Shown here: piece by piece, positions 1 to 64,000 of the stretch | Layout of the letters: every line of letters starts with the position of its first letter | How positions within the stretch are numbered: position 1 is the stretch's first letter | Notes under the pieces: model-generated | Told to the model about the DNA's origin: nothing | What the model saw: only the letters and a program-made list of their open reading frames with translations | Databases searched by the model: none | Source of the DNA: Guillardia theta CCMP2712 | Taxonomy: Eukaryota > Protista > Cryptophyta | Direction of reading: 5' to 3' | DNA: 64,000 nt | Assembly: GCF_000315625.1 (NCBI RefSeq) | Contig: NW_005434601.1 | Location: forward strand, 265,833 to 329,832 | Position numbers and translations under genes: made by a program

Positions 1-349
1 GGCTCCTGTAAACCAACTTCGGACGACTTACGTGGCGAGGCGGCCAATGTAGCGTGTGTCTTGCTAAGCCTCGGTCCTCTCATGTCTGGATGCTTGGGTT
101 TCACATCCTAGCATACAGTCTATCTCTCATGTGCTCCTCAATTCTGGTTTTGCCAGCCTGAGTGTGCATTAAACTCGGTCTTGAGCAAAAACTGTCTCAG
201 GCTTGTTACAACTAAGGTTGATGTGATATCTGCGTAACTTTGGACTAGGACGTCGGAACACGGTGATGGCATCGGGAGTCCGGGAGTCCCGGCCGCCGGC
301 CCCCGGAGGCTCAGGGCACGTTGGCCTGCCCGGGCGCGGTTCCGGCCGG

Positions 350-450
350 CTCCTCCTCCTCCTCCTCCTCCTCCTCCTCCTCCTCCTCCTCCTCCTCCTC
401 CTCCTCCTCCTCCTCCTCCTCCTCCTCCTCCTCCTCCTCCTCCTCCTCCT
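350..450. repeat. (CCT)n microsatellite in a hemE intron
   Basis: About 100 bp of pure CCT directly before the splice acceptor at 463-464. Confidence 0.95.
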
Positions 451-464
451 CACAGATCCGTCAG

Positions 465-1092
465 GTCCCCATCATCATCTACATCGCTAAGTCTGGGGCA
501 CACGTGGAGCGCATGGCCGACACTGGGGTTGACATCGTCTCGCTCGACTGGACCGTCACCATCGACGAGGCTCGTCGGAGGATCGGCAGAGACGTAGGCT
601 GGTGGGGAGGAGCTGGGAAGGAGCTGAGAATGTTGGCAGATCGGCCTTCAGGGCAACCTCGATCCGGCGATCCTCTACGGCCCCGAGCACATCATCAAGG
701 AGCGCACAGAGAGCATCCTGAAGATGGCTAAGGGAAGGTGAGAAGTGTGTTGTGAGGAGGAGGAGGAGGAGGAGGAGGAGGAGGATGAGGAGGAGGAGGA
801 GGAGGAGGATGAGGAGGAGGAGGAGGAATGGGTGGAACGTGAACGAAGGAAGGAGTGAGAGAGTTGACGGGGAGCGGAAAGGGAGGAAGGGTAGAGGGGA
901 TGCAAGTGCATGATGAGATGAGCGGGAGGAGGGAAGGAGTGGAGAGGGAAAGGAGAAGGTGGGAGGGAGGAAGGGATCTAAAGCGAAGGACGCAGGCATC
1001 ACATCATGAACCTGGGGCACGGTATCGAGGCCACCACACCTCAGCCCAACGTGAAGTTTTTCGTCGACACAGTGCACGCGTTCAAGCACTGA
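465..1092 (+). CDS. hemE: Uroporphyrinogen decarboxylase, last three exons (465-593, 640-737, 996-1092); 5' part lies upstream of the window
   Basis: Spliced at GT-AG sites gives [107 protein letters not shown]. The SLDW, QGNLDP and NLGHGI motifs are UROD signatures. Confidence 0.95.
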
Positions 1093-1292
1093 GCTCGAGG
1101 GAGGGAGGAGCAGCAGCAGCAGCAAGCCCGGCAAAACCAACAGATCCGCTTTCTTAAATTCCTCGCACGAGTTGCGCAGGACTAACCGATGTGACCACAT
1201 GCTATCAACAAGGAAAAATGATCTCCTGTTCTCCGCGCTCCTTCTCTTCGACCCCCGCTGGCCGCAAGTGGCTCTCAAGCCCGCTGCCCCTC

Positions 1293-2914
1293 CTACTTGC
1301 CGGAGGAGGCGTTGCTCCCTTCTCTCTTGGGCACTAGGTGCTTCACAGGCACAAAGTAGTCGTGCTTGAGAGCGTCGGTCGGGCTGATCCGCGTCTTGTG
1401 GTCGTACCGCAAGCACCTGCATCCTGTGAGCAAGGGAAGGAGTCGAGGGTGGGACTGACTGGTCGAGGAAATCGATCGCCTCAGGGCTGACAAGGTGCTG
1501 ATTTTCTCTGGTCACGAACGACTGCCAGCTCTTGCGCGGGTGCTTGCCCAGTATGCCATCGTAGTGTCTATCCAGCTGAATGTCGTACTGCACAGTAGAG
1601 TGAGCGAGGAACTACGGGAGAGGCACACGTGGGAGGGGAGGAACGGGAAGGAGGAGAGAGGGAAGGGAGAGAATGAGGCAGGTCACCTTATCCAAGTAGG
1701 CGAACAGGTCGTCTGTGCCCAACACCTTAGCGATCTTAACGAGTTGATCATAGTTATCATGTCCATGGAAAAATGGCTCCTTGCGAAAAATCTGTTCCCA
1801 GGCGTGTCAAGCGTGCTATTGTAATCATGGCTGAAGCAGAGGAGCGAGGTTCTTACCATTCCTGCAAACATTGCTCCAAGACTCCACATGTCAAGGGAGT
1901 AATCGTATTCACGGAAGTCCACTAGCAGTTCAGGTCCCTTGAAGTATCTGCTCCAGCTCTCCGTCAGGGACACACGGCAGGGGACAGCAACATGTCGACC
2001 TCGATGCTACACGCACGTTGTACTCCGTCCCTGGGTAGAAAAACTCGGCAAGACCCCAATCGATCAGACGTAACTTGCGCTGAGAGTGATCGATCATGAC
2101 CTGCGGTCTGTCAGAACTCGACGGGGGCGAAGTGAAGGGCATGCGCACATTGTGAGGCTTGACGTCTCTGTGCATGACACCGTTGGCATGTGCGAATGCC
2201 AGAGCCACCAGAAGCTGACGAAATAAGCTAAGGGAGAGAGAGGAGAGGAGAGGAGAAGGGTACCTCATGAATGTAATATCGTATATCCATGTCAGTCAGT
2301 GTTGGGTACAAGATTTTGAAATCTGTGTTTGCTACATGCTCAAACACCAAACTTGGAGTTTTTGAGCCTGGATCGCGAACCTACAGGCCAGTCATCGACA
2401 GATCCACGTGTGTCACATCAACTTTCACTCTTACGGTGTCAAGAAGCTGGATGACGTTCGGACCTCCCCTCAAGTTCTGCAAGATGCGTATCTCTCTCTT
2501 GATCTTTCTTTGTCTACATGTGGTATAAGTCACCAGATCCTCGTCAGACAGCTCTTACCTGACAGGCTTCAGACACTTGATAATGACTTTCTCCTCGGAC
2601 GATACTTTCCAACCTTCAAACACTTCGCTGTACTTTCCCCTTCCCACCTTCCCAAAAGAAGCGAATCACGACTTTGCTACCACTCTCGCACGATTTCATG
2701 ACAAACTATGCAAGAGGCAGCACGATTTCGAATACCTTCCTAATTATTTCATAGTCCTCGCAATCAGCCCAACATATCGTCATATTCTCGTAATCAGTAT
2801 CCGTTAGGAACGTTTGCGGGCTCGCCGCAGCAACTCCACCCCCCTTGTGTCCAACCGTAAGGATACCTCATGGTCTGCGAGCTCTCAGCATACCTGGGCT
2901 GGAGACTTTGACAT
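1293..2914 (-). CDS. CK2A: Casein kinase II alpha catalytic subunit, multi-exon; start codon uncertain
   Basis: Exons encode [109 protein letters not shown] and [10 protein letters not shown]. Stop TAG at 1293-1295. Start at 2914 assumes a 50-nt first intron. Confidence 0.95.
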
Positions 2915-4039
2915 TTCGAACGAAGCTCCCTTACTGCCGAGGGGTCAAGGACCATTCAGGAAGCAAACGGGGGGTACTCGAAGTACCTTCCTGGTTGAAA
3001 AATGGGAGAAAATTCAGGCTAGACCTCGGGCTTCAGTTCGAACTAGAACAACACGGGCTGGACTGGCATTCCGACCCACTGCATGACCTGAGACCTCGTT
3101 AGATTCATAAGCATACCACTTTAAGAAGAACTGAAACGGTATTGAAATCTCTAGTAGGGAACGAGGCCAGAACATGTGATTGTGCTGTGGTATCATTCGA
3201 ACTTATCTACAACTTGCACAATCAAGCTAAGCATAGAATGGATGCAGCTCCATAACTAGATTCTAGAGTCAAAATGCATGACATCACTCGTACAAAAATT
3301 GACATTTTACAAACTGCAAATTCGATCCGGTTTTTGCAAACTTGCGACACATCCCATCCCCAAGTATCGTACAAACGAATGAGAAAACTTAAGAGACCCC
3401 CGCAAACACACAAGATTGAACACCATAACACCATCTTCATGCGAGTTGCATGCAGTCAAGAACACCACTACTCGAATGCAATGGTTGCTTTCGGTTCATT
3501 GAAATTTGAACCAGAAATAGTGGTGTGGCCACGATGGGTTGAGAAGCGCAGAAAACAACAACACGACAACACTCGTTGAGATAAGATGGCAGGGAAGATT
3601 CAATCATGAAGACAAGCAGCTAATGAAAACAATCAGTAATGAGAGGCAGACTCGAAGTGAGAAGGAAGGTGGAGATGGAAAATGGCAAGGTTAGGACAAG
3701 AAGCAGGTACAAAGAGTTGAGCGATATAGAGATGCCATCTATGAGTTAAACGAGGACAACAGAGAGTAGAAGAAGAAAGGAACAGCGGCAGCGGCGGCGA
3801 AAACAAGTGCTGGGGCGAGTTGTTTCAGCTGGAAAGGAAATTGAGGCAGGAGGGAGAAGAAAGCAGAGAAGGAGGAGAGAGTGGAGGCAGGAGAGAGGAG
3901 AGATGAAGAGATCAGAGCACAGCAGAAGCAGGTCAATGGCTTCGCGCCTCCTCCCTTGCTTCTGAGCACCCGCATAAACGCGGCGGGGGAAGGGCATGGC
4001 GGAGAAGCGGCGGAAAAAAAAACAGTTATAGCGGTTATT

Positions 4040-4470
4040 GGGAGGAGGGGTGGGGTAGGGGTCATGTTGGTCTAGGGGTAGTAAAGGTAAACATTGACCG
4101 TGGGGTGATCGATCAAAAATTATATGAGGAGTGGGGTACTTGACACTATTTGATTAGGGTGGGGTGGGACAATAATGAAGGGTAGGGTCCGTTCACTTAG
4201 TGCGTACTCAACCACAATTGGGGTCCTGATTCTGAGAGGTAGGGGTGAGGGTAGGGTTGGAGAAGGGCAGAGGGCCAAGAGTGGGGGTGGGGTGGTACTA
4301 GAGGTAGGATCCAAGACCGTGATTAGGTAAAATTGGTAGGGTACTTGCAGTAACTCAGTATGGTAGGGTAGTCTGACGAGACGATAGAATGTAGGGGTCA
4401 GGGTAGGGGTGATAATTGGGCACACTACCGGTGGAAGGAAGGGAGAAGGTAGGGTAGGGTGGGAGGGAGG
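4040..4470 (+). repeat. Degenerate G-rich tract (GGGGT/GGGTAG words)
   Basis: Many G3-G5 runs followed by T, separated by short unrelated spacers; no coding signal. Confidence 0.7.
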
Positions 4471-4816
4471 AATGGATGTGCGATCAGCGAGGCTGGCAGA
4501 CCAGAGAAGCTCCGTCAGTCAAACGGCGGCCCGGGCCGCGGGCGCCCGGCCCAGCCCGCCGGCCCCGTTTGACTGACTCAAAAACCTTGAACGGAGTCCG
4601 ATCGACAGTCACAGTCCAGTTCAACTGCTCGGCCTCCCGAGCCCCCGGGCGACCGGGCGTGCCGCCGGGTCACGGTGAGACTTGACTCTGTGACAACCGT
4701 CACAGTGAGTCCGACTCAGAGGTTCGACAGATGTTCATCGTCTCAGTCCTCCTCCTCTATTGTTACACTGACGCTCCTCCTCCTCTTCCTCTTCCTCCTC
4801 CTCCTCCCGGAGTCCT

Positions 4817-4971
4817 TCAGATCATCGGCAGGCCTGCACGTCCACGTGTCAACCCCCAGCTGCTCCTGACCGACCATGAGGCCTCACCTTCGAGCCCAAC
4901 TGAGCCTTCCTTCTGGTACTGGCGGATCTCCTCGAGAGACTTCTGCGAGGACAGCCATGAGCAAAGAGAGA

Positions 4972-5028
<57 letters not shown>

Positions 5029-7299
5029 AGCAGGAGTAGGAGGGGATGAACGAGGATGGAAAAAAGGGGGTAAGATGAAGTGGGTGGAGGGAGGGGAACC
5101 TCGAACTCGTCGCAGAAGACAGCGACATTCTTGAAGAAATCGTTGGGCTTGAAGGATTTGGGGTCCTGCCAAGTTTTCAGTGGAAGGAGGGGGAGAGGGA
5201 GGGGGAGAGGGAGAGGGAGGGTGAGGGGGAGAGGGAGAGGGAGGGAGAGCAACGCGGAGGTTTCTACCTCCCCAAAGTACTTGGCGAGAGCCTTGAAACG
5301 CTTGTCGAGCAGCTCCATCTTCTCAGTGACCTGCAGCACATGAGTACTCAAACTCCAGCTGCTCCTCGGCTGACCTCCCCCAGCTCGCCGCTGGCTGTCT
5401 TGTGGAAGTGCGTCATGATCTGCAGGAAGGTGCTGGTGGAGGAGTCGTGCTCCTTCTTGTCCTGCTTCGGCTGCGTCAGGTCCGAGAGCGTGTCTCTCAG
5501 CTCGTCGCAGCACTGCTGCAGCTGGTTCAGCTCCAGGCTCAGCGCTTCCCGCGGGATGTTCGCGGCGTCGCGGCAGTCGCGAAGGTCGTGGCTGAAGTCG
5601 AGGAGGGAGGGCTCTTTGGAGGCGGTGAGGGCGGCGAGGTAGTGCATGAGAGTGATCTTCTTGTTGCTGCCCGAGCGGATCCCCGACAGCATCAACACGC
5701 TCTCAATGCTGAAGCCCTGCGCGTTCCCCAGCTGGTGCCCGCTGTTCATGAAGTTGCCGAGGGCCAGGGTGATCTCGAGGATGCCCTTGAACTTGACGCT
5801 CTCGATGACGCGCTTGGCGGCGGAGGCGACGAGCGTGACTTTATCCTTGAGCTCACTCTTCCTCGCGTTGAACTCCTGCTTGAAGATGAAGCCCTGCACC
5901 CGCGCCTCCACCTTGGGAATCTTCGCCATGGTGTGCAGGAACTGCTCGGAGGGCCCGAGCTTCTCCACTTCGCCCTTGTAGGACTTGAGCATGCGGATCT
6001 CGTCGGGGGTGGGCAGGAGCGTCAGGAGCATCTGCAGCTGCTCGAGGGAGAGAAGACCCTCGTCCAGCGTCAGGATCGCGTTCTTGATCTCCGCGTTGGA
6101 GCTCTTGAACCTGCCAAGAGACTTACAGGAAGAGGAGGGAGGCAGCGAGGGGAGATAAGAGAGGGGGGAGTCGGGGGAGAGGAGGGGAGGGGAGGGGACA
6201 GTGAGGGGGAGATGAGTAGAGCAGAGCAGAGCAGAGCAGAGCAGAGCAGAGCAGAGCAGAGGAAGGGCAGGGCAGCACCTCGACAGAGTGATCGCGATGT
6301 TGTTGGCACGCTTGAGGTCGAGGAGCTGGATTGCCTTCTTCTTGTCCTTGGACGAGCTCGCCTTCATCGCCGCTTTCTTCCTCTTCCTCTCCTCCGCCGG
6401 GTCCTCAAAGAACAACTTGACCAGCTCCGTCGAGTGCTCCGAGATCGCGTCCACTGCCACCGTCTTCTCCGAGGCCCACACCGACTCTCGGAGATTCTGC
6501 GCTGGGATCTTCTTCCAGTGCAAGAGCTTGTTGGGCAGGACTCCCCTTTGCCCAGAAGCCTGTCGGCGGGGGGGGAGGAGGCCCCCCCCCCATCCCCGAG
6601 AGGGGGGGGGGTGGGGGAGGAATACCTTTCCATGCCAGGCGGAGGGGGGGGAGGGGGAATACCTCCCATTCCAGGGAGGGGGGGAGGAGGAGGTGGAGGA
6701 GGAGGAGCGCCTGGTCCACCCATGGGAGGGGGAGGAGGGGGAAGAGGAGGCGACACACTTGAGGCATCAGGAGGATCAGAAGCGTCGGGCTTCTCGATTT
6801 TGTTTCCCTCCTTGGTATCAGCAAGAGCAGGCAGAGGAAGTTCGTCGAGGTCCCTCTCTCCCTGCTTGTCTGCCGTGCGATCTTGTGGTCCATCGGGTAG
6901 ATGCTTCTTGCTGGAGGATGAAGGAGAACCTTTCTTGGAGTGAGGAGCAGCAGGAACAGGAGCACAAGGGACAGGAGCAGCAGGAGCAGCAGGAGCAGCA
7001 GGAGCAGCAGGGGGAAGCAAAAAAACTGGTTCAAAGTTCTTACCTGTACCAAGATTTTCTTGCTCTCCGCCTCCCCTTCCTCGCATTTCTGACTGTTTGC
7101 CCTTCTCCTCCGCCTCTACATGCCCAGACTGTCCCGACCTGTCAGACCCTCCTCCTATCTTGCCGCCGCTGCCTGCACCCAAATCGCCTCCACCTCCCCC
7201 ACATGCACCTGCACCTCCACCACTTCCTGCTCCTCCATCACCTCCAACATTTCCAGCGCCTCCAATACCACTGCTAAACCCCCCAGCTCCTCCTCCTCC

Positions 7300-7346
<47 letters not shown>

Positions 7347-8948
7347 TTTCACCACCACCTCCTCCTCCCCATCCCCCTCCTCCTCCTCCCCATCCCCCTC
7401 CTCCTCCTCCTCCTCCACCACCACCACCACCACCACCAGCAGCAGCCTGTCCTGGATAGAAGGGTTCAGCAGGATAGCTCGCAGCGTTGAACTCGCCAGT
7501 CGCGCTTCCTCCACCGAGATTCCTCGGAAGGGTCGGCAAGGGCGAGAACTCAGGAATCTCTCCTCCTCCACTCATCCGTCCTGCATCGTCGACTATCAAA
7601 AACGGCTGGAGGAAGCGACAAGAAAAGAAAGAAAGCTGAAGACGACCAAGAGTAGGAGGACGAAGAGCAGCCAGGAGGAGGTGGAGGCAGAGGGGCAGGC
7701 GAGGAGGAGGATAGAAATTTACCGGGAGAGGGAGAAGGGACAGCAGGAAGCGCGCGGAAGGGTATGAGATCGGGATGCTTGTCAAACTCGACGGAGTTCT
7801 CGTAGAAGGAGCTGGAGAGCGAGTCGATCCCCGACGCTCCTCCCCCGTTGGTTGCAAACACCGGACGACGAGACCGAGACCGACCAGGAGCCCGCGGCCT
7901 CTGCAGGTTGGCCGAGTAGAAGCTTGACCCGTCCTCGTTGCCGCTCGGAACGTCAGCGAAGGAGGGATTCGGCGTGACAACGCTCCTCGCAATCCTACCG
8001 AACCCGCTGAATCTTCCATCGTCCTCCTCGTCCTCTTCGAAGTCCACGTCTTCTACTGGGACAAGTCAGGAGCTGCGCAAGGAGACAGGCAAGCTCACCG
8101 TCTCTGTCCACGAAGACCTGCTGGGAGACGCTCGGGCTCTGCCTCGAGTAGCTGCCGGCAGCAGGGGAGTTTGTTCCCGACCTACTGTCGCTGCTAGACT
8201 TCTGCCCCTGACCTCTCTGCCTGCTGACGTCAGAACCTGGTGGGCTCTCCGGATCGAAGTCCACTCCTCCCTCCTCGCTATCTGTCAGCCCGTCCTCGTC
8301 GGAAAGGTCGTACGTGTCCTCGTCCTGTACCGCCTCCTTGTTCCCACAGCGAGCCAGCAGAGGCCCAGCGATCCTCTTGATCCACGACTTGCGCTCCTGC
8401 CCGCTCTGCGCAGCTGGACTCGTCGTGGGACTTCTGGCAGCAATCCGAGCTCCTCTCCTCTTCGACGCGCTGATGTCCACGATGTCAACTTTCGATGTCT
8501 CAGCCAGCATGACAGACAGACTGCGGAGATCATCCTTTTCGCCTAACAGAAGGAGATCAAAAAAAAGGGAGGGAGAGGTGGAAGGAGAGGTGAAAGGAGC
8601 GAGAGGAGGGAGAGGAGGGAGGGGAGGGAGGGGAGGGAGGGGAGGGAGGGGAGGGAGGGGAGGGAGAGGAGGGAGAGGAGGGGAAGAGGGTGAAGGAAGA
8701 AGATGGAGGATCAGACAGGGGGGATGGAGCCTACCAAGGTTGTGAAAGAACTCTTCGACTTGATCTTTACGATTCGCCGCTCCCTCCTGCAGCTTGAGAG
8801 GCCTCACACCCCCTGCCCCACGTCCACCAACCATAAGACAAACCTGAATGCCGAGAGCTCCGAGAACCGGCTCTACCACGTTCTCCTTGAGCCAGACCTT
8901 TCCCGTCCTAATGCCACTCTTGATCCATTCTCGCTTCGACGCTTCCAT
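4817..8948 (-). CDS. Formin (FH1 poly-Pro + FH2) with acidic and Gly-rich N-terminal region, multi-exon
   Basis: FH2 motifs LHWKKIP, QLLDLKRANNIAITLSR, LPTPDE, LGPSEQF, LALGNFMN, AQGFSIESV, KITLMHYL, LAKYFGE, FFKNVAVFCDEF. Poly-Pro FH1 at about 6560-6760. Start (ATG 8948) and last exon approximate. Confidence 0.92.
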
Positions 8949-9377
8949 GCCGACTTGACAAGCCCCTGCCTTCTTGAATGAAGTGAGGAGATGCTCCACG
9001 AGCTCTCGGGTTGAGCAAGAACAAGGCGACAGGGATGGGAGGAGCTGAAACAGGACAGAGGGGCATGAAGGCGGGGGAGAAGCAGATGCGAGAGAAGGTG
9101 CAGATGCAGCAGAAGTAGAAGCAGAAGCAGAAGGAGGAGGAGGATCAGAAACGGCAGGAGCAGGAGCAGGAGGAGGAGCAGCAGCAGCAGCAGGGGGAAC
9201 ATGGCTTGCCTTGCTATGTCATTTCGCCCTCTAGTATCCGTGGGTGGGGTCATTGCTTGGGAGAGGGAGGGGGTGGGGTGAATCGACAGCATACAATATA
9301 GGGCAGATTTCAAACCAGGGGTTAAAAACGAGGGAAACGAGGGGGTGGGTGTTGTCGTAAGGGAGGGGGTATTTGAG

Positions 9378-9427
9378 CCCTGGATTGGAGGGGTGGATAG
9401 GCACCTATCCACCCCTCCAATCCAGGG
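9378..9427. repeat. Perfect 24-bp inverted repeat with a 2-nt loop
   Basis: CCCTGGATTGGAGGGGTGGATAGG-CA-CCTATCCACCCCTCCAATCCAGGG; the arms are exact reverse complements. Confidence 0.97.
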
Positions 9428-9479
9428 TAAAGAAAAAAAGAATAGTAACAGATCTCCGAGTCTAAAACGTCCGACGAGT

Positions 9480-10395
9480 ATGATCCCTCTGGAAATCTGC
9501 AGGCTGATCCTTGAGAGCGACGTTGAAAGACCTACGTGGTCGGCAAGTTCTTGATAACCCTCATGAGCGACCCTCGGACAAGCACAGCTTCAGGGAGTTG
9601 GAGCTACGACTCACCAACAACGTGCATAGAAGACTGAGGGATACCTGGTGGTGAACTGCCACACGTTCTACTACTCGTGTGGTTCGTGGAGGCGTGTGTG
9701 CAGCTCTACCGCGAGGAGGTGCTTGCCTGGAAACTGGGTCAGGTGTTTTGTCGAGGGGGACCTGCTCTACGTCACCGAGCAGTCCCGGTGACGATGCACT
9801 GCTTCGCAGGAGATGTCAGCCGGTGCACGGTTCCGGAGATGCTGCGATGTAGCGAGCGGTGCGGTCTACCGTGCGGAGCGGTAGACCGCTCCGCACGGTC
9901 TACCCGACGAAGTACGGTCCCGTCGATGGAGGAACTCACCGTTGCCACGTCCTCCTTGCTGTAGGTGGTCGGGTACATGCTGATGATGAAGCCGCTGGCA
10001 GGGATCCCGACGTGGTATCCGCATCACATCCACAGCCTCGAGGAGCAGCTAGTAAGGATCTCCCTCTGCTGGTATGTTCTGTTTTGGACGCTTGCAACGA
10101 GGTCTTCTTCAGGGACCCCTCGTTCTTCCGGTGCCTGTGGAGCAAGGGAAACACCAACGAGCGCAACTACTGCATCATGTTCCTGCGGGAGTTGTTCGGT
10201 CCCTCCAGCTACGAGATGATCGGGATGGCGCCCGACGAGCTCTGCAAGCTCATGTCCGTGGTGCTCGACTCGGACCGCATGATGAAGTTATGCCAGCGGC
10301 ATGCAAGCGAGGTGACCATCGAGACATGTCAGAACCATGCCCAAGACGAGGCGAAGGGGACGACCGTCAGCAGCAAGGACATGTTCGTGATCTAA
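9480..10395 (+). pseudogene. Degraded, apparently intronless gene of unknown family
   Basis: Protein-like segments with C/G-ending codons switch frame repeatedly, from MIPLEICRLILESD through YLVVNCHTFYY and VVGYMLMMKPLAGIPTWYP to the intact tail VLDACNEVFFRDPSFFRCLWSKGNTNERNYCIMFLRELF...KDMFVI*. No microsatellite-filled introns. Confidence 0.55.
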
Positions 10396-10902
10396 CCGGA
10401 CGCGTACGGCTCGATGAAGAGCTTCGGGAGTTGCCGGGTGATCGGTAAGAGGAGGCATGCCTAGCACGAGCGCGTCGATGCGTAGCCGTGGTTGAGCAAG
10501 AAATGCCGATGCAGGTACATGACAATGGTTGCCGGAAGAAAGTAGGATGAGCCGGCTCTTGTTCTTCGCTCTATCACTGGAAGGCGCCTGACGGTCGAGG
10601 CCACAGGAATCCTGCAGTAGAACTTGCTCAAGTCACTGCTGAGCACATGAGGGAGATCTCCTGATGTTGAAACGTGCAAGACCTGACCTCAAGAGACTGG
10701 AAGGCCCTTAGCCACTGCTGCGAGAACTACTTCGCTCGTGCTCGTGCTCGCCCTTGCCCTCGTCTTGCTCGCTCCTCCACATTCTGGTTTAGATTTAGGG
10801 TTGGGGGTAGTGTAGGGTAGGGGGTGCTTGATAGGGCATATGGAGGGGTCCAGAGGTGAGAAACTTGTAAAGAAAAAAGAATAGTAACTCCCAGCTCCCC
10901 CA

Positions 10903-19816
<8,914 letters not shown>

Positions 19817-20184
19817 GGGTTAGTTAGACTAGCGCATGTTTGACCAGCTTTCAAATGTGCCTCTGTCAAGACGGGTACTTTTCTCAGTACTTGACAAGTG
19901 GTGGGGTGGTAGTGTATGTGGATGTGAAAAACTCTCACGATTGAAAGTTTTGACAATGCCAAACAAACATCGTTAGATTCAGAGATAGAGTGAAAGTTGT
20001 CATTCACTACACTTGTTCTCTTCGTTCAGGATTTCACTCTTGTCATTTTGTCCTCTCAGCAAGGCAGGATGACAGTCCTGCCTCCAAACCAAGATGCCTC
20101 GCACTCCTCGCCCACAACGACGGTTGCCTGACAGGCCTCTTGCTGCCCATCTCCACGACAGGGCTGCTCAGCCTTGCTTTATTC

Positions 20185-20997
20185 CTAGTCCCTCAGACAC
20201 TCCTCCCACTTGCCCTGACCCTCCCTCGACTGCCCGCCCTCCTCCTCCCATGCAAACCAAGGCTCGCCCTGCGCCGGCCTCTCCCAGGCCTCCTCCGCCG
20301 TGCTCGGGCCGTGGCCTAGGGGGACTGCGTCTTGCGCTTCTTCCTCGCCCCAGGCGCCCTCCGTCAGGTACATCTCCCACGTGCTGTCTGGGCTGACGAG
20401 CTCGTCGCCCGACCCCAGGAAGCCCTCCGAGCCCTCCTCCCACCAGGTGCAGCAGCTCTGAGCCTCTGCTGCCTCCTCCTCCGTCCTCGCCCCGCTCTGC
20501 CGCCTCCGCCTCCATCCGTCCAGGCACGCCTGGCCTGACCTGACGCATCGCCCGCAAGGCCTCTCGGGGTCGCACTTGAGCCGCGACCTCCTGCAGCGCT
20601 CGCACGCTTGGGTCACCTGCTCTCGCCTCCGCTGGTACCCCTGCAAGTCCACTCCCAGCGGAAGCCCCCCTTCCTCGTAGCACACGGACCCTGTCCGGAA
20701 GCAGCGCGCGCAGGGCCGCGCTTCCCCGCAGCGCACTTTCTTGAGCTGGCAGCCCAGGCAGGCCTTGCTCGACCTGCGGCGAAGTCCGCGCGTTGCCGTG
20801 GGGGTCCCGAGCGCGGCATCACCAGCCTCTGGTCGAGAGCAGTCGTCCCCGCGTCCGGCCCGGAGGCAGCGGGAGCAAGGGAACTGCTCGTCACAGCGAG
20901 TCTTGCGGCGACGGCACTGGGCGCAAGCAGCGAAGGGGCGAGGAGGAACAGCAAGCGGCATCATGGAGGGGCGAGGAGGAACAGCAAGCGGCATCAT
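20185..20997 (-). CDS. Triple Zn(II)2Cys6 transcription factor, copy 1 (270 aa from first ATG)
   Basis: CAQCRRRKTRCDEQFPCSRCLRAGRGDDC, CLGCQLKKVRCGEARPCARCFRTGSVC and CERCRRSRLKCDPERPCGRCVRSGQAC each fit CX2CX6CX5CX2CX6-8C. Acidic Trp-rich tail; no introns. Confidence 0.9.
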   Translation of the reverse strand: MMPLAVPPRPSMMPLAVPPRPFAACAQCRRRKTRCDEQFPCSRCLRAGRGDDCSRPEAGDAALGTPTATRGLRRRSSKACLGCQLKKVRCGEARPCARCFRTGSVCYEEGGLPLGVDLQGYQRRREQVTQACERCRRSRLKCDPERPCGRCVRSGQACLDGWRRRRQSGARTEEEAAEAQSCCTWWEEGSEGFLGSGDELVSPDSTWEMYLTEGAWGEEEAQDAVPLGHGPSTAEEAWERPAQGEPWFAWEEEGGQSREGQGKWEECLRD

Positions 20998-22575
20998 GTT
21001 GGCTGGAGGGGAAGGAGAGCCCCCAAGAGAGATGATTTCGCATCTCACGGAAACTGAAGATCTCCGTGTAGTAAAATACTTCTTTCTTTTTATGGCACGG
21101 TCCTCTCGTCTGCCTGTCAATTCGTCTTACGCTTTGAGAGGTGCTCTGCATGCTCCTTCGCCAGCGTATCGCTCTGTAGACGGTCTTCATACAAGGATAG
21201 TCTATCGGCCTAGCTGCTCTCCTATGATACATCTCTCTATGAAGATCAAGCCAAAGTCAGTGAGCTTTGGAGATCCTGATGGTAAGGAACCCACGGGAGT
21301 CTGCTTGTACTACAGTTACTACCCGGATGCGCCGCGGCTACTATCATTGACTTGAGCTGCAGTTTGCCTCCTTGGCCTTCTCTTGCTCGCTCTTCTTGCT
21401 CTTTATCTCTCTTGATGACGGCGATCAGGTTGCAATGTCCTTGTACAGGTTAGGGCCTTCGCGTGGAAGGACGAGGATGAGGACTTCGCCGTTTGCTTAG
21501 AAGCATGAGTGTAGGGAACGGACTCGCACACATACAGCTGTGTTTACCTGCAACGCTCTTCCTGCTCCCTGTGCATCATACAGCAGGGATCTGTTGCACG
21601 AGTACGCTGCTTCGCTATGCTATGTCAGGCTGCTCGCAAGTCGCTGTGGAGTGACCTGCAATCACAATCTGTATAGTGCTAGGAACAACTGCTCAGGTGG
21701 TCTGTCCTTTCCCTTGCTGTATGTGCCACGAACCGATAGTGCGTTTATGTTATCTAATAAACTTCATGTCTCTACTCATCAGCTTTTTGTGATCTAGCGG
21801 AGGTGCTTTGAGAATTCGCTGTAGACGTCTGCAACCCATAAAGCTTCACAGGGGTGTGACACGATTTGGTAGCTTTAAGTGTTGGTGTCGTGAGTTGTAA
21901 AGCCTTTTGTTTCCCTCTCCTATCTTTTTGCTTTTTGCGTCTGGATTACTGTATGTCGTACAATACTCGACTGGCTTCTTGCTTCCAAGCAGATCTCTGA
22001 GCATCACCTTTCAGATAATGATTGGCAATCTGTGGGGGACGCTGATGATTTGGGACAAGACCGCGTCGTCACGAAGACGGTGGGGGTGCAATCAACAAGA
22101 CCGCGTCGTCACAATCATTGGAAGACCTGGCTGAGCAGGTTGCGTCGCTCCAGGCGCAACTGCATGCAGCTCTACATATGAGCCAGACCGTGGAGTCCAG
22201 ACCGCCGACCGGGATGATGGCATGTCACATTCTCCAGGTACCGCGGTCACCATGGAAGGGGATGCGAGGAACCTCTTCACACGCTTACCGCTGATCGACG
22301 GCACGGCCGTCGGCATCGACGCCTCTCGCCGTCGATACTCGTGCCCAACACTCGGCAAAAATCAAGAGCTTGCCTAAGTTGGATACCGCTGGGCAGACCC
22401 TGAAGACGAATGTGTTGACGTAGGTCAGAGCAGAACGGTATGCTCTCAAATAAACTACATGTCTCTACACTGCACCTTCTTGTGATCTAGCGCACTCCTC
22501 GCCCACAACGACGGTTGCCTGACAGGCCTCTTGCTGCCCATCTCCACGACAGGGCTGCTCAGCCTTGCTTTATTC

Positions 22576-23421
22576 CTAGTCCCTCAGACACTCCTCCCAC
22601 TTGCCCTGACCCTCCCTCGACTGCCCGCCCTCCTCCTCCCATGCAAACCAAGGCTCGCCCTGCGCCGGCCTCTCCCAGGCCTCCTCCGCCGTGCTCGGGC
22701 CGTGGCCTAGGGGGACTGCGGCTTGCGCTTCTTCCTCGCCCCAGGCGCCCTCCGTCAGGTACATCTCCCACGTGCTGTCTGGGCTGACGAGCTCGTCGCC
22801 CGACCCCAGGAAGCCCTCCGAGCCCTCCTCCCACCAGGTGCAGCAGCTCTGAGCCTCTGCTGCCTCCTCCTCCGTCCTCGCCCCGCTCTGCCGCCTCCGC
22901 CTCCATCCGTCCAGGCACGCCTGGCCTGACCTGACGCATCGCCCGCAAGGCCTCTCGGGGTCGCACTTGAGCCGCGACCTCCTGCAGCGCTCGCACGCTT
23001 GGGTCACCTGCTCTCGCCTCCGCTGGTACCCCTGCAAGTCCACTCCCAGCGGAAGCCCCCCTTCCTCGTAGCACACGGACCCTGTCCGGAAGCAGCGCGC
23101 GCAGGGCCGCGCTTCCCCGCAGCGCACTTTCTTGAGCTGGCAGCCCAGGCAGGCCTTGCTCGACCTGCGGCGAAGTCCGCGCGTTGCCGTGGGGGTCCCG
23201 AGCGCGGCATCACCAGCCTCTGGTCGAGAGCAGTCGTCCCCGCGTCCGGCCCGGAGGCAGCGGGAGCAAGGGAACTGCTCGTCACAGCGAGTCTTGCGGC
23301 GACGGCACTGGGCGCAAGCAGCGAAGGGGCGAGGAGGAACAGCAAGCGGCATCATGGAGGGGCGAGGAGGAACAGCAAGCGGCATCATGGAGGGGCGAGG
23401 AGGAACAGCAAGCGGCATCAT
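22576..23421 (-). CDS. Triple Zn(II)2Cys6 transcription factor, copy 2 (281 aa)
   Basis: As copy 1, with three MMPLAVPPRP repeats. Confidence 0.9.
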   Translation of the reverse strand: MMPLAVPPRPSMMPLAVPPRPSMMPLAVPPRPFAACAQCRRRKTRCDEQFPCSRCLRAGRGDDCSRPEAGDAALGTPTATRGLRRRSSKACLGCQLKKVRCGEARPCARCFRTGSVCYEEGGLPLGVDLQGYQRRREQVTQACERCRRSRLKCDPERPCGRCVRSGQACLDGWRRRRQSGARTEEEAAEAQSCCTWWEEGSEGFLGSGDELVSPDSTWEMYLTEGAWGEEEAQAAVPLGHGPSTAEEAWERPAQGEPWFAWEEEGGQSREGQGKWEECLRD

Positions 23422-24999
23422 GTTGGCTGGAGGGGAAGGAGAGCCCCCAAGAGAGATGATTTCGCATCTCACGGAAACTGAAGATCTCCGTGTAGTAAAA
23501 TACTTCTTTCTTTTTATGGCACGGTCCTCTCGTCTGCCTGTCAATTCGTCTTACGCTTTGAGAGGTGCTCTGCATGCTCCTTCGCCAGCGTATCGCTCTG
23601 TAGACGGTCTTCATACAAGGATAGTCTATCGGCCTAGCTGCTCTCCTATGATACATCTCTCTATGAAGATCAAGCCAAAGTCAGTGAGCTTTGGAGATCC
23701 TGATGGTAAGGAACCCACGGGAGTCTGCTTGTACTACAGTTACTACCCGGATGCGCCGCGGCTACTATCATTGACTTGAGCTGCAGTTTGCCTCCTTGGC
23801 CTTCTCTTGCTCGCTCTTCTTGCTCTTTATCTCTCTTGATGACGGCGATCAGGTTGCAATGTCCTTGTACAGGTTAGGGCCTTCGCGTGGAAGGACGAGG
23901 ATGAGGACTTCGCCGTTTGCTTAGAAGCATGAGTGTAGGGATCGGACTCGCACACATACAGCTGTGTTTACCTGCAACGCTCTTCCTGCTCCCTGTGCAT
24001 CATACAGCAGGGATCTGTTGCACGAGTACGCTGCTTCGCTATGCTATGTCAGGCTGCTCGCAAGTCGCTGTGGAGTGACCTGCAATCACAATCTGTATAG
24101 TGCTTGGAACAACTGCTCAGGTGGTCTGTCCTTTCCCTTGCTGTATGTGCCACGAACCGATAGTGCGTTTATGTTATCTAATAAACTTCATGTCTCTACT
24201 CATCAGCTTTTTGTGATCCAGCGGAGGTGCTTTGAGAATTCGCTGTAGACGTCTGCAACCCATAAAGCTTCACAGGGGTGTGACACGATTTGGTAGCTTT
24301 AAGTGTTGGTGTCGTGAGTTGTAAAGTCTTTTGTTTCCCTCTCCTATCTTTTTGCTTTTTGCGTCTGGATTACTGTATGTCGTACAATACTCGACTGGCT
24401 TCTTGCTTCCAAGCAGATCTCTGAACATCACCTTTCTGATAATGATTGGCAATCTGTGGGGGACGCTGATGATTTGGGACAAGACCGTGTCTTCACGAAG
24501 ACGGTGGGGGTGCAATCAACAAGACCACGTCGTCACAATCATTGGAAGACCTGGCTGAGCAGGTTGCGTCGCTCCAGGCGCAACTGCATGCAGCTCTACA
24601 TATGAGCCAGACCGTGGAGTCCAGACCGCCGACCGGGATGATGGCATGTCACATTCTCCAGGTACCGCGGTCACCATGGAAGGGGATGCGAGGAACCTCT
24701 TCACACGCTTACCGCTGATCGACGGCTCGGCCGTCGGCATCGACGCCTCTCGCTGTCGATACTCGTGCCCAACACTCGGCAAAAATCAAGAGCTTGCCTA
24801 AGTTGGATACCGCTGGGCAGACCCTGAAGACGAATGTGTTGACGTAGGTCAGAGCAGAACGGTATGCTCTCAAATAAACTACATGTCTCTACACTGCACC
24901 TTCTTGTGATCTAGCGCACTCCTCGCCCACAACGACGGTTGCCTGACAGGCCTCTTGCTGCCCATCTCCACGACAGGGCTGCTCAGCCTTGCTTTATTC

Positions 25000-25878
25000 C
25001 TAGTCCCTCAGACACTCCTCCCACTTGCCCTGACCCTCCCTCGACTGCCCGCCCTCCTCCTCCCATGCAAACCAAGGCTCGCCCTGCGCCGGCCTCTCCC
25101 AGGCCTCCTCCGCCGTGCTCGGGCCGTGGCCTAGGGGGACTACGGCTTGCGCTTCTTCCTCGCCCCAGGCGCCCTCCGTCAGGTACATCTCCCACGTGCT
25201 GTCTGGGCTGACGAGCTCGTCGCCCGACCCCAGGAAGCCCTCCGAGCCCTCCTCCCACCAGGTGCAGCAGCTCTGAGCCTCTGCTGCCTCCTCCTCCGTC
25301 CTCGCCCCGCTCTGCCGCCTCCGCCTCCATCCGTCCAGGCACGCCTGGCCTGACCTGACGCATCGCCCGCAAGGCCTCTCGGGGTCGCACTTGAGCCGCG
25401 ACCTCCTGCAGCGCTCGCACGCTTGGGTCACCTGCTCTCGCCTCCGCTGGTACCCCTGCAAGTCCACTCCCAGCGGAAGCCCCCCTTCCTCGTAGCACAC
25501 GGACCCTGTCCGGAAGCAGCGCGCGCAGGGCCGCGCTTCCCCGCAGCGCACTTTCTTGAGCTGGCAGCTCAGGCAGGCCTTGCTCGACCTGCGGCGAAGT
25601 CCGCGCGTTACCGTGGGGGTCCCGAGCGCGGCATCACCAGCCTCTGGTCGAGAGCAGTCGTCCCCGCGTCCGGCCCGGAGGCAGCGGGAGCAAGGGAACT
25701 GCTCGTCACAGCGAGTCTTGCGGCGACGGCACTGGGCGCAAGCAGCGAAGGGGCGAGGAGGAACAGCAAGCGGCATCATGGAGGGGCGAGGAGGAACAGC
25801 AAGCGGCATCATGGAGGGGCGAGGAGGAACAGCAAGCGGCATCATGGAGGGGCGAGGAGGAACAGCAAGCGGCATCAT
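25000..25878 (-). CDS. Triple Zn(II)2Cys6 transcription factor, copy 3 (292 aa)
   Basis: As copy 1, with four N-terminal repeats. Confidence 0.9.
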   Translation of the reverse strand: MMPLAVPPRPSMMPLAVPPRPSMMPLAVPPRPSMMPLAVPPRPFAACAQCRRRKTRCDEQFPCSRCLRAGRGDDCSRPEAGDAALGTPTVTRGLRRRSSKACLSCQLKKVRCGEARPCARCFRTGSVCYEEGGLPLGVDLQGYQRRREQVTQACERCRRSRLKCDPERPCGRCVRSGQACLDGWRRRRQSGARTEEEAAEAQSCCTWWEEGSEGFLGSGDELVSPDSTWEMYLTEGAWGEEEAQAVVPLGHGPSTAEEAWERPAQGEPWFAWEEEGGQSREGQGKWEECLRD

Positions 25879-27456
25879 GTTGGCTGGAGGGGAAGGAGAG
25901 CCCCCAAGAGAGATGATTTCGCATCTCACGGAAACTGAAGATCTCCGTGTAGTAAAATACTTCTTTCTTTTTATGGCACGGTCCTCTCGTCTGCCTGTCA
26001 ATTCGTCTTACGCTTTGAGAGGTGCTCTGCATGCTCCTTCGCCAGCGTATCGCTCTGTAGACGGTCTTCATACAAGGATAGTCTATCGGCCTAGCTGCTC
26101 TCCTATGATACATCTCTCTATGAAGATCAAGCCAAAGTCAGTGAGCTTTGGAGATCCTGATGGTAAGGAACCCACGGGAGTCTGCTTGTACTACAGTTAC
26201 TACCCGGATGCGCCGCGGCTACTATCATTGACTTGAGCTGCAGTTTGCCTCCTTGGCCTTCTCTTGCTCGCTCTTCTTGCTCTTTATCTCTCTTGATGAC
26301 GGCGATCAGGTTGCAATGTCCTTGTACAGGTTAGGGCCTTCGCGTGGAAGGACGAGGATGAGGACTTCGCCGTTTGCTTAGAAGCATGAGTGTAGGGAAC
26401 GGACTCGCACACATACAGCTGTGTTTACCTGCAACGCTCTTCCTGCTCCCTGTGCATCATACAGCAGGGATCTGTTGCACGAGTACGCTGCTTCGCTATG
26501 CTATGTCAGGCTGCTCGCAAGTCGCTGTGGAGTGACCTGCAATCACAATCTGTATAGTGCTTGGAACAACTGCTCAGGTGGTCTGTCCTTTCCCTTGCTG
26601 TATGTGCCACGAACCGATAGTGCGTTTATGTTATCTAATAAACTTCATGTCTCTACTCATCAGCTTTTTGTGATCCAGCGGAGGTGCTTTGAGAATTCGC
26701 TGTAGACGTCTGCAACCCATAAAGCTTCACAGGGGTGTGACACGATTTGGTAGCTTTAAGTGTTGGTGTCGTGAGTTGTAAAGTCTTTTGTTTCCCTCTC
26801 CTATCTTTTTGCTTTTTGCGTCTGGATTACTGTATGTCGTACAATACTCGACTGGCTTCTTGCTTCCAAGCAGATCTCTGAACATCACCTTTCTGATAAT
26901 GATTGGCAATCTGTGGGGGACGCTGATGATTTGGGACAAGACCGTGTCTTCACGAAGACGGTGGGGGTGCAATCAACAAGACCACGTCGTCACAATCATT
27001 GGAAGACCTGGCTGAGCAGGTTGCGTCGCTCCAGGCGCAACTGCATGCAGCTCTACATATGAGCCAGACCGTGGAGTCCAGACCGCCGACCGGGATGATG
27101 GCATGTCACATTCTCCAGGTACCGCGGTCACCATGGAAGGGGATGCGAGGAACCTCTTCACACGCTTACCGCTGATCGACGGCTCGGCCGTCGGCATCGA
27201 CGCCTCTCGCTGTCGATACTCGTGCCCAACACTCGGCAAAAATCAAGAGCTTGCCTAAGTTGGATACCGCTGGGCAGACCCTGAAGACGAATGTGTTGAC
27301 GTAGGTCAGAGCAGAACGGTATGCTCTCAAATAAACTACATGTCTCTACACTGCACCTTCTTGTGATCTAGCGCACTCCTCGCCCACAACGACGGTTGCC
27401 TGACAGGCCTCTTGCTGCCCATCTCCACGACAGGGCTGCTCAGCCTTGCTTTATTC

Positions 27457-28269
27457 CTAGTCCCTCAGACACTCCTCCCACTTGCCCTGACCCTCCCTCG
27501 ACTGCCCGCCCTCCTCCTCCCATGCAAACCAAGGCTCGCCCTGCGCCGGCCTCTCCCAGGCCTCCTCCGCCGTGCTCGGGCCGTGGCCTAGGGGGACTAC
27601 GGCTTGCGCTTCTTCCTCGCCCCAGGCGCCCTCCGTCAGGTACATCTCCCACGTGCTGTCTGGGCTGACGAGCTCGTCGCCCGACCCCAGGAAGCCCTCC
27701 GAGCCCTCCTCCCACCAGGTGCAGCAGCTCTGAGCCTCTGCTGCCTCCTCCTCCGTCCTCGCCCCGCTCTGCCGCCTCCGCCTCCATCCGTCCAGGCACG
27801 CCTGGCCTGACCTGACGCATCGCCCGCAAGGCCTCTCGGGGTCGCACTTGAGCCGCGACCTCCTGCAGCGCTCGCACGCTTGGGTCACCTGCTCTCGCCT
27901 CCGCTGGTACCCCTGCAAGTCCACTCCCAGCGGAAGCCCCCCTTCCTCGTAGCACACGGACCCTGTCCGGAAGCAGCGCGCGCAGGGCCGCGCTTCCCCG
28001 CAGCGCACTTTCTTGAGCTGGCAGCTCAGGCAGGCCTTGCTCGACCTGCGGCGAAGCCCGCGCGTTACCGTGGGGGTCCCGAGCGCGGCATCACCAGCCT
28101 CTGGTCGAGAGCAGTCGTCCCCGCGTCCGGCCCGGAGGCAGCGGGAGCAAGGGAACTGCTCGTCACAGCGAGTCTTGCGGCGACGGCACTGGGCGCAAGC
28201 AGCGAAGGGGCGAGGAGGAACAGCAAGCGGCATCATGGAGGGGCGAGGAGGAACAGCAAGCGGCATCAT
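27457..28269 (-). CDS. Triple Zn(II)2Cys6 transcription factor, copy 4 (270 aa)
   Basis: As copy 1, with two N-terminal repeats. Confidence 0.9.
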   Translation of the reverse strand: MMPLAVPPRPSMMPLAVPPRPFAACAQCRRRKTRCDEQFPCSRCLRAGRGDDCSRPEAGDAALGTPTVTRGLRRRSSKACLSCQLKKVRCGEARPCARCFRTGSVCYEEGGLPLGVDLQGYQRRREQVTQACERCRRSRLKCDPERPCGRCVRSGQACLDGWRRRRQSGARTEEEAAEAQSCCTWWEEGSEGFLGSGDELVSPDSTWEMYLTEGAWGEEEAQAVVPLGHGPSTAEEAWERPAQGEPWFAWEEEGGQSREGQGKWEECLRD

Positions 28270-29847
28270 GTTGGCTGGAGGGGAAGGAGAGCCCCCAAGA
28301 GAGATGATTTCGCATCTCACGGAAACTGAAGATCTCCGTGTAGTAAAATACTTCTTTCTTTTTATGGCACGGTCCTCTCGTCTGCCTGTCAATTCGTCTT
28401 ACGCTTTGAGAGGTGCTCTGCATGCTCCTTCGCCAGCGTATCGCTCTGTAGACGGTCTTCATACAAGGATAGTCTATCGGCCTAGCTGCTCTCCTATGAT
28501 ACATCTCTCTATGAAGATCAAGCCAAAGTCAGTGAGCTTTGGAGATCCTGATGGTAAGGAACCCACGGGAGTCTGCTTGTACTACAGTTACTACCCGGAT
28601 GCGCCGCGGCTACTATCATTGACTTGAGCTGCAGTTTGCCTCCTTGGCCTTCTCTTGCTCGCTCTTCTTGCTCTTTATCTCTCTTGATGACGGCGATCAG
28701 GTTGCAATGTCCTTGTACAGGTTAGGGCCTTCGCGTGGAAGGACGAGGATGAGGACTTCGCCGTTTGCTTAGAAGCATGAGTGTAGGGAACGGACTCGCA
28801 CACATACAGCTGTGTTTACCTGCAACGCTCTTCCTGCTCCCTGTGCATCATACAGCAGGGATCTGTTGCACGAGTACGCTGCTTCGCTATGCTATGTCAG
28901 GCTGCTCGCAAGTCGCTGTGGAGTGACATGCAATCACAATCTGTATAGTGCTAGGAACAACTGCTCAGGTGGTCTGTCCTTTCCCTTGCTGTATGTGCCA
29001 CGAACCGATAGTGCGTTTATGTTATCTAATAAACTTCATGTCTCTACTCATCAGCTTTTTGTGATCCAGCGGAGGTGCTTTGAGAATTCGCTGTAGACGT
29101 CTGCAACCCATAAAGCTTCACAGGGGTGTGACACGATTTGGTAGCTTTAAGTGTTGGTGTCGTGAGTTGTAAAGCCTTTTGTTTCCCTCTCCTATCTTTT
29201 TGCTTTTTGCGTCTGGATTACTGTATGTCGTACAATACTCGACTGGCTTCTTGCTTCCAAGCAGATCTCTGAGCATCACCTTTCAGATAATGATTGGCAA
29301 TCTGTGGGGGACGCTGATGATTTGGGACAAGACCGCGTCGTCACGAAGACGGTGGGGGTGCAATCAACAAGACCGCGTCGTCACAATCATTGGAAGACCT
29401 GGCTGAGCAGGTTGCGTCGCTCCAGGCGCAACTGCATGCAGCTCTACATATGAGCCAGACCGTGGAGTCCAGACCGCCGACCGGGATGATGGCATGTCAC
29501 ATTCTCCAGGTACCGCGGTCACCATGGAAGGGGATGCGAGGAACCTCTTCACACGCTTACCGCTGATCGACGGCTCGGCCGTCGGCATCGACGCCTCTCG
29601 CTGTCGATACTCGTGCCCAACACTCGGCAAAAATCAAGAGCTTGCCTAAGTTGGATACCGCTGGGCAGACCCTGAAGACGAATGTGTTGACGTAGGTCAG
29701 AGCAGAACGGTATGCTCTCAAATAAACTACATGTCTCTACACTGCACCTTCTTGTGATCTAGCGCACTCCTCGCCCACAACGACGGTTGCCTGACAGGCC
29801 TCTTGCTGCCCATCTCCACGACAGGGCTGCTCAGCCTTGCTTTATTC

Positions 29848-30660
29848 CTAGTCCCTCAGACACTCCTCCCACTTGCCCTGACCCTCCCTCGACTGCCCGC
29901 CCTCCTCCTCCCATGCAAACCAAGGCTCGCCCTGCGCCGGCCTCTCCCAGGCCTCCTCCGCTGTGCTCGGGCCGTGGCCTAGGGGGACTACGGCTTGCGC
30001 TTCTTCCTCGCCCCAGGCGCCCTCCGTCAGGTACATCTCCCACGTGCTGTCTGGGCTGACGAGCTCGTCGCCCGACCCCAGGAAGCCCTCCGAGCCCTCC
30101 TCCCACCAGGTGCAGCAGCTCTGAGCCTCTGCTGCCTCCTCCTCCGTCCTCGCCCCGCTCTGCCGCCTCCGCCTCCATCCGTCCAGGCACGCCTGGCCTG
30201 ACCTGACGCATCGCCCGCAAGGCCTCTCGGGGTCGCACTTGAGCCGCGACCTCCTGCAGCGCTCGCACGCTTGGGTCACCTGCTCTCGCCTCCGCTGGTA
30301 CCCCTGCAAGTCCACTCCCAGCGGAAGCCCCCCTTCCTCGTAGCACACGGACCCTGTCCGGAAGCAGCGCGCGCAGGGCCGCGCTTCCCCGCAGCGCACT
30401 TTCTTGAGCTGGCAGCCCAGGCAGGCCTTGCTCGACCTGCGGCGAAGTCCGCGCGTTGCCGTGGGGGTCCCGAGCGCGGCATCACCAGCCTCTGGTCGAG
30501 AGCAGTCGTCCCCGCGTCCGGCCCGGAGGCAGCGGGAGCAAGGGAACTGCTCGTCACAGCGAGTCTTGCGGCGACGGCACTGGGCGCAAGCAGCGAAGGG
30601 GCGAGGAGGAACAGCAAGCGGCATCATGGAGGGGCGAGGAGGAACAGCAAGCGGCATCAT
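29848..30660 (-). CDS. Triple Zn(II)2Cys6 transcription factor, copy 5 (270 aa)
   Basis: As copy 1, with two N-terminal repeats. Confidence 0.9.
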   Translation of the reverse strand: MMPLAVPPRPSMMPLAVPPRPFAACAQCRRRKTRCDEQFPCSRCLRAGRGDDCSRPEAGDAALGTPTATRGLRRRSSKACLGCQLKKVRCGEARPCARCFRTGSVCYEEGGLPLGVDLQGYQRRREQVTQACERCRRSRLKCDPERPCGRCVRSGQACLDGWRRRRQSGARTEEEAAEAQSCCTWWEEGSEGFLGSGDELVSPDSTWEMYLTEGAWGEEEAQAVVPLGHGPSTAEEAWERPAQGEPWFAWEEEGGQSREGQGKWEECLRD

Positions 30661-32238
30661 GTTGGCTGGAGGGGAAGGAGAGCCCCCAAGAGAGATGATT
30701 TCGCATCTCACGGAAACTGAAGATCTCCGTGTAGTAAAATACTTCTTTCTTTTTATGGCACGGTCCTCTCGTCTGCCTGTCAATTCGTCTTACGCTTTGA
30801 GAGGTGCTCTGCATGCTCCTTCGCCAGCGTATCGCTCTGTAGACGGTCTTCATACAAGGATAGTCTATCGGCCTAGCTGCTCTCCTATGATACATCTCTC
30901 TATGAAGATCAAGCCAAAGTCAGTGAGCTTTGGAGATCCTGATGGTAAGGAACCCACGGGAGTCTGCTTGTACTACAGTTACTACCCGGATGCGCCGCGG
31001 CTACTATCATTGACTTGAGCTGCAGTTTGCCTCCTTGGCCTTCTCTTGCTCGCTCTTCTTGCTCTTTATCTCTCTTGATGACGGCGATCAGGTTGCAATG
31101 TCCTTGTACAGGTTAGGGCCTTCGCGTGGAAGGACGAGGATGAGGACTTCGCCGTTTGCTTAGAAGCATGAGTGTAGGGATCGGACTCGCACACATACAG
31201 CTGTGTTTACCTGCAACGCTCTTCCTGCTCCCTGTGCATCATACAGCAGGGATCTGTTGCACGAGTACGCTGCTTCGCTATGCTATGTCAGGCTGCTCGC
31301 AAGTCGCTGTGGAGTGACATGCAATCACAATCTGTATAGTGCTAGGAACAACTGCTCAGGTGGTCTGTCCTTTCCCTTGCTGTATGTGCCACGAACCGAT
31401 AGTGCGTTTATGTTATCTAATAAACTTCATGTCTCTACTCATCAGCTTTTTGTGATCCAGCGGAGGTGCTTTGAGAATTCGCTGTAGACGTCTGCAACCC
31501 ATAAAGCTTCACAGGGGTGTGACACGATTTGGTAGCTTTAAGTGTTGGTGTCGTGAGTTGTAAAGCCTTTTGTTTCCCTCTCCTATCTTTTTGCTTTTTG
31601 CGTCTGGATTACTGTATGTCGTACAATACTCGACTGGCTTCTTGCTTCCAAGCAGATCTCTGAACATCACCTTTCTGATAATGATTGGCAATCTGTGGGG
31701 GACGCTGATGATTTGGGACAAGACCGTGTCTTCACGAAGACGGTGGGGGTGCAATCAACAAGACCACGTCGTCACAATCATTGGAAGACCTGGCTGAGCA
31801 GGTTGCGTCGCTCCAGGCGCAACTGCATGCAGCTCTACATATGAGCCAGACCGTGGAGTCCAGACCGCCGACCGGGATGATGGCATGTCACATTCTCCAG
31901 GTACCGCGGTCACCATGGAAGGGGATGCGAGGAACCTCTTCACACGCTTACCGCTGATCGACGGCTCGGCCGTCGGCATCGACGCCTCTCGCTGTCGATA
32001 CTCGTGCCCAACACTCGGCAAAAATCAAGAGCTTGCCTAAGTTGGATACCGCTGGGCAGACCCTGAAGACGAATGTGTTGACGTAGGTCAGAGCAGAACG
32101 GTATGCTCTCAAATAAACTACATGTCTCTACACTGCACCTTCTTGTGATCTAGCGCACTCCTCGCCCACAACGACGGTTGCCTGACAGGCCTCTTGCTGC
32201 CCATCTCCACGACAGGGCTGCTCAGCCTTGCTTTATTC

Positions 32239-33084
32239 CTAGTCCCTCAGACACTCCTCCCACTTGCCCTGACCCTCCCTCGACTGCCCGCCCTCCTCCT
32301 CCCATGCAAACCAAGGCTCGCCCTGCGCCGGCCTCTCCCAGGCCTCCTCCGCCGTGCTCGGGCCGTGGCCTAGGGGGACTACGGCTTGCGCTTCTTCCTC
32401 GCCCCAGGCGCCCTCCGTCAGGTACATCTCCCACGTGCTGTCTGGGCTGACGAGCTCGTCGCCCGACCCCAGGAAGCCCTCCGAGCCCTCCTCCCACCAG
32501 GTGCAGCAGCTCTGAGCCTCTGCTGCCTCCTCCTCCGTCCTCGCCCCGCTCTGCCGCCTCCGCCTCCATCCGTCCAGGCACGCCTGGCCTGACCTGACGC
32601 ATCGCCCGCAAGGCCTCTCGGGGTCGCACTTGAGCCGCGACCTCCTGCAGCGCTCGCACGCTTGGGTCACCTGCTCTCGCCTCCGCTGGTACCCCTGCAA
32701 GTCCACTCCCAGCGGAAGCCCCCCTTCCTCGTAGCACACGGACCCTGTCCGGAAGCAGCGCGCGCAGGGCCGCGCTTCCCCGCAGCGCACTTTCTTGAGC
32801 TGGCAGCTCAGGCAGGCCTTGCTCGACCTGCGGCGAAGCCCGCGCGTTACCGTGGGGGTCCCGAGCGCGGCATCACCAGCCTCTGGTCGAGAGCAGTCGT
32901 CCCCGCGTCCGGCCCGGAGGCAGCGGGAGCAAGGGAACTGCTCGTCACAGCGAGTCTTGCGGCGACGGCACTGGGCGCAAGCAGCGAAGGGGCGAGGAGG
33001 AACAGCAAGCGGCATCATGGAGGGGCGAGGAGGAACAGCAAGCGGCATCATGGAGGGGCGAGGAGGAACAGCAAGCGGCATCAT
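32239..33084 (-). CDS. Triple Zn(II)2Cys6 transcription factor, copy 6 (281 aa)
   Basis: As copy 1, with three N-terminal repeats. Confidence 0.9.
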   Translation of the reverse strand: MMPLAVPPRPSMMPLAVPPRPSMMPLAVPPRPFAACAQCRRRKTRCDEQFPCSRCLRAGRGDDCSRPEAGDAALGTPTVTRGLRRRSSKACLSCQLKKVRCGEARPCARCFRTGSVCYEEGGLPLGVDLQGYQRRREQVTQACERCRRSRLKCDPERPCGRCVRSGQACLDGWRRRRQSGARTEEEAAEAQSCCTWWEEGSEGFLGSGDELVSPDSTWEMYLTEGAWGEEEAQAVVPLGHGPSTAEEAWERPAQGEPWFAWEEEGGQSREGQGKWEECLRD

Positions 33085-34663
33085 GTTGGCTGGAGGGGAA
33101 GGAGAGCCCCCAAGAGAGATGATTTCGCATCTCACGGAAACTGAAGATCTCCGTGTAGTAAAATACTTCTTTCTTTTTATGGCACGGTCCTCTCGTCTGC
33201 CTGTCAATTCGTCTTACGCTTTGAGAGGTGCTCTGCATGCTCCTTCGCCAGCGTATCGCTCTGTAGACGGTCTTCATACAAGGATAGTCTATCGGCCTAG
33301 CTGCTCTCCTATGATACATCTCTCTATGAAGATCAAGCCAAAGTCAGTGAGCTTTGGAGATCCTGATGGTAAGGAACCCACGGGAGTCTGCTTGTACTAC
33401 AGTTACTACCCGGATGCGCCGCGGCTACTATCATTGACTTGAGCTGCAGTTTGCCTCCTTGGGCCTTCTCTTGCTCGCTCTTCTTGCTCTTTATCTCTCT
33501 TGATGACGGCGATCAGGTTGCAATGTCCTTGTACAGGTTAGGGCCTTCGCGTGGAAGGACGAGGATGAGGACTTCGCCGTTTGCTTAGAAGCATGAGTGT
33601 AGGTATCGGACTCGCACACATACAGCTGTCTTTACCTGCAACGCTCTTCCTGCTCCCTGTGCATCATACAGCAGGGATCTGTTGCACGAGTACGCTGCTT
33701 CGCTATGCTATGTCAGGCTGCTCGCAAGTCGCTGTGGAGTGACCTGCAATCACAATCTGTATAGTGCTAGGAACAACTGCTCAGGTGGTCTGTCCTTTCC
33801 CTTGCTGTATGTGCCACGAACCGATAGTGCGTTTATGTTATCTAATAAACTTCATGTCTCTACTCATCAGCTTTTTGTGATCCAGCGGAGGTGCTTTGAG
33901 AATTCGCTGTAGACGTCTGCAACCCATAAAGCTTCACAGGGGTGTGACACGATTTGGTAGCTTTAAGTGTTGGTGTCGTGAGTTGTAAAGTCTTTTGTTT
34001 CCCTCTCCTATCTTTTTGCTTTTTGCGTCTGGATTACTGTATGTCGTACAATACTCGACTGGCTTCTTGCTTCCAAGCAGATCTCTGAGCATCACCTTTC
34101 TGATAATGATTGGCAATCTGTGGGGGACGCTGATGATTTGGGACAAGACCGTGTCTTCACGAAGACGGTGGGGGTGCAATCAACAAGACCACGTCGTCAC
34201 AATCATTGGAAGACCTGGCTGAGCAGGTTGCGTCGCTCCAGGCGCAACTGCATGCAGCTCTACATATGCACCAGACCGTGGAGTCCAGACCGCCGACCGG
34301 GATGATGGCATGTCACATTCTCCAGGTACCGCGGTCACCATGGAAGGGGATGCGAGGAACCTCTTCACACGCTTACCGCTGATCGACGGCACGGCCGTCG
34401 GCATCGACGCCTCTCGCTGTCGATACTCGTGCCCAACACTCGGCAAAAATCAAGAGCTTGCCTAAGTTGGATACCGCTGGGCAGACCCTGAAGACGAATG
34501 TGTTGACGTAGGTCAGAGCAGAACGGTATGCTCTCAAATAAACTACATGTCTCTACACTGCACCTTCTTGTGATCTAGCGCACTCCTCGCCCACAACGAC
34601 GGTTGCCTGACAGGCCTCTTGCTGCCCATCTCCACGACAGGGCTGCTCAGCCTTGCTTTATTC

Positions 34664-35580
34664 CTAGTCCCTCAGACACTCCTCCCACTTGCCCTGACCC
34701 TCCCTCGACTGCCCGCCCTCCTCCTCCCATGCAAACCAAGGCTCGCCCTGCGCCGGCCTCTCCCAGGCCTCCTCCGCTGTGCTCGGGCCGTGGCCTAGGG
34801 GGACTGCGGCTTGCGCTTCTTCCTCGCCCCAGGCGCCCTCCGTCAGGTACATCTCCCACGTGCTGTCTGGGCTGACGAGCTCGTCGCCCGACCCCAGGAA
34901 GCCCTCCGAGCCCTCCTCCCACCAGGTGCAGCAGCTCTGAGCCTCTGCTGCCTCCTCCTCCGTCCTCGCCCCGCTCTGCCGCCTCCGCCTCCATCCGTCC
35001 AGGCACGCCTGGCCTGACCTGACGCATCGCCCGCAAGGCCTCTCGGGGTCGCACTTGAGCCGCGACCTCCTGCAGCGCTCGCACGCTTGGGTCACCTGCT
35101 CTCGCCTCCGCTGGTACCCCTGCAAGTCCACTCCCAGCGGAAGCCCCCCTTCCTCGTAGCACACGGACCCTGTCCGGAAGCAGCGCGCGCAGGGCCGCGC
35201 TTCCCCGCAGCGCGCTGGTACCCCTGCAAGTCCACTCCCAGCGGAAGCCCCCCTTCCTCGTAGCACACGGACCCTGTCCGGAAGCAGCGCGCGCAGGGCC
35301 GCGCTTCCCCGCAGCGCACTTTCTTGAGCTGGCAGCTCAGGCAGGCCTTGCTCGACCTGCGGCGAAGTCCGCGCGTTACCGTGGGGGTCCCGAGCGCGGC
35401 ATCACCAGCCTCTGGTCGAGAGCAGTCGTCCCCGCGTCCGGCCCGGAGGCAGCGGGAGCAAGGGAACTGCTCGTCACAGCGAGTCTTGCGGCGACGGCAC
35501 TGGGCGCAAGCAGCGAAGGGGCGAGGAGGAACAGCAAGCGGCATCATGGAGGGGCGAGGAGGAACAGCAAGCGGCATCAT
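34664..35580 (-). pseudogene. Zn(II)2Cys6 transcription factor copy 7, frameshifted by a 104-bp internal tandem duplication
   Basis: 35109-35212 is repeated from 35213. The frame shifts after the second cluster and stops at 35092. Confidence 0.88.
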
Positions 35581-37158
35581 GTTGGCTGGAGGGGAAGGAG
35601 AGCCCCCAAGAGAGATGATTTCGCATCTCACGGAAACTGAAGATCTCCGTGTAGTAAAATACTTCTTTCTTTTTATGGCACGGTCCTCTCGTCTGCCTGT
35701 CAATTCGTCTTACGCTTTGAGAGGTGCTCTGCATGCTCCTTCGCCAGCGTATCGCTCTGTAGACGGTCTTCATACAAGGATAGTCTATCGGCCTAGCTGC
35801 TCTCCTATGATACATCTCTCTATGAAGATCAAGCCAAAGTCAGTGAGCTTTGGAGATCCTGATGGTAAGGAACCCACGGGAGTCTGCTTGTACTACAGTT
35901 ACTACCCGGATGCGCCGCGGCTACTATCATTGACTTGAGCTGCAGTTTGCCTCCTTGGCCTTCTCTTGCTCGCTCTTCTTGCTCTTTATCTCTCTTGATG
36001 ACGGCGATCAGGTTGCAATGTCCTTGTACAGGTTAGGGCCTTCGCGTGGAAGGACGAGGATGAGGACTTCGCCGTTTGCTTAGAAGCATGAGTGTAGGTA
36101 TCGGACTCGCACACATACAGCTGTGTTTACCTGCAACGCTCTTCCTGCTCCCTGTGCATCATACAGCAGGGATCTGTTGCACGAGTACGCTGCTTCGCTA
36201 TGCTATGTCAGGCTGCTCGCAAGTCGCTGTGGAGTGACATGCAATCACAATCTGTATAGTGCTAGGAACAACTGCTCAGGTGGTCTGTCCTTTCCCTTGC
36301 TGTATGTGCCACGAACCGATAGTGCGTTTATGTTATCTAATAAACTTCATGTCTCTACTCATCAGCTTTTTGTGATCTAGCGGAGGTGCTTCGAGAGTTC
36401 GCTGTAGACGTCTGCAACCCATAAAGCTTCACAGGGGTGTGACACGATTTGGTAGCTTTAAGTGTTGGTGTCGTGAGTTGTAAAGTCTTTTGTTTCCCTC
36501 TCCTATCTTTTTGCTTTTTGCGTCTGGATTACTGTATGTCGTACAATACTCGACTGGCTTCTTGCTTCCAAGCAGATCTCTGAACATCACCTTTCTGATA
36601 ATGATTGGCAATCTGTGGGGGACGCTGATGATTTGGGACAAGACCGTGTCTTCACGAAGACGGTGGGGGTGCAATCAACAAGACCACGTCGTCACAATCA
36701 TTGGAAGACCTGGCTGAGCAGGTTGCGTCGCTCCAGGCGCAACTGCATGCAGCTCTACATATGAGCCAGACCGTGGAGTCCAGACCGCCGACCGGGATGA
36801 TGGCATGTCACATTCTCCAGGTACCGCGGTCACCATGGAAGGGGATGCGAGGAACCTCTTCACACGCTTACCGCTGATCGACGGCTCGGCCGTCGGCATC
36901 GACGCCTCTCGCTGTCGATACTCGTGCCCAACACTCGGCAAAAATCAAGAGCTTGCCTAAGTTGGATACCGCTGGGCAGACCCTGAAGACGAATGTGTTG
37001 ACGTAGGTCAGAGCAGAACGGTATGCTCTCAAATAAACTACATGTCTCTACACTGCACCTTCTTGTGATCTAGCGCACTCCTCGCCCACAACGACGGTTG
37101 CCTGACAGGCCTCTTGCTGCCCATCTCCACGACAGGGCTGCTCAGCCTTGCTTTATTC

Positions 37159-37971
37159 CTAGTCCCTCAGACACTCCTCCCACTTGCCCTGACCCTCCCT
37201 CGACTGCCCGCCCTCCTCCTCCCATGCAAACCAAGGCTCGCCCTGCGCCGGCCTCTCCCAGGCCTCCTCCGCCGTGCTCGGGCCGTGGCCTAGGGGGACT
37301 GCGGCTTGCGCTTCTTCCTCGCCCCAGGCGCCCTCCGTCAGGTACATCTCCCACGTGCTGTCTGGGCTGACGAGCTCGTCGCCCGACCCCAGGAAGCCCT
37401 CCGAGCCCTCCTCCCACCAGGTGCAGCAGCTCTGAGCCTCTGCTGCCTCCTCCTCCGTCCTCGCCCCGCTCTGCCGCCTCCGCCTCCATCCGTCCAGGCA
37501 CGCCTGGCCTGACCTGACGCATCGCCCGCAAGGCCTCTCGGGGTCGCACTTGAGCCGCGACCTCCTGCAGCGCTCGCACGCTTGGGTCACCTGCTCTCGC
37601 CTCCGCTGGTACCCCTGCAAGTCCACTCCCAGCGGAAGCCCCCCTTCCTCGTAGCACACGGACCCTGTCCGGAAGCAGCGCGCGCAGGGCCGCGCTTCCC
37701 CGCAGCGCACTTTCTTGAGCTGGCAGCTCAGGCAGGCCTTGCTCGACCTGCGGCGAAGCCCGCGCGTTGCCGTGGGGGTCCCAAGCGCGGCATCACCAGC
37801 CTCTGGTCGAGAGCAGTCGTCCCCGCGTCCGGCCCGGAGGCAGCGGGAGCAAGGGAACTGCTCGTCACAGCGAGTCTTGCGGCGACGGCACTGGGCGCAA
37901 GCAGCGAAGGGGCGAGGAGGAACAGCAAGCGGCATCATGGAGGGGCGAGGAGGAACAGCAAGCGGCATCAT
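37159..37971 (-). CDS. Triple Zn(II)2Cys6 transcription factor, copy 8 (270 aa), with a different upstream region
   Basis: Coding sequence intact; sequence beyond about 38013 departs from the array unit. Confidence 0.88.
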   Translation of the reverse strand: MMPLAVPPRPSMMPLAVPPRPFAACAQCRRRKTRCDEQFPCSRCLRAGRGDDCSRPEAGDAALGTPTATRGLRRRSSKACLSCQLKKVRCGEARPCARCFRTGSVCYEEGGLPLGVDLQGYQRRREQVTQACERCRRSRLKCDPERPCGRCVRSGQACLDGWRRRRQSGARTEEEAAEAQSCCTWWEEGSEGFLGSGDELVSPDSTWEMYLTEGAWGEEEAQAAVPLGHGPSTAEEAWERPAQGEPWFAWEEEGGQSREGQGKWEECLRD

Positions 37972-38434
37972 GGAGGGGCGAGGAGGAACAGCAAGCAGGA
38001 GGAACAGCAAGCGGAGTCTCGGGGTTGCCGTGTGGTAAATTTGTGTTCCTTTCTGCCTGTCAACTCAACACGAGCGTCTACTCGTGTAGTCCAATCATTC
38101 GTAATGAGCCTCCCCGGGCCCCCTCCTCCCCCTACGCTTGTTTTCCTGTGGTCGCGATCTAGGGCATGAGCCCTCCTCCTCTCAGAGTCTGCTGGGCCCG
38201 GGGAGCATGAAAGGGTCAACCGTGAACGGGGGAGTAGTCTCTGTTCTGCCTTTAAGCGTTTCAATAAACTTGGGCCTCTCTATCTCTGGGCTCGGTAGCA
38301 GGCCGTCACCTCAGACTGTCGTGTACCGTAGTACGGTATCCGATGATAGTATGGCCCGGCTCTGCATGCCGATGATCATCGGTTGCTCCTTCGCTACTTC
38401 AGTACAGTGGCAACCTGGATGCACGGCTTTCAAG

Positions 38435-38712
38435 TTTCTAGCACACTGGCCATCTAGGACAATTCTAGCACACATCTAGGATAGTAGGACATTTCTAGCA
38501 CACATCTAGGACATGTCTAGCACACATCTAGGACATTTCCAGCGCACATCTAGGCTAGTAGGACATTTCTAGCACACATCTAGGACATTTCTAGCACACA
38601 TCTAGCATAGGACATTTCTAGCGCATATCTAGGACATTTCTAGCACACATCTAGGACATTTCTAGCACACATCTAGGACAAGTTTCGGAAGTTCTAGCAC
38701 ACATCTAGGACA
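38435..38712. repeat. 22-bp tandem repeat (about 11 copies) made of two 11-bp TCTAG-containing halves
   Basis: Consensus ATTTCTAGCAC-ACATCTAGGAC with occasional short inserts. Confidence 0.95.
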
Positions 38713-38946
38713 GACATTACGATACGGGTGCGCCTCAGGGTTCATTCATTCTGATCCGGAAGGGTCAGGGCATCCCTGTGGGTAGGGGTAGTCATGTGTG
38801 TGGACAATGGTAGGGTACTTTTCGTTTCAATTGAAGGTAGGGGTACATTGGGGGTGGGGTTGTACGCCGTTGGGTCGAGGGGTCGCCATGTCGATGGAGG
38901 GGATCAATGCTGTGATGAGGAAGGCTACTATGGCGACGGCGACGGC

Positions 38947-38997
<51 letters not shown>
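38947..38997. repeat. (GAT)n microsatellite
   Basis: Directly visible. Confidence 0.95.
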
Positions 38998-38999
<2 letters not shown>

Positions 39000-39010
39000 G
39001 GAAGTCAGAC

Positions 39011-40435
39011 ATGCCTTCACTGACTTCACTGCTCTCTCGAAACTCTGCCTCCTCGTCCTACATGTCATTCTCAACCTCGTCACCGTCCTTTGTGTCTCGT
39101 CGGTTAAACAACAGACGACTTCGGCTTCCATCTCTTCAGGAGAGCTCCTCCTCCTCCATCGATGCAGACACTGCACCTCATCGCCAGGATCATGCAGGAG
39201 TGAGTGCTGCGGCTGTTCAACTCCGGGCATGCGTGTCTGAAGGTATACTTTCGGCGTGATGGCGAACTATCGCTGACATTGCCTGTAGCACGGGATGTCA
39301 AGGATGGGATCTGGTGCCTCTCTCGCCTCCTCTCTCGCCTGCCCCCCGCTCTCGAGCACAGAGCTCTTGCTGTAGCCCAGGAGGTTGCTCCGACGGTGGA
39401 CAAGAGGACGCCTCCGCAGGGCCTGACAATCAATCTTGAGACTTGCCTGGGACAAGCTCGTAGTCCTGATGCTCGCACTTTCTGTCTTGCTGATCTTCTC
39501 GCTCGCATCCCTCCCAAGGCTCTCGCGCTGGCTGCCCGTCAGGCTGAGGAGACTCCCGTCGTCGACTGGAACGGAACTAGCGCCGATGCCACACAGGACG
39601 CCGAGAGCTTCCTGTCCTGCGTGCAGAGCTCGGAGGTTGCCACAGTCTTCCCGGCCCTTATCCTCTTCCCTTCTTGTTCCTTCTCTTTGCTTCCCTCCCA
39701 CCTCTTCCCTTCTTGGTCCTTCTCTTTGCTTCCCTCCCACCTCCTCCCTTCTTGTTTCTCCCTCCTTCTCTTCCTTGCCCTTCTCCAGCCTCCCTGCTGA
39801 CTGGGAGCCTGCAGACTGTGGACGAAGGGATCGTGTGTCTGGGTACCCTCCTCTCCGACCTCCCGCAGGCGCTTGTAGAACGCAGCACGCGTCTCCTTAC
39901 CTCTCTGCCTCCTCGCACCGTCAACACGGACCCTTCCGAGATGCAGACCCCAAACTTCGTCAAGTGCCTGAAGCTTGCGAGCAGCGGCGACTCCGCCATC
40001 TACTGCCTATCAAACTACCTTATCCACCTCCCTCAGGACCAGGTGCTCCCCTCCTCCCCTCTGGCTCGTAATGGCTGAGCCGAGCTGCAGGTCGAACGGG
40101 CGTACATCTTCTACAAGACCCAGCGGCTTCATCCCACGCTCGAGGACGTTGACCGGGTGAGGGAGGGAGGACGAGAAGGAGAGGAGAGAGGGAGTGACAG
40201 GGGAGCAGGAGGGCGTGTTCAAGAGCACCGCCAAGACGGCACTTAACGACGTTGGCCTCGGCTAGAGCCTCGGGGGAGCGTCAAGTAGATTTACATCATG
40301 GAAACTAGAAGGACAGCAAACGACTACCATCATGTTGACAGGCTGCTGTCCTCGCTCGCCGTCGCCAGGGGCTACAAGAGCCCTCGGGCTTGCAAGTCCT
40401 CCTTGCACCTCGGCGACTCCACGTACCTGAAGTGA
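39011..40435 (+). CDS. Hypothetical multi-exon protein; 5' end uncertain
   Basis: Splice-compatible exons RDVKDGIWCLSRLLSRLPP...VQSSE / TVDEGIVCLGTLLSDLP...LIHLPQDQ / VERAYIFYKTQRLHPTLEDVDR / ...LLSSLAVARGYKSPRACKSSLHLGDSTYLK*. No recognised domain. Confidence 0.55.
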
Positions 40436-40451
40436 AGTGAGTGGGACAATC

Positions 40452-42631
40452 CTACATGTCAAGCAGCAGCAGATACTTCCTCAGCTCCCCCAGTGCGATC
40501 GCGATGATCAGGTTGGCGATGGCAGTCTGCCAATGCTGGTCAACCCATCGATTGCCACATGCCTCCCCGGCCTTCCCCCCTGTCCCCTCCTCCTTCCCAC
40601 TCCATCTCTCTTCCTATTCTTCCTGGTCCACTTCTCACCTGTATGAACTTGGGGACAAACGATCCAAGTTCGGCAACGAGCTCGAAGCTAACCTTAGACC
40701 TGTCTCGCTCTGTGAGCTCCTCCTCCTCCTCCTCCAGCTCCCGCCCACTTGAAGTTGTCCAAAGGTTCGAACACGTAGGCACCTTCGAGCCGCTTGATCA
40801 TGCTCGACTCAACCATCTGCTCGCATCTCAACCATCGCACAAAGATCGCACGGCAACCAACATGGAAGGTAATCCTCTTGCATTCTTCTAACGTGAACCC
40901 CATGACAAAGTCGAAGATGTAGCCGAAAGCTCCTGCAGCAGCTGTCAACCTATCCAGCCTCTGACTCCTCGGTCTTCATCCCCCTCATCATCGCCCCCGC
41001 CCTTCTCCCACATCCACCCCTTCCCTCGCTGCCTCTGCTCTTCCTCGTGCTGTTCCTCGTCCTCGAGTCTAGACTCACCAGCTTTGTAAACGGCCTCGAT
41101 GTAGTCAGAGTCCTTAAGGCGGATGTTGACGCTCTTGATCCCATCTCCTGCCCAGTCTTTGTAGTGCTCCAGCTCGCTCGCCACCAAATAGATCTGCTGC
41201 GAATCTGCCGACTCGTCAGGACGCGGCTGGTGCGGGGGAAGCAGCAGCATCACCTGCCGCCATCTCCATCTCCTGGCAAAGGACGTTTTTGTCCCTTTTT
41301 GCCTCCACCTTCAGCGAGTGGGCGGCCGCCTGCCGTTGCGCCTCCTCAGCTGCCCACTGGTCAGTCACACCCTACAGTGATCAGCAGCAAGTCCACCTGC
41401 CCCTACAGCTGCCGCTGGCTCAACAGCTGAGGCCGCAGACACCTCTGGGACTACCAGACCATGAGGAACGAGAGGAGCATGGGTGTCAGCTTCACCAGAC
41501 TTCTTGTCGTCCAGCCCTGCAAACCCTCGTCAGCTTCCCAGCAACGCTGACCCTCCTCCTCACCTGAGGAGACGAAGTTCATCGCTCCCTCGATCCCGTC
41601 TGACACTCCCTGCGATGCACGCTCAGAATCCAGCACAAGCGGGCGGAGGGAACCTTCTTCGCCCCCTCGAACCCCTCGGCCATGCCCTTGGCTGCCCCTT
41701 CGATGCTGTTGGAGACTTCCTGCACTCCCTCGGAGAGAACCTGGATGGGGAAATCAGGAGGAAACTAGGAGGAAGGGGCCATTCCGAGCATGAGCGATGA
41801 AAGGGAAAAGATGAAGATTAGGAAGAAAGTGAAGGAAGGAGGGAAGCGGAAGGAAGCAGAGGATGATGATGCTGAGGAGCAGGAGCAGGAGCAGGAGGTA
41901 AACAGGGACTGCGCTACCTGATAGATCGCTCCAAGTCGTCGTGATCCAAGAATCTTCAAGTGCTGCTGCGATTCCTCAGCATTGAAATCCTTGAGGATGT
42001 CAGCCGTCGCCTTCAACCGCCTGCTTCCCAGCAGGGTCTCCTTGTTCTCTCCGTTCCAGATGCTTCCATGAAGGGCACTCAGTTGCTGGAAGTCAATGAT
42101 GGTGTCTTCATCCCGGTCAAACTCCAGCAGGTGTACCATCCCCTCGGACACCTCGTCCTCTGAGTACAGCAGCACGTCCTCTGCCGCCTGACGCTCCTCG
42201 TTGTTCGGGATCGGCTGCAAGCCAGCAAGCTGTATCGACCCGATCCTCCCCCCCACCTTGTGCATGACTTTGTGCTGCTCCCCCAGCTCCCCCACCTCCA
42301 CCACCTCCACCTGATGCTCCTCGTGACGCACGACAGCCGACGTCTCCCTGTGCGACAGCTCCAGATGGTGGTTGGCCTGCTCGCCCCGGCTGAGCCGTCT
42401 GGACCTCAGACTCTGAATGTACTGATGTGACCCCACACGGGGCTGCCCGTGCCGGACGCCATGAGAGCACATGGTCACTGTTGAGTGACCTGCTGCGCTC
42501 GACCGAACATGCTTGCCGCGCAAAAGAATATTCACATCACTTCGACCGGGGTGGGAGAGAGGGTTCTGAACGAGGAAGCCAGTGGCGGCTGATACAAAGC
42601 ATGAAAGAATAACGGAGAGATGAAGTTGCAT
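40452..42631 (-). CDS. SRPBCC / polyketide-cyclase (COQ10-like) domain protein with a probable bipartite plastid-targeting presequence
   Basis: N-terminus MQLHLSVILSCFVSAATG-FLVQ (signal peptide followed by Phe). Spliced C-terminus QQIYLVASELEHYKDW..IKSVNI..AGAFGYIFDF..ITFH..MIKRLEGAYVFEPL..SKVSFELVAEL..VPKFIQTAIANLIIAIALGELRKYL matches the START/SRPBCC pattern. Confidence 0.78.
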
Positions 42632-43394
42632 GGAGATTTGAGATGAAGGTTCGCTAGGAGCGGGAGATCTCCTCCACTTCGAGTACAGCTCAGCTGCTTC
42701 CTGTCTGCTACGATAATTCCAGATTCTCGTTACAGCCAGCCAGACTCCAGGCCTAACAAGGCAACCACATCAGAATCTGGCGTCAGATCTATCAATTGTA
42801 GCATACAAGTCGACATAACCCGTGTTTCTCAAGGAACAAACAACCCTTCCCCCCTGATTTTGCCCAGTCTGCCCTAGTCCTTAATCGAAGCTGCTCGTGA
42901 TGGGATCTAATCTTGTCACCTCCTCTCGCTTCCCTGCTTTTTTCGTCGTTATACTTCCTATCTGGATTTTGGCCATTGCTTTTTTTATTGCTGTGTTCCG
43001 TTTTTCGCATCTCCTCGTGCCACCTCCGATCTCTCTCAATGTCTCTCATCCCCTCTCTTGACTTTTCCTCCACGCTCCTCTTCCCCTTCCCTTAGCCCCC
43101 ACCCTCTTCTTTCACTGCCCTCCCTCCCCCTTTCAGCTATTTCTGCTTCCTTATCTTCACATTTGCCTCTACTCGCTCGCTTGCTCTGCCTGCGCTTCAC
43201 TATTCCTTCCTCTCCTCTCCTCTCCTCTCCTCCGGCCCTCGCAACTCTTCTCCTTTCTTCCCATCTGCACTCAGCTCATCTTCTCACCCCCTCTCTATCT
43301 TCTCCTGAACATCCTTCCCCTCTCTTGATTTCTTCTCTTCGCCCTCCTTCCCTGTCGGGCTTCATCTACCATCGTCTAAACTGTAATGAAAATC

Positions 43395-43836
43395 TACACC
43401 TACCCCTACCCCCTACATGTATATCCCCACCCTAGGAATAAAGCATTCACAGACCACTACCCCTTCTTCCAGGCGACTTGGTAATCCACTACCCCCTCTT
43501 CTCCTCCGTTATGAACCTGGTAATATACCACCCTAAACAAGATATTGAGTACCCACCCCACTAAAGATAATGTACTATCACACCCACCCACAAAAAGAGC
43601 AACCCCGACCCCCTACGAGCTCGAAGGAAGACCCCTGCCCCCTATATGTGAGATAGACAATAACTCTAACAGTAAATGGCTTAGAATTTCACTTGTTCTG
43701 TGAATTTTGTATGACAGTTATCAAATTTGATAATATATTTTGACATCTTGCTCTAAAAGTATCGCCAACTTCACAAACAAATTTTCAGCCAACGTGTTAA
43801 AATATTTATTGATTCCCCCTTAGTACTACCCTACCT
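43395..43836 (-). repeat. Degenerate G-rich tract on the minus strand (TACCCC words on plus)
   Basis: CTACCCCTACCCCC, CTACCCC and ACCCACCCC words; same vocabulary as 4040-4470, inverted. Confidence 0.6.
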
Positions 43837-44084
43837 NNNNNNNNNNNNNNNNNNNNNNNNNNNNNNNNNNNNNNNNNNNNNNNNNNNNNNNNNNNNNNNN
43901 NNNNNNNNNNNNNNNNNNNNNNNNNNNNNNNNNNNNNNNNNNNNNNNNNNNNNNNNNNNNNNNNNNNNNNNNNNNNNNNNNNNNNNNNNNNNNNNNNNNN
44001 NNNNNNNNNNNNNNNNNNNNNNNNNNNNNNNNNNNNNNNNNNNNNNNNNNNNNNNNNNNNNNNNNNNNNNNNNNNNNNNNNNNN
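43837..44084. other. Assembly gap
   Basis: Run of N. Confidence 1.
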
Positions 44085-47000
44085 CTGCACGACTGGTCAA
44101 ATAATGAGTTGTGGCGCAAAATCAACTCCATAAAGTTTCGGTTCAGGTGTAATCAGCAGTCATCACGTAGGATTTTTCAGGGGTGGTTCAGGCTGTGGGT
44201 GATGTCAAGAGCACTGACGTTGATCTCAAGGAAGGCATCAGAGAGGTAAAAATGCATTGCAATGTGTTGTGCAATTCATTGATTTCGACTCAGGCAACGG
44301 AGGCTTATCCTTGTTGCAAGGATGTCACACTGGTTGGAATATTTGCAAAGAAAGAAGTTTCATCGAAGAATTTTAGGCCCTCCGACATCGAAAAGGAGTG
44401 AAGTTTTCTGTATCACTCTTGCAAGGACCCAGGAACAGGCAGAACTCAAAGGAGACTTGCAGCTGCTTCAGGACGAAATCAAGGCTGACGTGATCAATGC
44501 TGTGGCACCCCTGGTCCCTGCAGAACAAGCTTCCGTTAGAATCTCCATCAAGAAGATATGCCTTGATCACAGTGACTCTTTCAGAGCCATCGCGGAGTAT
44601 GATTGTTCCTGCGAACCCGACCTGGCAGAAGAAGTTACAGTGCAGAGTAAAAATAAGTGGAGCTCCCTTCGGCTAAAGGGGAAGTGGACTTCGCAGATCT
44701 TGTCTCACAACAAGATCAGGGAAAAGCATTTTTTTCAGTCAAGATGGATTCAAGCAATCAAAACTGATTTCTTCTCGCACTTGAAGGAAGAGGCTCGGAA
44801 ACAGAAAGAATACAACACTCTCGAATCACTCAAGCAAAAAGCGGAATTACTGCAGACTCAGACCCAAGCGTATCAAGTTAGGGACCAAAAGAAGGAAGAA
44901 AAGTTGAAAATAACAGCAAAGAAATTTGTTTTGCTGATTCAAGAACAGGACACAAACATCGCTTTTAAAGAGTGGGAATCGCAAGTCAAATCGCAAAAAC
45001 AAAAACAAACTCAAAAAAGTAACTGGATTGAAAGAAGCTCAAAGATGGCACTCGGAGCAGCCTTTGACGGATTTTGTGCGCAAGTTGCATGGGTGAAGGA
45101 CAAGAAAGCAACCTGCGAGCGGGTGGTACGGCGGATGCTGCACTCTCAGCTGGCCGGGGCTTTCGACCGCCTGGTCGAGGCAACGGAGAAGCTGCGGAGG
45201 CAGAGGGCGATGATATCGAGCTGTCTGACGCGCTGGAGGGGATCAGAGGTCGCAGATAGCTTCGAGGGCTGGAGAGAGGAGGCGGGTCGGAGCCGGGCGG
45301 AGAGGGCGGAGGCAGCCCGGGAGGAGGAGCGGCAGAGGCGCGAGCGCGAGCTCGAGGGAGACCAGCAGCGGGCAGAGCAGGCGGCCAGGAGCGAGCGGGA
45401 GCGGCTTGAGGCGACATGCAGGCAGGCGGTACAGCGGATGCTGCGGTGGCAAGCGGCGGGAGCGTTCGACGCTTTCTACGGGAGGGTGAAGGAGGTGCAC
45501 GAGCAGCGAGAGCGGAAGAGGGAGGCGGTCAGGCGGCTGATGCACAGGGAGCTATGGGGGGCGTTCGAGGGCTTTAGGGAGGCGGTGGAAGCAGCGAGGT
45601 CGAGGGAGGAGAGAGCGCTGGCGACGCTGGGGAGGTGGAGAGCTCCGGAGAAGACCCGAGCGTTCGAGGTGTGGGTAGAGCACTGGGAGGAGAGCAGGGA
45701 GGCAGCGATGCTGGCGGGGCACGAGAGAGCTCGGGAGGAGCTAGCGGCAGCACTGGCGCGCGAGCAGGAGAGACAGAGAGGTCTAAGCGAGCGGGTGGTA
45801 CGGCGGATGCTGCACTCTCAGCTGGCGGGGGCTTTCGACCGCCTGGTCGAGGCAACGGAGAAGCTGCGGAGGCAGAGGGCGATGATATCGAGCTGTCTGA
45901 CGCGCTGGAGGGGATCAGAGGTCGCAGATAGCTTCGAGGGCTGGAGAGAGGAGGCGGGTCGGAGCCGGGCGGAGAGGGCGGAGGCAGCCCGGGAGGAGGA
46001 GCGGCAGAGGCGCGAGCGCGAGCTCGAGGGAGACCAGCAGCGGGCAGAGCAGGCGGCCAGGAGCGAGCGGGAGCGGCTTGAGGCGACATGCAGGAGGGCG
46101 GTACAGCGGATGCTGCGGTGGCAAGCGGCGGGAGCGTTCGACGCTTTCTACGGGAGGGTGAAGGAGGTACAGGAGCAGCGAGAGCGGAAGAGGGAGGCGG
46201 TCAGGCGGCTGATGCACAGGGAGCTATGGGGGGCGTTCGAGGGCTTTAGGGATTTTGTTGATTTCCGTGTCTGGTCTCGATCTCAATGGCTTAACAAACT
46301 CCAATCCTATTTCAGTTTTTGCTTGTCGGATTGGTTTGACCGGTTTGTGTCCAATTGTTTATTTTCTCAGTCTAATCGACTCAAGCACACCCTTGTTCGT
46401 CAGATTTCGAGGTCTTCTCAACTCCAAGCTGACGTTTGCAAGCATAAGGAAAGGGTCACTCAACTAATTGAATTCTTTTCTCGATATGCATATCTTTTTC
46501 TTGTCCGTTACGGCTTTGATGCATTTGCTATTTGTCATTTACGAAAACAACGAATGGGCAAGGCAGTTCTGAGATACCTTCGAAAAGTTTTCAAGATGTT
46601 CGGGTCTGCTCTGCTCCAATCGAAGAGGGCGCGCGTAATGAAACTGAAGCAAAATGATCAGGATGTTTCAAGGATCAAACTGCTTGTTTTCCATGAATGG
46701 AAAGATTGTGTTCAAAATGGCAAAAGTGAGCAAGAATTGCACAGCAGACAAGAGCTTCTGGATGACCTGCAAGCAAAGCTTGTGGCCGTCGAGCTTGATA
46801 GAGCTTCGCAGCCTGCAGCGGTTGCCTTGAAGCTCAACTGTGATGGGAGAGAGGCGTTGAAGGATAGCAACAGCACAAACTCTCTTAGCAACCAAGTACA
46901 AGATGACATCAGCACAGCTCTCGGAGTAGACCCGAGTGCTGTGAGCATCCTATGCTACGAACGAGGCAGCGTCATCGCAGAAGTCGCGCTCAAGAAGGAC

Positions 47001-50000
47001 CCGGGAGTTAGCAGCCGCAAGCCAGGAGACATGGTAGACGATCTACTTGCACAGGCTGTAGACATGTCCAGCAAGCTGCGAGGGACAGCGACGGGTCGAA
47101 TTTTGGTGACGGCTGAGACCCACGGGTCGGTATCAGAGCAGGTATGCGAATCAATCCGAAGAGCTTACGAGCAACGAGTGCAAGCAGGAGATCAGAGAGT
47201 GAATGAAATGATGGAAGCATATGCATCTGAACTAAAGGAATTACAAAGCACATTGGATAACTCTCTCGAAAGAAGGGAGGCCACCATGAAAACAATACAT
47301 CGAAGATTAATGAAGCAATCCCTGTCTGAAGCCTTTGACGATTTCTGTGCGCAAGTTGCATGGGTGAAGGACAAGAAAGCAACCTGCGAGCGGGTGGTAC
47401 GGCGGATGCTGCACTCTCAGCTGGCCGGGGCTTTCGACCGCCTGGTCGAGGCAACGGAGAAGCTGCGGAGGCAGAGGGCGATGATATCGAGCTGTCTGAC
47501 GCGCTGGAGGGGATCAGAGGTCGCAGATAGCTTCGAGGGCTGGAGAGAGGAGGCGGGTCGGAGCCGGGCGGAGAGGGCGGAGGCAGCCCGGGAGGAGGAG
47601 CGGCAGAGGCGCGAGCGCGAGCTCGAGGGAGACCAGCAGCGGGCAGAGCAGGCGGCCAGGAGCGAGCGGGAGCGGCTTGAGGCGACATGCAGGCGGGCGG
47701 TACAGCGGATGCTGCGGTGGCAAGCGGCGGGAGCGTTCGACGCTTTCTACGGGAGGGTGAAGGAGGTGCAGGAGCAGCGAGAGCGGAAGAGGGAGGCGGT
47801 CAGGCGGCTGATGCACAGGGAGCTATGGGGGGCGTTCGAGGGCTTTAGGGAGGCGGTGGAAGCAGCGAGGTCGAGGGAGGAGAGAGCGCTGGCGACGCTG
47901 GGGAGGTGGAGAGCTCCGGAGAAGACCCGAGCGTTCGAGGTGTGGGTAGAGCACTGGGAGGAGAGCAGGGAGGCAGCGATGCTGGCGGGGCACGAGAGAG
48001 CTCGGGAGGAGCTAGCGGCAGCACTGGCGCGCGAGCAGGAGAGACAGAGAGGTCTAAGCGAGCGGGTGGTACGGCGGATGCTGCACTCTCAGCTGGCGGG
48101 GGCTTTCGACCGCCTGGTCGAGGCAACGGAGAAGCTGCGGAGGCAGAGGGCGATGATATCGAGCTGTCTGACGCGCTGGAGGGGATCAGAGGTCGCAGAT
48201 AGCTTCGAGGGCTGGAGAGAGGAGGCGGGTCGGAGCCGGGCGGAGAGGGCGGAGGCAGCCCGGGAGGAGGAGCGGCAGAGGCGCGAGCGCGAGCTCGAGG
48301 GAGACCAGCAGCGGGCAGAGCAGGCGGCCAGGAGCGAGCGGGAGCGGCTTGAGGCGACATGCAGGCGGGCGGTACAGCGGATGCTGCGGTGGCAAGCGGC
48401 GGGGGCGTTCGACGCTTTCTACGGGAGGGTGAAGGAGGTGCAGGAGCAGCGAGAGCGGAAGAGGGAGGCGGTCAGGCGGCTGATGCACAGGGAGCTATGG
48501 GGGGCGTTCGAGGGCTTTAGGGAGGCGGTGGAGGCAGCGAGGTCGAGGGAGGAGAGAGCGCTGGCGACGCTGGGGAGGTGGAGAGCTCCGGAGAAGACCC
48601 GAGCGTTCGAGGTGTGGGTAGAGCACTGGGAGGAGAGCAGGGAGGCAGCGATGCTGGCGGGGCACGAGAGAGCTCGGGAGGAGCTAGCGGCAGCACTGGC
48701 GCGCGAGAAGGAGGAAGGGCGTCAGCGGGTGGGTCGGGCGTGCCGGATGGCGATCTACCGGATGCTACAGGACAAGGTCGCGATGCACTTCGAGGCGTTT
48801 GCCAGCGGGGTAGCAGCATCGAAGCTCGAGCGAGCAGAGGCAGAGGCAGAGCTAGGGGCGGCCTTCGAGGGCCTTCGGAGAGCGGGAGAGCAAGCGCGCA
48901 ACAGGCGCAGCGCTGCTGCCGTACGAGGCGTGAGGATGTGCGAGGTAGCCGCGGTGGCATGTGCAAGCATGCTTACAGACGTGGTGCTTGCTTGGAGAGA
49001 GGAGGCGGGTCGGAGCCGGGCGGAGAGGGCGGAGGCAGCCCGGGAGGAGGAGCGGCAGAGGCGCGAGCGCGAGCTCGAGGGAGACCAGCAGCGGGCAGAG
49101 CAGGCGGCCAGGAGCGAGCGGGAGCGGCTTGAGGCGACATGCAGGCGGGCGGTACAGCGGATGCTGCGGTGGCAAGCGGCGGGGGCGTTCGACGCTTTCT
49201 ACGGGAGGGTGTAGGAGGTGCAGGAGCAGCGAGAGCGGAAGAGGGAGGCGGTCAGGCGGCTGATGCACAGGGAGCTATGGGGGGCGTTCGAGGGCTTTAG
49301 GGAGGCGGTGGAGGCAGCGAGGTCGAGGGAGGAGAGAGCGCTGGCGACGCTGGGGAGGTGGAGAGCTCCGGAGAAGACCCGAGCGTTCGAGGTGTGGGTA
49401 GAGCACTGGGAGGAGAGCAGGGAGGCAGCGATGCTGGCGGGGCACGAGAGAGCTCGGGAGGAGCTAGCGGCAGCACTGGCGCGCGAGCAGGAGGAAGGGC
49501 GTCAGCGGGTGGGTCGGGCGTGCCGGATGGCGATCTACCGGATGCTACAGGACAAGGTCGCGATGCACTTCGAGGCGTTTGCCAGCGGGGTAGCAGCATC
49601 GAAGCTCGAGCGAGCAGAGGCAGAGGCAGAGCTAGGGGCGGCCTTCGAGGGCCTTCGGAGAGCGGGAGAGCAAGCGCGCAACAGGCGCAGCGCTGCTGCC
49701 GTACGAGGCGTGAGGATGTGCGAGGTAGCCGCGGTGGCATGTGCAAGCATGCTTACAGACGTGGTGCTTGCTTGGAGAGAGGAGGCGGGTCGGAGCCGGG
49801 CGGAGAGGGCGGAGGCAGCCCGGGAGGAGGAGCGGCAGAGGCGCGAGCGCGAGCTCGAGGGAGACCAGCAGCGGGCAGAGCAGGCGGCCAGGAGCGAGCG
49901 GGAGCGGCTTGAGGCGACATGCAGGAGGGCGGTACAGCGGATGCTGCGGTGGCAAGCGGCGGGGGCGTTCGACGCTTTCTACGGGAGGGTGCAGGAGGTG

Positions 50001-50741
50001 CAGGAGCAGCGAGAGCGGAAGAGGGAGGCGGTCAGGCGGCTGATGCACAGGGAGCTATGGGGGGCGTTCGAGGGCTTTAGGGAGGCGGTGGAGGCAGCGA
50101 GGTCGAGGGAGGAGAGAGCGCTGGCGACGCTGGGGAGGTGGAGAGCTCCGGAGAAGACCCGAGCGTTCGAAGTGTGGGTAGAGCACTGGGAGGAGAGTAG
50201 AGAAGTTTTGCATAGGATCGCAGGGATGAGAGGAGGTCAGGTTCACCTCAACTCAGATAGTAGTGTTTCAAGAGTACCTTTTCTTCATGCCCCATTCCTT
50301 GCATGGAAGACTTGTATCATCGTCAGGAAGCGAACTTGCTTGCTCGAGGCCCGATACTCCAAGCTCGTCAAAGGCGCAACCGCCAAGATGGTTCTCTTCG
50401 GATGGTCACGCACGAGCAGCAAGCACCTGGTAACTCTTGTTTCTGTTGCTCGTTAGCAGCAAGCACCTGGTAACTCTTGTTTCTGTTGCTCGTTATGCTG
50501 ACATGTCTCCTTAGATTGAGGCTGCGTCGAGCTTTCGGTCTAGTAGGCAGCTCAACACGGTGGCGATGACATGCGCGTTCGCCATGTGGAGGATCAACGT
50601 TGAGAGATGCGTGCGGGCTCAGATGCAGGTAAGCACGAGTACCTCCCCGATCGTCTTGCTCACTCGTTCCGTCAGTCGCGGATCTCCGTGCTCATTCAGA
50701 CGATTGCGAACCTCTCCACGGGTCCAGACTTCGTGGCCTGA
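44085..50741 (+). CDS. Giant Sfi1-like (centrin-binding type) repeat / coiled-coil protein of about 2100 aa or more; 5' end in the gap; in-frame TAG at 49212-49214
   Basis: Recurrent motifs RRMLHSQLAGAFDRL, TRWRGSEVADSFEGWRE, RMLRWQAAGAFDAF, RLMHRELWGAFEGF and RWRAPEKTRAFEVWVE resemble the Sfi1 F/LxxW repeat. Near-identical 672-bp and 780-bp DNA repeats. Two short final exons end at TGA 50739-50741. Confidence 0.7.
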
Positions 50742-50749
50742 CCTGCGAG

Positions 50750-52152
50750 CTACTTGGATCGGGACTTGGAGTAAATCATGGAAGGAGGGAGGGGAACCAG
50801 GACTGCGATCCACCAGAGGTTCGTCGCCAGCCATTTCGGCACTTCTCCTGCGGCTACAGCAGTCAGACGGACCCTCACAGTCACTCGCACGCCATCACTC
50901 GTGGGCATGAGACTGTCGCGATGAAAGGCGAAGTCAAGAATCAGCGATAGGCGCTGGCCCTGCACAGCAGCTTTCAACGACCATGCGCATGTGCCGTCGC
51001 TCACCAGGGTCAATCCCTTGGACGTTTCACCTGCGGCCAGTTGGGCTCCTGCATGGAGACTGAGCTCGTAGTCTGACATGACAGCACGTGACCTTGCTTT
51101 CCTTTGTGATAGTCGACCTGCCTGAGACCTCTGAAGCTCCAGTGAGCGAGCAAGCTGAGGAAGGGAAGCGGCAGACCTTGAAGACAAGTAGAGGTGATAG
51201 GCGAGGAGACACGAGATGACGATCGTCAAGATCGATGAGAGCATAAAGATGGCGAAATGCACAGCGAACCCTAACTGTAGTCGCGTGAGAGGAGGGAGGG
51301 AGGGAGGGAGGGATTAACCTCTAGCGCCCAAAAGAAATGGCTGAGCATAAGTTGAATCAGTAGGTGCATCCCTCCGTTCCCTCCTCGGATCAGCTGGTCG
51401 CTGTAGCCTGCATCCCGAGGAAGCAACTTCGAAGCTAGCTGGGCCTGGTGAAGATGAGGGGAGAGTAGGTTACATTCAGCACATACCTGGATGTTCGACC
51501 TCGCGCTCTGGAGGGTGAGGAAGGAGCAGACAGCAACAAAGAGGGTGGAGAGGGAGACCCAGAACAAGAAGAGAATGAAATACCGATGATTTCTATCCCC
51601 CACGCAGTTGTTGATATAAAAGCAATGATGGTCCATGCCCTCCACGCAGTATCCGCATCTCCTGCAATGGTGCACCCCCTCCAGCTTGAGGACGCGACAT
51701 GCCGAGCACCACTCTGGAGAGCTCTCGTATCTCTTGCTGTTGCCTTGGCTGTCTCGAGGAGAGGCTCTGCCGGGATCCAGAGCTGCTGCCCAGAAGAAAT
51801 TGCAGACTACGTTCAGCGTGAGCCACGAGGAAAAGAGGAGGAGGAGGACGCCAGGAGCACTTCCAAGCGGAACTAAGGTGGGAGCAACCAGAAGAAATCC
51901 CCCGACCACGACAAACAACGTCGCAGAGACAGCAGCGACGAGTGGGAGCGTCCTACCCAAGGAGTCCATGGTCTTGACGAAAGTGGAGGAGGAGGAAGGA
52001 GAGGAAGAAGCAGGAGAAGCAGGGTCAACAACGGGCAGCTCAGGGACTTCGGAGGAGGGAGGAAGCTGGAGAACTTCCATGCATCCTCCACATCGCGCCA
52101 TCCGCGTCACCATCATCACCTTCACCCCGCAGTTCCAGCATTGTACCTCCAT
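50750..52152 (-). CDS. DHHC palmitoyltransferase (ZDHHC/PAT) with an N-terminal CxxC...CxxC motif
   Basis: WCSACRVLKLEGVHHCRRCGYCVEGMDHHCFYINNCVGDRNHRYFILFL with flanking transmembrane helices; LLAYHLYL after the last helix. Start approximate. Confidence 0.93.
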
Positions 52153-52373
52153 CCCACCTCCTTGCCCCTTCATCCCCCCTCGTCCCCCCTCGTCCCCTCC
52201 CTTAACCCTCATCCCCCTCCCTTCCCTCTTTTTAACCCTCATCCCCGCGCAGATCCTCCGGGCCCCCCTCGGGTTTTCTTGGCTTTTTGATGTTTTTTTT
52301 CAGCCGACGATTCGCCTTCTATGGGCAGCAGCTCCCGCCCTTGACTGATGCCCCTGACGCCTCTGCCTCTGCC

Positions 52374-52418
<45 letters not shown>

Positions 52419-52552
52419 ATCAAGCACTTGGGCTTTTCTTGGTTTCATTTGCAAGATTTGATCTGACTTGACTTCGACAGGCCAACACGTTTTGAGTCCA
52501 TCACAACATGTCAAGAAATAGATAATCAAACGTGACCTCCAGGCGCGTCAGA

Positions 52553-55500
52553 ATGCTTGAAAGAAAGCTCTCATCGCGAGCTCCTCATATTCTTCTTATT
52601 CATTTACTTCTCTTGCTCTGCATCCAAAGCGCTTCATCTCAAGACGGCAACTTCCTTTTCAACGATAACTACTGGAACATTCCTACCGGGAGCCCAGGGC
52701 AGTGTGTTGGCACGGATTGTCAAAAGTACGTCTGCGCGAATAAGCCTGAGCAGCCATACTGCCGTGGGTGCAGCGGCAACCCTACAGCGTTCAATGTCGA
52801 GCCAAAAGATTGCTTGGAGAGCGACCCGAACGCGCAATGCTCAACTTGCATCGCATCCTGCCTACCGTATACGACTGGATGGGAGAATTACGTGCCTGTC
52901 GCCGGGTTCCGACAGGAACCGTTTCACTGTCGTAGTAGCGGGGATGCCTGCGCTGGGAGCTGCGTGAACTCCTGGCACAAGTCATGTTCTATGTCGGGGA
53001 TCAATGACTGCCCGGCGGGAGACGTCTGTGTAGGAGGAGAGTACGTGTGCTTCGGTGAAGACGTGGACAACAGAATCCCTTGCACCATCACCCACTGTGA
53101 TCCAGCTCGAGTCACCTATAACCCTGCCCTCTGTGAATGCCAGAAAGGAAGATGTTTGTGGTCTTCGTCGCCGTCTGTGCAACGAGATATGGGGAACGCA
53201 AATGTGCGCTTATGAACCCTTTGATGGCATCCAGATCTGACACCTTGCTTTCAATGCAGAGCAATAAGAAATGTGATAAATTCAATCAAGATCAAACAGC
53301 GGTCACCCGTCAACTCTGCTCGCAATGTCCCAGGTCGTTCTTTCAGTGCCCGTCGTGTCAAGGCAAGGGGATTGAGGTATCATGTCACTTGTGCTGATGC
53401 TGCTGCTGCAGTTGTGGGAACGGACCCCAAGGACTGCTTGACTGCCTGCCTGTTGGACCCTGAATGCACCGCTGTCACCTGGAGACCCTCTAGCACCAAC
53501 ACCACGTGCGAGGGTCTTGCTGCAACTGACTGTCACTCACTCGCTTCATGCGCAGGAATAGCACGTGCGTCAAGGCAAACTCAGACTGCACCCTGCTAGA
53601 CAGGTATGTCGCTCACTACGTATGAGCTTGCCTTTCACTGCACGAGCAGCGCTTTCCAAGAGAGTGCATACATCAAGGCCGCCACTTGGAATTTCCCTAC
53701 CGAATGTCTGCCAAGGGTCGATGTGAGTAGTGACGTCCTGTGGGCTATGAGGATGAAGGCGAGGGAGGCTGACAGCCTTCCAGGTGCAAGAAGACATCAT
53801 TCGCAACCCCCGCCTGGGCTTCCAGCACAAGAACGCGACCTGCCGAGCTTGTTCGCGCGTGGAGGTGAAGGAATATAAGGGCACCTCTACGAGGCTTGAC
53901 AGCAGCGCAGGTTGTGCTGAACGTGAAGTACGGGAAGTTGAACTTCGGGTTGAAAGACAACTCGCTCAAGTGCATCGGTCTGCTCTCGTGATGCCTCAGG
54001 CTCCTCCACCTTGACTTCTGTGCAGCTCCGAACTACAACCCGTTGAGAGATGGGAATCCTCCTCGCGCTGGGTGCTCGCTCACTGCGAGAGGTGAGGGAG
54101 CGAGCTGGTGAGAGCTGGGATGACGTGGCTCCAGGGCTCGACGAAGACTTCAAGCTCATCTGCCCGACATGGCCAGAGTCCGTCGCAAGTTGCAACCCCA
54201 TCCTTGCGTCCAAGATCATCCCCGGCGTCAGTGACAGCGTCCAAATCTCGTTCCTGCCCAGCTGGCAGGCTAGCTCGGCAGTCTCGGGTCAGATCTCGGT
54301 CGCGTACCCTGGAGTTTCCATCACGGGGCCGTACGAGGAGGTGCTGGTGGTGCTGAGAAACATCACCTACTCCCCGACCGACGACCAGAACTCCATGAGG
54401 ATCCGGTGAGTGACATCAGGCCGACACTCTTGGCGCCTGACGACTCTGAGCAGCTCGCGCATCTACAGTGGCTCCACGTCCCTCTCAGCGACGTGGCCCA
54501 TCGGCAAGCCCTACGAGGAGCTGGTTGTCAGCGTCAACTTTGACAAGACAAACCCCAACTGCTCCGCCTGTGGAGCCTTCGGGACCTCCAGCCCGCACGT
54601 GCGGCGCTACCTGATGCACGTCCTGCCGATGAACGATCCCCCCTACATGGGGAACCCTCAAGACACTTACAAGAAGCCCAAGTACTGCAAGGCTGACGTG
54701 GCCCAAGAAGACTGTATCGACTCGTCCACGGGGCTGCCGCTGACGCTGGAGCAGTGCCATCTGTGCTACTTCGCTCCTTTCTTCACGTACGAGGGGAGCA
54801 CAACCTCCATCCCCGTCTCCGGTCTCACCCTCATCGACGACGACGCGTACGAGAGCTGCACATGGGCCAACGCGAAATGTACGAGCGCGGACACGAAGGT
54901 AAGGGGAGGAGCAGGCGGGGGGCGGAAGGAGGGAGTGATGAGGCTGGCAGATCCTAGTGAGGAACGGGGGGATCGACCTCAACACTCGTCTCGGGCTGAG
55001 CATCTACTCCGAGACGTCGAGCTTGAAGGCCTTCACTGCCCCCATGGGCCCGACGGTCTCGGCCATCACGGTGCTGCAGTACCAGGCGTATGTGCCGGGG
55101 GTCGGGAACATCAACTACAACACGCAGAGCAACGGGAACTCGGAGAAGATCTCAGTGGCAGTGAGCGACCAGGGCTTCACCGGAGCCGTCGAGTCCAACG
55201 GAGTTCTGTCAAACGGCATCTCGCTGGAGTCTGCCATCGACATTCAGCTGACCATCGTCGCGATGAACAACCCTCCCGTAGTCTCCTTCGGCTCCGTGAC
55301 GACCAACTACAGGGTGCTCGAAGACGTGCTGTCAGGCATCTCCTCCATCACTGTCGATGACAGTGACGTCGACGAGGTTGTCACGTCGGCGCTGGCGAGC
55401 AAGCTCTGGATGTCGCTGTCGATGTACGCCAACTACCTGCACAAGATCCAGCTGCTGGTCACGGTGACGCGAGGGAAGCTGCTCTACCAAGAGACCGCAA

Positions 55501-58500
55501 ACTTGGTGCTGCTGAACGTGTACGAGAGTATCTACCTGACCATCAACCCTCGCTTCACCGGGCATGACGTTTGCCGCACCTCCTCGATCTACCGGAATCC
55601 CTTGGGCGAGACGACTCAGTCCTCCTACCAGGTCTCCTGCTCCAAGAGCAACATCGGGCAGCCCGGCTGCCTGCTGGGGACCGAGTCGACCTGCACGTGC
55701 AACCTCAAGGACGACTGCTCGACGCTGTCGAGGATCCTCCTGTTCCTCAACCGCACCAGCAGCACCTTCACGCAGTACTACACTGACTTCAACTACAACA
55801 TCGAATCCATGAGCGACCGCACGTGCGGCGGAGTCCCCTGGTACGCCTCCCCCAACGCCTTCTCGGTGGGCAAGATCTGCCAGATCGATCAAGACTGCAG
55901 GGCAACCGACATGTTCAACTGCTCGACGTCAGGCGGCTGCCTCTGCTGTGCTGACCTGAACAAGACCTGCTCCTCCCATGCCGACTGCAGCTCCGTCGAG
56001 GTCGGCTCCTTGTGTGGCTGCACCTGGAACGGGCCGGCGGGGCTGCGAGCGACTGACCCAGGGACGTGCGGGCCATGGCTGGACAGCACCAACTTCCCGC
56101 TGGCGGACACGGACGGGAACAAGAAGCTCACGCCGACCGAGCTCGCAACCTTCATCTCCTCCTGCACCTCTTCCACCTGCCTCTACCGCGCCACCACCAA
56201 GCCCGCGGACTGTCCGACGTGCGTGGGTCAGCCCTGCACGTACATGGGGAGCGGGTCGACCTCCTGCCTGCCTCCGATCATCGTCGAGAACGGGACAGCC
56301 GACTCGACGGTCATCGACCCGCTCAGCACGGTAGGGAGTCAGAGGATCGAAGTGTACGGGGGCAAAGCAGACATCAACAAGGCGCTGGCAAACATGCAGT
56401 ACCTGAGCAACCTCAACTACAACCGCCTCTACCGCAACCCCGCCTGCTACCCTCCTCCCCGCGAGAAGACCAAGCTCTGCCAGGCTACCGTCCCCAACTT
56501 CGACCCGACCTTCGACGACATCGACACGGTGACGGTGGAGGCGAACGACCTGGGGAACTCCGGGGGCATCGAGCGCTCGATCCAGATCAACGTGGGGGCG
56601 ATGAACATCCTCGTGCAGGCAGTGAACGATCGGCCGCGAATCTCCAGCCCCTCACAAGTTCATCTCATAGAGGACTGGGTCTTCTCCTTCATTAACCCCG
56701 ACCTCCTGGGAGAGGTACCACCCCCTCCTACCACCCCCTCCTACCACCACTACCTCCTCCTACTCCTGATACCACTACCACCACTGCCTCCTCCTGCATA
56801 TACTCTCCTACTCCTACCACTGCTTACTGTTTCCTCGTTTCCATCCTCCCCTCCCTCCCACACTCGCTCTCTCTATCCCTCCTCCTCCTCCTCCTCGTCC
56901 CCTCCCCTCACCCTCCCTCCTCCTCATCCTCCTCGTCCCCTCACGCTTCCTGCAGGCTGGTCTCGCTCTCCCCGCCCCCGACTGGTACAACAACCTCATC
57001 GTCAGCCAGTGCGTCTTCGACAAGACCAGGCCAGGCGCGCCCTTCGACCCCTCCCTCGGCTCCTCCTGCGGCTGCTTCCGCGTCTGCACCTCCCCGACCG
57101 TCCAACTCTCGCAAGTCGCATGCAGCTGCACAGACACGGACTGCGACCTCAAGTGCGCAGACCAGCAGGTCAACCAAGTCGCCTCCATCCTCCGCGCCAA
57201 CTTCAGTCAAGCCTCCTACACCTACGGTCGCATCGGTGATCCCATCGTGCTGAGCGATCCAGGTACCTCCTCCTACTCCTCTTCATACTCTTTCTCCTCC
57301 TCCTCTTTCTCTTCCTCCTCCCTCTCCTGATGTGCAGCTGACTGGGGGTCAGACTACCTCGACTTTGGGTTCCTCGAGATTCAGATGGAGCTTAACATCT
57401 CCTGCAACCATGGGAGGCTCCTGCTTAACGAAGCTTTCCTCAGCCAGCGCGACGTCTTCGGTGTTCGTATCAAAGTGCAGAATTATCAAGGTAGTCCCTT
57501 ACGTCCTCCTACCTCCTCCTCTATTCTCCTCCTCCTCCTTATCGTCGTCGTCGTCGTCCTCCTCCTCCTCCTCCTCGATTCTCCTCGTCTTTTCTCGTCT
57601 TTTCTCCACGTCCTTTCTCCTCCCTCCTCCTCTTTCCTTCCTCCCTCCATCCTCCTCCCGACTCACTCGTCTCTCCGCGTCCTTCCCCTCACTCTATCTC
57701 AGGCTTCGAGGTTCAGTCGCCCACCTCCACCGGCCTCTACTACACGCCCGTCGGCTCTGCCTGCAACCCCTGCGACCTGGGCTGGAAGTGGCAGAACGGG
57801 CTGGTCGTGTGCTGCGACGTGCAGCCATGCCGGCACTGCCCGATGTGGGGGGTCGGGAATCGTTTCATCTCCATCACCGGCAACTTGGACGACCTGAACC
57901 TGGCGCTGAGCAACCTGACGTACATCAACGACGAGAACTTCAACACGCGCTACTTCCAGTCCGAAGCGATCCTCCTGCAGCTCAACGACAACGGCGCCAT
58001 CGGCGACTCGCTCGCCTCCTCCCCCAAGCTCGGCACCCTCGCTGAGATCGCGGTGTTCATCGAGTCCGTCAACGATGGCCCGCAGATCCTCCGGCAGGTC
58101 CCCGTGCTCTCCCAGTCGATCACGCTGGGGGACGGGAGACGGTGGTGGATCTCTACAACTGGGAGAACGCGGACCTGAACGCGTCCATCAACTACATCGA
58201 CGTTGACGAGGACACTATCTTCGTCTTCAACCAGTCGCACTTGTGGATCGACGACGTGGACTCTCGCGAGGCTGAGATCATCTCCCAGCAGGTGAAGCTC
58301 AAGAACGATCCCATCACCTTCACCTGCTACCCCGGCGAAGACATCCTCGACCTCCTCCTCCTCGGCTCCCCCCAGTGCGTCCAGAATGCGCAGAAGACGG
58401 GCTACGTGTGCCAAGGAGGATACAAGAGCGGTTGCACGTGCACTGACAATTCCGACACTTCCTGCTCCGACGGCTGCTCCTGCACCCTCGGCTCCTGCTG

Positions 58501-61500
58501 CATCTCCACCTGCTCGCGCCCGGGCGTCTGTCCCGACGCGCAAGGAAAGATCGCCAAGAACCCTGGGGAGCTGCTGGTGGAGTTGTCGGTGACCAACGGG
58601 ATGCTGTCGCTCTATCCGCCTGCTGGCCGCAGCCTCCTCAGCCTCACCTTCTACACCAACTCGACCCCCGTCCCCATCAGCAGAGGAGGGCCCGCCACCG
58701 TCTGCTCGCTGCAGGCCTGCATGAAGAATCAGAGCAGCATCGTCATCGTCGGAGTCCTCGCGGAGGTTCAGAAAGTTTTCTCGCAGAGGTTCCTGAGCTA
58801 CCTGGGGCTTCCCAACTACTACGGGCCTGACGTCTTGAGCGTGAGCGCTTGCTTCCTCCTGCTCCTGCTCCGCTGACCCTAGACTCCTCCTCTCCTACTC
58901 CTCCTGTCCTCCTTCCTCCCTGTCTGCTCCTCCCTCCCTTGTCTCTCTCCCCTCCCTTCCTCTTCGTTGCTTCCTCCTCCCTCCCTCCTTTTCTCCTCTA
59001 TCAGGTGTGGGTGTCGGACCAAGGTTTCACGGATCAGAGCTTCAACGACTCTCTGACTGCCTCCTACCTCCTCCCCATCAACGTCATGCCTGTCAACGAC
59101 GCTCCGACCATTCAAACGCCCAACGAGGTTCTCAACTACGACATGAATCAGGTCTGCTACGTTGACTTCATGGCCGAGTACCGCGATCCTCGCGGGCTCC
59201 TCTGCTCTCAGTTCTCCTCCTCCCTCATCCCCGACCGGGCCGGAGCTCCGCGCATTCTCTTCAGTGACGTTGACGTGCGGGCAACGGCGTTGGGGAACGT
59301 GACGCTGACGATTGAGATCCAAGCGAAGCAGCCAGGGAGAATTTTCTTCAACGAGACACTTCCTCGCATCACCTACCTGCAGTACCGCAATGAGCTTGAC
59401 TACACCGTCGTCGTCCTCAACGGGAAGATCGACGACATCAACACCCAGATGCTCGTGAGACCATGCCAACAACTCCTTCTCCTTCTCCTCCTTCTCCTCC
59501 TTCTCCTCCTTCTCCTCCTGCCTCTGTTTTCTGCTGCCTCCTTGCTCGTCCCGACGACTCTGACCTTCTCCCCTAGACCATGAGGTTCGACCCTGAGGCA
59601 GCCTTCGCGGGCTACGCGCCTCTCAGCGTCTATATTAGCGACAACGGCAACTACGGGGGAGATCACTGCATGGAGGAGACGGGAGTCTGCCGGGACTTCA
59701 CCTTCACCTGCCCCACCACCTCCTGCCCCTCCTCCTTCACCCGCGTCCCTGACCTCTGCCTGCTCTCCTCCACCCGAGGCTGCATGAAGTGGCTCCTCTA
59801 CCCCAACCTGCCTCACTTCGTCTACCCCAACCGCGCGAGGTCGACCAGGAGCATCGTCGACCTCTCGGTGGGAGCTGCTGCGTCCTGCCAGCTGAACGAG
59901 GCGATCAACGACTCGGCCAAGTGCTTCGAGTGCGGCAAACTAGCAGGATGCAATTGGTGTCCCTCCTTCTGCAACGGGAAGGGAAAATGCATGATAGGTG
60001 ACGGCTCCTTCCTCCTCCTCCCTCCTCCCTCCACCCTCCTCCTTACCCCTTCCTCCTCTCTCCTTCCTCCCTCCGTTTCCTCATCTTCTTCTCCTTTCGC
60101 TGCTTTCCCCTGCTCTTCTCACCTCTCGCTCAGGCAAGTCAAGTCCCACCTATGAGATGTGCCCCAAAGGCGCCTTCAGGGCCTACGGTCAGTGCTCAGA
60201 CACTGCCGGCAGCAGCAAGATCCTTCCTGCCCTCATCGCCGTTGCCGCTGCCCTCGTCCTCCTCCTCGTGACCTTCATCTTCCTCCGGTGGACTCAGAGG
60301 CGCTACGGAGGCTTGAGGAAGTACCTCGTGAGGAAGCAGGAGGAGGCGACTCGCGTCATCACCGAGCTGAACCTCGCGACCCCCTCGGACGCGCGATGGA
60401 TGGAGTTCTTCTTCCAGCTCACCCTCTTCGTCCTCCTCGGCGTGTGGGCTGCTGGTCTATTCCGGCAGACGTCCGCCTCCTACCCAGCTGAGTTCTTCTT
60501 GGACGCCACCAGCTGGCTCACCCTCGACCTCGACTACTGCAGCGTTCGCTTCCTCCCCGCCCGCAACTTCCCGGAGCCCGAGCACTCCATCTCCTTCGCC
60601 AAGGTCCGCATCGCGCTCTCCTCCGACCCTCAGGTCGTCCTCAACGCCGACATCTGCACCGAGCACACGACCCTCTACGTCAACAACACCAAGTCGGAGG
60701 CGACCAGGTACCAGCGCTACCACTGCAGGATGCAGGTCATCGTCCCCGAGTCCTTCGTGCTGCCTCGCATAGAGATCAAGGAGCACAGCTCTCTCAACTT
60801 CCCCTCCTCCGTCCGCGCGGGCTCCATGGACCCTGACACCCCCAACTTTGGACTCCGGCTGGGGCCCAACAGCTTCTCCCTGCTGGGGCAGAACATGCAG
60901 GTGAGGCTGCAGAACTTCAGCGCCAAGACGTTCGAGCTCAAGTTCGACCATGGCTCCCTCGTCGCCACCGACTTCTCTACCGCCGACAGCGCGAGAATGC
61001 AGACGTCCGACGCGAACTTGATCGTGACGACGAGTAGGATGACGACCGTGCGGTTCTTTCAGCCCAGCGCGAACCAGGTGTGCCTAACCGCCGCTAACAA
61101 CTCGCTCTACGTGGACGGAAACTGCAAACAGAGCTGCGACTTCATGACCATCAACAGCACAAGCAGAAGAAACTTGAGGGTAGGAAATGTCCTCCTCTCT
61201 TCCTCCTCCTCCTAACACTCCTCTATTCTCCTCCTCCTCCTTCTCCTGTATTCCTCCTCCCCTTCCTCCTCCTCTCCNNNNNNNNNNNNNNNNNNNNNNN
61301 NNNNNNNNNNNNNNNNNNNNNNNNNNNNNNNNNNNNNNNNNNNNNNNNNNNNNNNNNNNNNNNNNNNNNNNNNNNNNNNNNNNNNNNNNNNNNNNNNNNN
61401 NNNNNNNNNNNNNNNNNNNNNNNNNNNNNNNNNNNNNNNNNNNNNNNNNNNNNNNNNNNNNNNNNNNNNNNNNNNNNNNNNNNNNNNNNNNNNNNNNNNN

Positions 61501-64000
61501 NNNNNNNNNNNNNNNNNNNNNNNNNNNNNNNNNNNNNNNNNNNNNNNNNNNNNNNNNNNNNNNNNNNNNNNNNNNNNNNNNNNNNNNNNNNNNNNNNNNN
61601 NNNNNNNNNNNNNNNNNNNNNNNNNNNNNNNNNNNNNNNNNNNNNNNNNNNNNNNNNNNNNTACTCTATTTTTCGCACCCCCTCCGATATATTTTTTCTT
61701 CTTTTCCCTCCTCCTCCTCCTCCCCCCACCTTGTAGTTTTCTTTTTTCGAACCCTTTATCGCAGGATGACTTTTCTCCTCTCCCTCCTGGTCGTCGCCTC
61801 TTGCAAACTTCCTCCCTCAACTACACAGTCCCGAGGCCTAGGGGCCCCGCGGAGCTTTGTCCAGACGGGGTGAGCAGGAGGAGCAGCGGGGGGGCGAGAA
61901 AGGAACATGCATTTGAAGAGCGGAGAGGAAGGAACCAGTAGCAGGAGAAGCAGCAAGAGGACGAGGAGCCGGGGAGGAGGAGGAGGAGGAGGAGGAGGAG
62001 GAGGAGGAGGAGATTGCCTGACAATCGTTTCAGGTTACGCTGAAGAAGGACGTCTTGTATGTACCGGACTGCACAGACATGACGCTATGCAAGCAGAGTG
62101 AGACGGAGCAGTGTCTGTGTCGCCCATACTGCGACATGCTTGCTCCTGCCAAGCTCTGCATCAACGGCATCTGCGGGGTCGCAGGCACGTGCGATCTCCT
62201 TGGCCGCTGCTGCCGCACCATCTGCTCGGGCTACAGTCTCGCCGATCTCTTCCCCACCCCCAACCAGCCCCGCGACGGCGCCTCCATCAACCCGGTCACG
62301 ATGCCGTGGACGCCCGGGGGGCTGGAGCAGCAGTGGTCCCTCTACTCCCTGACCGGCCAGATCTCCGTGTCCTCCCTCGCGTCTCCCGACCTCTACCGCG
62401 TGAGCTCCTACAAGGGCAGCCCCGCGCGTGAGCTGGTGGACATCGCGATCGAGGTGGCGGCGGGAGACAAGGAGGTCATCGACAAGAATTTTCATCCCTC
62501 CGGCGCTTCCAAACCCCGCGAGAAGATCGTCGAGTTCGTGCTGGAGGGCCCGGGGACCCTCGACCCGGAGGTCTCGTCGCTCATATGGATCCCCAAGCTC
62601 ATGTACATCTCCCTCCCCCCCTACATCCTCGACACCCTCTCCCTCGGTATCCTCAAGCCCGTCCGCAACAGTGTCCCCACCTTGCTCAAGCCCGGGTTCT
62701 GCCCTGCCTTCCTCTCTGCAAGCAGCGACGCGCTCTTCAGCCAGCGCCTCGTCCAGATCCGCCAGGTCCTGCTCGACGTCCTCCAGAACTTTCCAGCCTA
62801 CCTGCCCCTGCGCCGCATCCCTAGCGGGAGCCTGCTGGTCTACCAGCTGAACGGGACGACCCCGCGGGTGTTCGTCAAGGACCCGGTGACCAACGCGATG
62901 ACCGTCATCGCCATCGACCTCAACAAGCTCTTCGCCTTCTGGGCGGGCGTCTACTTCTCCCTCGCCGTCTCCCTCCTCTCCGCCACCATCGCCTGCGTCG
63001 TTGTTATGCGGCACGTGCGGGGGGGGATCAGGCAGATCAGAGAGGCGCTGGTGCTGGAGACGCAAATCTTCTCGTGCCTGTCCGACCTGATGCGCATGAA
63101 GTTGGACGAGGGGGAGGGGATGCGGAAGATCATCTTCGACCAGAAGCTCCTGGAGGAGGTGGAGGGATACACAGGCTTCGTCTTCCTTGTCGAGTTCTTC
63201 CTTGGCTTCGACGGCGTCCAGGCCTCCTCCTTCGCGCGCGCCTCTCACTTCCTTCAGGTCGCTCTCGTCCTCTGCCTCCCCATCATCCCCTTGTGGATCT
63301 TGTCGGAGAAGTGGAGGGAGTCCTACCTGAGCGAACAATGTCGGCTGAGACACGACAAGCAAGAGTGTCTGCTGCAGAAGGAGACGCTCTCTTCCCTCGT
63401 CTCCTACCTCCTCCTCGCCTACTTCGCCATCTCTGCCGTCGAATGCACAGGTCATTTCCTCAAGTTCACCAGGAGCTCCGTCAAGATGTTCCTCCGCAAG
63501 TGCTTCTACATCGCACTCCTCGCTGCCTCCATCGCCTCCTCTGCGCTCTTCCTCCTCGTCCTCCTCTGGATCATCATCGGCGTGTACTGGGAGACGTCTA
63601 AGGTCCTCGTTCCTCCGCTTCCTTCCCCTCTTCTCTGCTTCTCGTTTCCTTCCTTCCCTCCTCCTGCTGTCACTCACGCGCTCAGCAGGCTCTCCCCTAC
63701 GCCATCGCACTCGCTGGCTTCATCGGCAACTTCTTCGCGATCAAGCTCAAGCATGACACCCTGCGGTACCGCGTCGAGCTCTCACTCAAGACGTTTATGC
63801 GCGAGGAGGAGACAGAACTCTCTCATGTGCTGCCGAAGCCTTTCGTCAGCATCATCATCGAAAAGGCACAAACAACTACTCGTCCTCCCTCCTCCCTCCT
63901 CCCTCCTCCCTCCTCCCTCCTCCCTCCTCCCTCCTCCCTCCTCCCTCCTCCCTCCTCCCTCCTCCCTCCTTCTCCTCTGATTCGCCTTTCAGAATCTCTA
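52553..64000 (+). CDS. Giant multipass cell-surface protein: signal peptide, Cys-rich modules, about six cadherin-like repeats, PSI-like domain, several transmembrane helices; continues past the window
   Basis: Signal peptide HILLIHLLLLLCIQSASS-QD. Repeat ends PMNDPP, AMNNPP, AVNDRP, SVNDGP, PVNDAP with VSDQG/ANDLG/LNDNG/ISDNG strands. CFECGKLAGCNWCPSFC. Hydrophobic helices at about 60220, 60400, 62930, 63240, 63390 and 63500. Exons join through GT-AG introns. Confidence 0.8.
61278..61661. other. Assembly gap
   Basis: Run of N. Confidence 1.

Follow-up and report, generated by a model that had tools for sequence, protein, structure and literature searches.

A near-identical tandem array of intronless triple-Zn2Cys6 genes in Guillardia theta, from a family that amplifies locally across the genome

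The array and its genes

We analysed a window of 64 kb from the cryptophyte Guillardia theta CCMP2712, and identified a tandem array of protein-coding units spanning 17.9 kb (about 7.4 units in all), located at 286-304 kb within the 440-kb contig C73. Each unit consists of an intronless gene of 0.8-0.9 kb, the upstream region of this gene, and a spacer in which pieces of a short dispersed repeat are found. The features of the array, in window coordinates, are as follows.

20100..37996, genes on the minus strand: whole tandem array (85-bp unit tail, seven full units and one 838-bp partial unit)
20100-20184: 85-bp unit tail, left end of the array
20185..20997, minus strand: unit 1 CDS, 270 aa, 3'-most gene of the array
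20839-20925 (cluster 1), 20680-20760 (cluster 2) and 20524-20604 (cluster 3), minus strand: clusters of unit 1
22576..23421, minus strand: unit 2 CDS, 281 aa, with three copies of a 33-bp repeat
23325..23422, minus strand: 33-bp coding minisatellite (unit 2 example), 2-4 copies per unit
23423..24100, minus strand: gene upstream region (unit 2 example), about 580 ungapped columns of which are invariant among the seven full units
24108..24285, no strand assigned: short dispersed repeat core in the spacer (unit 2 example), found on at least 30 other contigs at 76-95% identity
about 24863-24916: second, 54-bp dispersed-repeat fragment in the spacer (unit 2 example)
25000..25878, minus strand: unit 3 CDS, 292 aa, with four 33-bp repeat copies
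27457..28269, minus strand: unit 4 CDS, 270 aa
29848..30660, minus strand: unit 5 CDS, 270 aa
32239..33084, minus strand: unit 6 CDS, 281 aa
34664..35580, minus strand: unit 7 CDS, broken by a frameshift after cluster 2, with a stop after 163 aa
35109..35317, no strand assigned: two tandem copies of a 104-bp segment, a duplication that disrupts the ORF of unit 7
37159..37971, minus strand: unit 8 CDS, 270 aa, 5'-most gene

The units start, on the plus strand and thus at the stop-codon side of their ORFs, at positions 20185, 22576, 25000, 27457, 29848, 32239, 34664 and 37159, giving unit lengths of 2391, 2424, 2457, 2391, 2391, 2425 and 2495 bp, followed by the partial unit. A first-pass annotation of this DNA had described near-identical tandem copies of about 2.4 kb, as is borne out by the pairwise identities of 99.29-99.83% across the seven full units and the partial one (0.2-0.7% divergence within the array). 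The length differences between units are explained by the copy number of the 33-bp coding repeat and by the single 104-bp duplication in unit 7.

Every unit contains a single-exon ORF on the minus strand, encoding 270, 281 or 292 aa from the first ATG. No intron is needed, and the 270-aa ORF is identical to the deposited protein model; seven of the eight ORFs are intact, in agreement with the first annotation; the array genes are already listed by NCBI, as hypothetical proteins. Only unit 7 is broken, its ORF being frameshifted by the 104-bp duplication, so that its product retains clusters 1 and 2 only. The 33-bp repeat encodes SMMPLAVPPRP and each copy holds the motif ATGATG, so that the start codon is itself repeated. 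In unit 8, similarity to the other units stops at 37996, within this repeat, and the upstream region of unit 8 therefore differs from those of the other units. The flanks of the two end units are unlike those of the internal units.

We identified raised read depth over the array in two DNA runs. Unitig depth over the unit was 266-484 in run X1, against 56 for the single-copy flank, and 19.6-27.5 in run X2, against 5.4-6.7 for the flank; these ratios, 3-9x over the two runs, are too rough for comparison between runs, and argue against a misassembly of one or two copies. In both runs, contigs break within the unit at places where variants or repeats lie, and the loose end of one X1 contig reads into the right flank of unit 8. 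An independent metagenome contig from ENA (L026, 2551 bp) has a 127-bp terminal overlap and closes into a circle of 2424 bp, which is 99.88% identical to unit 2, with each of the differences also present among the units of the window. The units carry ordered variants and differing repeat lengths (a T at 20330 distinguishes unit 1, and positions 20754 and 20795 distinguish the haplotypes), and the DNA data examined showed the same variants as CCMP2712 throughout. The array is therefore real and multi-copy, and is not a misassembly.

The sequences outside the ORFs differ in how far they have been preserved. In the region upstream of the gene no variants were found in the roughly 580 columns compared, against 5.8 expected (P about 0.003), whereas the spacer varies, and patches lying 460-770 bp ahead of the start codon are conserved in the upstream region of one paralogue on contig C7 (C7b). 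The dispersed part of the unit is limited to approximately 180-600 bp of the spacer, where a spike in read depth was observed; unit positions of about 1533-2118 alone match other contigs, and the ORF finds only paralogues elsewhere in the genome. Thus, the whole unit is not dispersed, contrary to what would be expected if it belonged to a dispersed transposon family, and no domain of a transposition enzyme was found in it. We looked for signs that the spacer repeat is itself a transposon; its copies on contigs C118 and C21 have no recognisable transposase, reverse-transcriptase or integrase domain next to them, and the repeat is treated here as unclassified. The left edge of the array, at 20100, coincides with the end of the second dispersed-repeat fragment.

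Pfam searches of the flanking genes gave sub-threshold matches only, with a weak cNMP_binding exon at 19280-19816 on the left and none on the right. The right flank shares short collinear words with the unit upstream region, with no significant BLAST match. A candidate autoregulatory site, CGG-N6-CCG, occurs once per unit, but lies inside the CDS, and the 18 occurrences in the window compare with 17.4 by chance, so this candidate was rejected; a hidden RNA gene in the unit was likewise rejected, as a search of Rfam up to E 1 gave nothing and the unit contains no tRNA. Telomere-type repeats were found neither in the 64-kb window nor in positions 1-20000 of contig C189.

A three-cluster protein and its family

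All of the proteins encoded by intact units contain three Zn2Cys6 clusters, as the first-pass annotation had proposed. Each protein gave three matches to Pfam PF00172 (Zn_clus; E 1e-20, with a score of 73.5 bits where 21 is the cut-off), assessed as the motif CX2CX6CX5-12CX2CX6-8C above the Pfam gathering threshold, and the six-cysteine motif occurs three times per ORF. Of the 18 cluster cysteines, 17 are invariant across 15 members of the family and the remaining one is nearly so. In the family alignment (A1), residues K32 of cluster 1 and K87 of cluster 2, which occupy the position of Gal4 Lys18, the residue in contact with the CGG triplet, are invariant, and cluster 3 has an arginine or lysine there; Lys18 is the sole side chain of Gal4 that contacts a base (PMC6265462).

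The clusters are followed by a tail of 104 aa that is disordered, with 25% Asp+Glu, 11% aromatic residues and 8 Trp, confirming the acidic, Trp-rich character noted previously. PF00172 was the sole Pfam family matched with E values of up to 1, and the middle homology region (Fungal_trans domains) of classical fungal regulators of the Gal4/Ppr1/Put3 type was not identified. The AlphaFold model, of low confidence overall (mean pLDDT 57), contains three two-helix modules (pLDDT 72-78), joined by linkers that are disordered, as is the tail, and has no long helix; two helices of 8 residues were modelled after cluster 3 (pLDDT about 50), with no helix following either cluster 1 or cluster 2. Thus a coiled coil is not confidently predicted, consistent with the earlier observation that neither this element nor a middle region is evident. 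Among solved structures, the best relative is the DNA-binding domain of Pho7, those of Gal4, Put3 and Cep3 also being close, and cluster 3 with the basic stretch that follows it matches the Pho7 domain best (6e33/6o19, E 6e-7). A search of the Protein Atlas returned generic Zn_clus clusters only, below a reliable score.

Pho7 and AlcR bind DNA as monomers (PMC6265462). With Pho7 as the best solved relative, monomeric DNA binding by the triple-cluster protein is plausible. Taken with the composition of the tail, the sequence suggests that the array protein is probably a monomeric activator. The protein would be a sequence-specific activator of transcription, in which a single chain presents three clusters, each reading a CGG-like triplet; dimerisation would not be required, because one chain brings all three clusters, and the tail would act as an acidic activation domain.

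We additionally investigated the distribution of this architecture within and beyond the G. theta genome. The genome encodes at least 143 Zn_clus domains, many of them in intronless ORFs of 2-4 clusters, and these multi-cluster ORFs are grouped locally, as arrays or as inverted pairs. Paralogues of the same layout were found on contigs C7, C134, C25, C16, C103 and C189, as inverted pairs on C16 and C7, as tandem pairs on C134, C25 and C103, and on C189 as a second near-identical array, with a period of 2.85 kb and 99.7% identity. The array on C73 has the highest copy number and the most regular structure among the loci of the family. Its genes are 45-56% identical to those on C134 and C25, and 28-34% identical to those on C16, C103 and C189; the nearest paralogues are the inverted pair on C7, which carry a stop and a frameshift. 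The ratio dN/dS is 0.4-0.55 against the paralogues and 0.53-0.70 against C7, and the clusters are far more conserved than the tails across the family; the ratio of 0.4-0.55 and this contrast point to constraint.

The three-cluster design is not special to this locus. The layout is common to a large G. theta family that includes the C189 array, and homologues are present among transcripts of Hanusia phi, with the layout retained at 30-50% identity over many paralogues and in these transcripts. Short proteins with 3-6 clusters and no middle-homology region were also found in Agaricomycetes and Mucoromycota. No environmental relatives were found in JGI metagenomes, and a viral origin was rejected, as there were no relatives in IMG/VR. 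In the literature searched, we found no paper on the multi-cluster design, or on any Zn2Cys6 factor in Guillardia. The array gene thus belongs to a large cryptophyte family, defined by three Zn2Cys6 clusters, flexible linkers and a disordered, acidic, aromatic tail, which has repeatedly formed local arrays and inverted pairs in the G. theta genome, and of whose local amplification the array on C73 is one case.

Exchange between units, expression and the origin of the array

The units of the array exchange sequence, through either gene conversion or unequal crossing-over. All four gametes are present in 80 of the 136 informative site pairs, which thus fail the four-gamete test, and neighbouring units are not more similar to one another than distant ones; this ongoing exchange keeps the units 99.3-99.8% alike. 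The coding differences within the array (4 non-synonymous, 3 synonymous) are too few to show constraint. Substitutions between units comprise 14 transitions and 10 transversions, no RIP-like or methylation signature was found among the units, and the CpG observed/expected ratio of 0.81 is not depleted compared to the rest of the window.

The array appears to be transcriptionally quiet under ordinary culture conditions. RNA run X11 gave one read over 4.9 kb, of 19.8 million, with the single-copy flank equally empty and no expressed control; run X12 gave nothing over the array sequence, and none of 13 presumed RNA assemblies contained the sampled array words, in both cases with no positive control.

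We favour the interpretation, to which we assign a probability of roughly 0.62, that the locus is a young nuclear tandem gene array, homogenised by conversion and encoding a probable monomeric activator. The number of copies would chiefly reflect the tendency of the family to amplify locally, and dosage would be raised only if the genes are induced.

A less probable reading, which we nonetheless consider the most serious competitor, is that the array is an inert and recent amplification by unequal exchange, made of silent, decaying copies whose ORFs are open by default and have no function. The frameshift already present in unit 7, the damage to the nearest paralogues on C7 and the dN/dS measured against them are consistent with such decay, and the low divergence within the array would have left too little time for it to become visible. 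The lack of an RNA signal, seen in runs that had no positive control, also fits, though it fits silencing equally. Against this reading, seven of the eight ORFs have stayed intact, the units do not vary over the 580 bp that precede the ATG although their spacers do, and the architecture has been retained at 30-50% identity in the paralogues and in Hanusia transcripts.

It is improbable, in our view, that the array is a macrosatellite of the D4Z4/DUX4 type, in which the repeats themselves would induce silent chromatin, a life-cycle or stress programme would be driven when one unit, or a small number of them, released a burst of the activator, and the threshold for silencing would be set by copy number. 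This analogy draws on the kb-sized units, on the intronless ORF with several DNA-binding domains and an activator-like tail, on the apparent silence of the array in existing RNA data, and on the differing flanks of both end units. There are, however, only about eight copies, with no CpG depletion, no RIP-like bias among the substitutions and no telomere repeats in the window. The whole family is intronless, and the lack of introns therefore does not single out this locus as a retrogene; the family has formed similar arrays and pairs more than once, pointing to a general habit of amplification rather than to a dedicated switch. The broader form of this idea, in which a protist coding macrosatellite, silenced through its own repeats, would release a stress or life-cycle burst of a triple-cluster monomeric activator from many templates, and in which the family's other arrays and palindromes would act as similar switches in parallel, seems to us equally doubtful; a copy-number switch is speculation, and would matter most if true.

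Finally, inflation of the copy number by the assembly, or carriage of the ORF by a transposon, is very improbable, since the dispersed spacer repeat on at least 30 contigs and the breakage of contigs inside the unit in both DNA runs are outweighed by the depth of 3-9x the flank, the circularised unit contig that fits a tandem arrangement, the ordered variants and repeat lengths that distinguish units, the confinement of dispersed sequence to the spacer with ORF matches to paralogues only, the absence of transposase or reverse-transcriptase domains in the unit or beside other repeat copies, and the lack of IMG/VR relatives.

Comparison with known systems

The usual view of Zn2Cys6 factors is of an essentially fungal class, whose members contain a single cluster and bind as dimers. 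In G. theta, a cryptophyte, these domains have expanded to considerably more than 100, and many of them lie in short intronless proteins of 2-4 clusters. If three linked clusters do recognise an extended, asymmetric site in monomeric form, this would be a new use of the Zn2Cys6 fold. The conversion-homogenised arrays and inverted pairs offer a clean system in which to study how genes amplify and evolve in concert in an alga with a secondary plastid. Factors of the 'Fungal TRF' (Zn-clus) type have been reported in haptophytes and stramenopiles, as fungal-type Zn2Cys6 factors of algae with secondary plastids (PMC4827209); that survey gives no Zn-clus factors for Guillardia, and mentions neither multi-cluster proteins nor arrays.

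Pho7 of Schizosaccharomyces pombe and AlcR of Aspergillus share with the array protein the canonical six-cysteine cluster, the basic residue for DNA contact, and the lack of a coiled-coil dimerisation element, none being confidently predicted in the modelled array protein. The array protein differs in having three clusters per chain rather than one, in its length of 270-292 aa without a middle-homology region, and in being encoded by a tandem array in a cryptophyte alga. The proteins of Ramaria, Neolentinus, Russula, Agrocybe and Dichotomocladium are similarly short, with 3-6 clusters and no middle-homology region, but differ from the array protein in the spacing and number of their clusters; most lack a strongly acidic tail, and no tandem-array context is known for these proteins of Agaricomycetes and Mucoromycota.

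The resemblance to human D4Z4 suggested by the first-pass annotation holds in part. Both consist of kb-scale head-to-tail units with a complete intronless ORF, whose product has at least two DNA-binding domains and, at its C-terminus, an activating region (predicted, in the case of the array), and both are apparently silent in routine samples (D4Z4 features from PMC8350899 and PMC12376486). In contrast to D4Z4/DUX4, the array encodes Zn2Cys6 clusters and not homeodomains, and has about 8 units, and the absence of introns, which extends across the family, does not mark a retrogene. Further hallmarks of D4Z4 are a subtelomeric position, epigenetic repression, copy-number polymorphism and a flanking poly(A) signal with a stabilising effect. 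The closest parallels are within G. theta itself, where the genes at the other multi-cluster loci likewise consist of one exon, encode three-cluster proteins with an acidic Trp-rich tail, and form near-identical local copies.

Structure and authenticity of the tandem array

In the Guillardia theta genome (87.1 Mb in 669 contigs), the window corresponds to positions 265833-329832 of contig C73. Within it we identified eight head-to-tail copies at 20100-37996, both by an anchored search and by BLAST with a single unit as the query. The pairwise identity between units was 99.29-99.83%, in agreement with the eight-copy array of near-identical units of about 2.4 kb that the first-pass annotation had described. 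Differences in unit length come from a perfect 33-bp repeat present in 2, 3 or 4 copies per unit, and from a duplication in unit 7 only.

Features of the array and its neighbourhood (window positions)
11655-12324 and 13899-14876: N runs interrupting a low-GC block
12001-16000: low-GC block, 0.32-0.41 against about 0.57 elsewhere
19280-19816, minus strand: open frame adjoining the array on its left, with a sub-threshold match to a cyclic-nucleotide-binding domain (E 0.002); probably one exon of the neighbouring gene
20100-37996, genes on the minus strand: array, comprising a unit tail of 85 bp (left end), seven full units of 2391-2495 bp each, and a partial unit of 838 bp (right end)
35109-35317: 104-bp tandem duplication in unit 7
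38451-38712: 22/74-bp minisatellite right of the array, based on the motif CTAGCACACATCTAGGACATTT
38947-38997: (GAT)17 run, read as 17 Met codons in a plus-strand open frame at 38798-39259

No N runs were found within the array, all those of the window falling outside it. We mapped reads and contigs to 17700-22575, a stretch made up of the flank and a single unit. In the DNA run X1, unitig depth was 56 in the flank and 266-484 in the unit, and in the DNA run X2 it was 5.4-6.7 and 19.6-27.5, respectively, these values being depths and not copy numbers. A read depth fitting only one or two misassembled copies had been named beforehand as a refutation of the array; the 3-9-fold excess, confined to the unit in both runs, rules out such a misassembly. 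A spike of 1299 in X1 corresponds to a dispersed repeat within the spacer. The right array junction was confirmed by a loose contig end in X1, at 20991, which continues into sequence located from 38015 onward.

A contig from an ENA metagenome (L026, PRJEB17505) of 2551 bp has a terminal overlap of 127 bp, at an assembly k of 127, and closes to a circle of 2424 bp, exactly as long as a unit that has the 33-bp repeat three times. A circularised unit is the expected assembler output for a tandem array. The contig is 99.88% identical to unit 2 and has no private differences relative to the units of the window, each base that differs from one unit occurring in another. In contrast, contigs from the same project matching family loci on C25 and C16 are only 90.5-97% identical to CCMP2712, so that this metagenome must also contain a close relative of G. 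theta. The simplest reading would be a low-coverage CCMP2712-like strain, of which only the eight-copy unit was assembled, together with a commoner relative. The project's contigs L026-L029 derive from samples ERZ930064 and ERZ930071.

Composition and exchange of the units

When the genome was searched with one unit, the coding sequence matched paralogues only, and in the region 460-770 bp ahead of the ATG there were patches shared with the upstream region of a paralogue on contig C7 (C7b). Unit positions of about 1533-1710 form a short dispersed repeat found on at least 30 contigs at 76-95% identity, the match reaching unit position 2118 at two loci. A second repeat fragment, of 54 bp, terminates exactly at the array start (20100). 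We rejected the identification of the unit as a member of a dispersed transposon family, since only its repeat-derived part is dispersed and no transposition enzyme was found in the unit or adjoining the other repeat copies examined; the unit instead combines a gene segment with a repeat-derived segment. The gene segment bounds the array on both sides, as would be expected if the array had arisen from two founding gene copies through unequal exchange, a possible origin.

Among the seven full units we identified 24 variable ungapped columns, 6 in the coding sequence, 18 in the spacer and none upstream. The 580 columns immediately upstream of the ATG thus contain 0 variants against 5.8 expected (P about 0.003), and could mark either a promoter under constraint or a hotspot of conversion. 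In unit 2 the invariant region lies at 23423-24100, with its equivalent in the other units. All four combinations were present in 80 of 136 pairs of informative sites, and neighbouring units were no more similar than distant ones, indicating that the units exchange sequence via conversion or unequal crossing-over and are not merely ageing in place. We found no sign of RIP-like mutation or long-term methylation in the substitutions between units (14 transitions, 10 transversions) or in the CpG ratio (observed/expected 0.81). Synonymous divergence is about 0.01 within the array and about 0.28-0.38 between the array and its nearest paralogues, on C7, and the present homogeneity is therefore some 30 times younger than this split.

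A family of multi-cluster proteins

Each unit contains one minus-strand open frame, with products of 270, 281 or 292 aa from the first ATG because the copy number of the 33-bp repeat, which encodes SMMPLAVPPRP and contains the start codons, differs; the frame of unit 7 is shifted and stops after 163 aa. The 270-aa frame exactly matches a deposited protein model, and the gene is therefore annotated as single-exon, under the names "hypothetical" (NCBI) and "Zn(2)-C6 fungal-type domain-containing" (UniProt). The predicted protein architecture was upheld: a Pfam scan gave three Zn_clus (PF00172) matches and no other Pfam family, and acidic residues make up 25%, and aromatic residues 11%, of the C-terminal 104 positions.

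The uniqueness of this system had been overstated, although its architecture and array stand. We identified at least 143 Zn_clus matches in the G. theta genome, where a search with the array protein gave 96 matches. Most of the loci read on C7, C134, C25, C16, C103 and C189 share a layout in which one open frame encodes three identically ordered clusters and then an acidic Trp-rich tail, and many further contigs have two to four clusters within one frame. In an alignment of 15 members, 17 of the 18 cluster cysteines are invariant and the remaining one nearly so, with family-specific signatures in cluster 2 and in an RR(K/E)QV lead-in to cluster 3; the triple layout therefore predates the diversification of the family. 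Copies are often near-identical pairs, tandem or inverted, and a second near-identical array, of a different triple-Zn2Cys6 subfamily, lies at C189:2574-14129 (period about 2.85 kb, 99.7% identity), where full genes alternate with truncated ones. The closest paralogues (C7:899900-901850) are a head-to-head inverted pair, 99.4% identical over 647 bp, one frameshifted after cluster 3 and the other interrupted by a TAG within its tail. At C25:190061-191238 there are some 25 copies of a minisatellite of about 45 bp, immediately followed by a triple-cluster gene; the contig of the ENA relative also starts within this repeat.

An exhaustive profile-free homology search returned 396 matches. Members that combine three clusters with an acidic tail are found among Hanusia phi MMETSP transcripts, which shows that this sister genus transcribes the family, and unnamed proteins with three to six clusters occur in Agaricomycetes and one Mucoromycota species. 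One cluster per protein holds as the rule, but with exceptions beyond the array in these taxa and among the G. theta paralogues. For the array itself there is no sign of transcription, which is not to call it silent: no RNA runs were among the data sets listed as containing the stretch, 13 presumed RNA assemblies of G. theta contained none of its sampled words, and in the RNA run X11 (about 19.8 million raw reads) one read fell on the 4.9 kb, the flank being empty too and there being no expressed control.

Proposed DNA binding and comparison with D4Z4/DUX4

Among solved structures, cluster 3 with its basic extension comes closest to the Pho7 DNA-binding domain (6e33/6o19, E 6e-7), followed by Gal4, Put3 and Cep3. 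Pho7 and AlcR lack Gal4's coiled coil and bind DNA as monomers; in Gal4, Lys18 is the sole side-chain contact with a base (PMC6265462). The equivalent residue is an invariant Lys in the first two clusters and either Arg or Lys in the third. AlphaFold, supplied with the family alignment, predicted three small two-helix modules (pLDDT 72-78) with disordered linkers, each about 25 residues long, between them, a disordered tail and no long helix. The array protein may be a beads-on-a-string monomer, reading up to three CGG-like triplets. Acidic, aromatic tails are known to activate transcription, and activation would occur via the tail of this kind.

The resemblance of the array to D4Z4/DUX4 is architectural: both have kilobase-scale units, and an intronless open frame that encodes several DNA-binding domains together with an activating tail, activation being predicted here. 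The copy-number or silencing switch suggested for the array is offered as a hypothesis. The working features of D4Z4 are epigenetic repression, subtelomeric position, a retrogene origin, and transcription from the distal unit, with a poly(A) signal in the flank providing stability (PMC8350899, PMC12376486); any counterparts of these in the array would be hypothetical. Unlike in the D4Z4 retrogene, intron loss in G. theta is family-wide.
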